Shown here: positions 1-64,000 of the stretch, piece by piece
Layout of the letters: each line of letters opens with the position of its first letter
Numbering within the stretch: position 1 is the first letter of the stretch
Assembly: GCA_043825875.1 (NCBI GenBank)
Contig: JBDRRF010000041.1
Span: 35,888 to 99,887 of the forward strand
Reading direction: 5' to 3'
Source: Pseudomonadota bacterium
Lineage (GTDB): Bacteria > Desulfobacterota > Desulfobacteria > Desulfobacterales > RPRI01
Length of the DNA stretch: 64,000 nucleotides
The notes under the pieces: model-generated
What the model saw: the letters and a program-made list of their open reading frames with translations, nothing else
What the model was told of the DNA's origin: nothing
The model's database searches: none
Program-made: the position numbers and the translations under genes

Positions 1-64
1 TGATTTCATTTTGCAAGCAGTTAAAAAACCTCGACTGCGTCTTTTGATCTAAAAAGGAATCTTA

Positions 65-826
65 CTACATTCTTAAGCCACCATTGATACTGTAATCCTG
101 ACCTGTTATCCAATTGGCATCTTCAGAGGCCAGAAAAGCGACCATAGCTGCTATCTCCACCGGCTCTCCAAGCCTCCCTAATGGCACCGCAGATACATAT
201 TTGTCCTGGATACCCGAAAATTTAGCCATAGCCCTAGCAAGTGCCGGAGTATTAACCGGTCCCGGAGAAATACAATTGACAGTAATGCCATCTGCGGCCA
301 ATTCCAGGGCAATCGCCCTTGTGAACCCTGCTACTGCCGCCTTACATCCGGAATAAATAGAATGATAAGCAGTACCATGTTTGCCGGAATCCGATCCTAT
401 ATTGATGATCCTGCCTTTTTTCTGCTCAAGCATTTTGGGGATGACAGCTTTGCAGCACAAAAGGGTACCTATAAATAATATATCGGTTTCCGTTTTCCAT
501 GACACCAGATCAGTTTCATGAAAACGTTTAAAAGAGTAATCATCGGCCTGAGGACCGTGACAGTTGACCAGGATATCCACGCGACCGAATTTGGCAATGC
601 TCTTTTTAACCATCTCACTAACATCATTACTACTGGTTACATCAACTTTAATCGCCAGCGCTTTGCCGCCGGATTTATTTATTTTTTCTGCTCCTTTTTC
701 TGCTTCTTCTTTGTGCACATCCGTCAAAACAACACTGGCGCCTTCTGCAGCCAGCATTGTGGCAATGGCGAGTCCTATGCCCCCGGCCGCCCCTGTGATT
801 ATGGCTACTTTATTTTCAAGTCGCAT
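65..826 (-). CDS. SDR family oxidoreductase (FabG/BadH-like)
   Basis: TGAAGGIG Rossmann motif, YSGCK catalytic motif, NCISPGPVNT; the GSDSG...YSGCK region resembles 2-hydroxycyclohexanecarboxyl-CoA dehydrogenase-type SDRs. Confidence 0.9.
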   Translation of the reverse strand: MRLENKVAIITGAAGGIGLAIATMLAAEGASVVLTDVHKEEAEKGAEKINKSGGKALAIKVDVTSSNDVSEMVKKSIAKFGRVDILVNCHGPQADDYSFKRFHETDLVSWKTETDILFIGTLLCCKAVIPKMLEQKKGRIINIGSDSGKHGTAYHSIYSGCKAAVAGFTRAIALELAADGITVNCISPGPVNTPALARAMAKFSGIQDKYVSAVPLGRLGEPVEIAAMVAFLASEDANWITGQDYSINGGLRM

Positions 827-925
827 ATTTATTCTCCATTTTAGCTATTACCCCTAAAAGCGGCACTAATATTTCCAGTAGATTTTTAATCTCTTCATTT
901 ATCCCTATATAGTTAAAATGGTTTG

Positions 926-1999
926 CTAAGCAGCTGAAGGTGCTCCACTCTCCAAGCTCATAACAGTCCTGCCCCATTCAACATAGCTCAATATATCCGG
1001 GATTTGAACACTTCGCCCATCAGAAAGAACAACACTTCCGCTGGTTCTCGCATTGAGCCCATAACGCATGTTATAGCCTTTTTTATTTACTACGCAATAT
1101 ATCCCTCTTCCTCCGGAGCCCACAATCATGTCCACACCACCGCCCGTTGATTTCATATTAACATGCCAGCGCACCGGGACTTGCATACCTGTCTCAGGGT
1201 CTGTCCATAATTCCAGTTCATCCATGGTGATCTCATTATGGCTGAAGGGGATCTCCTGGTCATCCACATAAACGCGTCCATAACTGACCCCGGCTTTCGG
1301 CATGCAGAAAAGAAAAATCTGTACAGACCCGCTAAGGCACCATATATATGTATAAGGCTCCCGTATGAGTTCCATGTGATCATAGCTATGCCCAAAGGTC
1401 ATTTGGTCATGAATGCCATAAGCTTTTTCGAGTGTGTATACCTTGCCCTTTACTGTTATTGTGCCTTCGACCCAGCAACGCTGCTCATAACCGGCTCGGG
1501 TGGTTGTAGGTAAGTCGGGCCATAGCCCATAGCAACGGGAAGCATTGCCTATTCCGCCCAGAGTCAAATTACAATCCACTCCAAGATGTTCGCCTTTAGC
1601 CTCCCAATAGGGTGGTCTGGAGATGAACTGTCGGTTGCCGGCCTTCCAGATTATATGGTCAGGTTTTTGAATAATTTGAACTTTGCCTGTCCATTCAGAG
1701 GCATCCAGGCGGTTGCCAACAAAGAAACTATCGTGCATCCTGCCCTGTTTATCCTGGGGAACCATCACTAAAGTAGTCTGGTTCATCATAGCGTCATCGG
1801 CCTTCCATTTCCCGTTCCGCCCTCCTCCGACATGCCACGCGCCAACACCCAAAGCAATGTCATAACCTTCTGACTCTCCCATTACCAGGACACCGTTAAG
1901 CTCCATGAAGTCACTTCCCTGATCCTTAGGCAATTCGGCCACATGACTCAGGTCTTCGCTCAGTTGCACATCGCTCGTTGCTTCTCTTTTTTCCGCCAT
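926..1999 (-). CDS. Uncharacterised beta-rich protein, probable CrtC/AttH (lipocalin-like) fold; paralogue 1 of 3
   Basis: ATG at 1999 with GGAG RBS. Shares RPPYWE.KGEH.G, GYEQ, W.DP.TGMQ.P.RW and YVEWG motifs with 43455-44513 and 62716-63792. Confidence 0.7.
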   Translation of the reverse strand: MAEKREATSDVQLSEDLSHVAELPKDQGSDFMELNGVLVMGESEGYDIALGVGAWHVGGGRNGKWKADDAMMNQTTLVMVPQDKQGRMHDSFFVGNRLDASEWTGKVQIIQKPDHIIWKAGNRQFISRPPYWEAKGEHLGVDCNLTLGGIGNASRCYGLWPDLPTTTRAGYEQRCWVEGTITVKGKVYTLEKAYGIHDQMTFGHSYDHMELIREPYTYIWCLSGSVQIFLFCMPKAGVSYGRVYVDDQEIPFSHNEITMDELELWTDPETGMQVPVRWHVNMKSTGGGVDMIVGSGGRGIYCVVNKKGYNMRYGLNARTSGSVVLSDGRSVQIPDILSYVEWGRTVMSLESGAPSAA

Positions 2000-2100
2000 T
2001 GTTAAGCACTCCTTTTGAATAAAAATATTTAGCAAAAAACTAATTGCAGATAGTTGTAGCTCATCTCTGATGAAAGAGGTTTCCCAATGTATTTAAGAAG

Positions 2101-2130
2101 TATAAGTCTTAAGATTAACTTTGACTTATA
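2101..2130. promoter_or_regulatory. Inverted repeat, candidate operator
   Basis: TATAAGTC-N14-GACTTATA about 100 bp upstream of the 1999 start. Confidence 0.3.
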
Positions 2131-2413
2131 TTTTTTTTATAGTTTTGTATTTGAGGGTGATGCATAGTTGCTATGGATCATAAGCTTAGATCGGGATTGT
2201 ATGGTTATATCTATTGCTTGCTATCATAGGGGTAGCACAGATTTTCTTATCAACAGAATTTACATGCAATGCCCTATGAACTGGATAGTTGAGCATCTCC
2301 TCCGTAAACCGGGTTGCCTTGTAAACCTTGTCTCTCAAAGTATTATTGCCGGAGCGAGGTGTCCGGCAATAATAACTAAATAACGATTTTACTATATTGC
2401 TATTGGCCTGCTT

Positions 2414-3433
2414 TTACTTCTGTTGGACATTAGGCAAATAGCCCATAAGCTTTACCTGGTCGCCCTCGGTTATGATGGTCATCGAACGTGCGCCAACAAT
2501 GATTGCTTTTTTATCACCCAGAAACTCAAGTCCGCTGAACCAGGCAAGTTTTATATCAATAGAGGTTTCCATTTGCTGCCAGGTTTTTCCACCGTCTTGG
2601 CTAGTCATAATCGCCCCACGGTCTCCTGCTGCAATGCAAAAATCACCCTGCGCTCTAACTTCATAAAACGTTGGCAACTCCCCTTTATCATCAGGTGCTA
2701 TGGTTATTGTTTTCCAGGTTATGCCGCCGTCTTCCGTCCTTAGCACAGTGCCGCCCAAACCTACCACAACCCCTTGCGTCTTCGAAGAAAAAGATATCCC
2801 GAACAAAGTGTTTTCAGTTCCGGACTCCTGAAGACTCCAGGTTTTACCTCCATCCTTAGTGTACAATATTGTGCCGAACTCTCCGGCCACCCAACCCTCT
2901 TCTTCATCATTAAAGACCATGCTGTAAAAAATAACATCCTTTGGATATGTATTGTTCACCCAGGTCTTTCCGCCGTCTTCCGTATAAAAAATTGTTCCCC
3001 AATCGCCTGTGGCTACACATTTCTCCGGGCTCAGGGCTTTTGCCGTAAACAGGTGCTTTCTTTCAGGTGCAGTCTGCTTGTTCCAGGTCTTACCGCCATC
3101 AGTTGTATGAAGAATAGTACTGCCTTTCCCTACAATCCATCCCACCTTGGGATTACAAAAGGAAACGGATAAAAGCATCATTTTCGTACCGGCATCCTGA
3201 TCCTCCCAGTTCAAACCTCCGTCTAAGGTATGCTGGATATTTCCCCGAGCGCCCACAGCCCAACCTTCTTTCTCATTTACAAAACATAATGAATACATGC
3301 TATCCTTGAACCTTTGTTTTGCGGACGAAGCAAAAGAAAGGCCGCTTTGAAATATGAATAATGCAGACAGCAATACCAGGATAATAAGTTGGGTACTTTT
3401 CCATTTCATCTTATTTTCAATCCCTATCTTCAT
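2414..3433 (-). CDS. YCF48/BNR (Asp-box) beta-propeller periplasmic protein
   Basis: Signal peptide and repeated T.DGG.TW Asp-box motifs; lies next to an RND gene. Confidence 0.9.
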   Translation of the reverse strand: MKIGIENKMKWKSTQLIILVLLSALFIFQSGLSFASSAKQRFKDSMYSLCFVNEKEGWAVGARGNIQHTLDGGLNWEDQDAGTKMMLLSVSFCNPKVGWIVGKGSTILHTTDGGKTWNKQTAPERKHLFTAKALSPEKCVATGDWGTIFYTEDGGKTWVNNTYPKDVIFYSMVFNDEEEGWVAGEFGTILYTKDGGKTWSLQESGTENTLFGISFSSKTQGVVVGLGGTVLRTEDGGITWKTITIAPDDKGELPTFYEVRAQGDFCIAAGDRGAIMTSQDGGKTWQQMETSIDIKLAWFSGLEFLGDKKAIIVGARSMTIITEGDQVKLMGYLPNVQQK

Positions 3434-3475
3434 AGATTTTGTTCCTCTCTGTGATTACGTATTTGATCCTGTGCT

Positions 3476-3516
3476 GTTACCGGGGTAATAAAGATTAAAA
3501 TCTGTACCCCGGCAAC
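3476..3516 (-). other. Intergenic stem-loop between the RND and YCF48 genes
   Basis: GTTACCGGGGTA...TACCCCGGCAAC inverted repeat. Confidence 0.4.
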
Positions 3517-3543
3517 GCAATGCAATGGCAATCTGTTCTGATA

Positions 3544-5955
3544 TCAGGCCCTGTACTTGGGCAATATTTTGTCCGGACCTATAATTGATACCAGAGCCGG
3601 CAGTACCGTCAGCGCCCCCACCATATTGGCAACCAGCAGGAAGGCTAATAGTATTGCCATCTCGGCCTGAAATTTGAAATCGGCGAATACAAAGAAAATA
3701 ACAGAAATAACCAGGGTTAAGGACGTAAAAATGATCGCCTTACCTGTTGAAGTAATCGCCATGTAACGGGCTTTTCTGTAATCACCGTAGCTGAACTGGT
3801 ATTCTTCCGACAGGCGGCTCAAAATATAGATGCCGTAGTCCACACCTATTCCCACACCTACCGAAGCCACAGGCAGGGAATTAATGTTTAAGTCAATCCC
3901 CAGCCCAAGCATCAAAAGATCACTTAAAACCTGCGATACAACAAGAGGGATAAACAAGACCAGCGCACCCCAGAATGTCCGATAGGCAATTGTGCAAAAC
4001 AGGAATGTAACGCTAAAAATGAGCGAGATATTTATCCAGTAAGACCATTCCACCTCCTCATTAACAGCGGCTAAAATTCCAAGAATGCCTCCGGCCAAAC
4101 GGAATTTTATATGCTCGGACGGATTATCATTGATATATGTCTTGAGAGTCGATATGGCTTTGGTAATAACTTCATTATTGTAATCGGCGAAGTAAAGGGT
4201 TACGGCCGCATTCTTTTTATCTCCGGAAATGAAGCGATCCATGCTTCCGCCGGTTGATGATCCTGCTACCAATCCTAATACACTTGCGACATCGTATTTT
4301 TTTTCGGGTAACATGGCCCACTTGGGATGACCGTCGTGATAACTCCTAAAAACTTGTTTTAACATGTCGCTGATCGTAACGGCCCCTCCAACTTGGGGTA
4401 TTTCGTTGGTAGCATAAATGCCCATCTCATCAATAAGCCTGATGGTGTCAGCGTTAGCAATCGCTCCTTCCTTATCGCCTTCAGCTACAACAACCATCTG
4501 ACTGGAACCGATGAAATCACTGTTAGCCTTTTCAGCAGCAATATTATAGGGATGATCAGAATAAAGGATTGCCTTACCGGCGCTGGTATCTCCTACTTTC
4601 AAATGTTTTTGCGTTATATAACCGCCACCTAAGATAACTATAATAACTACAGCCAGGACAATCCACTTCCGAAACCCCTGAGTCAGGGAGATAAGAAACT
4701 CACCAATCTTTATGTATATCTTATCACCGGGACGCATTGTGATCTCTCTTAGTTTCTCACGCGCCGTTTCCTTGTCCAGACCTGCAAGCTCTCCCTTCTT
4801 TAAATGCTTGGCCCGAGGCGGCGGCAGGAGTGAAACCAGAACAGGATGCATAACTATCGAGCTGACATAGATCGAGATAATCCAGAAACTACCGTAGAAG
4901 GCCAGATTCCGCATCAAAGGGATGCTGGCTACGGCAATGGTGAGTACCCCCAGACCATCGGTGACAAGTCCCAGAATACCGGGCTTGTAAAGATAGCCGT
5001 AAGCGCTGATGATGGCCTGCTTCTGCTCCCCGATAGCGGCGTATTCCTCATGATAGCGTTCCATGGACTGGACCGAGTGGCTCAAGGCTCTTGCCGATAA
5101 AAGCAGCGGTATTACCAGAACCAATGGGTCAACGTTGATTCCAAGCGCTGCCGCAAAACCCAGGCCCCAAATAGCGCTGACCAATGCTGAAATAACGGGT
5201 ATGAATATGCCCATGAAGCTTCTAAAATACCACCACAGCATGATGAGCATTACTATCGCTGTTACGATGAAAACATTATAAAGCTGAGGGACATAGTGGG
5301 CTATCCAGGCATAAAGCATAGGATAGCCTGTAATATACAGGGTGTGATTCTCATCTTCTACTTCAGACTTGATCTTTTGCATCTCATTGAATAGATTATT
5401 CAGGTCCAGGCCTTCTTCCCAGAACCCGGCGGCAATCAATGATGCTTTATCATCCATGCTGACATATACGCCACGGACTCCTTCATTGCTATAAACTATT
5501 TCCTTTAATTTTAAAAGATCTTCCTTAGACTCGGGTATAGCTCTTACTATTGGATTAGACCTGAGGCCATCATTACCCACACCGAAATTTTTCAACCGTG
5601 GATGAGTAAGAGATATAATCTGTAAATTATCCACCCCTTCTACGGTCATTACAAATTTTGTAATTTTATCAATCTTTTTGATGGTTTTGGTATTATATAT
5701 ATCCCCATCTTTTACCTCGAGAATTATACTCATCAAATTCGCGGTACCAAACATTGTGCGGTATTCCTTGTAAAGCTGGATGTACTCATGTTTGGGAGGG
5801 TAAAGATCGAAAAAATCGGTATGGATTCTCAGGCTGAAGCACTTATAGCCGAAAAATAGGGTGCCAATAATGATTAAGGTTAACATCAGAATCGGATGGC
5901 CCACATGATATTCGACCAATTTCAACCAAATTGTCTTATTGCCCTTATTTGTCAT
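3544..5955 (-). CDS. RND/MMPL-family transporter permease
   Basis: About 800 aa, two halves each with a large periplasmic loop and TM bundle, GIGVDYGIY motif, GAGGA RBS. Confidence 0.92.
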   Translation of the reverse strand: MTNKGNKTIWLKLVEYHVGHPILMLTLIIIGTLFFGYKCFSLRIHTDFFDLYPPKHEYIQLYKEYRTMFGTANLMSIILEVKDGDIYNTKTIKKIDKITKFVMTVEGVDNLQIISLTHPRLKNFGVGNDGLRSNPIVRAIPESKEDLLKLKEIVYSNEGVRGVYVSMDDKASLIAAGFWEEGLDLNNLFNEMQKIKSEVEDENHTLYITGYPMLYAWIAHYVPQLYNVFIVTAIVMLIMLWWYFRSFMGIFIPVISALVSAIWGLGFAAALGINVDPLVLVIPLLLSARALSHSVQSMERYHEEYAAIGEQKQAIISAYGYLYKPGILGLVTDGLGVLTIAVASIPLMRNLAFYGSFWIISIYVSSIVMHPVLVSLLPPPRAKHLKKGELAGLDKETAREKLREITMRPGDKIYIKIGEFLISLTQGFRKWIVLAVVIIVILGGGYITQKHLKVGDTSAGKAILYSDHPYNIAAEKANSDFIGSSQMVVVAEGDKEGAIANADTIRLIDEMGIYATNEIPQVGGAVTISDMLKQVFRSYHDGHPKWAMLPEKKYDVASVLGLVAGSSTGGSMDRFISGDKKNAAVTLYFADYNNEVITKAISTLKTYINDNPSEHIKFRLAGGILGILAAVNEEVEWSYWINISLIFSVTFLFCTIAYRTFWGALVLFIPLVVSQVLSDLLMLGLGIDLNINSLPVASVGVGIGVDYGIYILSRLSEEYQFSYGDYRKARYMAITSTGKAIIFTSLTLVISVIFFVFADFKFQAEMAILLAFLLVANMVGALTVLPALVSIIGPDKILPKYRA

Positions 5956-6188
5956 CAATCATTCCTCACAAAAATTATTGTTATCTTCACCAAGGATAGC
6001 CATGAAGCTTAGGCGAACTTAATCCCAGAAAAACAACCATATACTTTATCGATATGCAGATCTGTACATCCCACCGGGGATTATAGCTAAATCCAGACGA
6101 AGGTCAAAATAGGGTTACTCTTACCTAACTGAATTCATACCTACACAAAACAATAAATGTAATTTACTAAAACTTCTTAAAAAAGTTT

Positions 6189-6241
6189 GGGGGCCTCTTA
6201 TATGCCTGGGTTTAAAACCCGGAGGTATGAAATCGGCCCCC
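6189..6241 (-). other. Conserved intergenic stem-loop (DUF1329 to RND), copy 1
   Basis: GGGGGCC...GGCCCCC stem; an equivalent structure lies at 25481-25531. Confidence 0.5.
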
Positions 6242-6291
6242 GCAATAGCCTATCGTTAATCCGTTCAGTTAAACATTGATTAACGGCCCTT

Positions 6292-7623
6292 CTATTTGGA
6301 CATGCGCATTATGTATTCTTTGTTGAATATTTTTGGCGACAATCTGGAAAGAGGCATAAACATGGAGCTATTTTCCTTATTCACAAAGTCGTTTTGGACC
6401 CATCCGGAAGTAGCATGGCGCGCCTTCTCGTCAATTGTCATCTGAATATCACGTATCCCTACGTTGTCCCGCCCCGATGGCGTTACGGTCTTGGTATATA
6501 CGGCGACACTCCAGGTACGGAAGGCCCCCGTCTTGTCGTGTATTTCCTTCATGAAGATAACGTCGGTTTCCTTATCCATGTAATTGATATGCAAGCCCCA
6601 GGCATAATAGGGATCTTTAGGCATCTGCTCCATCACAATGACTCTCCTTGGTACCCAGACTATATTGAGCAGAGCCCATTTGGCGCCTTTCCAGTTAGGA
6701 TCCTGAAAACCGATCTTGATGGGGGCGTAATTAAAGTGATAGGTGCCGTCCGGATCTTCCGTGGTGTGGCGTAAATCGACTTGTGAAAATGGGCAGAGTA
6801 TTGTCTTTTCTCCCACAACCTTCCAGTCCATCCATGTGTTTTTCCCGTCCCACATAAAACCCAGATCCTGCCAGGCGTCAGAGCCGAAATATGGGTCGGA
6901 ACGTACAACACCGGATGACTGCCGTACCCGGCGTATAGATGGAACATAAGCATAAGTGGTTACATCACCATCATCCATATAATCAAAGATTAACTGATTT
7001 ATTCCAAACATATCAAAAGGTTCCATATTTAAAGAGATTGACATTTTGATATAATTGTTGGGGTTGTTGGTAATTTCCTGTCCCGGCGGACGGCCTGTCA
7101 TCATAAGCTCGAAACTATTGGTCCATATATACCTGTGTTCACCTTGTTTATCATCTATCCAGGTAACCTTGTTCTGATAATGTTCACCCTGAATACGATA
7201 TTTATTCCATTGGAAATTATACATGATCTTGTCGGCATACTTGGGATCTTTGGGATCAAGATGGGGGAAGGGCCGGCCATAGATATTGTAAAATGGAATT
7301 TTCCCCGTCTTCTTATCTATTAAATGCCCAGTGGCATCGACTTCGAATTTTCCGGCGTTTTTCTCACTGGCTTCCAGGAATTTATCATCATACTTATACT
7401 CATAATTCAATTTAGGTGCAGTATGCAGGACGAAATCGCCCCTTTCAACAGCACGGTACAGAGCCGGAACCAGAAGGTCTTTGTATTGGGCGCAGTTGCT
7501 CTTGTCGATTACCTTAGCGAGTTCTTCGGCAGCAGACATAGAAACGCCACCTAAAAACATTATCAATGCCAGAAACAACGGCAATATGAAAAATTTTGTG
7601 CAACTTATTGTTTTTTTTCTCAC
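6292..7623 (-). CDS. DUF1329 domain periplasmic protein (LolA-like)
   Basis: GTG start at 7623 with AGGAGG RBS, signal peptide, AYVPSIRRVR...RSDPYFGSD and PKDPYYAW motifs; sits between DUF1302 and RND genes. Confidence 0.85.
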   Translation of the reverse strand: MRKKTISCTKFFILPLFLALIMFLGGVSMSAAEELAKVIDKSNCAQYKDLLVPALYRAVERGDFVLHTAPKLNYEYKYDDKFLEASEKNAGKFEVDATGHLIDKKTGKIPFYNIYGRPFPHLDPKDPKYADKIMYNFQWNKYRIQGEHYQNKVTWIDDKQGEHRYIWTNSFELMMTGRPPGQEITNNPNNYIKMSISLNMEPFDMFGINQLIFDYMDDGDVTTYAYVPSIRRVRQSSGVVRSDPYFGSDAWQDLGFMWDGKNTWMDWKVVGEKTILCPFSQVDLRHTTEDPDGTYHFNYAPIKIGFQDPNWKGAKWALLNIVWVPRRVIVMEQMPKDPYYAWGLHINYMDKETDVIFMKEIHDKTGAFRTWSVAVYTKTVTPSGRDNVGIRDIQMTIDEKARHATSGWVQNDFVNKENSSMFMPLSRLSPKIFNKEYIMRMSK

Positions 7624-7690
7624 TTTTTCCTCCTTTATAGCTTTCCCTTTTATAGAAGAACTTGCTGAATAATTTTCCATAATTTCATCA

Positions 7691-9163
7691 TTACCAGCTA
7701 TAACCAACTTTTGCGGTAAGTTCGCTTGTAGGAACAAATCCAGAATAGCCTGACCTGGCCGTCTTGTCTCCCAGGAAGGCCTGCAGAGCAAAGTTAACAT
7801 AAAGATTGCCGTTTATCTGCCAGTTTAAAATAGGATGAATCATCCAGGATGCTCCTCCTGCTCCTTTCCGTCCGGGGGCGTAGTTCATAACAATCATAGG
7901 AGCAATCCTGCCTTCGTACCAGCTCCACCCAATGTTAAGACCGAAGACATCGTAATCCTTTAGCTTGTAAGTACCAGGTTTTTCGAGAAGAGCCTTATCC
8001 CATTCATTGATTCTCTCGTGTGCCCACTCAAAGCCGAAGCTTGTTCTCTCATGATCGGTGATAAAGGGGACCATAATCTTCTTGTCAAGATACATTGCCC
8101 ACCTGGTAGTTGGCTTGTAGGCAAAGGTTTCTAAACCTCCGGTTATTTCTTTGCTGGCTCCAAAGCCATTGCGTGCGATTGGATCTGCTGAATGATGGCC
8201 AAACTCACCCCTGACAACAAGGTCAATAGGCGTAACATTATAACTGAAATACATGCCGTAAACATGCTGTATATTGTGGGTCATATACGCAGCCATGTCA
8301 GAAAAACGTAACACGGTGCCGGCATCATTGTTTACATCCCTGAAATAAGCAAAGGAAATACTTAACCTCTCAAAGTCAGCAGTTAACTTCGCACCGTACT
8401 CACTTTCATTCGTAGGTACTTTCTGTTGGACGTTAAACGCTTTTAAGCCGCCAAACAGAATACTTACATAAGGAGCGTTCTGATTACTGTCAATCGGCCC
8501 GAATTGTGCCGGGCGGATGTCGGGAACCCAGAGAAAATCAAAATTAAGGGCCAAACCTTTCATAGCCGGAACGCTGTAATTTAAACGGGTCATATATAAA
8601 GGTATTTTTACATCATCAGGATTTTGGAAAAACAACTGATAGGAATTATCCTTGGGATTGATAACATCCACAATAGTTGTGGTGCCACCCGCCTCGCCCC
8701 AGGACACAAGCTGCCTGCCAGGCCTCAAGAAAGCACTGCCCAAAGCCCCGCTATATACAAAATCAACAAAAGCCTCACGTAAATCTTTCTCAAATTTGAC
8801 ATCATCCTTGCCGTAGTCAAAGCGCGTCAGTCCTCTATTTTGAACAATGTCATGATATTCATTCCCACGTAAATCGTATATCGAGTCATAAGCCCCGCGA
8901 AAGGTCAAATGAACCTTAGAAACTGAGAAAGGTCCAGCCTCCATACTGTCAGGATAAATGTCAATATCGAATTTTAAGGTATTTCTCTGCTGAACCCCTT
9001 CTACCTGGTCGAAAAAACCGTTCTGGATACCTGTTGTATCACGCAGAACAAAGTTAGATTCGAAATAACCATGAAAGCTAGTTTCCGCCATTACCTCTGC
9101 TGAAAACATCAGTAAAATGGACGCTATTGCAACAAAGTATAAAAATCTTCTTTTCCTAGGCAT
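7691..9163 (-). CDS. DUF1302 family outer-membrane beta-barrel protein
   Basis: Signal peptide, LREAFVD, GRQLVSWGE and DVINPKD motifs, C-terminal aromatic (YSW). Confidence 0.85.
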   Translation of the reverse strand: MPRKRRFLYFVAIASILLMFSAEVMAETSFHGYFESNFVLRDTTGIQNGFFDQVEGVQQRNTLKFDIDIYPDSMEAGPFSVSKVHLTFRGAYDSIYDLRGNEYHDIVQNRGLTRFDYGKDDVKFEKDLREAFVDFVYSGALGSAFLRPGRQLVSWGEAGGTTTIVDVINPKDNSYQLFFQNPDDVKIPLYMTRLNYSVPAMKGLALNFDFLWVPDIRPAQFGPIDSNQNAPYVSILFGGLKAFNVQQKVPTNESEYGAKLTADFERLSISFAYFRDVNNDAGTVLRFSDMAAYMTHNIQHVYGMYFSYNVTPIDLVVRGEFGHHSADPIARNGFGASKEITGGLETFAYKPTTRWAMYLDKKIMVPFITDHERTSFGFEWAHERINEWDKALLEKPGTYKLKDYDVFGLNIGWSWYEGRIAPMIVMNYAPGRKGAGGASWMIHPILNWQINGNLYVNFALQAFLGDKTARSGYSGFVPTSELTAKVGYSW

Positions 9164-9440
9164 TTAAATTGCCCTCCTTTTCTGTAAGTAATGTTCAAAA
9201 TAACAAGCTTACAAACTTTAACCCCATTTACTCTCTATGCTTTTTTCGGTCTTATAAGTTGCCCTCCTTCCTTGTTGTATGATGTGTTCCAAATAATTAA
9301 CCCCCTTCTATGCAGCATAGCCAAAGTGAATATACTCTTTGGCCTTAAAAGGCTTTAAATCTTGAGCTCTTTATAAATCTGTGATCACAAACTTGTCTCA
9401 GCATTAAGTGCTATATGCAGGGGCAACTCGAGAAGGAAGT

Positions 9441-9830
9441 AAATTAATCAGATATACCGTTATATAAGTACCGATTGAGTTTATAATGCTATAAAGATCG
9501 TGCTATTCGAATTATATTGTAATATTAATTATTAACTATGCAAAATAAAGCAATATGTTATCAATATTTGATAATGATATCGCAATATATTAAAAAAGAA
9601 TCGTAGAGAGAACAGAGCTAAAATAATAATAAAAATTCTTGTAGTAGTTATAAGTGATAGATGAAGACAAATTAATCAGATAGTGTCGGTTAAGTTTATA
9701 ATACTATACGCAAAGACTGTGCTATTTAAATTATATTGTAAAAGAAATTATTAAGTATGCAACATAAAAAATATATTAAAAAATAATCTTGGAGAGAATA
9801 GAGCTAAAAGGTAGAACAGAACTAAAATAT
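9441..9830. repeat. Imperfect direct duplication in an AT-rich intergenic region
   Basis: AAATTAATCAGATA...TTTATAAT.CTATA...TGCTATT..AATTATATTGTAA...ATTATTAA.TATGCAA...GAGAGAA.AGAGCTAAAA occurs at about 9441-9625 and again at about 9669-9810. Confidence 0.7.
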
Positions 9831-9915
9831 TAATATATTTTCAAATCATTGTAAAGTTTATTGTATGCCCGATTGCATATGATCAAAACCACCGGATTCA
9901 TGTGGTGATTTACTT

Positions 9916-11898
9916 TCATAACAGCCTGCCCACCCGATGCCCATCTCTTATGGCATCTCCTATACCGGAATGTGACCCGTGCGGGAAAGCACTGTCGCCC
10001 ACAAGGTGAAGTTCACTAATTTTTCCTCGTAATGCCTTGTACAATGAATCGTTTCGCTCTTTGCCGGTTATCAACACTACGGTGTCAATACCCTCAATTA
10101 TCCTTTCCTGATGTGTAAAGACATTGATGACCTTCACCCTGTTTCCGGATATTTCCCGGATGAGAGTTTGGGGAGTCAGGGTAACTTTAGGCAAGATACG
10201 GGAATAGACCCATGGCAGATGATTGGTAATAAGCAGGTCCGCACCCACGTAAAAGAATGAGGTCAGAATTTCTACCTGCTTGCCTTGGTCGGCCAGCCAT
10301 TCGGCCAAACCCGGCCCCACAATATAGCGTGTCTCGTCCTGGATTACTATTTTACTGCCGGCTTCCTTCCTCCCACTCAAGATCTCTTCCGGTGTTGTTA
10401 CATTTTCCTGTTCCCAACCGGAAACAGGAGCAAACGTACCGGGGCTGAAACCATTTCTGTAATAAGAGGCACCGGTAGCCAGAACCACGGCATCGGGTTT
10501 TGCTGCCAGAATTTCGTTCGCGGTTATTTCATGGCCAAGTTTTATGTCTACCCCTAATTTGGATACCTGACCACGGAGCCATCGTCCAATTCCTTCTATT
10601 TCATTCCGGCCCGGAAGCTTGGCAGCAAGGTTCACCTGTCCTCCTAAGGTGTTTTCCTTCTCGTACACTGACACCGCATGGCCCTGCATAGCAGCCACCC
10701 GTGCCGCCTCCATTCCGGCAACCCCTCCCCCTACGATAAGAACTCTTTTTTGCATCTTTGCTGCAATAAGGGTTCCTAAGCCTAGTGTCTTCTCTTCCCC
10801 AAGGGTTGGATTGACAGTACACTGAAGGGAGGCTCCAACAAAGAGCCTGCCTACACAATTCTCATTGTCTCCCAAGCATGGCCGAATATCTTCAAAGCGT
10901 CCTTCCCGAGCCTTGTTGGGAAGCTCAGGATCGGCAATGGTTGCCCGTGTCATCCCCACCAGATCAGCTTGTCCATTGGCAAGCACCTTCTCGGCATAGA
11001 GGGGATCAGTAATCCGACCAACGGCAATAACCGGAAGATCGTTTAAAGCTTCTTTGATGGCTGTAGCTCCATACAGCATATAGCCCACGGGAGCGTACAA
11101 GGGCGCAACTGCTATATGAAGCTGATGCGGTTCGATGCCTATATCTATGCTCAAATAATCTACTTGTCTGGTTTCCTCTATCATTTGGGCTATGCGCTTC
11201 ATATCCTCTATGGTGTTTCCTCCTGGAAACATCTCATCTGCATTCAAACGCACACCAAGGGCCATGCCATTGTTCATTTCCGCTCGTACGCACTCGATTA
11301 ATTCCCTTAAAAACAAGAAGCGATTTTCAAGTGAGCCACCATATCTATCGGTACGATGATTCCAAAGGGGCGAAAGAAACTGATTTGCGGCCAAACCATG
11401 ACAGGCATGAATTTCGACCCCATCGATGCCTGTCTGATTGATATTGCGGACACAATTACCATAGCATTCAACCCATTCTGCAATTTCTTCTATTGTGAGT
11501 TCCGCGGCTGTGATATTGTTTCCCAAGCCGGGAATGGCTGATGGACCTCTACCACTTCCCCATACTCCAATATTGACTAGCTCACAAAAAACCTTAGACC
11601 CATGTACATGTATAGCATCAGCAATCCTGGCAAGACCAGGAATGCAACGCTTATCGTAACCCAAAATTGGGCGAAACCCATGAAGGTATGGCTCAGGCAT
11701 CACTAAAGGCGCTTCTATCTCTATCAACCCCACCCCGCCTTTGGCCTTTTCAGCATGAAAATAGATATGCCTTTCGCTGGGCAATCCTTCCGGAGTTCCG
11801 AAATTAGTGCTCACAGGAGTGCTGACGATCCGGTTAGGAATAACTACAGGTCCTAACGAAATAGGTGTGAACAGGTATTTAAATATCTCTTCAGCCAT
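9916..11898 (-). CDS. NADH:flavin oxidoreductase, OYE/FadH (2,4-dienoyl-CoA reductase, BaiCD-like) family
   Basis: PNRIV, GGVGLI, EIHACHG and NHRTDRYGGSLENR TIM-barrel motifs, Fe-S segment CLGDNENC...C, GGGVAGMEAA FAD motif. Confidence 0.92.
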   Translation of the reverse strand: MAEEIFKYLFTPISLGPVVIPNRIVSTPVSTNFGTPEGLPSERHIYFHAEKAKGGVGLIEIEAPLVMPEPYLHGFRPILGYDKRCIPGLARIADAIHVHGSKVFCELVNIGVWGSGRGPSAIPGLGNNITAAELTIEEIAEWVECYGNCVRNINQTGIDGVEIHACHGLAANQFLSPLWNHRTDRYGGSLENRFLFLRELIECVRAEMNNGMALGVRLNADEMFPGGNTIEDMKRIAQMIEETRQVDYLSIDIGIEPHQLHIAVAPLYAPVGYMLYGATAIKEALNDLPVIAVGRITDPLYAEKVLANGQADLVGMTRATIADPELPNKAREGRFEDIRPCLGDNENCVGRLFVGASLQCTVNPTLGEEKTLGLGTLIAAKMQKRVLIVGGGVAGMEAARVAAMQGHAVSVYEKENTLGGQVNLAAKLPGRNEIEGIGRWLRGQVSKLGVDIKLGHEITANEILAAKPDAVVLATGASYYRNGFSPGTFAPVSGWEQENVTTPEEILSGRKEAGSKIVIQDETRYIVGPGLAEWLADQGKQVEILTSFFYVGADLLITNHLPWVYSRILPKVTLTPQTLIREISGNRVKVINVFTHQERIIEGIDTVVLITGKERNDSLYKALRGKISELHLVGDSAFPHGSHSGIGDAIRDGHRVGRLL

Positions 11899-11987
11899 AA
11901 TTATAGGTTCGTTATATTTAATTTATGCTTTTACTTGTACCGATTGAAAAATTACATTCAGCGAAATTTTCGTTTGTGTTTCCCAAG

Positions 11988-12016
11988 TTGACACAGGAAT
12001 TTTTTTAGTATAAATT
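11988..12016 (+). promoter_or_regulatory. Putative sigma-70 promoter of regulator copy 1
   Basis: TTGACA-17 nt-TAAATT (TATAAA at 15 nt); TCCCAA.TTGACAC is shared with the copy-2 upstream region. Confidence 0.55.
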
Positions 12017-12114
12017 GATAAATGAAATAATTTTCGAATAATTTTTTATTAGATTCATGTCATGTATGTGAGCTTCTTAACATCAATTACATTTTATGTT
12101 TTGGTATAATAATT

Positions 12115-13719
12115 ATGTCACATAAAATTGTAAAACAACGAAATAACGTTTCGCCTGAAAATGTCAGACTTTTCAAATCCCTTGGATCTATAATCAAAGC
12201 ATACCGGTTATGGCGTGGGATAAGCCAGGAGGTATTCGCAGAATCAATTAAAATCAGTGTTCGGCAATTACAGAATTGGGAAGCCAAACGTAGCCATGCC
12301 AGAATTGAGAATCTCCACGACATTTCCGAGTTCACAGGAATCCCGATGCAGGCTTTGGTGTCTCTTAATTCGGACCAACCTGTCTGGTATTGCATACGGA
12401 AACGTCGTTTTACATACTCTTTGATCGAAACAGAACAGTTTACCTCTCAGAAATTATTCAGGCCAAATGAAAAGCCGGAAGACCATTCTTTCCTTAATAT
12501 AATCCCAATTAAAAAAGAAAAACACCTTGATATGATTCTTTCATGTCACCGGGATCTTTACGGCACGGAAAAAACATTGCACCACGATGTATTTATGGAA
12601 ACAGCAAGGCGATTTCCTGACTTAAATGTCATTATCGTTGATTATTTTGGCCATTATGTAGGTCATCGAATCTGTTTGCCTTTAAAAATTGATGTATATC
12701 AAGCACTTATAAAACAAAAGACCATCGAGAACTATATAACAATAGAAATGATTAGTGACATTATAAAGCTGGGGGAAGGGGTTTTTTTTAATTATTCTAC
12801 CTTTTCTGCTAATGTAAACACATTATACAAAATGATTTTAGATGGCGTAGGATTCCTTTCCAAAATAAAACAAAAAGAAAAATACTTTCTTGCCACTCAT
12901 ACAGTCACAAAAGAAACATCGATCATACAAAACAATATGCAAATGAATTATGTGCGTAATTATCCTAATCCAAACGATGATGAAGTTTGCCCGGTAATCT
13001 ATGAGACAAAATTGGATTTTCAACTGAGACCTGACGGGCCTTTTGGATGGATGTTGCATCCAACAACAAAGAAAGCGTCTACAAATAAACTGATTAATGG
13101 AATCAAACAGAAACAATCGCCGGCCAATTCTATTCAAAACTCAGAGAAAATCTACCATCCAAGTGAAAGCAACCGGAAATCCAAAAAAACAGAAAACTGT
13201 TCGCCTTTAATAGTTGATGGATTGCCTTTAATAGTTGATAAAAAGAAGAATGATAAACATTCTGAAAAAGCGGAAACTTGCAAAAACCCCAAATGCACTT
13301 TATATGGTAAAATTAAACAAGGAAATATAGTCTCAAACGGGACATACCGGACACAAAAAGGAACGCCGGGCCGCAGATTCTTGTGCAAGGAATGCGGCAA
13401 ATCATTTTGCAGCAGAACAGGAACCATCTTTTATGACATACGTTCTCCGGAAGAAAAAGTTTTAAAAGCTCTTAAACTTTTGGTTAAAGGAATGCCTGTG
13501 CAGCATGTTGTAAAACTTTTGGGAGTTAAGTTTCATACGGTTCGCCACTGGCTTGAAGTTGCCGCTCTGCAAAAGGAAAAGATAAATGCCATTCTTATAA
13601 ATGAGCCGGATATTTCGCGGGCCGAATTAAACACTTTGTGGGACTTTGTCAAAACAAATTCTCTTCGCAAAAGAGCCCTTCTATGCAGGGCGAAAAATAA
13701 ATCCTATGCAACGGAATAG
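12115..13719 (+). CDS. Putative transcriptional regulator: XRE HTH + GNAT-like domain + IS1-family InsA-like Zn-ribbon/HTH
   Basis: N-term SQEVFAESIKISVRQLQNWE; C-term CKNPKC...RRFLCKECGKSF...GTIFYD...GMP...LLGV...TVRHWL; paralogue at 29288. Confidence 0.75.
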   Translation: MSHKIVKQRNNVSPENVRLFKSLGSIIKAYRLWRGISQEVFAESIKISVRQLQNWEAKRSHARIENLHDISEFTGIPMQALVSLNSDQPVWYCIRKRRFTYSLIETEQFTSQKLFRPNEKPEDHSFLNIIPIKKEKHLDMILSCHRDLYGTEKTLHHDVFMETARRFPDLNVIIVDYFGHYVGHRICLPLKIDVYQALIKQKTIENYITIEMISDIIKLGEGVFFNYSTFSANVNTLYKMILDGVGFLSKIKQKEKYFLATHTVTKETSIIQNNMQMNYVRNYPNPNDDEVCPVIYETKLDFQLRPDGPFGWMLHPTTKKASTNKLINGIKQKQSPANSIQNSEKIYHPSESNRKSKKTENCSPLIVDGLPLIVDKKKNDKHSEKAETCKNPKCTLYGKIKQGNIVSNGTYRTQKGTPGRRFLCKECGKSFCSRTGTIFYDIRSPEEKVLKALKLLVKGMPVQHVVKLLGVKFHTVRHWLEVAALQKEKINAILINEPDISRAELNTLWDFVKTNSLRKRALLCRAKNKSYATE

Positions 13720-13744
13720 AAAACAGAGGCCTTTGAAGCCCCCT

Positions 13745-13893
13745 CCCTTTTTGGCCGATTACTTCGTCAGACTCATTTCGCACGAATTGACACGTAATGA
13801 AACATAAGCACTAACCTTTAGCGCTAGCCCTTAAATACTCATTGTATTGCAGTGGTCGAAATTCTCGCCTTCCTTGTATTTGACCAAAAAGGG
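13745..13893. repeat. MITE/REP-like element with terminal inverted repeats
   Basis: CCCTTTTTGGCCGA ... TTGACCAAAAAGGG (12/14 inverted match), non-coding, between convergent genes. Confidence 0.45.
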
Positions 13894-13905
13894 TTAAGGG
13901 TATTC

Positions 13906-15423
13906 CTAATGTTTCTTACATCTCGGTTTCTTCCCGATCTCTGACATAGCGGCTGCTTTCATAAGCTCCCTACCATCTTTTGGAAGAATAAAGCCTTTCT
14001 TTACCGCCTTATGTGTTGCTTTGGCCCATTGCCATACGAACCGGCCGTGATTAGGGTAAAGCTCTGCCATCTTCTCCGATGTGAAAGGTATAGTGGTTCC
14101 AAAAAGTCCGCAGAAAGATCCCTCAGGTGGAATTCCAGTGTTGCCAAGCCCGCTGAGCGCAGCAATTGGCACATCTACTTGGGGCGTTCTTATCCCACCG
14201 CGTACGTTACCGTGCTGATCGAACTCAAACATGAAGCCATTAGTTTCAAATCTTGGGGCCACCGGCGGAACAATCCCCTTAGTCACCCATTTGTTGAGTG
14301 CGTGAACCGCAGCTTGCAGTACCCAGTGCTGAGGACCGGTGTTAACCGGATAGTCGCATTCCATCAGGCCTGGAAGCACTATGCTAGGTGGATTCTGCAT
14401 GGACTCCAGATCCATGACTGCGTCTTGCCCGTCACCGATGTCGGAACTACCGTTAAGAACTGAGTATAGGTCAGCATGGGCGGTACCTGCAACCTCCCAG
14501 AGCCGGTATATGTCGGTGTCGGGTTGCGTCACGCTGAACCCGCTGACGGCAACATCTGTCTCGGTCATAAACACCAAAACAGGAACATTCAAGTCGTCAC
14601 GGATCTGAGTCGGGCTCGGAACGTCTCCCGGATTAGGAACAGGCGCAGGAGTGCTATCCTGGTAAAGTGGCGCACCAAAATGCCAGCGGCTGTGCACGAG
14701 AAACCCGTTATACACATCCACTATCGGATGCACCGCATTTATGTATGTAACAAGGCGGAATGCAGATTGCGACTCACCTGCTGCAATAACCACAGTCGGT
14801 GTCAACCCATCAAACATAGTGGCAGCGTTGTCCCAAATTGCCTGGCCTGCCTGGGAGAAGATATCGTATGAAAAGCTGTCACCCGGATGCGAGAGATCCT
14901 CGTAGCGAGGACCGCCAAAAGCCTTCGTGCTGTTAAGACCTATCTCCTGGGCTGAAATGCCAACCCAGATGTATCCACTACGGGCTAACTCATTGTGTGT
15001 TGTCGTCCAATCCGGTGCACTATCGAGTCCTGAGGATACATTAAACCATTCCACAATCACAGTTCCATTAAACATTTTTGGGTCGATAGGCCGGTACACA
15101 ATGGCACGCGTCGTGTATGATGCGTTGGCATTCGGAGCAACAGTCCACTTTCCGTCTACACCAAAAGGTTCACCCGGCAACGGCACATAGGCATTTGCCG
15201 TACCTGAGATTAAAAACTCTGCCTGCTGGTAACCTATATCTGCCAAGTCGAATGAGGTCGCCCACAAGAAGGGCGCTCCATCGGTTAACGGACCTGATAC
15301 CATTGGACTGTCGGCTGTCGCCGATGCAAATCCAGGATGAATGGTTATTGCTCCAAACAATAGAACTCCTAAAAGAAGATAGCACTTTAGCCATCTCAAA
15401 ATCCTTTTATTATTCCTTGTCAT
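13906..15423 (-). CDS. Secreted alpha/beta hydrolase domain protein (tannase/esterase-like)
   Basis: Signal peptide, FNGTVIVEWFNVS, GESQSA nucleophile elbow, TETD, WEVAGTAHAD, GNVRGGIRTP. Confidence 0.8.
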   Translation of the reverse strand: MTRNNKRILRWLKCYLLLGVLLFGAITIHPGFASATADSPMVSGPLTDGAPFLWATSFDLADIGYQQAEFLISGTANAYVPLPGEPFGVDGKWTVAPNANASYTTRAIVYRPIDPKMFNGTVIVEWFNVSSGLDSAPDWTTTHNELARSGYIWVGISAQEIGLNSTKAFGGPRYEDLSHPGDSFSYDIFSQAGQAIWDNAATMFDGLTPTVVIAAGESQSAFRLVTYINAVHPIVDVYNGFLVHSRWHFGAPLYQDSTPAPVPNPGDVPSPTQIRDDLNVPVLVFMTETDVAVSGFSVTQPDTDIYRLWEVAGTAHADLYSVLNGSSDIGDGQDAVMDLESMQNPPSIVLPGLMECDYPVNTGPQHWVLQAAVHALNKWVTKGIVPPVAPRFETNGFMFEFDQHGNVRGGIRTPQVDVPIAALSGLGNTGIPPEGSFCGLFGTTIPFTSEKMAELYPNHGRFVWQWAKATHKAVKKGFILPKDGRELMKAAAMSEIGKKPRCKKH

Positions 15424-15615
15424 TTTATTCCTTCTCCTTTCTTATTTGTTATTGCAATTAAATCCGCCGCTCACCCAAAATGCAAAATATGGTGAACTGA
15501 AAATATTGCCAATCAGAAAGACTGTCTATTAACCTTAGCTAATCACCACCTCCTTTTTCCAGATCAAGAATTCAATTAATATGATTTGCAAGTCAATTTG
15601 ATCATTGATTTTTTG

Positions 15616-16482
15616 CTACATTCCCAAAGCCTGCATCACTATTTTTGAAATAGATATTATTTCGATTTTCCCCTGGGACGCCTGCCTCAATATGAATTCG
15701 CCATCACCGCAGGGAACCAGAATGGCCTTTAAATTCTTTTTTCCGGCTTCTTCCAAAATGCGATCGGGCTGTTGTTTACAGCAATACTTGTTGGGTAAAT
15801 CTACGAGTGTCAATCCTTTTATATTACCTAATACCTTGCGATACCTTGGCCAATCGAGATTTGTATTGTACGGAAACTGCCTGTGACAGCCTTCATAATA
15901 TCCCATTTCCATAGGAGCAATCTCAAGCTTTTTTTCTTCAAGCTTGTCCATGATTACGTCCCAAACCCACCGATGGGAAGCGGTATCTTCAGGAAAGGTG
16001 TTTTTTACCAAAGCGGCGCATACATGACACATGTAGACCATGTCTTTTGCTCCTAACTGTTTGCCCAAGTCCCAATTAATTTGCATTAATCCTTTACATT
16101 GTTCCTTTACTTTTTGCCGTTCTTCTTCTGTAATATCAATAAATTCAATACTATCCTCAAGCACCGGGGCACCGCAGCATAACTCTTTTTCTAATGAGTA
16201 GTTATATTCAATTCCAAGCAGATCCAGAATATTGAACATGTTGAGTACCTGAGATGGTATCCAGAAAGGAACATAACAGCCGAATGTCAGAAAGTTTTTC
16301 GCATCTTTTTTAGGCTCGGGAACACCTATGGCTTTTAACAGTCCTGCTCTTAACATCCAGGCAGGAGCATGATTCCCGGTTTTTTTAATATCCTCCAACT
16401 GTCCTTGTAGTGTTCTCCCATCTGCAAAGTACGCGATCAACTCTTGAAAAAATGCGGTATAAGATACATTTCTTTCTTTCAT
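15616..16482 (-). CDS. CCG-domain Fe-S protein (heterodisulfide reductase B/D-related)
   Basis: FGCY...CCG...CHVC and EGCH...CCK...CGDG; paralogue of 39163-40029. Confidence 0.8.
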   Translation of the reverse strand: MKERNVSYTAFFQELIAYFADGRTLQGQLEDIKKTGNHAPAWMLRAGLLKAIGVPEPKKDAKNFLTFGCYVPFWIPSQVLNMFNILDLLGIEYNYSLEKELCCGAPVLEDSIEFIDITEEERQKVKEQCKGLMQINWDLGKQLGAKDMVYMCHVCAALVKNTFPEDTASHRWVWDVIMDKLEEKKLEIAPMEMGYYEGCHRQFPYNTNLDWPRYRKVLGNIKGLTLVDLPNKYCCKQQPDRILEEAGKKNLKAILVPCGDGEFILRQASQGKIEIISISKIVMQALGM

Positions 16483-16488
16483 TGTGTG

Positions 16489-17322
16489 TTATCTCCTTTT
16501 CATAAAGTATTTCTCGCTGCTATCCCACTTAGAATCGTGCTGCCTGTCCATATCTATCGGCAATGCAATGCCTGTAATATCTGAAGCTGCGTCTGAGCAT
16601 AACCACACGACCGCTGCTGCAAATTTCTCAGGCGTCCTAAATCGTTTCAAATTAACCTGAAGCTTAGGATGTGTTGATATGCAGGCTTTATTCTTTTTTG
16701 TAGCAATAGGGCCAGGATATATGGCATTTACACGGATACCTGCCCTGGCATATTTCAACGCCGCTGTTTTTGTCAGCCCAAGAATTCCATGTTCAGTTGT
16801 TGTGTAAGTGGACATAGGTGGCACAAAAACCAATTCAGCGTCAGATAATTTATTGACAATAGTCCCGACCCCTTGCTTAAGCATTTGCAAAATCTCATAC
16901 TTCATGCACAACCAAACACTATTCGTACAGATAATACTATCCCAGGTTTCCTTATCGTGATCAGCCGTCAAAGGTAGAGGTTGCCCAATGCAGGTATTAT
17001 TAAATGCAAAGTCAATCCGGCCGTACCTCTCAATCACCTTTAGAATTAATGCCTCAGTCTCACTTTCCTGATAAAGATCTGCTTTGATAAAAACTGACTT
17101 CCCTCCAGCCTCTCTGATTATCCGAACTGTTTCTTCCCCTCCTTTGGCCAGAATGTCTGATACTACAACATTCGCCATTTCCTTGGCGAAAGCCAAAGCT
17201 GTAGCCCGACCGATTCCTGCGCCTCCACCTGTCACCAATGCTACTTTGCCTTTAAATTGCCCTCCCAAGCAATTTGGTGGTATTTGTATCTTTGGGGATT
17301 TTGGCAAAGCTACCTGTGCCAT
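16489..17322 (-). CDS. Degenerate SDR duplicate (pseudoenzyme or decaying gene)
   Basis: Close paralogue of 17338-18114 with YxxxK changed to YTTTE, NNAG to NNTC and two in-frame deletions; the homologous start is TTG at 17268. Confidence 0.75.
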   Translation of the reverse strand: MAQVALPKSPKIQIPPNCLGGQFKGKVALVTGGGAGIGRATALAFAKEMANVVVSDILAKGGEETVRIIREAGGKSVFIKADLYQESETEALILKVIERYGRIDFAFNNTCIGQPLPLTADHDKETWDSIICTNSVWLCMKYEILQMLKQGVGTIVNKLSDAELVFVPPMSTYTTTEHGILGLTKTAALKYARAGIRVNAIYPGPIATKKNKACISTHPKLQVNLKRFRTPEKFAAAVVWLCSDAASDITGIALPIDMDRQHDSKWDSSEKYFMKRR

Positions 17323-17337
17323 ATGTTTTTCCTACCG

Positions 17338-18114
17338 CTATTCTACCGTACAGCCCTGTGCTGCCTGTCCACCGTCTATCGGCATAGCAATGCCTGTAAC
17401 ATATGAAGCTGCGTCTGAGCACAACCACACTACCGCTGCTGCAATTTCGTCCGGCGTCCCAAATCGTTTCATCGGGCTCATTGCAGCAAACTTATTCTCA
17501 AGTTCAGGATGGGCAGCCACGTATGCTTTATTACCTTCTGTAGCAATAGGGCCGGGACATACGGCGTTTATGCGGATACCGGACCTGGCATATTCCAAAG
17601 CCGCTGTTTTTGTAAGTCCTAAAATTCCATGTTTACTTGTTGAATAGGCAGACATGGTTGGAACCCCAAACAATCCTGCTCCTGAAGATGAATTAACAAT
17701 GGCCCCGGCTCCTTGCTTGAGCATCTGCGGAATCTCATACTTCATACAAAACCAAATACTATTCAGGTTTGTACTGATAATACTATCCCAGGTTTCTTTG
17801 CCGTAATCAGCCGTAAGAGAAGGAGGCTGACCGATACCGGCATTATTAAATGCAAAATCAATTCGGCCGTAACTCTCGATCGCCTTTAAGATAAATCCCT
17901 CAACTTCACTTTGCTTAGAAACATCTGCTTTAACAAAGATTGACTCCCCGCCGGCCTCTTTGATCATCTGAACCGTTTCTTCTCCTCCTTTTACCAGAAT
18001 ATCGGATATGACAACCTTAGCCATTTCTCCGGCAAATGCCAATGCTGTTGCCCGACCGATTCCAGAACCTCCCCCGGTTACCAATGCTACTTTGCCTTGA
18101 AATTGTCCTCCCAT
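17338..18114 (-). CDS. SDR family oxidoreductase (classical; cyclic alcohol dehydrogenase-like)
   Basis: TGGGSGIG, FNNAGI, CMKYEIPQML, YSTSK, NAVCPG. Confidence 0.92.
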   Translation of the reverse strand: MGGQFQGKVALVTGGGSGIGRATALAFAGEMAKVVISDILVKGGEETVQMIKEAGGESIFVKADVSKQSEVEGFILKAIESYGRIDFAFNNAGIGQPPSLTADYGKETWDSIISTNLNSIWFCMKYEIPQMLKQGAGAIVNSSSGAGLFGVPTMSAYSTSKHGILGLTKTAALEYARSGIRINAVCPGPIATEGNKAYVAAHPELENKFAAMSPMKRFGTPDEIAAAVVWLCSDAASYVTGIAMPIDGGQAAQGCTVE

Positions 18115-18249
18115 GTCAGCACCTCATCAAATTACCAATTTGCTGCAAGATAGTACTTACTACTTACAGCATTTGTCATAATAATATTCCGATATCTTCA
18201 GTTGTCATCCGGGTATGATTAAGTATTTATGAAAATTGATATGGATTTT

Positions 18250-18777
18250 TCAGAGTCTGTTTCGCTTGGAGAGTTTTTTACCAACCAATCCGCTCAGCCA
18301 CAGTAAACCACCGAAAAATACAATACCTACAAAAAGCGCGCTAAACATCTGGGGAAAATCACCGTCTGCTTGCAAATGTGGAATTGTACCCACGGTGAGA
18401 AACAACATGGTGGCATTATTCACCAGTTTTTTAGCCCAGCCCATTACCAGGCAATACACCAGAAAAACTACCAAACAAAGAGCAAGTATTAATCCTGTAG
18501 TCCCGAAAACCTGCGGGAAGGCATGCAGTAAAAACGCTGTCAGCAACCCGGCAGTTGAACCGATAATACTATCAACAATCCTGTCAAAGCTCATCTGCTC
18601 AACTCCCGCCCAGTAAAACAACCACAAAAATCCTGCCCAGAACTCTGAAATACCCAAATAATGTGTAATGGAAAGGTAGATAACGACTACCAGGGCAACT
18701 GCAACCACCATCATCAGTCCTTTAACGGGAGAAATGGGCTGGTTTATCTTTTCCTGTTCCACTTTATTTTCATCCAT
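18250..18777 (-). CDS. Small integral membrane protein of unknown function
   Basis: About 5-6 hydrophobic segments, co-oriented in the operon. Confidence 0.7.
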   Translation of the reverse strand: MDENKVEQEKINQPISPVKGLMMVVAVALVVVIYLSITHYLGISEFWAGFLWLFYWAGVEQMSFDRIVDSIIGSTAGLLTAFLLHAFPQVFGTTGLILALCLVVFLVYCLVMGWAKKLVNNATMLFLTVGTIPHLQADGDFPQMFSALFVGIVFFGGLLWLSGLVGKKLSKRNRL

Positions 18778-18831
18778 AATTAAGTTTTCCTTATAACCAC
18801 TCCCCAGCCATGCTCCGATATCCTGTCAGCT

Positions 18832-19083
18832 CTATCCGCCTGCCAACGGCTTTAGTATGATGACACAATCTCCATCGTATAGAACTTTCTCTTTTGCTAC
18901 AGCTCTTTGCTTGATCATGAAGCACGTTCCTTTATCGATTGCAAGATTGCCGAGCTGCTCGCTCAAAGATCGTACCAGATCGCTTACTGTAGCACCTTTG
19001 GGCAACTCAACCGAATACGCCTCTTTGCCACCCATGGCCTTTCCAGGCAAATAGAACTTGACCGTAATAATCATAGCATCCAC
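18832..19083 (-). CDS. MoaD/ThiS family sulfur carrier protein
   Basis: Ubiquitin-like size, GATVSDL, C-terminal GG, close to an AOR gene. Confidence 0.88.
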   Translation of the reverse strand: MDAMIITVKFYLPGKAMGGKEAYSVELPKGATVSDLVRSLSEQLGNLAIDKGTCFMIKQRAVAKEKVLYDGDCVIILKPLAGG

Positions 19084-19130
19084 TCATTCAGCGATATTTC
19101 TTTGGAGATGTCCCAGCCATTTGGGCAGTG

Positions 19131-19940
19131 CTATGCCTCTGAAAGCATCTGAGTTTCGGCAATTGCCATGAACCCATTGTCAATCTGCAAGTCCACGCCA
19201 TTGATAAAGCTTGCCATATTGCTGTTCAGAAAAACCAGGGGGTGCCCCATTTCTTCTGCCGTGGCATAACGGCCGATCGCGTAGCTCTTTATCATTTCTT
19301 CCCCGTGAGCGGCAATAAAGGCCGACAGTAATGGAGTCGCTGTCGAAGCGGGACTCAGGCTGTTAATCCGGATTCCTTTTTCTATCAACTCGCCCGCTTT
19401 CATCCTCACATAGGCGTTGATACACTCTTTCGATACGGTATAGCCTCCACCAGGAATTGCAGCGAGTCTTGCGGGATCAGCTTTTAGCCAAGCCCGCGCT
19501 TCATCAAAGCCTGGTGTAGCCAGCAATTCACGGTATTTCGACAGATTCGCCCGCCAATTTGCGCCACCCAGTGACGAAATGATTGCAATCGCACCTCCAG
19601 CATCCAGCCGTGGCAAAAGACTCTCTATGAGATGCCTGTGTCCTACAAAGTTTACCATGACAGTATCCACGTCAGAAAAAGGCGGACCCGGCAAGCCAGC
19701 GCAGCAAAAGATGCTATCCACTTTCCGGGGAAGCTGTTGCAATGCCTCGTCAATTGATGCTTTCTTCCCAAGATCCACGGGAATGTACTTTTTTGTTTTG
19801 ACCGGTACTTCTTTTACATCAAGAGCATAGATCTCCGCCCCCAGCTCCAACAACATCTCGGTAGCTGCCAACCCCATTCCGGAGGCTGCGCCGTCGATCA
19901 CGACTTGTTTTCCTTTATAGCCCCAGTAATTTTCTTTCAT
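19131..19940 (-). CDS. SDR, coniferyl-alcohol dehydrogenase / 3-alpha-hydroxysteroid dehydrogenase-like
   Basis: GAASGMG, VNFVGHRHL, YTVSKE, RINSLSP, FINGVDLQIDNG. Confidence 0.8.
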   Translation of the reverse strand: MKENYWGYKGKQVVIDGAASGMGLAATEMLLELGAEIYALDVKEVPVKTKKYIPVDLGKKASIDEALQQLPRKVDSIFCCAGLPGPPFSDVDTVMVNFVGHRHLIESLLPRLDAGGAIAIISSLGGANWRANLSKYRELLATPGFDEARAWLKADPARLAAIPGGGYTVSKECINAYVRMKAGELIEKGIRINSLSPASTATPLLSAFIAAHGEEMIKSYAIGRYATAEEMGHPLVFLNSNMASFINGVDLQIDNGFMAIAETQMLSEA

Positions 19941-19985
19941 ATTTAATATCCTTTGCCTTTAGATTGATTGCTGTTTAACGCATAG

Positions 19986-21842
19986 TCATGCATATAGATC
20001 CCGCGCCACGTTCTCCATGCCTTTCATAGCCTCCAGCGCGCCCCGCTCAGGTTTGCCGGTTTCACGATTCCAACCCAGTGCCGCAAAGAACTTTTCTCCC
20101 ATCATCTTATGGTCGACAGCTACGCCGGCAGTAGGCCCTTCTTTCAAAGGCGGTTCTCCCACAATTCGGGCAGGCATTTGAATGCCTGTAGGTACCAAAC
20201 CCTCACGCAGGTTAAAGGCATGCCTCATAGTCAAAATGCGCAGGCCGGTTTGGTACATGTCCTGATCGTTAAAAGGCATTCCGGTTATAGCCGCGATATA
20301 AGACGGCAGAGAGCCAAATGGAGATGCAAACATAAAGAACATGCAGAAACCTGAAGCATTGAGTACCTCCATATAACAAGTGCCTCCCACGTCAGCTTGA
20401 CCAAAAGAAGGATCAGAAGGCGGAATCCCTGACAATCCACCACCACCTTTACAATGGCGACCCGGTGTCGGATCGTATTGGAAGGTCCGGGCCACTACAG
20501 GCTGCAGTCTGGGATCGTGCATGCCGGGCTCTATACCTGAAAAAGTTATCAGGCACTCGGTTCCCTTGCCCCAGATTTTGGCTGCGCCTGCCGAGCCCCG
20601 GGCCAGTACTTTACCGCATCCATTCTGGTCGGCGATCTTTTGTGTGATCTCCACCACGGCCTCGGCGTTTCCCCATTTCAGATCAATGCCGTCCAGGTCC
20701 TCTTTGGTGAGCACCCCATTCTCATAGCATTCCATTGCCCAGGCCAGGGTAGAACCAGCTGATATAGTATCCAGGCCGTACCGGTTGCAAATTTCATTGC
20801 ACTTCAGGATCGCTTCCACATCGTCAACCAAAAGAAGCGTGCCAAAGGCGGCGGCTGTTTCGTATTCCGGCCGTTCGGTCTCTCCCAAAGGCCACTTGCC
20901 AGAATCCACACGATATACTGCCCCACACTTGAGCGGGCAATTTGCACAGCCATATTTAGCAGTCTTATACTTGGTGTCAAACGACTGCGAACCGATTTTC
21001 TGCGCCTTCTCCTCTCCGAAATCAACAATGCCCACACCTGCCCAGTTCTTCACCGGCGAGTCACCGGACAGGGCTGAAGCCGTGGTAGTTGCTCCTGTAC
21101 CCAGTGTCTTGAATCCGGTCACATACCAACCTATAGGGTCATCCGGAGGATTTTTTATAATCGCCATGCAGGCCTTGTTCAGTTCATTTACTTTTGCCCG
21201 ATCAGCCACCGGAATCTTGCCGGTCCCATGGACTGCGATGGCCTTAAGCTTCTTTGATCCCATCACGGCGCCTGCACCGCCACGGGCCGCAGCTCTGTGC
21301 CCGTCATTTATAATACAGGATATCAGCGACAGCTTTTCACCCGCAGGCCCGATAACTGCTGCCCGCAGCTTGCTCTCGCCCGTCTCCTTTTCAAGGGCCT
21401 TTTGGGTATCTTTAGAATCGAGACCCCAGAGGCGACTTGCGTCGCGGAGTTCGGCCTGTCCATTTTTAATCCACAGGTATACCGGTTTTTGAGATATTCC
21501 TGAGATAAACACAGCATCGTAACCGGCCTTCTTTAACTCCGGGCCGAAGAAACCGCCAGAGTTGGCGTCATTAAAACCGCCGGTAACAGGCGATTTACAT
21601 ACAACTGTGTAGCGTCCTCCTAGTACCGCCCCAGTCCCGGTTACAGGGCCGGTTACAAACCCCAGAATGTTATCCGGGCCCAAAGGATCGGTACGGGGTT
21701 TCATCCTGTCATACAAAACCCTGGCACCGATTCCATATCCCCCAAAGAAATACATAGCAAGGTGATCGTCAAGTATCTCTTCGGTGATGGCGCTTGTGGT
21801 TAGATTGACAAAGAGAATTTTGCCTACATATCCACTAAACAT
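19986..21842 (-). CDS. aor: Aldehyde:ferredoxin oxidoreductase (tungsten AOR family)
   Basis: Start MFSGYVGKILFVNL; KSPVTGG, ELKKAGYD, GAVMGSKKLKAIAV, CANCPLKC, PEYET, GLDTISAG. Confidence 0.92.
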   Translation of the reverse strand: MFSGYVGKILFVNLTTSAITEEILDDHLAMYFFGGYGIGARVLYDRMKPRTDPLGPDNILGFVTGPVTGTGAVLGGRYTVVCKSPVTGGFNDANSGGFFGPELKKAGYDAVFISGISQKPVYLWIKNGQAELRDASRLWGLDSKDTQKALEKETGESKLRAAVIGPAGEKLSLISCIINDGHRAAARGGAGAVMGSKKLKAIAVHGTGKIPVADRAKVNELNKACMAIIKNPPDDPIGWYVTGFKTLGTGATTTASALSGDSPVKNWAGVGIVDFGEEKAQKIGSQSFDTKYKTAKYGCANCPLKCGAVYRVDSGKWPLGETERPEYETAAAFGTLLLVDDVEAILKCNEICNRYGLDTISAGSTLAWAMECYENGVLTKEDLDGIDLKWGNAEAVVEITQKIADQNGCGKVLARGSAGAAKIWGKGTECLITFSGIEPGMHDPRLQPVVARTFQYDPTPGRHCKGGGGLSGIPPSDPSFGQADVGGTCYMEVLNASGFCMFFMFASPFGSLPSYIAAITGMPFNDQDMYQTGLRILTMRHAFNLREGLVPTGIQMPARIVGEPPLKEGPTAGVAVDHKMMGEKFFAALGWNRETGKPERGALEAMKGMENVARDLYA

Positions 21843-21913
21843 AAGGGTACCTCCTATTTTCTTGCATATAAAAGTACAAAAACTTACTTTTCCTACAAAA
21901 GCGATACCGGGAC

Positions 21914-22939
21914 TTATTTTGCCTGAGATCCGACAACCGGTATAGCACCCATGACTTTTATCTGGTTGCCCTCTGTTATAATAGCCGCAGAACGTGTGCC
22001 CACAATAAAACCTCTGTTGCCACCAAGAAGAGCAGTACCGGAAAACCAATTAAGTTTTACCTCCAATGGCACGGGAATGGAGCTCCAGGTCTTGCCGCTA
22101 TCGTTGGTTGTGACAATCGTACCACGATCTCCGGCAGCGATTCCGTAATTCTCGCCCAATTTAACATCATAAAGGGCTTGCCCCTCTGTCGATTCGCCGG
22201 TATTGGCTTTAATAGGCTGCCAGGTATGACCTCCGTCATCTGTTATCAGCATGATGCTGCTCAAACCAACGGCTACCCCGTGCTGCTTTGAAGAAAAGGA
22301 TATCCCAAAAAGGGTCGTTTCCGTGCCTGACTTTTGGGGAGACCAGTTCTTACCACCGTCTTCCGTATGCAGTATCGTCCCGAATTCCCCGGCCATCCAG
22401 CCTTCCTCTTCCCCCTTAAAATCGATAGCGTATATGATAACATCCTCCGGGTAGCTCCTGTCCTCCCAGGTCTTGCCACCGTCTTCCGTATAGAAAACAG
22501 CTCCCCAATCCCCTGAGGCCCAGCACTTTTGAGGGCTTACGGCCTTAACCGCAAGTAGTTGTTTTCTTTTGGGAGCCTTCTGCTCCTCCCAGGTTTTGCC
22601 GCCATCAACAGTATGAAATATTGTCCCGGATTTTCCTACAACCCAGCCTGCTTTGGAATCACAGAAAGAAATGGACAAGAGAAGAATTTCCGTTGCTATG
22701 GTTTGCCTTTCCCAGTTCCTTCCTTCATCTGTAGTATGATACACAGAGCCCCTGGCGCCTGCGGCCCATCCCTCCTTGTCACCGACAAAACATACTGAAT
22801 AAAGGTGATCGCCATAGACTTGCTTTTCTTCCGTAGCATAAACCGAATTGCCGGTGAAAATCAGCAACACTGATAACAATACTATTGTAACAAAAGGGAT
22901 TCTTTTCTGTTTCATCTTTTTCCTCGCCACCCTCTTCAT
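21914..22939 (-). CDS. YCF48/BNR beta-propeller periplasmic protein, copy 2
   Basis: Asp-box repeats, signal peptide, paralogue of 2414-3433. Confidence 0.9.
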   Translation of the reverse strand: MKRVARKKMKQKRIPFVTIVLLSVLLIFTGNSVYATEEKQVYGDHLYSVCFVGDKEGWAAGARGSVYHTTDEGRNWERQTIATEILLLSISFCDSKAGWVVGKSGTIFHTVDGGKTWEEQKAPKRKQLLAVKAVSPQKCWASGDWGAVFYTEDGGKTWEDRSYPEDVIIYAIDFKGEEEGWMAGEFGTILHTEDGGKNWSPQKSGTETTLFGISFSSKQHGVAVGLSSIMLITDDGGHTWQPIKANTGESTEGQALYDVKLGENYGIAAGDRGTIVTTNDSGKTWSSIPVPLEVKLNWFSGTALLGGNRGFIVGTRSAAIITEGNQIKVMGAIPVVGSQAK

Positions 22940-22951
22940 GATTATTTTATT

Positions 22952-25363
22952 TTAAGCCCTGTATTTATGTAAAATCTTTTCCGGACCGATGATAGAAACC
23001 AACGCCGGTAAAACCGTGAGAGCCCCCACCATGTTGGCAACCAGAAGAAAAGCCAGCAACATTGCCATTTCAGCCTGGAATTTGAAGCTGGCAAAAACAA
23101 AAAATATGACCGACACCACCAGTGTGGTGGAAGTAAATATGATGGCTTTTCCCGTTGTTGTAATAGCCATATAGCGGGCCTTTGTGTAGTCACCCTGGCT
23201 GAACTGATATTCTTCCGCCAGCCGGCTTAAGATATAAATGCCGTAGTCTACACCTATGCCTACGCCCACCGATGCCACCGGCAGCGAATTGATGTTCAAA
23301 TCGATTCCCATTGTCAGCATCAAAAGATCGCTCAACACCTGAGACACCAACAATGGTATAAAAAGCACCACCGCTCCCCACCAGGTTCTATAGGCAATTG
23401 TGCAGAACAGGAAAGTGGCGCCAAATATAAGGCCCATGTTAATCCAGTAGGACCATTCCACTTCCTCATTTACGGCAGCAAGAATTCCCAGGATGCCGCC
23501 CGCCAGATGGAAGGTCACCTGCTTGGCCGGATTATTCCTGATATATTCTTTAAGAGACGAAAGGGCCTTTTTTATTGACGTATTGTTATAATCACGGAAG
23601 TAAAGTGTTACTGTCGCATTGGTATTCTCGGCAGCTACGTATCGGTCCATCTCGCTGCCGCTTGTAGACCCGGCGATCAAACGCAATACCTGTTCCACAT
23701 CCCCCGATTTTTCCGGCAACATAGCCCACTTGGGATTTCCTTCATGAAACATCCTGAAAACTGTTTTAATCATGTCGCTGATGGTAACGGCACCTCCAAC
23801 GGAGGGTATGTGATTGGTGGCATACCTTCCCATATCATCGATGAGTCTTACTGTTTCTTCATCCGCGATCGCTCCTTCCTTTTTGCCTTCGGCGACAACA
23901 ATAAGCTGGCTGGAGCCGATAAATTCCTTGTTTATAAGATCGCCTGCAATATTATAGGGATGATCATCATACAAGATAGCCTTGCCGGCGCTGGTATCAC
24001 CTACCTTCAGATACTTTTGTGTAACATAACCGCCTCCAAAGATAATTAAAATAACCAGTGCCAGGACAACCCACTTCCTGCTCCCCTGGGACAAAGCAAT
24101 CAGCAATTCACCCAACTTCACATAAATTTTATCACCTGGACGGGCGGTAATACTTTTAATTTTTTCTCTGGCCTCATCTATACTCAGACCGGCCAGTTGT
24201 CCTTTCTTTAAATGTTTTGCCCGCGGCGGAGGTAAAAGCGAAACCAGCACGGGGTGCATGACAATTGAGCTGACATAGATAGAGATAATCCAGAAACTAC
24301 CGTAGATGGCCAGATTACGCATAAGCGGGATACTGGCCACAGCGATGGTTAATACCCCCAGGCCATCGGTGATCAGTCCCAAAATGCCGGGCTTGTATAA
24401 ATAGCCGTAGGCGTTGATAATAGCTTCCTTCTGTTCCCCAACGGCAGCATATTCCTCATGGTACCGTTCCATGGACTGGACGGAATGGCTCAAGGCCCTG
24501 GCTGATAAAAGCAGCGGCACCACCAATACCAGAGGGTCAACGCTTATATTCAGGGCAGCGGCAAACCCCAGGCCCCATATAGCGCTTACCAGCGCTGAAA
24601 TCATTGGAATGAAGATCCCCATAAAACTTCTAAAATACCACCAGAGCAAAATAAGCATAACTACCCCGGTTACAATAAAAACATTATATAGCTGAGGGGT
24701 ATAGTGAGCTATCCATGCATAAAGCATCGGGTATCCGGTAATGTAAAGGGTGTTGTTATCATCGTCTGCTTCCGACTTGATCTTCTTCATTTCCTTGAAA
24801 AGATTATCAAGATCCAGACCCTCTTCCCAAAACCCTGCGGATATCAAAGCCGCTTTATCATCGAGGGAGACATACATACCACGCACTCCCTCGTTGCTAT
24901 AGACCTTCTCCTTTAAAATTTTCATTTCCTCCGGAGTCTCTAACACACCCTTCACTATGGGCTCGATATTGATTCCCCCGGCACCCACACCGTAGTTCTT
25001 GAGCCTGGGATGAGTCAGTGAGATAATCTGCAGATTATCCACCCCTTTGACGGCCATGATTTGTTTGGTGATCCGGTCCACCTTTTTAATAGTTTCAACG
25101 TTATAGATGTCACCGTTTTTCACCACTAAGGCCAAGGTCATCACATTCGCCGTACCGAACATGCTGCGATATTGCTTATAAAGCTCGATATACTCATGTT
25201 TTGGAGGATAGAGATCAAAAAAATCAGTGTGGACTCTCAGACTGAAGCACTTGTAACCGAAAAACAGGGTTCCTAAAACAATCAGCGTCAGCATCAGAAC
25301 AGGACGACCTACATGAAATTCGACCAACTTTAACCAAATTGTCTTTTTATGTTCGCTTGTCAT
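22952..25363 (-). CDS. RND/MMPL-family transporter permease, copy 2
   Basis: Near-colinear paralogue of 3544-5955. Confidence 0.92.
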   Translation of the reverse strand: MTSEHKKTIWLKLVEFHVGRPVLMLTLIVLGTLFFGYKCFSLRVHTDFFDLYPPKHEYIELYKQYRSMFGTANVMTLALVVKNGDIYNVETIKKVDRITKQIMAVKGVDNLQIISLTHPRLKNYGVGAGGINIEPIVKGVLETPEEMKILKEKVYSNEGVRGMYVSLDDKAALISAGFWEEGLDLDNLFKEMKKIKSEADDDNNTLYITGYPMLYAWIAHYTPQLYNVFIVTGVVMLILLWWYFRSFMGIFIPMISALVSAIWGLGFAAALNISVDPLVLVVPLLLSARALSHSVQSMERYHEEYAAVGEQKEAIINAYGYLYKPGILGLITDGLGVLTIAVASIPLMRNLAIYGSFWIISIYVSSIVMHPVLVSLLPPPRAKHLKKGQLAGLSIDEAREKIKSITARPGDKIYVKLGELLIALSQGSRKWVVLALVILIIFGGGYVTQKYLKVGDTSAGKAILYDDHPYNIAGDLINKEFIGSSQLIVVAEGKKEGAIADEETVRLIDDMGRYATNHIPSVGGAVTISDMIKTVFRMFHEGNPKWAMLPEKSGDVEQVLRLIAGSTSGSEMDRYVAAENTNATVTLYFRDYNNTSIKKALSSLKEYIRNNPAKQVTFHLAGGILGILAAVNEEVEWSYWINMGLIFGATFLFCTIAYRTWWGAVVLFIPLLVSQVLSDLLMLTMGIDLNINSLPVASVGVGIGVDYGIYILSRLAEEYQFSQGDYTKARYMAITTTGKAIIFTSTTLVVSVIFFVFASFKFQAEMAMLLAFLLVANMVGALTVLPALVSIIGPEKILHKYRA

Positions 25364-25480
25364 CAATTACTCCTCACAATGATTAATTGTGTCTTCAACT
25401 TTAATGTTCTCAAATAGAGCCAAATCCTTAAGTGCCTCGCATGAACGGGAAAAATGTTTTGTAATTATTTCTCATTATTT

Positions 25481-25531
25481 GGGGACTAATTCCATATGTT
25501 TCATATCGTTGAAAAGATGAAATCAGTCCCC
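25481..25531 (-). other. Conserved intergenic stem-loop (DUF1329 to RND), copy 2
   Basis: GGGGACTAATT...AATCAGTCCCC stem. Confidence 0.5.
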
Positions 25532-25590
25532 GCACAAAAAACGCCCCTGAATGATTCTATTCTGAAAGCATCCGGGCATTAACCGGCCTT

Positions 25591-26916
25591 TTATTTGGAC
25601 AGGGCCATTAAATTACTCTTCGTGAAAAAATCCATCGACATCCTGGAAAGAGGCATACACATCGCGTAGTTATCGCCCTCTGCATTGATGTGAATGGTTA
25701 CTGTGGCATGACGGGCCTTTTCGTCAATTTGTGTCTGGTCATGCATTATCCCTGCATTATTATCACCATCCGGGGCTTCGTTATAGTCTCCGACATTAAA
25801 TGTCCAAGTTCGGAATTCCCCGGCCTTGGTATCTATTTCCTTCATCCAGATCTCGTTGGTCTCCTTATCCACCCAATTTCTGTGCAAGCCCCAGGCATAA
25901 TAAGGATCTCTTGGCTTCTGCTCAATAACCCAGCATTTTCTGGGAACCCAGGTTGCACTGGTAAGCGCCCACTTAGCGCCAGTCCAGCCGGGAGTGTCAT
26001 AACCGTATTTATTCTTAGTTGCGTTCAGGAAAAGCGTTCCATCAGGATCTTTCTTAATCATTGTTTTATTGGTGCTGGCAAAAGGAACAAGGATCGTCTG
26101 CTCACCCACAAGCTTCCATGTCATCGTTCTGTTTTTACCGCCCCACAAGAAAGTCAGATCCTGCCAGCCATCGGACCCCATCCAGGGGTCGGACCTGCTC
26201 ACCCCTGAGGTTTGCCGAATCCGCCGGATGACAGGTACATAAGCCATCTGAACCATGTCGCGTTTATCCATATAATCCCAGTCTAACTGATTGGTGTTTC
26301 GCATACTGTAAGGTTCTTTGATTATGCCGAATTCAGCATAAGACCAATGTTCTGGATTTTTGCTCTCCGGCACCGCCTGCCACGTCGGCCGGCCCTGTAT
26401 GCCCATGAGACGGGAATCTGAAAGTATATATCGGTGGATGCCCTTGTCGTTATTTACCCATTGAATGCGTTGCTGATAATGATACCCTCCTATACTGCCT
26501 TTATTAAAATAGACGTTCCACATGATCTTTTCTGCGGCTTTGGGATCTTTTGAATCGATATCGGGAAAAGGAAATCCATAAATATGATACATAGGAATCT
26601 TCCCCGTTTTATCGACCAAATCACCCTCGGCGTTTATTTGAAATTTCCCGGCATTCTTCTGACCCGCCTCCAGAAACGTATTCCAGTGCTTATACTCAAA
26701 GTTCAATTCCCCGGTGTTGAGAATATAGTCACCCCTTTCTACAGCCCGGTAAAGGGCGGGCATGAGTATGTCCTTATATTGTGCGACATTGCTCTTATCT
26801 ATTGTCTTGGCAATTTCCTCAGCCGCCTGGACAGGACCGGCCCCAAACAGCATAACCAACACTGCAAATAGAGAGCAGATCCACCATCCTGAAAATCTAA
26901 TTGTTTTAGTTCTCAC
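25591..26916 (-). CDS. DUF1329 domain periplasmic protein, copy 2
   Basis: GTG start at 26916 with AAGGAGG RBS, AYVPVIRRIR...RSDPWMGSD, PRDPYYAW. Confidence 0.85.
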   Translation of the reverse strand: MRTKTIRFSGWWICSLFAVLVMLFGAGPVQAAEEIAKTIDKSNVAQYKDILMPALYRAVERGDYILNTGELNFEYKHWNTFLEAGQKNAGKFQINAEGDLVDKTGKIPMYHIYGFPFPDIDSKDPKAAEKIMWNVYFNKGSIGGYHYQQRIQWVNNDKGIHRYILSDSRLMGIQGRPTWQAVPESKNPEHWSYAEFGIIKEPYSMRNTNQLDWDYMDKRDMVQMAYVPVIRRIRQTSGVSRSDPWMGSDGWQDLTFLWGGKNRTMTWKLVGEQTILVPFASTNKTMIKKDPDGTLFLNATKNKYGYDTPGWTGAKWALTSATWVPRKCWVIEQKPRDPYYAWGLHRNWVDKETNEIWMKEIDTKAGEFRTWTFNVGDYNEAPDGDNNAGIMHDQTQIDEKARHATVTIHINAEGDNYAMCMPLSRMSMDFFTKSNLMALSK

Positions 26917-26981
26917 TTTTCCCTCCTTGTAGCTATCGTAAGAATGAAATAAGCCGCTTGTTATTTTTTTTTCGCTCATGC

Positions 26982-28532
26982 TCACCATTCGTAACCCATT
27001 TTTAATGTCAACTCACTCGTACCTACAAGTCCCGCAAAGCCCGACTTGGCCGTCTTATCTCCCAAAAATGCATGTAAACCCATATTGGCATAAAGATTGG
27101 AGGATATTTGCCAGCTTACAGTCGGATGGATATAACCCGAACCTCCTCCTGCCCCTGACCTTCCAGGATTATAGGCGGCAGCAATCAAGGGAGAAATTCT
27201 ACCCTGCCACCAGCTCCAACTCATGTTAAACCCGATTATGTCCATATCTCTTACCGGGCTCCCCGCTTTAGAAGCTTCAGGATGGTTAAAAGCCGAATCC
27301 CAACTGTTAATCTTCTGGTGTATCCACTCCAGGGAAAAACCAATCGGCTCGTGACTGGTAATCCATCGAACATAAATGTTCTTGTCAATTGCTACCATAT
27401 ACAGGGTTACCGGTTTCATGCGATATGTTGCCAGGCTCATTGGCGCCAGGGTTTTCAATTCCGGTACCGCAAGAGTAACCGGCTGATTTGAATGCTGAGC
27501 AATCTCGCCTCTTAAAACCAGGTCCAACGGTGAGATCTGATAACTGAAATAAGCGCCGTAAACATCCTGGGTCGGATGAGTTAACAAAGCCTTTGTAGGA
27601 ATCATGCCGACACCGGGTATGGTGATAAAATCCGTTAAAACTGTGGCAGGATCATTGTTAACGTCCCGGTAGTAAGCCATTGATAAACTGAGCAACCCAA
27701 TGTCCGCAGTTAATTTTGCCCCATACTCCTGCTTATTGGTGGGCACATCCTGCCTGACATCCAAGCCTCTGAAGGCGGCGAAAGGTAATATGGAAACGTA
27801 AGGCGCGTTCATGCCTGCCGTTGGGTTAAGGGCAACACTGTCCAGTGGCCCGAACTGCGAAGGCCGGATGTCGGGAACCCACAACAAATCAAGATTCAGT
27901 CTTAAACCCCCTATAGGTGGAGCGCTGTAGTTTAACCTTGCCATCCAAAGAGGAATAGCAACGTCATCAGGGTTCTGAAAAAACAGCTGATAGGATTGAT
28001 CCTTGGGACAAATAACATCCAAAAGGGTGGCGTTGGCCGAAGACTCACCCCAGGAAACGAGCTGCCTCCCCGGCCGGAAGAAAGCACTGCCCAGTGGTCC
28101 ACCATAAGTAAAGTCAATAAATGCCTCGCGCAAATCAGACTCAAATCTGATATCCTTTAAACCATAATCAAATCTTGAAGCGCCAATATTTTCAGTAATG
28201 TCACCATATTTATTGGCACGTAAATCGAAGATCGAGTCATAAGCCCCCCGAAAGGTTATTTGGAACTTCTGCACCGCGAAATCTTCCCCTTTTAAATCAG
28301 GATTAATTGAAACATCGAACTTTAATGTATTTCTCTGCTGAACCCCGTTCAGATGGTCCAGGAAACCATACTGAATGCCGTTCTGATCACGCATAACCAT
28401 GTTTGATTCAAAATAACCGTGGAAACCAACTGCACTCTCCGCACTAACCCCAGTGGCAAGAAGCCCCATCATGGCTGCAACAACAAAAATATACAACCAC
28501 TTGCTTTTTCTATTTCCTCCTCTACTGCTCAT
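26982..28532 (-). CDS. DUF1302 family outer-membrane protein, copy 2
   Basis: ATG at 28532 with AGGAG RBS, LREAFID, GRQLVSWGE, C-terminal YEW. Confidence 0.85.
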   Translation of the reverse strand: MSSRGGNRKSKWLYIFVVAAMMGLLATGVSAESAVGFHGYFESNMVMRDQNGIQYGFLDHLNGVQQRNTLKFDVSINPDLKGEDFAVQKFQITFRGAYDSIFDLRANKYGDITENIGASRFDYGLKDIRFESDLREAFIDFTYGGPLGSAFFRPGRQLVSWGESSANATLLDVICPKDQSYQLFFQNPDDVAIPLWMARLNYSAPPIGGLRLNLDLLWVPDIRPSQFGPLDSVALNPTAGMNAPYVSILPFAAFRGLDVRQDVPTNKQEYGAKLTADIGLLSLSMAYYRDVNNDPATVLTDFITIPGVGMIPTKALLTHPTQDVYGAYFSYQISPLDLVLRGEIAQHSNQPVTLAVPELKTLAPMSLATYRMKPVTLYMVAIDKNIYVRWITSHEPIGFSLEWIHQKINSWDSAFNHPEASKAGSPVRDMDIIGFNMSWSWWQGRISPLIAAAYNPGRSGAGGGSGYIHPTVSWQISSNLYANMGLHAFLGDKTAKSGFAGLVGTSELTLKMGYEW

Positions 28533-28845
28533 AATCTTTTCTCCTTTTGTATAGTGTTTTGATAACAACTTTACAAATACCAACTCCCATTCCTTTTTTT
28601 ATACCCCTCCTTTTTTATAGTATTTGACAGCACTAAAGAAATTCCTACCACCATCGCATCATAATATACTGCGCGAGCGGAGATAATCTGATGTTGCCTC
28701 AACGCCGGCAATTGGCGTTTTCCCTCAAAGTTGAATAAAGAAATATTGCAGGTAATAGTAGCATTAGTCTTTTTACTGATTTAGTTATAAGCCTAAATTG
28801 ACAAATGCCTATTATATTCCATTAACAGGTAAAATTAATATCCCC

Positions 28846-28898
28846 CCATAGTTCGTCAGGATTTTTACTATGGAGAATCTATAAACAATTTACTATGG
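28846..28898. promoter_or_regulatory. Candidate operator in the divergent promoter region
   Basis: CCATAGT-N14-ACTATGG inverted repeat plus a second TTTACTATGG direct copy at 28889-28898. Confidence 0.3.
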
Positions 28899-29157
28899 CA
28901 GAAACGTACAGAGCAGGAGTTTGTTGAACAGTAAACGGTATTTTCGGGCATCAGCCATTATGCATTAATTAAGTATTTCCTTAAAATTGCTCAAAACAGA
29001 TAAAATATTTTCCATGTCTTTGCCGCCAAACACCACGGCTTGTTTTAGCAGTATTTCTAATCCTAAATCACAATGTTTCGAAAAATCTTTTTCGGTTTTG
29101 CTATTTCTGGCAAGAAAACCCAATAGGTGAAAATTGTCGGGGCTGTTTTATCCCAAC

Positions 29158-29186
29158 TTGACACAAAAACTTTCTTTTGGTATATG
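29158..29186 (+). promoter_or_regulatory. Putative sigma-70 promoter of regulator copy 2
   Basis: TTGACA-17 nt-TATATG with extended TG. Confidence 0.6.
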
Positions 29187-29287
29187 TAAAAAAAGTAAAA
29201 GATCGAAATAATAATTGCATTCCATCTATTCAGCAGTTCCTGATTTTTAAGCATCAACGGCACTTTGTGTCCTTATTAGGATAAATT

Positions 29288-30901
29288 ATGTCATCTAAGA
29301 TTTCATTACAACGAAATGAGCTTTCGTCTGAAAAAGTCATTCTCTTCAAATCCCTTGGATCTCTTAGTAAAGCATACCGGCAATGGCGTAAAATGAGCCA
29401 GGAGGTATTTGCAGAATCAATAAAAATAAGTGTTCGTGAATTACAGAATTGGGAAGCCAATCGTCGCCGTGCCCAAATTGAGAATCTTCATGATATTGCC
29501 GAATTTACCGGAATCCCCATGCAGGTCTTGATTGCTCTTAATGCAGATCAGCCCGTCTGGTATTCAGTGCGTAAGAGGTTGTTTATGTATTCTTCTATAG
29601 AAGAAGCACAGTTTTCCTCTCATGAGTTATTCAGGCACCGCGAAACATCTGGTGACAACAATCTATTAAAGAAAGTCTCTATTACTAAAGACAAGCACAT
29701 CGAAATGATTCTTTCATGCCATCAAGATCTTTACGGTTCCAAGAAACCATTGGAAAGTTCAATTATTAAAGCTGCTATCAGTATAGTGCCCAACCTGAGT
29801 AACATGATATTTGACTCCTGGAACCATCTTGTGGGTCATCAGATATGCTTGCCTATTAAGATGGAAGTATATCAAGCGCTCAAGAAACAAAAGACCATCG
29901 AAAATTATCTGACCCGTGAAATGATCAGCGATATTACTACACTGGACGAAGGAGTCTTCTTCTACTATTCTACATTCGGAGCCAATCTAAGCGCAGCATC
30001 ACGGCTAATTATAGTTGGTGCTCGTAGTCTTTCTGAAATAAAACAGAAAGATGGATACCTGATCGCCAGCCATACGATCACAAAAGAAGCCGCGACCGTT
30101 CAGGAAAATGCGGGAATGAAGTTTGTTGGGAACTATGAGTGCATGCTTGATAATCTTCACTCTACCATATACGAGATTGGATTGAAATTTTATCTGAGAC
30201 CCAATGGGCCAGTAGGATGGATCATTGATCAGTTTAAGGAAGAAGTCTTGGTTAAAGAAAGGAAAAGACAAAACCAAAAGAAAATGTCACCGGCTCTTTC
30301 TGCTCAAGACCAGGACAAATTCAGCCGTCCCGGAAAAAATAATCACGCAATCGTTGATAAGTTTGTCACAATCGTTGATGGAAAAAAACGGGAAATCCAA
30401 GATGGTAAAACGCAATACATTAATTTACCAATGGTATCATGTAAAAATCAAAAATGTACTCTTTATGGTAAAACAGAAAAAGGTAATATTGTTTTTAATG
30501 GAACATACCGGACAAAGCAAGGAACGCCGGGTCGGAGATTTCTATGCAAAAAATGCGGTAAATCATTTTGCCACAGAACAGGGACCATCTTTTATGACCT
30601 CCGTTCTCCTGAAGAAAAGGTTATAAAGTCTCTTAGCCTTTTGCTAAAAGGAATGTCTTTACAAGGTGTAGCAGAATCTTTGGGTACCACCTACAGCACG
30701 GTTCGACGGTGGCTGGGCATTGCAACCAGACAGAGTAAAAAATTAGATGCGCTGCTTATAAAGGAATATAATGTGTCTCCTGCAGAATTAGCTTCTTTAT
30801 GGACTTTTGTCAAAACGAATTCTCCTCACCGAAGAGCGTTTCAAAGCGGGCGAAAAATAAATCCTATTCAACAACGAAATAGGGTAGAGCACATTAAATA
30901 A
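29288..30901 (+). CDS. Putative transcriptional regulator XRE + GNAT-like + InsA-like, copy 2
   Basis: Full-length paralogue of 12115-13719 (CKNQKC...CKKCGKSF...TVRRWL). Confidence 0.75.
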   Translation: MSSKISLQRNELSSEKVILFKSLGSLSKAYRQWRKMSQEVFAESIKISVRELQNWEANRRRAQIENLHDIAEFTGIPMQVLIALNADQPVWYSVRKRLFMYSSIEEAQFSSHELFRHRETSGDNNLLKKVSITKDKHIEMILSCHQDLYGSKKPLESSIIKAAISIVPNLSNMIFDSWNHLVGHQICLPIKMEVYQALKKQKTIENYLTREMISDITTLDEGVFFYYSTFGANLSAASRLIIVGARSLSEIKQKDGYLIASHTITKEAATVQENAGMKFVGNYECMLDNLHSTIYEIGLKFYLRPNGPVGWIIDQFKEEVLVKERKRQNQKKMSPALSAQDQDKFSRPGKNNHAIVDKFVTIVDGKKREIQDGKTQYINLPMVSCKNQKCTLYGKTEKGNIVFNGTYRTKQGTPGRRFLCKKCGKSFCHRTGTIFYDLRSPEEKVIKSLSLLLKGMSLQGVAESLGTTYSTVRRWLGIATRQSKKLDALLIKEYNVSPAELASLWTFVKTNSPHRRAFQSGRKINPIQQRNRVEHIK

Positions 30902-30951
30902 ATGCCCCCCACTTTTCATAATATCCGGTCTGCAACTACTGCAATTCCATC

Positions 30952-31287
30952 CTATCTGTTGCGGGATAAACCCGCTGCTTCTCGGCTGTCTATCCTTAAT
31001 GCCCGTTTTGGTTGGCTCCGGGAATTCTTATTAATTTGTGCCGGGCGACCACTGCGTTCTTTTTCTATAAGACCTGTTACACCTTCATTATTTAGTCTCT
31101 GTATCCACTGCACCACAGTCCAGCGACTTACTTCGAAAAGTTCAGCTATCTGGCTACTGGTCCATCCATTCAGAACCAATAAACCAGCTGTAACACGAAT
31201 ACCCAGCCAGGTTTTTAGATCCTGTTGAGCCATTTCGAGAAGAGCTTTCTTTGTCACCGATTGATTGCTTATAGTTAATGCTTTCAT
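30952..31287 (-). mobile_element. IS630-family transposase N-terminal HTH remnant
   Basis: GWTSSQIAELFEVSRWTVVQWIQRLNNEGVTGLIEKERSGRP is a typical IS630/winged-HTH N-terminus; no DDE domain follows. Confidence 0.7.
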
Positions 31288-31436
31288 TAAATTCTCCCGC
31301 TATCAATTTACGTATTGTAAAAGTTGTATTTGCTTTACTATACTTATTCTCTTTGATATGAATATATATGAGTGCTTACCGCATATGCACTCATACACAA
31401 ACAGAGCAAAAGCATAATAATGGCGTTAATCTTCTG

Positions 31437-32012
31437 TCAGACAGCCTTTTTTGCTGTTTCTTCCGCCAATTTCATTAAATCTTCACGGACTTCGGCATCG
31501 CCTACATTCATAACCTCGCATGCCCGGATCACCTGGTTATCACCAAATCCGTGCCAGTCGAAAAAAAACGCATATCTTTCAAAAACATCTTCAAACCGTT
31601 TTTCTTCGGGATGTCCCTGGGTTTGTATAAAAACCATTTTTTTACCGGGCTTGAGACGGCTACGGTAAGGATTACTTCCAAAATCCGGCACAAAATATGA
31701 AAATGTTCTATCAATAAATGCTTTGACCTGGCTTGAGACTTCACCATAATAGATCGGGGTGGCAATCACAAGAATATCACAATTTTGAACCTCATCCAGC
31801 ACTTCTGCCAGATCATCTTTCAGAACACATTTATCCAATTTCGTTTTGCAGGTCATGCATGCCTGACAACCACGGTATTGAAGCTTGTTTAAGGAAAAGG
31901 ATTTTACTTTGGCACCCAGTTTCTCAGCAGCTTCATTGAATCGCCTGGCAATAACAGTACTGTTTCCCTTGGGTCTGGGACTTCCGAACAGACAAACTAT
32001 TTTTTTTGACAT
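31437..32012 (-). CDS. Iron-sulfur flavoprotein / NADPH-dependent FMN reductase (flavodoxin family)
   Basis: GSPRPKGNS, CQACMTCKTKLDKC, ATPIYYGEVSSQVKAFIDR. Confidence 0.9.
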   Translation of the reverse strand: MSKKIVCLFGSPRPKGNSTVIARRFNEAAEKLGAKVKSFSLNKLQYRGCQACMTCKTKLDKCVLKDDLAEVLDEVQNCDILVIATPIYYGEVSSQVKAFIDRTFSYFVPDFGSNPYRSRLKPGKKMVFIQTQGHPEEKRFEDVFERYAFFFDWHGFGDNQVIRACEVMNVGDAEVREDLMKLAEETAKKAV

Positions 32013-32060
32013 TTTTTCTCCTATCTATCGATATATAATTATAATATTCGCAATCCGGTA

Positions 32061-32888
32061 TCAGTTATTTCCATGTTTAGCAGGGCCAATAAGAGCGCTT
32101 TCGGAGCTGGATGGCACGTGCGCAAATATTCCGCCATCCACCGCGATAATCTCACCTGTAATAAAAGAAGCATCATCTGAAACAAGGAATGCAACCATAT
32201 TGGCGATATCTTCGGGCGTGCCCAGTCTCGGAGTAAGAGTATACTTTAACATCATTTCTTCCACTTCGGGCGTAATAGTAGCCTTTGCTGTTGCCGTAAG
32301 CATCAGCCCGGGACAAATAGCGTTGCAGCGTATACCCTGTTTGCCGTATTGAGTTGCAGCATACTTGGTAAGGGAGATAACCGCCGCCTTGGACACTCCA
32401 TAAGCTGTACGAGCCATGTCACCGGCCACACCGGCACCTGATGATGTATTTACTATCGCACCTCCACCACGCTTTATCATCTCAGGAATAGCATATTTGC
32501 AGGCAAGCATAGTTCCCCGGACTGTGATCTCCATAGCCCTGTCCCAGGTCGCAGCCTCCATATTTACTATGTCCCTGTCACCAGGGCCTGGCAGTGCTGC
32601 GGCATTGTTGTGCAATATGTCCAGACCGCCAAACTCGCTGACCGCCTTCTCAATCATAGCTTTGATTGCATCTTCGTTACGAAGATCCACATGGCAGGCC
32701 ACTGCTTCTCCTCCTTCACTCTTAATTTTAGCGACCAATCTTGCAACCGGTTCATCAACAATATCAGCGGCAACTACTTTAGCACCTTCTTTCGCCAACA
32801 ACATAGCTGTCGCACCTCCAATACTGTTGCCACCATCAACCAAATAAGCACCTGTAACAATTGCTACTTTACCGTTTAATTTTCCCAT
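32061..32888 (-). CDS. SDR family oxidoreductase (7-alpha-HSDH-like)
   Basis: LHNNAA, NTSSG, AYGVSK, RCNAICPG. Confidence 0.88.
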   Translation of the reverse strand: MGKLNGKVAIVTGAYLVDGGNSIGGATAMLLAKEGAKVVAADIVDEPVARLVAKIKSEGGEAVACHVDLRNEDAIKAMIEKAVSEFGGLDILHNNAAALPGPGDRDIVNMEAATWDRAMEITVRGTMLACKYAIPEMIKRGGGAIVNTSSGAGVAGDMARTAYGVSKAAVISLTKYAATQYGKQGIRCNAICPGLMLTATAKATITPEVEEMMLKYTLTPRLGTPEDIANMVAFLVSDDASFITGEIIAVDGGIFAHVPSSSESALIGPAKHGNN

Positions 32889-32899
32889 TGTTTTCTCCC

Positions 32900-34780
32900 T
32901 TATACAAAACCATTGTCATTGTTTACCTGCTTTACAGCGCCATCTGCAGGATCCCAGCCTCTTTCATTATAATATTCGGTCAGCAAGGCATCAAAGCTCT
33001 CTTTGCTTACAGGATCGTGGTTTTCGCCGTTAGAAACCAGACGCTCTGAAACAAAGCGCCGGGCGATGAAGCTATCATCTTTTCTTATGCGGCCTTCGCA
33101 AAGATCAAACATCCTTCTTATATCCCAAACACGTCCCGCAGCCTGCAAAAACTTTTCCCCGTTCATCTTAATTCCTGTGAGAGCTTCGTAGAGACCGGCC
33201 CACACGCTTAATTCCACCTGCTGATGCATGGGCATCTGACACTGACCAAGGCACTCAAACATTGTAGCATTATCTTCCGCCCATTTGGTGAAACGCGCCA
33301 GTCCGTATCCTTTCAAATCTATAGCAGCTTGTTCGGCCTGGTCCGGTGGCATTCCTAAATGCTTTTCCAAAAACTCTTTTGTCATCGTTTTACCTGCCCA
33401 CCCAGGTGCGTGGAATCTGTCTCCCGAGGCGTTTATCATATCGCTGAACAAATCAGGCGACAATGCCCGCCGCGGATCATAATAAATCGCGTGCCCTCTT
33501 GTATGCACTGCATATTTTTCCGAGTTTTTCCCGATAAGCTGAGGTCCTTTGTTTAATCCTTGCGCGAGTATCTTCCCCAATCCTTGCCCAAAAGCCATCT
33601 GCCTGAGCAGTTCCTGAACTTCTTTGGCTGCTCCCCAATCTAACTCAAGGCCATCAGTATCGGCTTTATCTATGATTTTTTCCCTGTAAAGCTCAATTGC
33701 AAAACTAATAGCTGCACCTGCGGACAGATAATCCATACCCAAACGGTTGCATAATTCATCGCATCTTATGGCGTCTTCCCATCCTTCGACCGCACAGTGG
33801 GCAGCGAATCCGTGAAAACCGCCAACAAGACAGGAAACAGCCATGCTGCCCCCGGCCTTGTCTCCTTTCAGCAGTCGAATAAGATGTTTGCAGCCGATAG
33901 GACAACCCATGCAGGAAATATCACCTCTTTTTATTTCGCTCATAAATCTGTCGAGAGGAAACTTGTAAGGCAGATCAGGAGGAACAATCTCACTGTAATT
34001 TTTGTATTCATGAGGACCGAATTGCGAGATAGGCGGACCCATAGCACGGAGAGTTCCCCATTCTCTGAAAACATTGATGGTTTCTTTTTGACTTTCAATA
34101 GACTGTTTATAAGCCTTATCTATTAATTCGCTAAATCTGTCGGGATCAGCTACGGAAATGGACTTAGATCCGGAAAGAGCTATAGCCTTGAGGTTTTTCG
34201 ATCCCATAACTGCTCCCATTCCCGATTGGGCATAGGCTGAATACTTGTTGACAATGATGCTGGCCTGGGCAGCCAGATTTTCCCCGGCAGGTCCTATACA
34301 GGCAACTACATATTGCTTGCCCAGTTTTTGCCAGATAGCCTCGGTAGTCTCCCAGGTATCTTTACCCCAAAGATCGCTCGCATCGCAGATTTCTACATTT
34401 TCATCTATTTTCAGATAAACAGGACGATCCGCCTTGCCGGTTATCATTAAATTGTCATAACCGGTAAACTTTAACATCCCCAGATGTCCGGTACCGGAAA
34501 TTCCGAGAAACCCCGATACAGGAGTCTTAGCAACAACAGTAGTCTTACAGGCTCCCGGAATCAACGTGCCGACAAAAGGACCCGCACCGAAAATGAGGAC
34601 ATTTTCCGGCCCCAGAGCATCTTTTTTGGGAGAGGCATTGTCATATGCCAGCTTGAAACTTATGCCAAGGCCACCTATAAAACAAGAGATCCAGTTAAAA
34701 GGAATCGGCTCACTGCAAATCTCTTTTTCTTTCAGATTTACTTTCAGGATTTTTCCGGCATAGCCGCCAATCTTTTTCAT
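32900..34780 (-). CDS. aor: Aldehyde:ferredoxin oxidoreductase family protein
   Basis: GYAGKILKVNL, IGPAGENL, GMGAVMGSKNLKAI, CMGCPIGC, CNRLGMD, YYNERGWD. Confidence 0.9.
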   Translation of the reverse strand: MKKIGGYAGKILKVNLKEKEICSEPIPFNWISCFIGGLGISFKLAYDNASPKKDALGPENVLIFGAGPFVGTLIPGACKTTVVAKTPVSGFLGISGTGHLGMLKFTGYDNLMITGKADRPVYLKIDENVEICDASDLWGKDTWETTEAIWQKLGKQYVVACIGPAGENLAAQASIIVNKYSAYAQSGMGAVMGSKNLKAIALSGSKSISVADPDRFSELIDKAYKQSIESQKETINVFREWGTLRAMGPPISQFGPHEYKNYSEIVPPDLPYKFPLDRFMSEIKRGDISCMGCPIGCKHLIRLLKGDKAGGSMAVSCLVGGFHGFAAHCAVEGWEDAIRCDELCNRLGMDYLSAGAAISFAIELYREKIIDKADTDGLELDWGAAKEVQELLRQMAFGQGLGKILAQGLNKGPQLIGKNSEKYAVHTRGHAIYYDPRRALSPDLFSDMINASGDRFHAPGWAGKTMTKEFLEKHLGMPPDQAEQAAIDLKGYGLARFTKWAEDNATMFECLGQCQMPMHQQVELSVWAGLYEALTGIKMNGEKFLQAAGRVWDIRRMFDLCEGRIRKDDSFIARRFVSERLVSNGENHDPVSKESFDALLTEYYNERGWDPADGAVKQVNNDNGFV

Positions 34781-34824
34781 AATACCCTCATCTTTTCGTT
34801 ATATACTGAAGATTTTTTATGGGC

Positions 34825-35253
34825 TTAGTGCTTTAGCTTAATCGCTTCAGCGGAAAAGAGCTTTTTGCCTTCATCTCTATCCGAATACATCCTTATGGAA
34901 TAAATTTTCCCATCACGAATCATAAGAACATGATGATAGAACTGGTGATATGTAAGATCAGACCAGGATACCTCCCACTCCATTTCAATAGAAGCCCGTT
35001 CTCCTTCTACTACCAGGCCGAGAAGGGTTGTCCGGCTTGAAAGCGGCGCTGGACGATCAAGTAATGGCTTATGCACCGATATAAATTTGGAACGCTCCAA
35101 CTCACCTGTTCCTACAACCCATAGTTTTGCGTCCGGAGCTAAAAGTGTATCTATAGCATTGATATCCTCCATTGACTCGAAAAACGCCAAAGCAACCCGA
35201 CGTGTCTCTTCCGAACTATCTGCCTTGCCATAATGCTTCGCATTATCCGTCAT
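34825..35253 (-). CDS. NTF2/SnoaL-like (ketosteroid isomerase-like) protein
   Basis: LLAPDAKLWVVG, VEGERASIE, YHQFYHHVLMIRDGKI..IRMYSD. Confidence 0.8.
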   Translation of the reverse strand: MTDNAKHYGKADSSEETRRVALAFFESMEDINAIDTLLAPDAKLWVVGTGELERSKFISVHKPLLDRPAPLSSRTTLLGLVVEGERASIEMEWEVSWSDLTYHQFYHHVLMIRDGKIYSIRMYSDRDEGKKLFSAEAIKLKH

Positions 35254-35398
35254 CGCTCTCCTCCATTAATAAAAACAATAAATGAATTTCACGTGAATAA
35301 CTATTTATGATTAAAATAACTTTGCTGACAAATTGTATAGTTCTCTCACATCGATTAAATTAGTCATGAAATTTGTATTCTCCGTTTTAAAACCATCA

Positions 35399-35629
35399 TT
35401 ACCAGGATAAAGCGCCAAAATCGCAATGCTCCACACAAATACCGCAACTAATACAGTCTTCCCTAAATTCTACTTTAAACCAGGCATTGCTCTCATCCGG
35501 CTTAACCATTATCTGCGCTTGCTCCAGACTAAAAACCCTTTCTCTTGTGTTGTAAAATGAGCACGCCAGACAACAGCGAAGACAGCCCGAGCAGTTTTCT
35601 GCTTTTATATTTATTTGCGATTCAGCCAT
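35399..35629 (-). CDS. 2[4Fe-4S] ferredoxin
   Basis: CSGCLRCCLAC and CISCGICVEHC; ATG at 35629 with GGAG RBS. Confidence 0.88.
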   Translation of the reverse strand: MAESQINIKAENCSGCLRCCLACSFYNTRERVFSLEQAQIMVKPDESNAWFKVEFREDCISCGICVEHCDFGALSW

Positions 35630-35663
35630 AAAGACTCCTTTATCAGCATATTGATATATAACA

Positions 35664-36725
35664 CTACAAGCCCAAAAGATTTCGCAATTTTTCATAGTGG
35701 GTCATGGTAATAAAGCCTTTTGCTCTTTTTGATCTGGCAATATATCTTGCATCCTGCTCCATACGGGTAAAAAAGATAGCCATGCGCCAGGTAGCAAAAA
35801 CCTCGTAGTAAAAGAGATTCGCAACTTTTCTGTTTGTTACCTTCTCATAGTGAGCAATAGTCTCTTTCATATCGGGAAGTCCCGGCAAGCGATGAAAAGG
35901 CGAATCGGGACGTCCCACACTGGTGGCCCAATCCATATGCACGAACCAACCCAGATCAGTTTCCGGGTCGCCGAGAAGAACCATTTCCCAGTCTATAACC
36001 GCAGCAATTTCACCTTCGTTGATGATCATGTTTCCCAACCTGGCATCACCCCAGCATAACGAAATAAATTTTGGCTCAAAACTATTCTTCAAAAGCCAGT
36101 CTCTGGTTGCTTTAAGCACCGGTGGCATCGGCTCATTATTGAGCGCATAAATCTCATCATAATAAGCAATCTGCCGCTCCATAAAGTTTGTACCTGCCCG
36201 TGGAACACCCAAAAAGTTTAAGCCTGCTTTCTCCCAGTCAAGGGTATGAATATTTACTATCGTATCCACGGCATTCCACCAAATACGGGCTTTTTCTTCC
36301 CCTGTTGCCTCAAAAAGCTGCCCGGCAATATGGTAGGGAGGAAATTCTCCCGGAATCCATCCCTCAACCCGTTCCATAATATAGAAAGGAGCGCCCAACA
36401 CTGATTCATCCTCTTCCAGCCAACGGGCACGGGGAACAGGCACTACTGTATCCCATAATCTTTCGAGCAGCATATACTGCTTTTTCATGTCATAATGATA
36501 CTTTGGAAACACCGAAATGTCTTTGGGAGGCCAACGAATCACCAGGCTTTCCAGCTTCGTATTCCCCCCTTGCTGCCACTTTAGATCGATAAAAAAAGTC
36601 TCATTCATACCGGCGCCAGGTCTTTTCAACGGTGCAAGTATAAGTTCGCTATCACTGGGCAGTTTGCTCTTAAACCAAGCCAGGAGATTAACCCGCATAG
36701 CCTCCAGATCTAACTCTTCCTTCAT
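35664..36725 (-). CDS. Phosphotransferase family protein (APH / ACAD10-11 kinase-like)
   Basis: VPVPRARWLE, LGAPFYIMERVEG, WGDARLGN, DWEM...GDPETDLGW. Confidence 0.88.
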   Translation of the reverse strand: MKEELDLEAMRVNLLAWFKSKLPSDSELILAPLKRPGAGMNETFFIDLKWQQGGNTKLESLVIRWPPKDISVFPKYHYDMKKQYMLLERLWDTVVPVPRARWLEEDESVLGAPFYIMERVEGWIPGEFPPYHIAGQLFEATGEEKARIWWNAVDTIVNIHTLDWEKAGLNFLGVPRAGTNFMERQIAYYDEIYALNNEPMPPVLKATRDWLLKNSFEPKFISLCWGDARLGNMIINEGEIAAVIDWEMVLLGDPETDLGWFVHMDWATSVGRPDSPFHRLPGLPDMKETIAHYEKVTNRKVANLFYYEVFATWRMAIFFTRMEQDARYIARSKRAKGFITMTHYEKLRNLLGL

Positions 36726-36826
36726 TATCGTATCCTTTTAAAGAATTGTTTTGTGTATTCATGTTATAAAGAATTTCATTGTGTCTTTATCAAACAGCCA
36801 CCGGGTGACTTAGGTCTGTCAATTCA

Positions 36827-39037
36827 CTATACCTTTACCACCTCAACAAGCACATCGAATAATGCGGCATTGGGCTGGAAAATCGCTGCCTGGGCCGGGT
36901 TAATTATCCCATGCGTTAACTGGTTGTGATGGCCCTCCATATAATGTTCGGGCCACCAACCCTGCTGAATATCAACAACACCGGGCTTTACATTCGGGTT
37001 GAGTTTAGCTTTCAGTTTTACTTTTCCACGATCATTAAAGACTTTGACCACATCTCCATCTATAATTTTTCTTGGTTCAGCATCTTTCGGATTAATATAA
37101 AGAAACGGTTCGGGATCATGCTTTGTCAGAGCTTCAACATTTCCCATTGCCGAACTTTTTCGATATTTTGGATGTGAAGTTATAAAGCTTAACGGATAGA
37201 TTTTTGCTTTTTCGCTCCTGGCGCTTTCTATGGGCTCTATATAAACAGGCAATTGTTGACCGAAGGATTTTAGCCTTTCGACATAGAATTCAATCCTGCC
37301 TGTCGGCGTTTTCAACTCCTGTATTTTTTCTGTCGGTTTTGCTTTTACCGGACCTTGTTTCAATATTTGAAGATTAACACCTTCCATGGAAGGATGATCT
37401 GAAGCAAGAAACTCCTCCAGATATTGTTCCTCAGTCTTATTAAAGTATTCACTAAACCCCATTCTCCGGCCCAGCTCGGCAGCAATCTGAAAATCGGATT
37501 TAGATTCATAAAGCGGTTCGATAACTTTCTGCTGGAGTTGCAAATATGGAGTGTAGACGGGATAACTATCTAGCAGATCAACATATTCATAGAATGAGGC
37601 CTCAGGAAGAACATAGTCTGCATATTTAGCCGTGACCGTCATGGCAAGATCAACAACCACGATCAGATCCAGACAAGGCAGAAGATCATTAACAATCCTG
37701 TTCATATCCGGCATTTGATTGATAAAGTTCTCGCTCACAATCCATAGGGCTTTTACCGGAAAGGGATCACCTTTGGCAATGGCATCATCAAGCTTCATAA
37801 TCGGCAGATGATAATATTTCTCACCCGGCATCATAACGGCAGGCGAATTCAATACAAAACGGGAAAGTTCGTTCAGGTTTATATTTCCTGTAATTGCTGC
37901 CAGGGTATTTATCGCCCGCCAGGAAAGATCCCCATAAAAACTTCTTTGCGAACCCAGCCCCAAACGGATAGCAGACGGCTTTTTTGTTGCGTATTCAACA
38001 GCCAGACGCTGTATTGTTTCAGCCGGAATGTCTGTGATTTCTGATGCTTTTTCCGGCGTATAAATTTTAGTCATATCAGCCAGCAACACAAAGGCCGGCT
38101 TACAGGTGATGCCCTCAATCAAATAGCTGCCGCTAAGAGCCGGTGTTTGTCCCATATCAACTGGCAGAGCCTTGCCGTATGCCTGATCAAAGACCATGTA
38201 TAGGTTGGGATTACCATCTTTTATCAGGTCACTTTCCCTAAGGAACATCCCGTTATCATCTCTTACCAGTAAAGGTCCTACCGTATGGTTAGCGATAAAC
38301 CGTTTATCAAGAAGCTCTTGTTCTATAATCACATGTATCATTGCAAGGGCTAAGGCACCGTCTGTTCCTGGTCTGATCGGGATATGTTCATCACAGCGGG
38401 AAGCTGTCCTGGAATAGCGCGGATCAATGCAAACCAGTTTGCAGCCGTTTTCTTTGTCTCTCATTATCGTTCGCATGGTGCGCCAACTGGTATTTGCCGG
38501 ATTGATGCCCCAAACGAAGCTGAATTTAGGATCTTTATTGGGAACAAGATATCGTCCTCCAAGTGCCCCAAAAGTTGCCAGGTTGGCACAAAGGCCAGCG
38601 GAATCGCCAAAGCCGACAATATCAAGCCATGTGCTGTTTGTGAGGCTTGCCACCCTTGAATAACCGGCCCATTTCATGTTGCCTGTAGCACTTGGGTCCG
38701 CATTCCAAACAATTGAACTAGGGCCATGACGCTGAATCAGTTCTTTTAGTTTATCTGCAATACCATCCATCGCCTCTTCCCAGGACACCCGCTCCCATTT
38801 ACCTTCTCCTCGTTTTCCTGCGCGTTTTAATGGGTATTGAAGTCTGTCCTTATGATAGATCCATTGCGGTGTGGCAAGCCCTGTTGTACAACAGCCACGA
38901 TCAAAACTGTCGGGAAAGTCAGCGGGAGTTACCTTTGTAATCCTGCCGTCCTTAAGGTGCGCCATGATTCCGCACATAGCCCCGTCCCTTAAGGCACACA
39001 CTGTACGAACTGTTTTTTCTTTATCTGTATCAGACAT
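36827..39037 (-). CDS. Molybdopterin (bis-PGD) oxidoreductase, DMSO reductase family, cytoplasmic
   Basis: RLQYPLKRAGKRGEGKWERVSWEEA, WGINP, IRPGTDGAL, TAKYADYVLP, TPTGRIEF; no Tat signal. Confidence 0.92.
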   Translation of the reverse strand: MSDTDKEKTVRTVCALRDGAMCGIMAHLKDGRITKVTPADFPDSFDRGCCTTGLATPQWIYHKDRLQYPLKRAGKRGEGKWERVSWEEAMDGIADKLKELIQRHGPSSIVWNADPSATGNMKWAGYSRVASLTNSTWLDIVGFGDSAGLCANLATFGALGGRYLVPNKDPKFSFVWGINPANTSWRTMRTIMRDKENGCKLVCIDPRYSRTASRCDEHIPIRPGTDGALALAMIHVIIEQELLDKRFIANHTVGPLLVRDDNGMFLRESDLIKDGNPNLYMVFDQAYGKALPVDMGQTPALSGSYLIEGITCKPAFVLLADMTKIYTPEKASEITDIPAETIQRLAVEYATKKPSAIRLGLGSQRSFYGDLSWRAINTLAAITGNINLNELSRFVLNSPAVMMPGEKYYHLPIMKLDDAIAKGDPFPVKALWIVSENFINQMPDMNRIVNDLLPCLDLIVVVDLAMTVTAKYADYVLPEASFYEYVDLLDSYPVYTPYLQLQQKVIEPLYESKSDFQIAAELGRRMGFSEYFNKTEEQYLEEFLASDHPSMEGVNLQILKQGPVKAKPTEKIQELKTPTGRIEFYVERLKSFGQQLPVYIEPIESARSEKAKIYPLSFITSHPKYRKSSAMGNVEALTKHDPEPFLYINPKDAEPRKIIDGDVVKVFNDRGKVKLKAKLNPNVKPGVVDIQQGWWPEHYMEGHHNQLTHGIINPAQAAIFQPNAALFDVLVEVVKV

Positions 39038-39162
39038 AGTCTCCCTCCACGATAACAATGGATATAAAAATATAACAGTGTTCAAAAGCTTCCAAAAATG
39101 GCGGGGGTTGTTTATTATATTCCATATTTCTATCTTATTCACTTAGCCTTTTAAGTGAGCCC

Positions 39163-40029
39163 TTAGCCTCCCAAAACCTGTAACAATACTTCCGAAAAAT
39201 TTTTGACTTCCATTTTTTCCTGGAATGCCTGCTTAAGAAAATAATGACCATCGCCGCAGGGAACCAGAATGGTCTTCAAATTCTTTTTTTCAGCATCTTC
39301 TAAAATGCGATCAGGATGCTGTTTGCAGCAAAATCGTTTATCCAGGTCTACAATCGTCAATCCTTTTATGCTACCCAGCACCTTACGATATCTCGGCCAA
39401 TCAAGGCTGCCGAAATATGGGAAATGCTTGTGGCATCCCTCAAAATAACCCATCACCGTTGGTTCGATCTCAAGGCTTTTCTCTTCAAGCTTGTCCATAA
39501 TCGGATCATAGACCCATCGATGAATGTTGGCATCTTCCGGAAACACCATTTTCACAAGAGCAGCGCACGCATGACAAACGTAAACCATGTTTTTTGCTCC
39601 AGCCTGCTTTCCCATATCCCAATTAAATTGCATATATTTTTTACATCTTGCCTGTATTTTTTGCCTTTCTTCTTCTGTAACTTCCTCAAATTCTACACAG
39701 TCCTGAAACGGAGGAGCGCCGCAACAGATCTCCTTGTCTGGCGAGTAGTTATATTCAATTCCAAGTATATCTAAAAGCTTGAGCGTGTCGCCAAACTTTG
39801 CTAAGCTCATAAATGGAACATAACAACCAAATGTTATAAAGTTTTCTGAATTCTTCTTGGGTTCAGGAACACCAAGGGCTTTTAGTAATCCCGCCCTTAA
39901 AAACCAAACCGGGGCATGATTTCTTGTTTCATCAATGCATTTTAACTGCTCGTCGAAAGTTCTTCCTGCGGCAAGGTGAGCCATTAAATTTTGATAATTT
40001 TCAGTATAAGCAACTTTCCTTTTTTTCAT
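39163..40029 (-). CDS. CCG-domain Fe-S protein, copy 2
   Basis: ATG at 40029 with AGGAGG RBS; paralogue of 15616-16482. Confidence 0.8.
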   Translation of the reverse strand: MKKRKVAYTENYQNLMAHLAAGRTFDEQLKCIDETRNHAPVWFLRAGLLKALGVPEPKKNSENFITFGCYVPFMSLAKFGDTLKLLDILGIEYNYSPDKEICCGAPPFQDCVEFEEVTEEERQKIQARCKKYMQFNWDMGKQAGAKNMVYVCHACAALVKMVFPEDANIHRWVYDPIMDKLEEKSLEIEPTVMGYFEGCHKHFPYFGSLDWPRYRKVLGSIKGLTIVDLDKRFCCKQHPDRILEDAEKKNLKTILVPCGDGHYFLKQAFQEKMEVKNFSEVLLQVLGG

Positions 40030-40061
40030 GCTAATCTCCTCCTTTTGAATGCTGATTAAAA

Positions 40062-41120
40062 TTAACGGTGGAAAGCTTCTCCTCCCCACACAGGAGGGGT
40101 CTCCGCCAAAGTGAGAATACCAGGTTTAGCTTCGATGACGTAAGGAACTGCGTGTATCGCATGCATGGCTGTTGCCAAACAGGCCTGGTCTGAATGAATT
40201 TCGCCGTGAATACCGATTTCAATTGTTGCGGATATTGAAGGAAGCCCTTCGATAATAATTGTCCAGTAACCATCGCCAACAGGCCACTGAGGTGCCAGTT
40301 CCGGGTCCATTCGCGTATAGTGCTGCATGATAATTCGTGGTTTTCCTTCCGATATGATCCGTGTACCGAAATTCATTGCTCCCACGGTTCCCTTCCGAAT
40401 TAAACCAGCTGCCACATTTAGATCCTTGTCGGCAAGAACGACATCGCGAAAGTTTTCTATTTTATCAATCTTAAGGCCGACGGTGTCAGCCACCAGCATT
40501 GCCGAATGTTTCCATACGTGGCCGACAATCTCAAGGTTGCTGAATAAGGGAGCTGTGTCATCGGGAGCATAACCAAACCCCATAAGGTCAAACATCTGGA
40601 ACTTACTCGGATATTTGTCATAATGAAATGTTTCATAAAAAATTAATCGATCAATACGGCTTGACAGCCTTGTCAGCAACAATGCCATGGATTCAGCCCC
40701 AAAGCCGGGAGCCACGCCAAGTCCATGAAAAGTACTGTGTCCTTGCTTACATGCATTCATTATACGTTGTTCAAATTCATCACCCATGGCTTTGGGATAA
40801 ATAAATTCAACCGATGTTGTAATAACATTTTTACCCGACGAAAGAAGATCACAGACATCGCGCAGGGCAGCCAAATTATCATTTTCCGCTCCAGCAAGGA
40901 AAAGCACACAATCTGCGTCCATATTAAAGATGGTTTCCCGGCTATTCGTTGCCTTAACACCCAGGTTGCGGGTGCCGCATATTTCACCCAGGTCTTTTCC
41001 AACTTTTTCTTTATTGTATACAAAGCTGCCGACAATTTCATATGCAGGCCTTTCCGCCATTGCCCTGGCAGCCATTTTAGCCATGTGCCCGGTTGCCCAT
41101 TGGATCACTCGATATGCCAT
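40062..41120 (-). CDS. NAD(P)H-dependent amine dehydrogenase family (2,4-diaminopentanoate dehydrogenase/DapB-like)
   Basis: RVIQWATG, KVGKDLGEICG, GKNVIT, GLGVAPGF, ATAMHAIHAVPYV..AKPGI. Confidence 0.82.
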   Translation of the reverse strand: MAYRVIQWATGHMAKMAARAMAERPAYEIVGSFVYNKEKVGKDLGEICGTRNLGVKATNSRETIFNMDADCVLFLAGAENDNLAALRDVCDLLSSGKNVITTSVEFIYPKAMGDEFEQRIMNACKQGHSTFHGLGVAPGFGAESMALLLTRLSSRIDRLIFYETFHYDKYPSKFQMFDLMGFGYAPDDTAPLFSNLEIVGHVWKHSAMLVADTVGLKIDKIENFRDVVLADKDLNVAAGLIRKGTVGAMNFGTRIISEGKPRIIMQHYTRMDPELAPQWPVGDGYWTIIIEGLPSISATIEIGIHGEIHSDQACLATAMHAIHAVPYVIEAKPGILTLAETPPVWGGEAFHR

Positions 41121-41154
41121 AATCCGCCTCCTTTGTTGGTTACTTCTTTAATGT

Positions 41155-43446
41155 CTATTTTCTCAAAGACCTAAAAGACCCTTTTTCTCCAAATTTACGG
41201 CAACTCCGGTGACCACAGGTTTTGCTGTCGTATATCTTTTCCACTTCCACGAGAACATCACAATAAGCGGCATTGGGTTCGAAAATCATAGCTTGCACCG
41301 GATTTATCATATCATGGGTCAATTCATTTATATGGCCTTCTATATACTGTTCAGGCCACCAGCCTTCATCAATATTGACCACACCCGGCTTAATATCCTC
41401 ACTCAGCGCTGCTTTTACTTTCACCTGTCCAAGGTTGTTGAAGACACGAACAATATCTCCATCCTTTAGGTTACGATACCCGGCATCTACCGGATTGATC
41501 TGAAGCATGGGTTCGGGATCATTTTTCATCAGAACAGGATAATTTCCCATCATTGTGTGAACCCGATACCGGGGATGGGATGTCAGAAGAGAAAGCGGGT
41601 ATTCTTTCGCCTTTTTGCTGTAAACGCTTTCTACCGGTTCTATGTAACACGGCAATTGCTGACCGGCTGTTTTCAGCCTCTCCAAATAGAATTCAACTCT
41701 ACCCGTTGGAGTTCTTAGTTTCTGAGCTTTATCAATTATTCTTTCCGGCACGGGCCCGGCTTTCAACCTCTCAAGAGAGATGCCTTCTAATAACGGATGA
41801 GGAGCAGCAAGAATTTCATCCAGATATTGCTCTTCCGATTTATTAAAGTACTCTCCCAAATCCATCTTTTTGGCCAGTTCGGCAGCTATCATAAAATCAG
41901 GTTTCGTCTCATATAAAGGCTCTATTACTTTTTGCTGTAAATGCATATGGTTTGTCCAGCTTAACAGACCATAGTGGAAATCAGTGCATTCAAAGGAAGA
42001 ACTTACGGGAAAGACATAATCTGCATATCTGGCCGTTTCAGTCATAAAAAGGTCGGAAACAACTATTAGTTCCAGTTGAGGAAACAGCTTTTCTATGATC
42101 CTTTTCCGGTTAGGAGACTGACTGACAAAATTATTGGATGCGAACCAGAGCGCTTTTATGGGAAAAGGTTTCTGAGAAGCGATCTGGTCGAAAACCGACA
42201 TTACAGGTATATTGGTACAACGTCCGGCCGGGTTGGTAAAACTACTGCTCATCTCAATAAAGGAGGTTGGTATATGCAGATTTAAGTTGCCGGTGATAGA
42301 TGCCAGTGTGCTTAGTGCCCGGCATGTCAAATCGCCATAAAACGTCCGCTGCAATCCCCAACCCCGATGGATAGAAGCAGGTTTTTTTATCGCATATTCA
42401 ATAGCCAGATTCCTGATAATATCGACCGCAATCTCAGTAATTCCAGATACCCTTTCCGGGGTATATTCTTTAACCATGTCAGCCAGCAACTGAAATGCCG
42501 GCCGGCATTCAATACTTCCTGCAAAGCAACTTCCGGTAAGCGAAGGTTTTACCCCTTGAGTATCAGCAACCTGTACTTCTCCGGTATTTGCATCAAGCAC
42601 CATAAATTTTTGTAAGCTGCCATCTTCTTTTATATCCTGCTCCCTAAGCAGCATACCGTTATCAATTCTCACCAGCAAAGGGCCTACAGTGCTTTCGGTT
42701 ATAAATTGTTTATCTTGCAGTTTTTTCTCCAGAATTATGTTAATCATCGACAATGCCAGCGCCGTATCGGTTCCGGGCCTTATGGGGATATACCAGTCTG
42801 CAGCTCTTGAAACTGTGTTTGTGCGGCGGGGATCAATAGCAACAACTTTACAGCCTTTCTTTTTTGATTCCATAATTTTGCGCATGCGCCGCCAATCGGT
42901 TACATCGGGATTCTGACCCCAAACAATTGTAAGTTTAGGATTTTCTACGCGGCTAAGATGAGCATCGCCAAACATACAGCCGAAGGTAGCAATATCGGCG
43001 CAGGGTGCAGCCGAATCTCCTAAGCCGACCAGGCTCACCCTGCTTCCCTTAAGCAGGCTTGCCAGCCGCAAATAGCCACCCGCTTTTAGTGTTTCAGGAT
43101 ATCCTTTAACGACCCATGCAATTGACCGGGATTCGTATCTTTGTGCAATCCGCCTGAATCTGCCTGCAATATCTTCCATGGCTTCATCCCAGGCAATTCG
43201 CTCCCACTTGCCTTCTCCCCGTTTTCCCACACGTTTTAAAGGATAACGAAGACGGTCCTTGTGATAAATCAATTCTGCGGCTGCAAGGCCTTTTTTGCAA
43301 GCACCACGGTCAGAAGAGCAGGGCATTTCAGCAGGGCTGATTTTGATAATAACACCATTCTCGACTTCAACGGATAATCCGCATGCGTATACATCCATTA
43401 CATTACATACCGTTTGAATCACCTTTTTTTCACTTGCTTCATTCAT
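41155..43446 (-). CDS. Molybdopterin (bis-PGD) oxidoreductase, paralogue of 36827-39037
   Basis: Same motifs as the paralogue; ATG at 43446. Confidence 0.92.
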   Translation of the reverse strand: MNEASEKKVIQTVCNVMDVYACGLSVEVENGVIIKISPAEMPCSSDRGACKKGLAAAELIYHKDRLRYPLKRVGKRGEGKWERIAWDEAMEDIAGRFRRIAQRYESRSIAWVVKGYPETLKAGGYLRLASLLKGSRVSLVGLGDSAAPCADIATFGCMFGDAHLSRVENPKLTIVWGQNPDVTDWRRMRKIMESKKKGCKVVAIDPRRTNTVSRAADWYIPIRPGTDTALALSMINIILEKKLQDKQFITESTVGPLLVRIDNGMLLREQDIKEDGSLQKFMVLDANTGEVQVADTQGVKPSLTGSCFAGSIECRPAFQLLADMVKEYTPERVSGITEIAVDIIRNLAIEYAIKKPASIHRGWGLQRTFYGDLTCRALSTLASITGNLNLHIPTSFIEMSSSFTNPAGRCTNIPVMSVFDQIASQKPFPIKALWFASNNFVSQSPNRKRIIEKLFPQLELIVVSDLFMTETARYADYVFPVSSSFECTDFHYGLLSWTNHMHLQQKVIEPLYETKPDFMIAAELAKKMDLGEYFNKSEEQYLDEILAAPHPLLEGISLERLKAGPVPERIIDKAQKLRTPTGRVEFYLERLKTAGQQLPCYIEPVESVYSKKAKEYPLSLLTSHPRYRVHTMMGNYPVLMKNDPEPMLQINPVDAGYRNLKDGDIVRVFNNLGQVKVKAALSEDIKPGVVNIDEGWWPEQYIEGHINELTHDMINPVQAMIFEPNAAYCDVLVEVEKIYDSKTCGHRSCRKFGEKGSFRSLRK

Positions 43447-43454
43447 GACAAATA

Positions 43455-44513
43455 CTATAAAGCTCCGCTTTCCAAGGGCATGGCGCTCCGGCCCCATTCC
43501 AGATAGGTCATTACATCCTTGATCTCAATCTTTCTTCCATCGGGGAAAAAAGCATGACCATTGGAGCGCACCAGAAACCCGTGACGTATAGTGTAGCCTT
43601 TACGAGTCATGACACAAAAAGAACCCCGTCCTCCGGCAACCATGTTCATGTCTACAACTCCACCCGCCGAGTTCAGGTTGACATGCCACCGGATTGGGAT
43701 TTGCATGCCAGTCTTGGGGTCAGGCCACCATTCCAGTTCGTCTATGGCGATCTCACCCTTACCGAAGGGAATCCCTTGACCATCAACATAAACTCGACCA
43801 TACTCCATGCCTGAACCACGCTGCCTCCAGATGTAGGTCTGGATCGTGTCGTCAATAGCCCATATATAGTAGTATGGATCGACCATATTTTTCATATGAT
43901 CATAGGTCTCGCCAAAAGTGATCAAATCGTGAGCGGCATAAGCCTTATCGAAGGTATATTTTTTGCCGCCAACGGTTATCGTGCCTTCAGCCCAGCACTG
44001 TTGCTCATAACCCGCCCAAAGCGTTTTCTTTAAATCGGACAATGGCCCGTAAACACGGGTGGCGTTTCCCATTCCCCCTGCTATAAGGTCGCACTCAATT
44101 CCCATGTGCTCACCCTTTACTTCCCAGTAGGGAGGATGGTTGATGAATATGCGGTTCCCGTTTTTCCATACCACCCTGTCGCTTTCCGGCGTAATTTGAA
44201 TATCGCCTGGCCACTCTCTGGCATCCTGACGGTTGCCGATGTAGTCGTTATCATGCATCTGGTATCTTTCGTCATGGGGAATCATCTGAAAAGTAGTATG
44301 TCCGATATTTGCCCTGTCGACCATCCATTTTCCTTTTGGACCGCCTCCGACATGCCAGTTAATGGTTACCAGACACATGTCATAGCCCTGGGCTTCACCC
44401 ATAAACAGCGTACCATTAATCTCCATAAAATCCTTACCGGGAGGCAAATCCGCAACATGGCTTGTGTCCTCATACAATTGAACATCACTGATGCCTTTTC
44501 TTTTCGTTTCCAT
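43455..44513 (-). CDS. Uncharacterised CrtC/AttH-like protein, paralogue 2 of 3
   Basis: ATG at 44513 with GGAGG RBS; colinear with 926-1999. Confidence 0.7.
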   Translation of the reverse strand: METKRKGISDVQLYEDTSHVADLPPGKDFMEINGTLFMGEAQGYDMCLVTINWHVGGGPKGKWMVDRANIGHTTFQMIPHDERYQMHDNDYIGNRQDAREWPGDIQITPESDRVVWKNGNRIFINHPPYWEVKGEHMGIECDLIAGGMGNATRVYGPLSDLKKTLWAGYEQQCWAEGTITVGGKKYTFDKAYAAHDLITFGETYDHMKNMVDPYYYIWAIDDTIQTYIWRQRGSGMEYGRVYVDGQGIPFGKGEIAIDELEWWPDPKTGMQIPIRWHVNLNSAGGVVDMNMVAGGRGSFCVMTRKGYTIRHGFLVRSNGHAFFPDGRKIEIKDVMTYLEWGRSAMPLESGAL

Positions 44514-44577
44514 TGCTTTACCCTCCTTTTTAATAATTATTTTATACATTCACTCTGCAAAATATTTTATTACATCT

Positions 44578-45876
44578 TTACGAGACAGCCGCTTGTTGAC
44601 TTCCACCTGTCAAACTTTTCGGAGGTTTGGTGAAGTATATAATAATACTGGAAATGAATGCCAAAGCCGCTGAACCGGCAAACACGGTATAATAACTTCC
44701 CTGGGCGTCATATACCAATCCGGCTAAATACGGGGCCGAAGCTCCGAAAAGCTGAACGATAGGAAAGAGTATTCCCATAATGGCCGCGAACGAGTTAGAG
44801 CCGAAATAATTACCGAGCAACGTAGGCCAGCAGATCGATGCAGCACCTACTCCAACTCCGACAAATATTGAAAACAGATAGATATTGTACACACTCCTGG
44901 CATCAAGAAAGCAAAGTATGCCTATCGCCTCGAGCACAAGCCCAACAGCCCAGATATAACGGGGCTCAAACCGATCTGCCAAAACTCCGCCGAGCATCCT
45001 TCCGCCAAGACTGAAAAGCATGTAATAACTCATAGCCATGGCCGATATACCGGCAGGGTGCCCCATATCCCGTAAATAAATGACAGCATGGGCAATAAAG
45101 ATCATCATCGGTCCCACAAAGGCTAAGGAAGAAATAAAGAGCATCCAGAAGGTAAGAGTTTTTATCGCATCCATCGCTTTCCATTCTTCAGTGCTGCAAA
45201 ATACTTTTCCTGCTCCGGCTTTTTTAACACCGTCAGCCGGGGCAGGTTCCTCATGCTCATCTACACCATCCTGGAGTAATCCCATATCGGAGGGCTTGTT
45301 TTTTACAAAGAAAAACATCAAAATGAAGGAGAGCACCAGCAAGCCTGTAATGAAAAACCAGGCAACCCGCCAATCTCCGTTAACCGAAGAAATGATCTTA
45401 TTTAATAAGGGTGGAGCAATTAATCCACCCAGACTGCCTATCGTAACAGCAATGGACATAGCCAGCGCCTTTTTTTTCCTGAACCAAAAGGTAACTCCGG
45501 CCTGTACCGGTATCAAGCCGCCGAATCCGCAGCCGACTCCCACAATCACACCAAAAACGGCGATATAATGCCAGCCTTTGCTAACCACCGTGGCCATTAA
45601 GAAAGATCCGACTATCAGCAGCAGACAACCGAAAATCAATGTTAACCTGATCCCTTTTTTACCGATGCTATAACCAATAATCGGTGATATTAGCCCACTT
45701 AAGAGCCCACAAACGGTAAATCCGAGTCCAAGAGTGCCTCGCCCTAAATGAAGGGATTCGGCCATGTAAGTATTCATAACACTGGCCCCGATGAACGGGA
45801 AACCGGCATCTATCAAATAAATTATCCCCAAAACGGGAACCAGAATCCAACCGTAAAATATCTTATCTTTGGCCAA
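44578..45876 (-). CDS. MFS transporter
   Basis: About 12 TM segments, IFYGW start, WFRKKKALAM, GGVLADRF; TTG start after AGGAGG. Confidence 0.92.
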   Translation of the reverse strand: MAKDKIFYGWILVPVLGIIYLIDAGFPFIGASVMNTYMAESLHLGRGTLGLGFTVCGLLSGLISPIIGYSIGKKGIRLTLIFGCLLLIVGSFLMATVVSKGWHYIAVFGVIVGVGCGFGGLIPVQAGVTFWFRKKKALAMSIAVTIGSLGGLIAPPLLNKIISSVNGDWRVAWFFITGLLVLSFILMFFFVKNKPSDMGLLQDGVDEHEEPAPADGVKKAGAGKVFCSTEEWKAMDAIKTLTFWMLFISSLAFVGPMMIFIAHAVIYLRDMGHPAGISAMAMSYYMLFSLGGRMLGGVLADRFEPRYIWAVGLVLEAIGILCFLDARSVYNIYLFSIFVGVGVGAASICWPTLLGNYFGSNSFAAIMGILFPIVQLFGASAPYLAGLVYDAQGSYYTVFAGSAALAFISSIIIYFTKPPKSLTGGSQQAAVS

Positions 45877-45894
45877 AGTATTCCTCCTTCTCAA

Positions 45895-47427
45895 TTACTT
45901 TTCAATTTGCTTCTGCAAGATAAGTTTACTAGCCTGCATAGCCGAGTTGGCACCGATATCGGCAAACGTTCCATCAACTTCAACAGTATTGCCGACAAAA
46001 TAGAGTCCTTCAACTCCGGGTGCTTCTATAGGACTGCGGCGCATGGGCAGCCAGGTGTTGCCGGTTCCCCACACTTTTGGCCATTGGTAATTCTCCCATT
46101 CAATAATTTCGTCAAGATCCGAGTAGTAGCGGCGCATGTAATCCATCAGGGCGACCGCATCGGCTTTTGAAGATGCAAAATTACCGTGAACCTTAGTGGT
46201 TCCGTTGAGACACAATAAATGCTTGCCCTTTGGTGCGGCTTTTTTGGAACTAAGCGATGGAATACTCCAGCCAATGGTTTTATCAAAAAGAACCTGATTA
46301 TAGCCTATGTACTGATCGGTTTTTCCAGTAGCTCTTATAGTTGGCAGGCGACTGATGCCAATGTTTTTACACCAGAAATCACCTACGTACCCAGTTTCCA
46401 GCTTCCGCGCATTTTTAACCATATCTGCGGGAAAGAGGCTTTCATTGATAACACTGAGGATATCCCAGAAGGGTTCGGAATAAACAACCACAGGGGCTTG
46501 AAATTCCTGAACGATATTAATTTTATCCCGGGCTACAACACCGGTAATCTTTTTATCCTGTGTTGTTATCTCAACAGTTTCAAGTCCTGTCTTGATTTCA
46601 CCACCGTGCTTTCTTATGACCCTGGCATAAGCTTCAGCCAATCCTTGCAGACCGCCAACCTTGGAATCATTTATCCTGTATAGCCGTTGCGGATTTCTAA
46701 ACATCTGAATCCAGCGACCGGTTGAGGTTTCTTCAAGCGGCAAGGCAAGATGTACTATAGCCAGCCAGTAAATAGCTTTATCAAACGCTTCATCCCTGTC
46801 TTTAACAGTGGCCAGCCATTCTTTCATTGGAACATCTATCCATTTTTCAGGATCTTCCGCTGCCAATCTATTTAATATCCCCGTGACCTTGGTTGTCTGT
46901 TCGGGAGTAAGTTTAAGCACCTCAGTAAAAAATTTCTTTCCTCCCTCAGCATCCGCATCCATTCGCACAACTTTTCCATCTGAAACATTGTGCATCAGCA
47001 CCAGAGGATCGATCGGACCGACCCAGGCAACATCTGCACCGGCTTCTTTGGCTGCTTTAAGACCATATTGCCCTTTTTCCGTGATAATAACAAAATTGTC
47101 TTCAAAATCACTGGCATCACGGGGCCCCCATTCGAGCCAGTATCCGTTATAGTAAACAGCCCCTAAGCGTCCTCCTATCTGATCCGCTTTTTCTACTACC
47201 AAAACCTTGAGTCCGTTTTTTGCCAGAATTGCTCCGGAAATAAGACCGCTATATCCTGCACCAACCACAATAGCATCATACTTGACTACCTTTGCACCCA
47301 GCTTGGCTACCGACGATTTCATCTTTTTAGTTTCGGCCAAAACCGTACCGGAACTAAAAAGCAAAACAGCTATCACAACAAACGACCACCCCAGCCAATC
47401 TAATGCTCTTATCCATTTTGCTTTCAT
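45895..47427 (-). CDS. FAD-dependent oxidoreductase, phytoene desaturase-like, with N-terminal signal peptide
   Basis: YDAIVVGAGYSGL...VVEK..QIGGR, APKGKHLL, GLYFVG; Sec-type leader ending VLA. Confidence 0.8.
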   Translation of the reverse strand: MKAKWIRALDWLGWSFVVIAVLLFSSGTVLAETKKMKSSVAKLGAKVVKYDAIVVGAGYSGLISGAILAKNGLKVLVVEKADQIGGRLGAVYYNGYWLEWGPRDASDFEDNFVIITEKGQYGLKAAKEAGADVAWVGPIDPLVLMHNVSDGKVVRMDADAEGGKKFFTEVLKLTPEQTTKVTGILNRLAAEDPEKWIDVPMKEWLATVKDRDEAFDKAIYWLAIVHLALPLEETSTGRWIQMFRNPQRLYRINDSKVGGLQGLAEAYARVIRKHGGEIKTGLETVEITTQDKKITGVVARDKINIVQEFQAPVVVYSEPFWDILSVINESLFPADMVKNARKLETGYVGDFWCKNIGISRLPTIRATGKTDQYIGYNQVLFDKTIGWSIPSLSSKKAAPKGKHLLCLNGTTKVHGNFASSKADAVALMDYMRRYYSDLDEIIEWENYQWPKVWGTGNTWLPMRRSPIEAPGVEGLYFVGNTVEVDGTFADIGANSAMQASKLILQKQIEK

Positions 47428-47528
47428 TCTTTTCTCCTTTTATAATTTAAAATATCATCTGTTGTTTAAACAAACACAGGTTTATATTTTACCGGTTGAA
47501 ATGCTCAATATACATCTGAAAGCTTTCT

Positions 47529-48854
47529 TCAGCGGGGAGGAAAACCGCGACTAACGCACAAGGTTTGAAAATAGCGGGGCAGAATCTGCTGATATTCAAG
47601 CAGGCTCAAGTCGCTGGCTTTGACATACTCACTTGCTTCTTCCAGCACTTTCTCCGGGTCCCCGGTTAAAAGATATTTTTTTACTTTATCCTCATGATGA
47701 ATGCCCATGGCCTCGGCAACAAGACTGATAGTATGCTTGATCTCAAAAGGGTATTGATTTTCATAGCCGCAGAAAGCAAGCTGGCAACCGGGACAGATCG
47801 TTGTCATAATATCAGCGCGCACAGCCATCGCTTCATTCAATCGGGCAATGTTTCTTTCAACCATCAAACCGGGAAAGTTGGCGTTGGCCTGAGCACCACA
47901 ACAAAGGCTATTTTCTCTGCTGTGCTCCATCTCTACTAGTGTCAGACCGGGTATTGCTTCAAGCAGTTTGCGTGGTATATCCCAGCTGCCCCTCTGTCGC
48001 TGGCTGCATGCATCGTGAATTGTAACCTTCTTATTGAGTGGATGAGTAAAGTGCAGCTTGTCTATATTGTCGGCTAAAAATTCTGTGATATGAATAGTTT
48101 CAAATGGAATCCGGGTGAAATTTGAAAGCATATCATTAACTACAACACTGCATGCCGGACACATTGCAATAACTTTCTTGGAGCCGAATTTTGCCATGGT
48201 TGAAATATATTTTTCGGAAACTCTTGAGACATCTTTCATATTTCCCAAAAGAAGAGGTGTTCCGCCACAACAAAGATCACGGGCACCAATAGCTGCGAAA
48301 TTAATTTTCATGCTACTCAGTATATCCATGGTTTCAAGCACCAGGTTAGGAAAGCCCCGACCGACACAACTCGTAAAAAGAACTACATCGACGGCTGCCG
48401 GTTCTAATGGTACTTCTGTAAGCCATGGAACTTCCGATTTCTTCATTTGCAGGTCACCGAAAACATGACCGAAATTATAGCGGTGTTCTGCCAGGTGCAT
48501 AAAAGACAAGGGCGGCAAGCCTTCACCCGCTGCCCGAAGCCGCTGTCCGGCAACCATAAAAGCCTGCTGCATATTCAGATCCTTAGGACATGCCGGTTTG
48601 CATATATTGGTACACCCCATCAAGCAGCCATATCCCATCTTATAAGCCTCTTCCGAAGATGCCCCCCCTTTTAACAAATCAACGATTTTTTCCATTACTT
48701 CTGCCGGATTTTTATCATTCAGCTCAAGCTTTGGATCGTTAAATGAGGGGCAGGCTTCGAGGCATTGACCACAAAGTGTGCACTCTTCCACGAAATACTT
48801 TGCACCTTGTTCAAAAGCTTCCGCCAATGATGAAGATTGTTTGTTTTGTTCCAT
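47529..48854 (-). CDS. HdrD/GlpC-like Fe-S oxidoreductase (ferredoxin domain + 2 CCG domains)
   Basis: CTLCGQCLEACP, CLMGCTNICKPACP, CCG...CPAC, HDAC...CCG...CPGC. Confidence 0.88.
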   Translation of the reverse strand: MEQNKQSSSLAEAFEQGAKYFVEECTLCGQCLEACPSFNDPKLELNDKNPAEVMEKIVDLLKGGASSEEAYKMGYGCLMGCTNICKPACPKDLNMQQAFMVAGQRLRAAGEGLPPLSFMHLAEHRYNFGHVFGDLQMKKSEVPWLTEVPLEPAAVDVVLFTSCVGRGFPNLVLETMDILSSMKINFAAIGARDLCCGGTPLLLGNMKDVSRVSEKYISTMAKFGSKKVIAMCPACSVVVNDMLSNFTRIPFETIHITEFLADNIDKLHFTHPLNKKVTIHDACSQRQRGSWDIPRKLLEAIPGLTLVEMEHSRENSLCCGAQANANFPGLMVERNIARLNEAMAVRADIMTTICPGCQLAFCGYENQYPFEIKHTISLVAEAMGIHHEDKVKKYLLTGDPEKVLEEASEYVKASDLSLLEYQQILPRYFQTLCVSRGFPPR

Positions 48855-48890
48855 AATTCTATCTCCTTCATATTTTACAAAAATTCTTTA

Positions 48891-51185
48891 TCAGGCCTTA
48901 CTTTCCTGCTTCTTTTCCTTTTCCCTGATGGCATGCAAAACTCTTTCCGGGGTAATAGGATATTCCCTGATCGGATAACCGATCGCATTGCTAACCGCAT
49001 TGGCAATAGCTACAGTGCAGACTATGGGTCCCTCTCCTCCCTCTTTGGCTCCGAAGGGACCGTAAGGATCATTCGTTTCAACCATAATACGTTCAACTTC
49101 AGGCACCTCAAACGGACGCGATAACCTGTAATCGAGAGGCGATGGATTAAGTATGAGACCCTTCTCCATGATACATTCTTCTGTCAGGATCTGCCCCATG
49201 CCACCGAATATCTGCGAATCCAATTGCCCTTCCATGCCCAGTGGATTGATGACACGCCCCACATCATGGGCGACAGTCATCCTGACCAGCTTTATGATAC
49301 CTGTCTCAGGATTTACTTCTACCTCGGCAATCTGGGCGCCAAAGGAAAAAGCCAGGGATGAGACCCAGATTTCCCGTGATTTAGTGGGCGAGTTGTAGAA
49401 GCCTCTTCCCATAACATGTCTGCCTTCATCGGAATGAAGCAGGGAGAACACCACGCTTTGAAAGGATATGCACTTTGCCGGTTCCTTGCGGGAAAATACT
49501 TTTCTGTCACAAAAGACAAGCTCCGAAGCCGCTACGCCAAGTTCTTTTGCGGCCCCCTCTGCAAGCTGTTTTCCGGCATCAAGACAGGCCGCCTTAACGG
49601 CGTTTCCCACGGCAAACGTGCCTCTTTGACTGCTTCCCGTAACATCATATGGAACCAAATCCGTATCCCCGGCGATCACAGTGACGTCTCCTGCCGCTAT
49701 TCCTAGCGTCTCCGCGGCAATCATTGCCATGGTAGTATGAGAGCCCTGGCCCATATCGGAAAATCCGATATCAAGAAATACTTTGCCGTCCTCTCCGATC
49801 CTGATAATCGCGCTGCCGGTGTCATGATCTTTCATCCCTGACTTGCCACCGGAAAAGATTCCCCCGCAGCCAATGCCGATTCCTTTATAGGGAGGGAGTT
49901 TACCCTGCTTTTTTTCCCAACCAGAGCTTTTAGCCACTTTCTCCATGCATTCCTTCAGGCCGCAGCTTCCGTAATAAACACCTGCTATGGTAGTAGCTCC
50001 TGTTTCCCAGGCATTTTTGTATCTTAACTCCAGCGGATCAATTCCTATATCACTGGCAATCAGGTCCAGCTCGGCCTCTGCAACAAAATTTAATTGGCGG
50101 ATTTCCCCCCCATGGTGCCCCATATTCGGGGGATTATTGGTATAGACGATCTTTCCACGCCGGCGTATCGCCTCGAAACGGTAATCCATTGCCAGCACGT
50201 TCGAAAAACCCCGAAAGACGCCGGTTAATATAGGGTTCCAATACGCGCCGCAATCAAAAAAAGAAACTACTTCTATGGCCTTTAGTTTCCCGTCTTTCAT
50301 CACCCCGATTTTTACCGTGTACTTGTGTTCACCGCTGTCCCGGGGCATAAAAAACTCCTCATCCGCTGTACAGAAAATTTTTACAGGTCTGGATGTTTGT
50401 TTTGAAAGAAGCGCAGCAATATAATGATGATTTCTGGGACCGCCCCTGCTGGAAAATGAACCTCCCGTGTTAAGATTAAATATTCGCACATCACTTACCG
50501 AAAGACCCAGGAGTCCGGCCAATCCCTTCTGCACGAAAAGCGGCGATTGATTGGGCGTCCAGATGCTCAGTTTTCCCGGCAGTGAATGATCGGCTATCAC
50601 CACATGATGCTCGGCATAGCAATTGTGGTTATGATTCAGCTTATACTCTCCCACCCGCACATGCTCAGATTCTGAAAAAGCCTTGTCCACATCCCCAATA
50701 TCGATATCAAATTCATCCGCATAATTATTCTTAAGCCCTTTATGAATTACCGGCGACCGTTCGGCCAACGACTCATCCAGCGAAAAGACGGCCCCCAGTT
50801 TTTCGTATTCCACACTTATCAGCTCCGCCGCTTCTTGTGCAGTGTCTCTGTCAACAGCAGCAACTGCGGCGACTTCATCGCCTATGTAATTGACAAATTC
50901 CCGGCAAAGCAATTCTTCATCAGGACCCACCATAAGACCCGGAAAGTCTTTGTGAGTGATTACTGCTTTTACACCAGGCAACCTTTCGGCCTTTGTCGAA
51001 TCAATGCTGATAATCCTTGCCCTTGCCATAGGACTTCTGACTATCTTTCCATAAAGCATTCCCGGCAAATAAATATCATCGGTAAACTGTGAACGACCGG
51101 TTGTTTTAAGGGGTCCGTCAAGCTTGGTCTGCCTTTTTCCTATAACACTGTAGTTATTTTCCTTAAGTGATACGATATTCTTCAA
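48891..51185 (-). CDS. Xanthine dehydrogenase family molybdopterin subunit (HcrA-like), second alpha
   Basis: GRSQFTDD..LPGMLYGK, DMGQGSHT, AHDVGRVINP, PYGPFGAKEGGEG; start uncertain (TTG 51185 after GGAGG, or ATG 51200). Confidence 0.88.
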   Translation of the reverse strand: MKNIVSLKENNYSVIGKRQTKLDGPLKTTGRSQFTDDIYLPGMLYGKIVRSPMARARIISIDSTKAERLPGVKAVITHKDFPGLMVGPDEELLCREFVNYIGDEVAAVAAVDRDTAQEAAELISVEYEKLGAVFSLDESLAERSPVIHKGLKNNYADEFDIDIGDVDKAFSESEHVRVGEYKLNHNHNCYAEHHVVIADHSLPGKLSIWTPNQSPLFVQKGLAGLLGLSVSDVRIFNLNTGGSFSSRGGPRNHHYIAALLSKQTSRPVKIFCTADEEFFMPRDSGEHKYTVKIGVMKDGKLKAIEVVSFFDCGAYWNPILTGVFRGFSNVLAMDYRFEAIRRRGKIVYTNNPPNMGHHGGEIRQLNFVAEAELDLIASDIGIDPLELRYKNAWETGATTIAGVYYGSCGLKECMEKVAKSSGWEKKQGKLPPYKGIGIGCGGIFSGGKSGMKDHDTGSAIIRIGEDGKVFLDIGFSDMGQGSHTTMAMIAAETLGIAAGDVTVIAGDTDLVPYDVTGSSQRGTFAVGNAVKAACLDAGKQLAEGAAKELGVAASELVFCDRKVFSRKEPAKCISFQSVVFSLLHSDEGRHVMGRGFYNSPTKSREIWVSSLAFSFGAQIAEVEVNPETGIIKLVRMTVAHDVGRVINPLGMEGQLDSQIFGGMGQILTEECIMEKGLILNPSPLDYRLSRPFEVPEVERIMVETNDPYGPFGAKEGGEGPIVCTVAIANAVSNAIGYPIREYPITPERVLHAIREKEKKQESKA

Positions 51186-51457
51186 AACCTTATCCTCCAT
51201 TTTTTGCGTAAATTCCAACAAACAAAAAACGCATTAAATCGGGTTTAGATGAAGCTTTAATGCATCCAACATATGGAAGCGGTTTTCCTGTTTTTACCTG
51301 GATTTATACACTCAACGACTTAACAGTTATGCCTGGCTTAGGGCCATAGAGGGTAGCATAAACATGAGTTGACAACAGCACACAAATATCTGAGCTTTGA
51401 AATAGCTTTGTTAAAGCTGCCTGAATTCGGGCAGGTTCAGGTTTGTTGTTAAATAAA

Positions 51458-53707
51458 TTATTTCTTCGTTTTTTCCTTAATGGCATTAAGCACTCTTTCC
51501 GGCGTAATAGGATATTCCCGCACCGGAATGCCGATAGCATTGTTTACGGCATTTGCGATAGCCATTGTACAGACTATGGGGCCTTCACCAACCTCTTTCG
51601 CCCCGTAAGGACCATATGGATCATTTGTTTCAATAATATCATACTTAAGTTCCGGGACTTCAAAGGAACGACCAATCCGGTAATCAAGCCAGGAAGGGTT
51701 AAGAACTTTGCCTTTTTCCATTATGCATTCTTCAGACAAAATCTGGCCCATGCCGCTGAAAACCTGCCCGTCTATCTGCCCTTCAATCGCCAGGGGATTA
51801 ATTGCCCGGCCTACATCATGGGCATGGGTAACCTTAAGCAGAATAACAATTCCGGTATCAGGATCAACTTCGACCTCGGCAACTTGCGCGCCGAAAGAAT
51901 AGGCAAGGGTTGATACCCATGGCTCTTTTGTAGGTGAAGACGTATGGTAGAAACCTTTCCCCATGATATGTTTGCCGTTTTGAGAATGCAAAGTTTCAGA
52001 AACTATATCCTTAAAAAGTACTACATTTTCCGGTGCTTTAGCAGGAAAAATATTCCGGTCCCAAAAAATCAGTTGTGACGGCTTAACGCCAAGCTTCTTT
52101 GCTGCACTTGTCGCAAGTTGTTTTTTTGCGTCAAGGCAGGCAAGCTTTACCGCATTTCCAGTAAAAAACGTGCCTCGCTGGCCGAATGCCCCAATATCAA
52201 AAGGTGCGGAATTCGTATCGCCTGCTACTACTTCAACATCTTCGATTTTGACTCCCAGCGTTTCCGCTGCTATCATGGCCATTGCTGTATGGGAACCCTG
52301 CCCCATATCGGGCAGACCGACAAAAAGAGAAAGCTTTCCGTCTTCTCCGATTTTTATCAAAGCGCCGGATTTATCCGGGCCGCCGCTGTTCATGGCTCCG
52401 CAGCCTATGCCTATTCCTCTGTATCGCGGCAGCTTTCCGAATTTTTTCTTCCATGATGCTTTCTTAGAAGCTTTTTTAATTGATTCCTTTAAACCGCAGC
52501 TTGCATAATGGATATTGGTAAGGGTTGTATCGCCTTTTGCAACGGCATTTTTTAATTTGAGTTCCATCGGATCCATGCCGATTTCTTTTGCAATAAGATC
52601 AAGCTCTGTTTCCTGAGCAAGTTTTAGCTGCAAAAAAGCCGCTCCATGAGGATACATGTTAGGAGGATTGTTTGTATAAACCGCTCTTTCGTTCCACCGC
52701 ATTGCTTCCATATGATAAACCTGCGGGATTAAATGATACTTGCAACGGAGCAGAACATTAAATGCAAAATTCCAATAAGCGCCGCAATCAAAAAGATAGG
52801 TTGCTTCCGTTGCTTTGATGGTTCCGTCTTTCATCACTCCTGTTTTGATAATATACTTGAAATACCCGCCACCGGGATAAACAACAAACTCTTCATCGGC
52901 ATCACATCTGATTTTGACCGGACGGGATGCTTTTTGGGAAAGAATAGCCGCTATGAAATTTTGCTGTCTTGGTCCTATACGGCCGGAAAAGGCCCCTCCG
53001 GTATTAAGGTTAAAAACGCGCACATTGCTTTCCGAAATGCCCAGTACCCCTCCCATACTTTTCTGTACGTAAAGAGGTGACTGATTCGGAGTCCAGATGC
53101 TCAGTTTTCCAGGCAGGGAATAGTCGGCAATCACGACATGATGTTCTGCAAAACAATTGTGATTCGGGTTAAAAATACATTCACCGATTCTCACATGGTC
53201 GGCTTCGGCAAATGCCTTTTCCACGTCACCAACATCAATATTATATTCATCCAGGCTATTATTTTTACACTCATCATGAATGACCGGTGCATACTTTGCG
53301 GTTGCATCTTCAAAAGAAAAGACGGCTGCAAGCGGCTCATACTCAACTTTTATCAATTCTGCCGCTTCTGCCGCCGTGTCTTCATCAATCGCAGCCACCG
53401 CGGCCACTTCATCTCCTATAAAATTAACTCTGTCACTACAAAGCAGTAGACGATCAGGACTTACCTTAACGCCCGGGCAGTCCTTGTTTGTGATGACTGC
53501 TTTTACACCCGGCAAACTTTCGGCCCTTGTTGTATCAATACTGATAATCCTGCCTCTTGCAACAGGGCTTCTGACTATCTTCCCATAAAGCATTCCCGAC
53601 AACTCAATATCATCAGTAAATTGTGAGCGGCCTGTGGTCTTAAGCGGCCCGTCAAGCTTAGGCTGTCTTTTTCCTATAACACTACAGTCTTTTTTTCTGT
53701 GAGGCAT
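51458..53707 (-). CDS. Xanthine dehydrogenase family molybdopterin subunit, 4-hydroxybenzoyl-CoA reductase alpha-like
   Basis: Same motifs, GAKEVGEG; translationally coupled to the 2Fe-2S gene. Confidence 0.88.
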   Translation of the reverse strand: MPHRKKDCSVIGKRQPKLDGPLKTTGRSQFTDDIELSGMLYGKIVRSPVARGRIISIDTTRAESLPGVKAVITNKDCPGVKVSPDRLLLCSDRVNFIGDEVAAVAAIDEDTAAEAAELIKVEYEPLAAVFSFEDATAKYAPVIHDECKNNSLDEYNIDVGDVEKAFAEADHVRIGECIFNPNHNCFAEHHVVIADYSLPGKLSIWTPNQSPLYVQKSMGGVLGISESNVRVFNLNTGGAFSGRIGPRQQNFIAAILSQKASRPVKIRCDADEEFVVYPGGGYFKYIIKTGVMKDGTIKATEATYLFDCGAYWNFAFNVLLRCKYHLIPQVYHMEAMRWNERAVYTNNPPNMYPHGAAFLQLKLAQETELDLIAKEIGMDPMELKLKNAVAKGDTTLTNIHYASCGLKESIKKASKKASWKKKFGKLPRYRGIGIGCGAMNSGGPDKSGALIKIGEDGKLSLFVGLPDMGQGSHTAMAMIAAETLGVKIEDVEVVAGDTNSAPFDIGAFGQRGTFFTGNAVKLACLDAKKQLATSAAKKLGVKPSQLIFWDRNIFPAKAPENVVLFKDIVSETLHSQNGKHIMGKGFYHTSSPTKEPWVSTLAYSFGAQVAEVEVDPDTGIVILLKVTHAHDVGRAINPLAIEGQIDGQVFSGMGQILSEECIMEKGKVLNPSWLDYRIGRSFEVPELKYDIIETNDPYGPYGAKEVGEGPIVCTMAIANAVNNAIGIPVREYPITPERVLNAIKEKTKK

Positions 53708-54183
53708 TATTTTACCTCCCTGTTTGCTCCGGCAACTTTTTTTACAGCCTCAACTGTCTTGATATGGCCTGTACAACGGCAATAAGTCCCGGCTAAAGCC
53801 TCTTTGACGGCATTATCATCAGGATTTGGGGTTTCATCGAGAAGGGCTTTGGCAGACATTATAACACCAGGGGTGCAGAAACCGCACTGCACAGCGCCGT
53901 TGTCGATAAAAGACTGCTGCAATGGATGCAAACCTTCAGAGCTTGCCAGAGATTCAATAGTTGAAATCAAATGCCCCTCGCAATCCATAGCCAGAGTAAG
54001 ACATGACAGAATGGCTTTGCCATCCATTATTACAGTACAAACGCCGCATGCGCCTTGTTCACAAGCCCTTTTCGTCCCTGTCAGTCTCAAATCATCCCGC
54101 AGTACATCGAGTAAGGTACGCCATGGATTAACCGCAATTTCATGCATTTCACCATTTACATTAAGCGTTATTATACTTTTCAA
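53707..54183 (-). CDS. 2x[2Fe-2S] subunit (HcrC/CoxS-like)
   Basis: CEQGACGVCTV...SC and QCGFCTPG...CRC. Confidence 0.93.
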   Translation of the reverse strand: MKSIITLNVNGEMHEIAVNPWRTLLDVLRDDLRLTGTKRACEQGACGVCTVIMDGKAILSCLTLAMDCEGHLISTIESLASSEGLHPLQQSFIDNGAVQCGFCTPGVIMSAKALLDETPNPDDNAVKEALAGTYCRCTGHIKTVEAVKKVAGANREVK

Positions 54184-55184
54184 TGTTTTGTACCTCCTTT
54201 TCCCTGCATCAGTTTCAGCTCCGACAAAGCCTGTTTTACAAGCACCTCAACGATATGCCGCTTATACCCGGCCGATGTAAATAGATTGGTAACAGCTCCG
54301 GTTTCCCCGCGGGCAACTTCTGCCGCCTTGTCAATGGCTGCTTTACTAAATCCCGATTCCATTATAATCTGTGCAGCTTTGTTAAGAATCAGGGGAGCGG
54401 AATTTATGGAGTTTATGACAAGAGATAGATTTATTTCCTTGCCATTACTTTTGACTGATGCACCGATACTGCCTATCGCAAAATCAAGCCCTATACGATG
54501 CTGTATCTTTATAAACGTTGTGAGAGCCTTTTCGGTTTCACAGGGGATAACAATACTAGTTAGCATCTCTCCTTTTTCAAGTACGGTATGGTGTCTGCCG
54601 TCATCCTTGAAATAATCTTTAAGAGAAACCCATCTTTTTCTGTCTTTCTTTTGAAGGCAGACTCTGGCATCAAGAGCGATCAGCATCGGCACCGTATCTG
54701 AGCTGTTAATCGCATGGCAGCGCTTTGAACCGCTTATGGCATGGCACACTTTTCCTCCTGTCCTGTAGCAGGCTTCTATCGCATGACGCCATTGCTTTGT
54801 CTGGTTATAGTACCAGCAGCGAGGTGCAAGACAAAGGTTTCCTCCTATGGTGGCCATATTTCTTATGTGCTTGGAACCAACAGAGTTTATAGCATGATGA
54901 AGGGAGGGAAATTTTGTTAATACAAGTGGGTGCTTGATCAAATCCGACAGATTTGCACAGGCTCCTATCTGAAGATTACCTTTATCATCTTCAGAAACAA
55001 AGTTAAGCTCTTCTACAGAGCGGATGCTTAAGACCTTTTGAGGAGAAATTACACCCTGTTTAAGCCTGACCAGAAAGTCCGTTCCGCCTGCCATAACCCG
55101 TGTCTCATGGCCTGATCCTTCCAATGACTCCAGGCATTCTTGCAGTGAAGATAGTTTCAGATACTCAAACCTCGGAAGACGCAT
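54180..55184 (-). CDS. hcrB: FAD subunit with [4Fe-4S] insertion, 4-hydroxybenzoyl-CoA reductase beta-like
   Basis: AGGTD, RNMATIGGNL followed by the Cys insert RCWYYNQ...C...C...RC characteristic of HcrB-type subunits. Confidence 0.78.
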   Translation of the reverse strand: MRLPRFEYLKLSSLQECLESLEGSGHETRVMAGGTDFLVRLKQGVISPQKVLSIRSVEELNFVSEDDKGNLQIGACANLSDLIKHPLVLTKFPSLHHAINSVGSKHIRNMATIGGNLCLAPRCWYYNQTKQWRHAIEACYRTGGKVCHAISGSKRCHAINSSDTVPMLIALDARVCLQKKDRKRWVSLKDYFKDDGRHHTVLEKGEMLTSIVIPCETEKALTTFIKIQHRIGLDFAIGSIGASVKSNGKEINLSLVINSINSAPLILNKAAQIIMESGFSKAAIDKAAEVARGETGAVTNLFTSAGYKRHIVEVLVKQALSELKLMQGKGGTKH

Positions 55185-55255
55185 TTTTTACCTCCCTTTG
55201 GAAAATAAAATGTTATCTCAGTAAAAAATCAGACGGATTAACTCGTTTAGTGATT

Positions 55256-56665
55256 TCAATTAGACTCTGATGCCATCTTTTTATTGGCTTTTAAAACTTC
55301 GGCAAATGATTCAATCCTGGTTTTGATTTGACCTGCACTGTAGTTTCGGGTGTCATAGCCGTCCATTTCAACCAACAGTATTGGAAGCCCGGTTTTTTTC
55401 TCAAGATAATCTTTTCCCATAAATGTAGGACTGCAAAAGGGTCGGCATGATATGGGATGCATCATTATTATACCGTCCACTTTTTGATCATTAGCTACCC
55501 ATTCCCAATAGCGCAAAACGCCTTCAGCAGAACTCATCTGCGGTTTTCTGAAGCAGAACTCAGCAAGGGCCTTCCAGTGATCATCTGGATAGCTTGAGGG
55601 TTGAGCCTCATACGGGTGCACATCGTCCACAAACATCCTCGGTATGGCGATCCCAAGTGATTCAATGGCCCGCATCGGTTTCTGATCCACAAGAACTCGC
55701 GTCTGACAATAGACTCTGGGCGCTCCCTTGGGTACAACACCGATTCCGGCATCGATTCTCTTTTTTGTTTCCCTGATGAGCGTGTTAATACCTTTGATCA
55801 CCTCCTTGGGATAGCGGGTTCCTGCGCCCTGAATCAATTTACCCAATCCTACATCTCCCTGGCTGATGGGCTGCGGATCAGCTTTGCTAACCATGTCAAT
55901 CAAAGTCTTATGCCCAAAGGTGATCTGTGCTACTTCTCCCAATGCAATCTTGTAAATTTCAGCAGTAATATCAAGTCCCGTGCTTTCTTTAACTCGGGCG
56001 ATTGAGGTCTTTATGCTATTGGCATTGTATTCAATGGCCCGCTCATCCATATTCGGCCAGCTTCCCCATTCCCAGTCGTTGGTTCCATCCAGATAGGTCA
56101 CATCATAACCGTATAACCTTCTGCAGAGTTCTTCAACCTCAGCGCCCTGGTCACAACACCATCCGCAGTTCACCACAATGGTTGGTACAGGCAATATCTT
56201 TCTTTCATAGAAGGCTGTATAAGCCTGATATTCGGAACAGTGGGCTCTGCCTGCGGTCTGGCCGATCAGTTCACCCAGGTCAAGAAGCTCATCAAGAGTA
56301 TCAAAGATGTTGCCGAGCGTCATCCACAAATACTGCTTTGCCACACTGCCGTATACATTGGTTCCACGGGCCGCCACGATGATAGCCTGCGCCAAAGGGC
56401 TAAGACCGGGCCAATTGTAATAAACTCTTTTTTCGTATTCTTCGCCCGACAAAACTGCATCCATGAGTTCCATCATCAGGACTCTAAGCAACATGCGTAT
56501 ACCTTCTAAAGAGCAATCAAAGTTTGCCTGAACATTTTTTTCGGCCTTTGCAATCATTTCCTTTGTATCTGATCCGATGATTTTTAAGGTTTTTTCTATC
56601 CGGTGTTTCTGTTCATTGATTTCTTCCTGGCTGAACCCGCACAGTTTAAATAAATTTGTATACAT
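55256..56665 (-). CDS. 2-hydroxyacyl-CoA dehydratase / benzoyl-CoA reductase-family subunit
   Basis: HC...CCDQ...SCRP Cys pattern; C-terminal EMDGYDTRNYSAGQIKTRIESFAE. Confidence 0.82.
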   Translation of the reverse strand: MYTNLFKLCGFSQEEINEQKHRIEKTLKIIGSDTKEMIAKAEKNVQANFDCSLEGIRMLLRVLMMELMDAVLSGEEYEKRVYYNWPGLSPLAQAIIVAARGTNVYGSVAKQYLWMTLGNIFDTLDELLDLGELIGQTAGRAHCSEYQAYTAFYERKILPVPTIVVNCGWCCDQGAEVEELCRRLYGYDVTYLDGTNDWEWGSWPNMDERAIEYNANSIKTSIARVKESTGLDITAEIYKIALGEVAQITFGHKTLIDMVSKADPQPISQGDVGLGKLIQGAGTRYPKEVIKGINTLIRETKKRIDAGIGVVPKGAPRVYCQTRVLVDQKPMRAIESLGIAIPRMFVDDVHPYEAQPSSYPDDHWKALAEFCFRKPQMSSAEGVLRYWEWVANDQKVDGIIMMHPISCRPFCSPTFMGKDYLEKKTGLPILLVEMDGYDTRNYSAGQIKTRIESFAEVLKANKKMASESN

Positions 56666-56710
56666 ACTAAATCTCCTGATATTGATATGATATCTTTTAA
56701 GCTGAAATAT

Positions 56711-57853
56711 CTAGTTGCCCTTCATGATTTCCACTAATGTCTCAATTCTTGTCCGCGCAGGGCCCTTTTCAGCCGGGGCATAATCGGATTCAATCTTGAC
56801 CATCGGAATTCCTGCTTCCTCTTCTAACATCTTACTAAAATAATGGGCCTGGATATCAAAGCCGTCACGGTACATCATTTGATACCAGAGAACTCCACCG
56901 CAGGAAAACTCCTTTGCCTTTGCAATAAGCCGTTCCATGCGATCTCCCCAGGGACGATCCCAGGGGGCAAGTATCCGCTTGTCAAAATATGTATCGGACA
57001 AGTTTTGTATCGGGTCACCTCCGTTTACTTCCACATTATCCAGATACGGCCGGTATCCTTCCGTGACCTCTTCATAAACGATGTCAGCTTCAGTATTTTC
57101 TATAATATCATGTACAAGATTATCACCGTTTGCCAAAGAAGAAGCTATCATCATTACCCGTTTTCGATCTTTGTTCGAAACAGGCTTTTTTATTACTTCA
57201 TCGCGAACAGCTTCAAGAATTTCTACAAAAAAGTCTTTATCAGCAAAAGTTGATGCATGCTGAAGCATTGTGAAATCTCTGCTGCTGATGGCAGCCGGGT
57301 TTGTTTTTCGTGTAAAGCTGATTTCTATAAAAAGGCTTCTTATTTTGTTTCCGGTTTTGATCTCATCAAAAAGCTTTTCATCAGTAATTTTGTTCCCGGT
57401 GAGATCTTCAAGCTTTTTCTTCAGTAATTCCAAACCACCTTTAAAATACATACGCGCCGCCTCTCCTTTATTGTGGGGAACGCCGTATCTTAACACATCA
57501 GTCTTGCTGTAATAGTTCCAGGAATCGGCAATAATCTTGTGATTACAGTCTGTATGGGGAACAATCAGAAGATCAGGTAAATTATAGACCAAATCACCAC
57601 CCATCAGATAGGCAATCTGGGTTTTGCAAAAAGTACAAAAAAACCTTGGATTATACTTTAAACTTTCGATTACCGAATCAGCATCGCCGCCCTTTAAAAG
57701 GCAAATCGGAATTGCACCGGCTGCATGGACAAGTTCTTCAGGCATGAAACCACCAGGTGTGTATCCGACAATTTTGACACCATCGTTTTTTTGTTTCCTT
57801 AATGTCGATGATCTGTCCGCTAAATGAACTTTAAGCCGTTCCATCGCTAACAT
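56711..57853 (-). CDS. 2-hydroxyacyl-CoA dehydratase subunit D (HgdB/BcrC-like)
   Basis: PEELVHAAGAIP, FCTFCK, HTDC, IESDY...RTRIETLVE. Confidence 0.88.
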   Translation of the reverse strand: MLAMERLKVHLADRSSTLRKQKNDGVKIVGYTPGGFMPEELVHAAGAIPICLLKGGDADSVIESLKYNPRFFCTFCKTQIAYLMGGDLVYNLPDLLIVPHTDCNHKIIADSWNYYSKTDVLRYGVPHNKGEAARMYFKGGLELLKKKLEDLTGNKITDEKLFDEIKTGNKIRSLFIEISFTRKTNPAAISSRDFTMLQHASTFADKDFFVEILEAVRDEVIKKPVSNKDRKRVMMIASSLANGDNLVHDIIENTEADIVYEEVTEGYRPYLDNVEVNGGDPIQNLSDTYFDKRILAPWDRPWGDRMERLIAKAKEFSCGGVLWYQMMYRDGFDIQAHYFSKMLEEEAGIPMVKIESDYAPAEKGPARTRIETLVEIMKGN

Positions 57854-57884
57854 GTTTTATCTCCTTCAATTGGTAACAGTTCTG

Positions 57885-58919
57885 CTATATGTTTTGTTCC
57901 AAAGACAGTAAATAACTTCTAAGATTAACTTTTTTGTTTTTAATGCCGATTTTCTTTCTTATATTATCCCGATGGAAATCAATTGTGCTCATAGCCAGGC
58001 ATAAGATATTTGCTATTTCCTTAGTTGTTTTGCCCAGTCTTATAAGGCTTGCGACCTGAATTTCGGTTGGGGTTAAATCAAGTTGTGAAGCAGATACATA
58101 GGGAACAAGCGGGGTAAGAATATCATTCAGGTTAGCTTCAATTATATGTATAAGATTCTCCTGATAATCATCTAAAGTAGTATTGTTCAGTCTTTCAAGG
58201 TATGGAACAACAAGTTGCCTGATATTAAAAATAAGTTTTTCTTCCAGCTTTGTTTTATCCATTTCACGTTTTTTTAAAAGAACTTCCAGCGCCGTGTTGT
58301 TCTTCTCTAGTTCGGTCGTGCGTTGTTGAACCATTTTTTCCAGATCATCCTTCATTTTTCTTTCTTGTTCTTCCACATTTTTTATATCAGTAATATCTTT
58401 TATATTTCCGACAATTGCTGATGGTCCTCCATTATCATCCAATATCACTGATCTGGTGTTACTTACCCATCGATAGCCTTTTGTCTTATGCTTCATACGA
58501 AATATTATTGTCCGGTTCGTGTCGATTTCATTTGAATTAAGATCTAAATTTATAAAAAACTCACGGACATTTTCCTTTTCTTCAGGATGGAGAAAATTCA
58601 AATTTTCAGACTTTTGCAGGTGCATTATTTCTTCAGACGTATATCCGAGCAAATGTATGGAAGATGGACTTAGGTATTCGAATTGGTGTGTTTCAAAATT
58701 TATACAATAAATTACATCATATGAATTATCAAGAACCCTCTTAAAACGCTTTTCGCTCTCAATCAGGGACTTTTCAATATTTGCTTTTTCCTTGATAATT
58801 TCTTGGAGTTTATGGTTGGTCTCCAAAAGATCATCGGCATGAACCTTTATAAACTCTTTATCCAACTCAAAATGCTTTATAATTGTATCAGTATTTTCTA
58901 AACTCTTTCTGTTTTTCAT
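57885..58919 (-). CDS. PAS domain + LuxR-type HTH transcriptional regulator
   Basis: PAS (YLSPS..LLGY...LHPEE...YRWV), coiled coil, [22 protein letters not shown]...HRDNIRKK. Confidence 0.92.
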
Positions 58920-59082
58920 AGTATGTACCGGCAAAATGTTAAAGAATATGGATAGCTTTTTAGCCGCTGCCTTCGCAGCCTTAACTTGTGTAGCTATGGA
59001 TCATTGGATCGAGGATATGCTTTCGTAATCGAGAAGGAATTCTTAAACAAAATCGGGAAAACCTCCCAAGAATACCATGAGA

Positions 59083-59111
59083 TTGACAACAGGATCTTTT
59101 AACAGTACAAA
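59083..59111 (+). promoter_or_regulatory. Putative sigma-70 promoter of the regulator pseudogene
   Basis: TTGACA-17 nt-TACAAA at the same distance from the ATG as in copies 1 and 2. Confidence 0.45.
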
Positions 59112-59212
59112 TAAATAAGATTTTCAGATCCAAAACTCAATAACTATAGATCTCTTCAGTGGCTACTGATTTCTTGGCATCAACCACATTATATATATCT
59201 ATGAAAAATGTT

Positions 59213-59565
59213 ATGTCATCTAAGTTTTCGTTACCACGAAAGAAGCTTTCGTCTAATAATGCCAAACATTGCAAATTTTTAGAGGCTCTTCTCAAAGAGT
59301 ACCGGCAAGGGCGGGAGATAAGCCAGGAAAAACTAGCAGAATCAATCCGCATGAGCGTTCGTGAAATGCAAAATTGGGAAGCCAGCCTTCGCCGTGCATG
59401 AATTGAAAATCTTCACGACCTATCGGAATTAACCGGGCACCCGTAATTTCTGCCAGGAACCCGAATGAATTAAGTCACCCGGAAAAAGGTCAACAGCCAT
59501 CAAAGTTAACAGGCAAACGACTGCCCGTAATAGTTGATATTAATCCTTTAGTCGTTGATAAAGCC
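59213..59565 (+). pseudogene. Pseudogene of the XRE-GNAT-InsA regulator (copy 3)
   Basis: MSSKFSL...SQEKLAESIRMSVREMQNWEA; TGA at 59399 then in-frame IENLHDLSELTG.P; linker remnant LPVIVDINPLVVDK at 59521. Confidence 0.85.
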
Positions 59566-59852
59566 AGGCAGGAAAAGGTGGGATATCTGGGTCGTATTAT
59601 ACTATTAAACGTAATGCAGTATGTAACACTGATATCGATTTCCCGCCGATGGAATCTATCGGTAACGGCTGTTGGCAAAGCAGTTATATGCGGCCAGAAA
59701 CTCACAAAGGTAAAAAGGTATTTATTTTTAACAATTGATCCCATTCTAGCACCTTTGATAAGGAAACCAGAATGGGATCAATTACCTTAAGTTAAATCAA
59801 AATTTTGAAAAATTATCCGCCAAACTAAAAGATATATGTTCGACCGGAATTT

Positions 59853-61406
59853 TCACACATTTCCTTTACGGCCAAAAGGAATGCCAAGCTTGCGCATTTT
59901 CGTCCTGAGAGTTGAAGGATTAATATTCAATAGCTTCGCAGCACCTTTTTCCCCTCCCACACGGCCACCAGCCTTGTTCATGGCCTTTACAATTGCTTGT
60001 GTAGTTGCTTGTTCAAGATTGAGGGGGTTTTCCGTTTCACTTTCGGGTATTATTGTTTTTGCGCGAGGGATAATGTCGCCCAGATTGTCGAAAGCCAGTG
60101 GTTGTTCCCTGCCGAGGATAAGGGCGTGTTCAACTGCATTTTGCAATTCCCTGACATTGCCGGGCCAGTTGTAATTCATTAGTTTTTCAATTGCTCCTGG
60201 AGCAAGAGAGGGGATATTTACAAAACCCATCTCCCTGGTTTTTTTCATCATGAAATATTGCACAAGGGCTGGTATATCAGCGCGCCGGTCACGAAGTGGC
60301 GGAATAACAATTGGAAAAACCCGAAGGCGAAAATAAAGGTCTTCGCGGAATTTGCCCTCAGCCAGCATGGCCTCAAGATTGCGGTGCGTGGCGGTTATAA
60401 CACGAATGTCAACCTTGATGGTCTCTGTTCCGCCAACACGTTCAATCTCTTTTTCCTGTATTACCCGCAATAGCCTGATTTGCGCTCCCGGTGTTAACTC
60501 ACCAATCTCATCAAGAAAGATCGTACCTCCCTGGGCCCGCTCGAAACGTCCCCGTTTTTGTAAAAAAGCTCCTGTAAATGCGCCCTTCTCATGGCCGAAA
60601 AGCTCGCTATCCATAAGTGATTCCGGAATTGCGCCACAATTCACCTTAATAAAAGGACCGTTTTTGCGTAGCGACAGATTATGAATGGCCGTGGCCATGA
60701 CCTCTTTTCCGGTTCCGGTTTCTCCCAACAGGAGGACGGGGCTGGCCAGGGGTGCCACCTGGCCGGCCATTTCCATGACCTGCTTCAGGCCGAAATGAGC
60801 ACCTACAATTTCTTCTCCCGTTTGTTGCCGCAACTCTTGTTGCAAATACCGGTTGTCATCTGCCAGGCTCTCCTTGAGCTTCAAGACCTCCCTGTAACGC
60901 AGATAATTGGAAAGAGCGATGGTAAAAGGCTTATCCAAAAGCGTAAACAGTCGCACATGCTTTTCCGAATATTTTTCCCCTTTGTTATTACCGATAAAAA
61001 TACCTGCAATTAAATCCCATTCAGGATTTGAACCAATTCCCATAAAGGCGGCATCAGGATGGCCGATTACTTCAGACATAGGCCCCATTATAGGATGATC
61101 ACCGATTCGGTCAGCCACCAAAACTTTTGATAGCGTATCAGACTTTTTTCTTGTTTCCTCGATAATCCGTTTCGTATCTTCCTGGGCAATGGTTTTGACG
61201 GATGTAAGTATTCCTCCGTTTAAATCCGCTTTTGCAATGGTTTCACCTATTCCTGTATCTGTCTCATAAACATCTATAAGCATTATATCTGCCGGGATAT
61301 AGTCACGGATATACATAAAACAATCCCACAGTGCTCTTTCAATCTCCAGGCTTCCGCATATGCGTAGTGTGGCTTCCCGAAAAAAAATATTTTCATCAAT
61401 ATGCAT
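59853..61406 (-). CDS. Sigma-54-dependent transcriptional activator (GAF-like + AAA+ + Fis HTH)
   Basis: GETGTGKE, ELFGHEKGAFTGA, FLDEIGE, WPGNVRELQN, C-terminal HTH. Confidence 0.95.
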   Translation of the reverse strand: MHIDENIFFREATLRICGSLEIERALWDCFMYIRDYIPADIMLIDVYETDTGIGETIAKADLNGGILTSVKTIAQEDTKRIIEETRKKSDTLSKVLVADRIGDHPIMGPMSEVIGHPDAAFMGIGSNPEWDLIAGIFIGNNKGEKYSEKHVRLFTLLDKPFTIALSNYLRYREVLKLKESLADDNRYLQQELRQQTGEEIVGAHFGLKQVMEMAGQVAPLASPVLLLGETGTGKEVMATAIHNLSLRKNGPFIKVNCGAIPESLMDSELFGHEKGAFTGAFLQKRGRFERAQGGTIFLDEIGELTPGAQIRLLRVIQEKEIERVGGTETIKVDIRVITATHRNLEAMLAEGKFREDLYFRLRVFPIVIPPLRDRRADIPALVQYFMMKKTREMGFVNIPSLAPGAIEKLMNYNWPGNVRELQNAVEHALILGREQPLAFDNLGDIIPRAKTIIPESETENPLNLEQATTQAIVKAMNKAGGRVGGEKGAAKLLNINPSTLRTKMRKLGIPFGRKGNV

Positions 61407-61455
61407 GAGAATCTCCTATGTTGGTCAAATAAAGCGTATCTTATTTCGCACTTTA

Positions 61456-61493
61456 TCACAATAAGTGTGAATAACAACACATATAAGTGTTGT
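61456..61493. promoter_or_regulatory. Putative upstream activator sequences (tandem palindromes)
   Basis: TCACA-N5-TGTGA and ACAACAC-N6-GTGTTGT; ATAAGTGT repeated with 22-bp period. Confidence 0.55.
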
Positions 61494-61552
61494 ATTCCAT
61501 ATTTGCAAAAGCTTTAGTTGTTTATATAATTGTATTTATTAGTATAATTATT

Positions 61553-61569
61553 TTGGCACATTTTAAGCA
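61553..61569 (+). promoter_or_regulatory. Sigma-54 (-24/-12) promoter
   Basis: TTGGCACATTTTAAGCA: GG-N10-GC, divergent from the sigma-54 activator gene. Confidence 0.75.
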
Positions 61570-61655
61570 TAGGACATAAGGATTAGTTGGAAGTTGTTTT
61601 GTTGGCAAGAAGAAACGGGATTTGAAAAATTATACTGCTGAAGAAGGGGGTAAGG

Positions 61656-62570
61656 ATGTTTAACAAAACTTGTCTTTACGGTTTCATGATTCTTTTTATT
61701 GCCCTTGTTGCATATCCGGCCATGGCGGCAACGGATATTACCGTGCCTTCGAGCCAACAGTTAGAAAGTGGAACCGCTGCTGCCGTAGTTGATAATATGC
61801 AACTGCCGCCGGGATTCAACAATCCTAATCTTTCTGCAATTTGGATGCAGGAAAAACTCATGCTTGTTGTTTTTTTTATTGTACTCATATATCTTATTCG
61901 GAATAGCCGCCGTGCTAAGGAGCTGACTTTCGGCACGCTGCTGTTCATTGCCACAACAACCATGTTCTGGCAGGAACCATACGCTGATTGGGGCTGCTAC
62001 CTGCTATTCAATCCAAAGCTTACTCTTATGCCCTGGGGTTCTACTTTGTGGACTTCACCAAACAAGCCCTTGAATCTGATCTGGCAATATGGAGCTTTTT
62101 TCGCCGGCATATATTCTGTAATGTTATGGCTTGTCAGAAAACTGCATGCGCGGTATCCGCAATTGAGTAATCTCGGTGCGGTGCTTGTTATCGGTATTCC
62201 GATATTCTATCTCTTTGACTTGTTAGTGGAGGGACTTTGCGTAAAAAACGGCATTCACTCCTATATAAAACCTCTAATCGGCCCGGTGTTTGTTATGGCT
62301 AAGGGCAACTTTCCGCTTGTTTATCCGGTAGTGCCTTTCGTTTTTTATGCCGTAATTACCCTATGGGTGTTGAGATTGCGAGCTGCAAACGGGCATGTGC
62401 GATTCGAATCATCGTTCGGGGCGGAGCGTTTTGCTGCCGGTTGGCAGCGGGAACTGGTGCGTGTTATCATCTGGATTTTGGTCATGAATGGGCTTTACCT
62501 GCTTCTTTTCACGGGTCCTGCTGTTGCTATACGGGTGTTTCTTGGAGGGCCTTGCGCACTTGTGCCATGA
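61656..62570 (+). CDS. Spirocyclase AveC-like membrane protein
   Basis: Multi-TM protein with MFWQEPYADWGCYLLFNP...PW and FDLLVE...G..SY motifs recalled from the AveC-like family; N-terminal signal-like segment. Confidence 0.65.
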   Translation: MFNKTCLYGFMILFIALVAYPAMAATDITVPSSQQLESGTAAAVVDNMQLPPGFNNPNLSAIWMQEKLMLVVFFIVLIYLIRNSRRAKELTFGTLLFIATTTMFWQEPYADWGCYLLFNPKLTLMPWGSTLWTSPNKPLNLIWQYGAFFAGIYSVMLWLVRKLHARYPQLSNLGAVLVIGIPIFYLFDLLVEGLCVKNGIHSYIKPLIGPVFVMAKGNFPLVYPVVPFVFYAVITLWVLRLRAANGHVRFESSFGAERFAAGWQRELVRVIIWILVMNGLYLLLFTGPAVAIRVFLGGPCALVP

Positions 62571-62715
62571 TTTGCTTTATTATTGAAAAGATCGTTTATT
62601 ATTTGAGTTGCAAGCAGGTAAGTCAAATGTCTCTGAAAGATATAAAATATTTAAAAAAAGAAGGGTATGTAGATAATAAATAATTAGAGGTTAGCGATTA
62701 AAAGGAGGAATAAAT

Positions 62716-63792
62716 ATGACAACAGAAAAAGAAGCCAGGACAAATGCCACGCTGGATGATCAACTCAGCTATAAAGAGACCCTGCCCAAGGGCGTTTCGT
62801 ATATGGAAAACAACGGCTTTTTGGTCATGGCCGAGACCGAGGAAGGAGAGGAGATTTCCTTTGTAAGTTGCATTTTCCGCGTGGGTGGCGGCAAGAAGGG
62901 CCCATGGCAGGTCGAGGACAAGTTTGTTGGACAAACCACTTTCCAGATCAAGCCCAAGGGATTTACAGGTACGATCAACGACCTCGATTTCATCAGCAAC
63001 CGCACTTGGGCGACTGACGACTGGAAAAGCGGCGAAGTCATCAAGACCGAGGATGCGGTGATCTGGAAGCTGGATAACTGGCAATACATCTGCCGCCCCC
63101 CCTACTGGGAACTCAAGGGTGAGCACATGGGCATTGAATTCGATCTGCTCTTAAGCGGTATTGGTGACGCCTCATTTCACAAAGGAATCTATGCCGATTT
63201 TGCTAAGAACAACGTTGCCGGCTATGAGGCTCCGCTGTGCTGCGAGGGCACCTTCAAAGTTGAAGGCAAGACTTACAAATTGAGGAAAGACAAATCTTTT
63301 GGTTGCCAGGAAAAGTTCACCCAACCGGCGTGGGATCTGGCCAAGGTGCTCAGAGGAGAGACCTACTACTGGATCTGGTGGGCGAACGAATCTGTGCGGA
63401 TCTTCATTTATTATTATCCCTCCGTGGGGAAAGCATATAGCCAAGTGATGGTCGAAGACCAGGAAGTGGACTTTTCCGAAAACGGCACAAGTAATATCAA
63501 GATGGAAGAACTGGAGTATTGGATCGATCCCAAGACGAGAATGCGGATTCCTGTCAAGTGGCACTTTACCTTAAAGTCGGCAAAAGGGGAGATCAATCTT
63601 GATGCATCGGCTGAGTCACGGACTTTTTATGGCTACCTGAGCGAATCCGGTGCCACCATGCATTACGGCCTGCATAGCCATAGTCTGGGCGAAATGAATT
63701 TAGCCGATGGCCGCAAGATTCCGCTTAAGGATATGCGTACTTACATCGAGCATGGCTGGTGTGCAATACCGTTGCCGGCCTTTGCATGTTAA
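62716..63792 (+). CDS. Uncharacterised CrtC/AttH-like protein, paralogue 3 of 3
   Basis: AGGAGG RBS; RPPYWELKGEHMG, GYEA, WIDPKTRMRIPVKW, YIEHGW. Confidence 0.7.
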   Translation: MTTEKEARTNATLDDQLSYKETLPKGVSYMENNGFLVMAETEEGEEISFVSCIFRVGGGKKGPWQVEDKFVGQTTFQIKPKGFTGTINDLDFISNRTWATDDWKSGEVIKTEDAVIWKLDNWQYICRPPYWELKGEHMGIEFDLLLSGIGDASFHKGIYADFAKNNVAGYEAPLCCEGTFKVEGKTYKLRKDKSFGCQEKFTQPAWDLAKVLRGETYYWIWWANESVRIFIYYYPSVGKAYSQVMVEDQEVDFSENGTSNIKMEELEYWIDPKTRMRIPVKWHFTLKSAKGEINLDASAESRTFYGYLSESGATMHYGLHSHSLGEMNLADGRKIPLKDMRTYIEHGWCAIPLPAFAC

Positions 63793-63870
63793 GGCTTTAA
63801 GGCATAAGAGCCGCTGAGCAGATAATTAATAGAATAGTATTACTACGACTTATTTAAATGGAGAATGTAA

Positions 63871-64000
63871 ATGGCAAACAATAAAACTGAAGTTGCAGCA
63901 GATAAAACCGTGCTCTATCCAAAAGCGATAGGCTACATATCCATGGTTGATCCCAAGGAATCGGTTTGTCAGGATTGCAGAAGTTGTGAGCTGTATTGCG
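63871..64000 (+). CDS. Partial 4Fe-4S dicluster protein (truncated by window end)
   Basis: GGAG RBS; MANNKTEV...CQDCRSCELYC. Confidence 0.75.
   Translation, partial: MANNKTEVAADKTVLYPKAIGYISMVDPKESVCQDCRSCELYC

Follow-up and report, generated by a model that had tools for sequence, protein, structure and literature searches.

The locus raises the question of what several related genes without annotation do in it, and whether their products are enzymes at all. In the original prediction they were paralogues of a CrtC/AttH-like family, cofactor-free hydratases or enzymes opening O-heterocycles. The genes and the neighbours that bear on their interpretation lie as follows in the window (the whole stretch of DNA analysed, 64,000 nucleotides):

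65..826, minus strand: SDR gene, downstream of copy 1
926..1999, minus strand: family copy 1 (P0001, 357 aa), a predicted CrtC/AttH-type double beta-barrel
2414..9163, minus strand: DUF1302-DUF1329-RND-BNR cassette, upstream of copy 1
35664..36725, minus strand: APH-family kinase gene, part of the gene run that includes copy 2
41155..43497, minus strand: bis-MGD Mo enzyme gene, its ORF overlapping the end of copy 2
43455..44513, minus strand: family copy 2 (P0002, counted from the second Met), between an MFS gene and the bis-MGD Mo enzyme gene
61656..62570, plus strand: gene for an AveC-like membrane protein, immediately 5' of copy 3
62716..63792, plus strand: family copy 3 (P0003, 358 aa, QE type), with the AveC-like gene directly upstream

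Every motif quoted for the three paralogues is found in all three ORFs at these coordinates, and pairwise BLASTP aligns them over their full length at 54%, 38% and 36% identity (E <= 8e-75), far beyond chance. Ribosome-binding sites stand just 5' of the ATG of copy 1 (AAGGAG) and 5' of the starts of copies 2 and 3 (AAGGAGG). The description as unannotated is accurate, with PF17186 staying below its threshold (25.3, 20.0 and 20.8 bits against a cut-off of 26.2) and no NCBIfam match. Copies 1 to 3 are intact genes under purifying selection: dN/dS is 0.10 for copy 1 against L021 and 0.14 against L022, 0.05 for copy 2 against L025, and 0.06 to 0.12 in four pairs for copy 3, that is 0.05 to 0.14 in all seven pairs with usable dS, while an eighth pair, to a gammaproteobacterial copy, is saturated. 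Their GC content of 49% to 50%, compared with 39% for the host genome, fits acquisition from outside and is no proof of it. Three RNA contig sets yielded only partial pieces of 35 to 59 bases, outside the gene, and are uninformative either way.

The three ORFs are real, and three is too low a count. A tblastn search of the whole host genome (G000) finds 14 full-length copies, 6 of them on the contig of the window, including one that ends about 0.9 kb before the window starts. The 14 copies are 30% to 94% identical to each other (median 39% over 91 pairs), and all of them lack a hydrophobic signal or membrane stretch, in line with the predicted absence of a signal peptide, by a crude hydropathy scan that is not SignalP (best N-terminal 11-mer <= 0.5, best 19-mer <= 1.2). 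A word-based database search gave 15 proteins, and HMMER, run over all 1.84 billion representatives, gave 130 matches at E <= 0.001 and 54 at E <= 1e-30. The family alignment used throughout (A3) holds 91 near-full-length sequences, namely 12 of the 14 genome copies and 79 database matches, and leaves out two copies 94% identical to copy 3, fragments and one protein of 517 aa.

Among 17 genomes of the genus including the host, 5 carry it with 6 to 14 matches each; put differently, 4 of the 16 other genomes have 6 to 14 matches (some of them fragments, and in G013 all 6 partial) and 12 have none. No match was found in 44 other genomes of the order, and no full-length member in 400 further genomes of the phylum, with at most five candidates scored per genome; 81 of these 400 gave partial matches, none scoring above 48 bits, and canonical AttH genes coincide with at least two of them. 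Relatives known by name comprise Desulfobacterium sp. N47, two metagenome-assembled records, Zhongshania, Spongiibacter and Pseudomaricurvus, and it is from gene content together with these relatives that we infer the host to be an anaerobe of the Desulfobacterales type. The Desulfobacterium sp. N47 copies (L028 and L039) are shortened or split, for which decay and assembly error are both possible. Of ten distant members that were looked up, names attach to four clusters and one fungal record (Mycobacterium sp., a Dehalococcoidia and a Chloroflexota bacterium, and the fungus Capronia) and five clusters have none; a plasmid of Novosphingobium resinovorum holds two distant copies amid TonB receptors, SDRs, an aldehyde dehydrogenase and a P450. 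One Novosphingobium copy (L105:29364-30578) begins with a twin-arginine-like leader and fungal-type members (P0114) with a hydrophobic one, so that some distant members may be exported. Copy 3 and its QE-type relatives cluster with six gammaproteobacterial copies (support 0.99; FastTree, 99 sequences, midpoint root), to which copy 3 is 68% to 72% identical. Our literature search lacked most subscription journals and the family has no searchable name; within that coverage it found no paper on the family, nor the structure papers of 25-phosphosteroid lyase (PSL) and kievitone hydratase.

The predicted double-barrel fold withstood the structural check by AlphaFold and Foldseek, which gave six full-length matches within the clan. 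An AlphaFold2 model built on A3 has a pLDDT of 95.8, a pTM of 0.93 and two all-beta domains. Foldseek ranks kievitone hydratase first (E 2.4e-10) and, at the top with it, CghA, Fsa2, AttH, Phm7 and PSL (E 2e-10 to 4e-7), and an independent structural aligner gives Z scores of 26.3 (2ich), 25.0, 24.4, 24.2, 23.4 and 20.2 (PSL), with the next match at only 9.6. The six matches align 268 to 291 residues at an rmsd of 3.2 to 3.7 A and about 9% to 12% identity, covering residues from about 10 to 347 of the model. Clusters of AttH, CrtC, Svf1 and Diels-Alderase proteins in the ESM Atlas reach TM values of 0.66 to 0.85. Profile comparison points the same way: hhalign matches the family to canonical AttH proteins, 29 of them (from 30 loci) taken as a profile, with a probability of 97.7 to 98.0 and E of about 2e-12, PF17186 matches 47 of the 91 members at E <= 0.01, and the two halves of the family align to each other (probability 80, E 1.4e-5). 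PDB sequence searches gave a single chance match with a 3-sequence profile and only 2ich (E 0.076) with the 91-sequence profile. The chain is thus modelled with high confidence as a duplicated CrtC/AttH double barrel over its whole length.

By this model the family belongs to the CrtC/AttH clan, within which it could not be assigned to CrtC, PSL, tocopherol cyclase or DUF7064/7065. Neither PF07143 (the Pfam CrtC model) nor PF14249 (tocopherol cyclase) matches any of the 91 members; PF23212 and PF23213 (DUF7064 and DUF7065) match neither copies 1 to 3 nor the host genome, and PF23213 matches 5 of the 91 members. Tocopherol cyclase is not listed among the solved structures matched, and Atlas feature neighbours include clusters of that name (0.95). 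The best structural match is the AttH-like protein NE1406 (2ich; Z 26.3, rmsd 3.2, 286 residues aligned), which shares with the family a profile-detectable relationship, the W-x-x-P...P-x-x-W region and the terminal Y-x-E. Unlike AttH, to which identity is 11%, the family has no PF07143 match and no signal peptide, shows a D-x-x-E-x-x-G pattern in place of EWWY, and exists in 14 copies, whereas PF07143 gives a single match in 37 of the 39 genomes of the order that have any; the two PF07143 matches of the host genome lie on contigs other than those of any family copy. Kievitone hydratase (7a0q and 7a0t; 7a0q is the top Foldseek match, Z 24.4) has the same double barrel, and with it, CrtC and the GDGT hydratase Hgs the family shares an acid at, or two residues from, the position of CrtC D268 and the lack of any visible cofactor motif. 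It differs from them in sequence (10% to 11% identity), in the loss of the Tyr before the acid, in using Glu more commonly than Asp there, and in its catabolic, multi-copy context; the matches include no structure of CrtC or Hgs, and these two were compared through papers only. The fungal Diels-Alderases CghA, Fsa2 and Phm7 resemble the family in fold (Z 23.4 to 25.0) but not in sequence (9% to 12% identity), and the conserved acids described below point to acid-base chemistry instead; no PKS or NRPS genes were seen in the window or the listed neighbourhoods of the copies. Hsh3, considered as a further relative, is an EthD protein (PMC12175502) and was set aside. Since no Pfam cut-off is reached and the true PSL homologue of related genomes is a different gene, we treat these proteins as a separate family, a real, undescribed and strongly expanded variant within the known CrtC/AttH clan.

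Three acidic residues stand out in the alignment and occupy these positions in copy 1:

1901..1903, minus strand: Glu33 of P0001, first strand of barrel 1; acidic in all 14 copies and in 81 of the 91 members
1406..1411, minus strand: His197-Asp198 of P0001, last strand of barrel 1; position 198 is acidic in all 14 copies and in 77 of the 91 members
977..979, minus strand: Glu341 of P0001, on the final strand of barrel 2; always Glu in the 14 copies, acidic in 54 of the 91 members

N96, R97, R298 and Y339 (P0001 numbering) are likewise kept in all 14 copies. Fourteen of the 91 members have no acid at 198, 88 have one at 198 or 341, 35 have all three acids and none has zero. The internal repeat pairs D198 with E341, E341 aligns by hhalign on the Glu of the AttH motif GYVE, and the family profile places acid 198 on the Asp of WLD in 2ich. 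The distance from Gly179 to the acid, scorable in 76 members, is 18 residues in 18, 19 in 53, 20 in 3 and 21 in 2; the corresponding Gly-to-Asp distance of AttH is 18 in 18 of 25 pattern matches (the other 7 are mis-anchored) and in 10 of 11 proteins of a second local AttH-like set. D268 of CrtC is essential together with Y266, H239 and W241 (PMC4717167) and has been modelled in the cavity between the barrels (PMC12402844). As judged from these alignments D198 is most likely the equivalent of this catalytic Asp, with two hhalign runs shifting it by two residues so that H197-D198 falls on the H-E after the AttH Asp. One of these two shifted alignments needs a two-residue gap inside a strand, and the shifted register would put the hydrophobic residue 196 at the D268 position, with the aromatic position 194 two residues before it; in the preferred register position 196 is I in 19, V in 18, C in 9 and L in 8 of the 91 members. 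The essential Tyr of CrtC (Y266, two before the acid) is not kept in the family in that register, and Glu is commoner than Asp at the acid position. What had been foreseen, that conserved acids sit at positions homologous to the catalytic acids of the clan, agrees with their conservation in all 14 copies and in most of the wider family.

The HD, HD and QE difference among copies 1, 2 and 3 is present in the sequences, but its proposed role as an active-site switch did not hold up, because D or E is kept in all 14 copies and only the preceding residue 197 varies (H in 8, Q in 4, R in 2). In a beta strand this residue would face the opposite way to acid 198, an argument from strand alternation also made in PMC4717167. 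At the corresponding motif position one of the PSL entries 9fzn and 9g4c has D and the other N, which we read as an inactivating change.

The conservation of these acids bears on whether the proteins are catalysts. A distinctly unlikely reading is that they are non-catalytic carriers which hold lipophilic substrates between importers and cytoplasmic oxidoreductases. It would suit many divergent copies adjoining unrelated enzymes and importers, the loss of copy 2 from an otherwise intact operon, the presence of Svf1-type clusters among the Atlas structure neighbours and the best structural match itself, since no activity is known for AttH NE1406, for which lipid binding has been proposed (PMC2954199). 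Catalysis accounts more easily for three acids retained in 14 of 14 copies down to 30% identity and for one symmetric acid retained in 88 of 91 members.

The CrtC/AttH fold serves several chemistries, being also used by Diels-Alderases, a lyase and one protein of no known activity, and precedents for acid-base reactions in the clan are kievitone hydratase and PenF (PMC6013536) and Hgs (10.1101/2025.10.20.683597). With about even confidence we propose that the family comprises cytoplasmic, cofactor-free general-acid hydratases, dehydratases or isomerases for lipophilic, probably isoprenoid-type substrates. An imported lipophilic compound would be the substrate, and water would be added, removed or shifted at a C=C or C-O bond. 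By analogy with the clan, the substrate would sit in the cleft between the two barrels, D/E198 would protonate the alkene or the leaving hydroxyl, and the carbocation would be quenched by water or lose a proton, with E341 or E33 as a base or acidity booster. The neighbouring genes suggest that the resulting alcohol or alkene would pass on to SDRs, aldehyde:ferredoxin oxidoreductases, flavoenzymes and Mo enzymes. Substrates would vary from copy to copy, isoprenoid or terpenoid/steroid-like compounds being the most plausible.

As described, each copy in the window has a different neighbour, an SDR gene beside copy 1, the bis-MGD Mo enzyme gene beside copy 2 and the AveC-like gene beside copy 3. 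Across the copies the neighbours comprise SDRs, aldehyde:ferredoxin oxidoreductases, old-yellow-type and CrtD-like flavoproteins, Mo enzymes and DUF1302-DUF1329-RND-BNR cassettes, and 4 of the 14 copies (C79, C97, C109 and C110) lie away from such genes. A fixed partner gene was sought in these neighbourhoods and none was found; the high-GC metagenome loci L106 to L108 were left out of this annotation for their noisy ORF calls. In G008 and G011 the operon is syntenic except that copy 2 is missing; G016 has it. The suggestion that the family may define the pathway is therefore not supported, because neighbours vary and copy 2 is absent in these two relatives. Nor do the neighbours name the substrate, as none of the immediate ones (22 + 16 proteins) reaches a curated NCBIfam cut-off; PDB searches with two of them gave amine-dehydrogenase-type and unnamed oxidoreductase entries.

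The cassette at 2414..9163 has the same make-up as AmeABCD of Castellaniella, which is tied to monoterpene metabolism and described there as an exporter (PMC6394551). Cassettes of this type have been tied to phenanthrene, cresol and steroid clusters, and export of a cell wall component has been put forward as a function as well (10.1101/072470); we infer that they import hydrophobes here. A second complete cassette lies at 21914-28583 of the window. DUF1329 has 16, 29, 21, 33 and 4 matches in the five carriers of the family, a single match in one non-carrier and no match in the other 11 of the 17 genomes of the genus, and AveC-like genes occur in 4 of the 5 carriers and in no other of these genomes. 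As the genomes are kin and not independent, this co-occurrence of the family with importers and AveC-like genes is a description and not a test.

The same neighbourhoods bear on a fairly unlikely alternative, the acid-base opening or rearrangement of O- or N-heterocycles (chromans, cyclic ethers, ketals, epoxides or imines) to give an aldehyde or ketone for neighbouring aldehyde oxidoreductases. Aldehyde:ferredoxin oxidoreductase-like genes lie at most three genes from 4 of the 14 copies, and an AveC-like gene stands directly upstream of a copy in six places, that is at copy 3 and in five further ones (G000:C16, G008:C18, G008:C96, G011:C42 and G016:C80); this arrangement does not extend to the gammaproteobacterial genomes, of which 3 of 5 have AveC-like genes and never beside a copy. 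An amine-dehydrogenase-like gene converges on the copy at 5 of 6 gammaproteobacterial loci and has a 70% identical homologue in the host, but a close orthologue occurs in only 2 of the 17 genus genomes. The Atlas clusters named tocopherol cyclase would fit ring chemistry, as would PenF, a CrtC-domain protein that rearranges an epoxide (PMC6013536); the lack of any PF14249 match in the family speaks against this alternative. Because its chemistry overlaps with that of the proposed hydratases, dehydratases or isomerases, sequence does not separate the two.

Several further arrangements were seen in and around these loci. The segment L043:1533-15817 (G000:C89) is a cluster in which a kinase is accompanied by AveC-like genes, by two flavoproteins resembling phytoene dehydrogenase and by two more members of the clan, one AttH-like with the motif GDHEW and one of 329 aa, unassigned. 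At 48891-57853 of the window, two large subunits of the xanthine-oxidase family (best model 4-hydroxybenzoyl-CoA reductase alpha, below its cut-off) and small subunits adjoin an HGD-D pair, and the CrtD-like flavoprotein at 45895-47427 has a signal-peptide-like hydrophobic stretch before its FAD motif; other CrtD-like genes come after family copies on C41 and C16. A sigma-54 activator gene (59853-61406) is divergent from the AveC-like gene and copy 3 and has five paralogues of 77% to 83% identity beside other catabolic cassettes. XRE regulators with a C-terminal IS1-like Zn-ribbon/HTH part are encoded at 12115-13719 and 29288-30901, and blastp gives 10 matches to them across the host genome. 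At L008, L009 and L031 QE-type copies are followed, a few genes on, by a CbbQ/NorQ-type AAA gene and its vWA-like partner, and in the first 9 kb of G000:C22, C28 and C31 phytoene-dehydrogenase-like genes stand beside genes that look, by their N-termini, like those for corrinoid proteins, methyltransferases and glycine-cleavage H proteins.

A last alternative is suggested by the APH-family kinase gene that shares a gene run with copy 2. Sterolibacterium denitrificans removes water from a tertiary sterol alcohol by means of a kinase together with PSL (PMC8449060, PMC11061730), and the family could by analogy be phospho- or sulfo-ester lyases paired with the APH kinase, as 25-PSL is with 25-HSK, which we consider highly unlikely. 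PSL (9fzn, 9g2i and 9g4c) is an anaerobic catabolic member of the clan, it matches the family fold over full length (Z 20.2, 268 residues aligned) with its acid on the same strand, and the Gly-to-acid spacing of 21 in the QE type equals that read from the PSL alignment. The kinase of the window has 9fsg, labelled only as APH-like, as its best PDB match (E 3e-41), and its close homologues in the genus occur in the same four carriers as the AveC-like genes. Of a true PSL homologue the host genome keeps only a 3' fragment, which leaves its two kinases without an intact PSL partner. The fragment lies at G000:C89:11906-12073, before the second kinase, and the region 35664-36827 of the window is without the PSL-homologue gene that G011 and G016 place between Mo enzyme and kinase.

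Relatives argue against this pairing, since they have a separate gene that matches PSL at E 5.5e-35 and stands directly upstream of the kinase: G008, G011 and G016 encode a PSL homologue of 363 aa directly upstream of APH kinases. The R-D-[RH]-S-W-G motif is present in PSL and these homologues and absent from the family, which reads [HRQ]-[ED]-x without S-W-G. The 91-member profile matches no PSL entry up to E 10 and a PSL-like alignment only weakly (probability 41), and PSL comes last among the six fold matches. The numbers do not fit either, with 14 copies against 2 kinases and none of the 14 adjoining either host kinase. Adjacency to the kinase is a trait of the local PSL homologues and not of S. 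denitrificans, where PMC8449060 describes no candidate lyase close to 25-HSK. At the copy-2 operon the two genes are not complementary, G000 having copy 2 alone, G011 PSL alone, G016 both and G008 neither, and a PSL homologue occurs in only 1 of 5 gammaproteobacterial carriers. The family is accordingly not the PSL orthologue, the gene tied to the kinase being the one that matches 9fzn, and a role as stand-in for PSL became less likely.

That the fold and the likely chemistry are of a known kind limits the surprise of the preferred reading, in which the family hydrates, dehydrates or isomerizes lipophilic compounds. Few enzymes are known by which anaerobes activate branched lipophilic carbon without O2, mostly from denitrifiers, and the CrtC/AttH clan has recently given new chemistry (the Hgs preprint of 2025 and the PSL structures released in 2026). 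The family has no Pfam or NCBIfam model and is rare (130 among 1.84 billion representatives), yet the host has 14 copies under selection. They form a ready panel of natural variants with clear mutation targets, and single- or double-copy relatives exist in cultured marine Gammaproteobacteria and Novosphingobium, so that the function of the family is testable; there is also demand for cofactor-free alkene hydratases in biocatalysis. It is likely that the family helps its host to break down oily molecules without oxygen, a role that is predicted. More speculatively, and in our estimation rather improbably, the symmetric carboxylates D198 and E341, one per barrel, might constitute a toolkit for tertiary and allylic alcohols, independent of ATP and O2, that dehydrates tertiary alcohols or moves them to primary positions without the kinase-plus-lyase route, and up to 14 copies might then allow one lineage of anaerobes to live on a wide range of fossil and detrital isoprenoid lipids.
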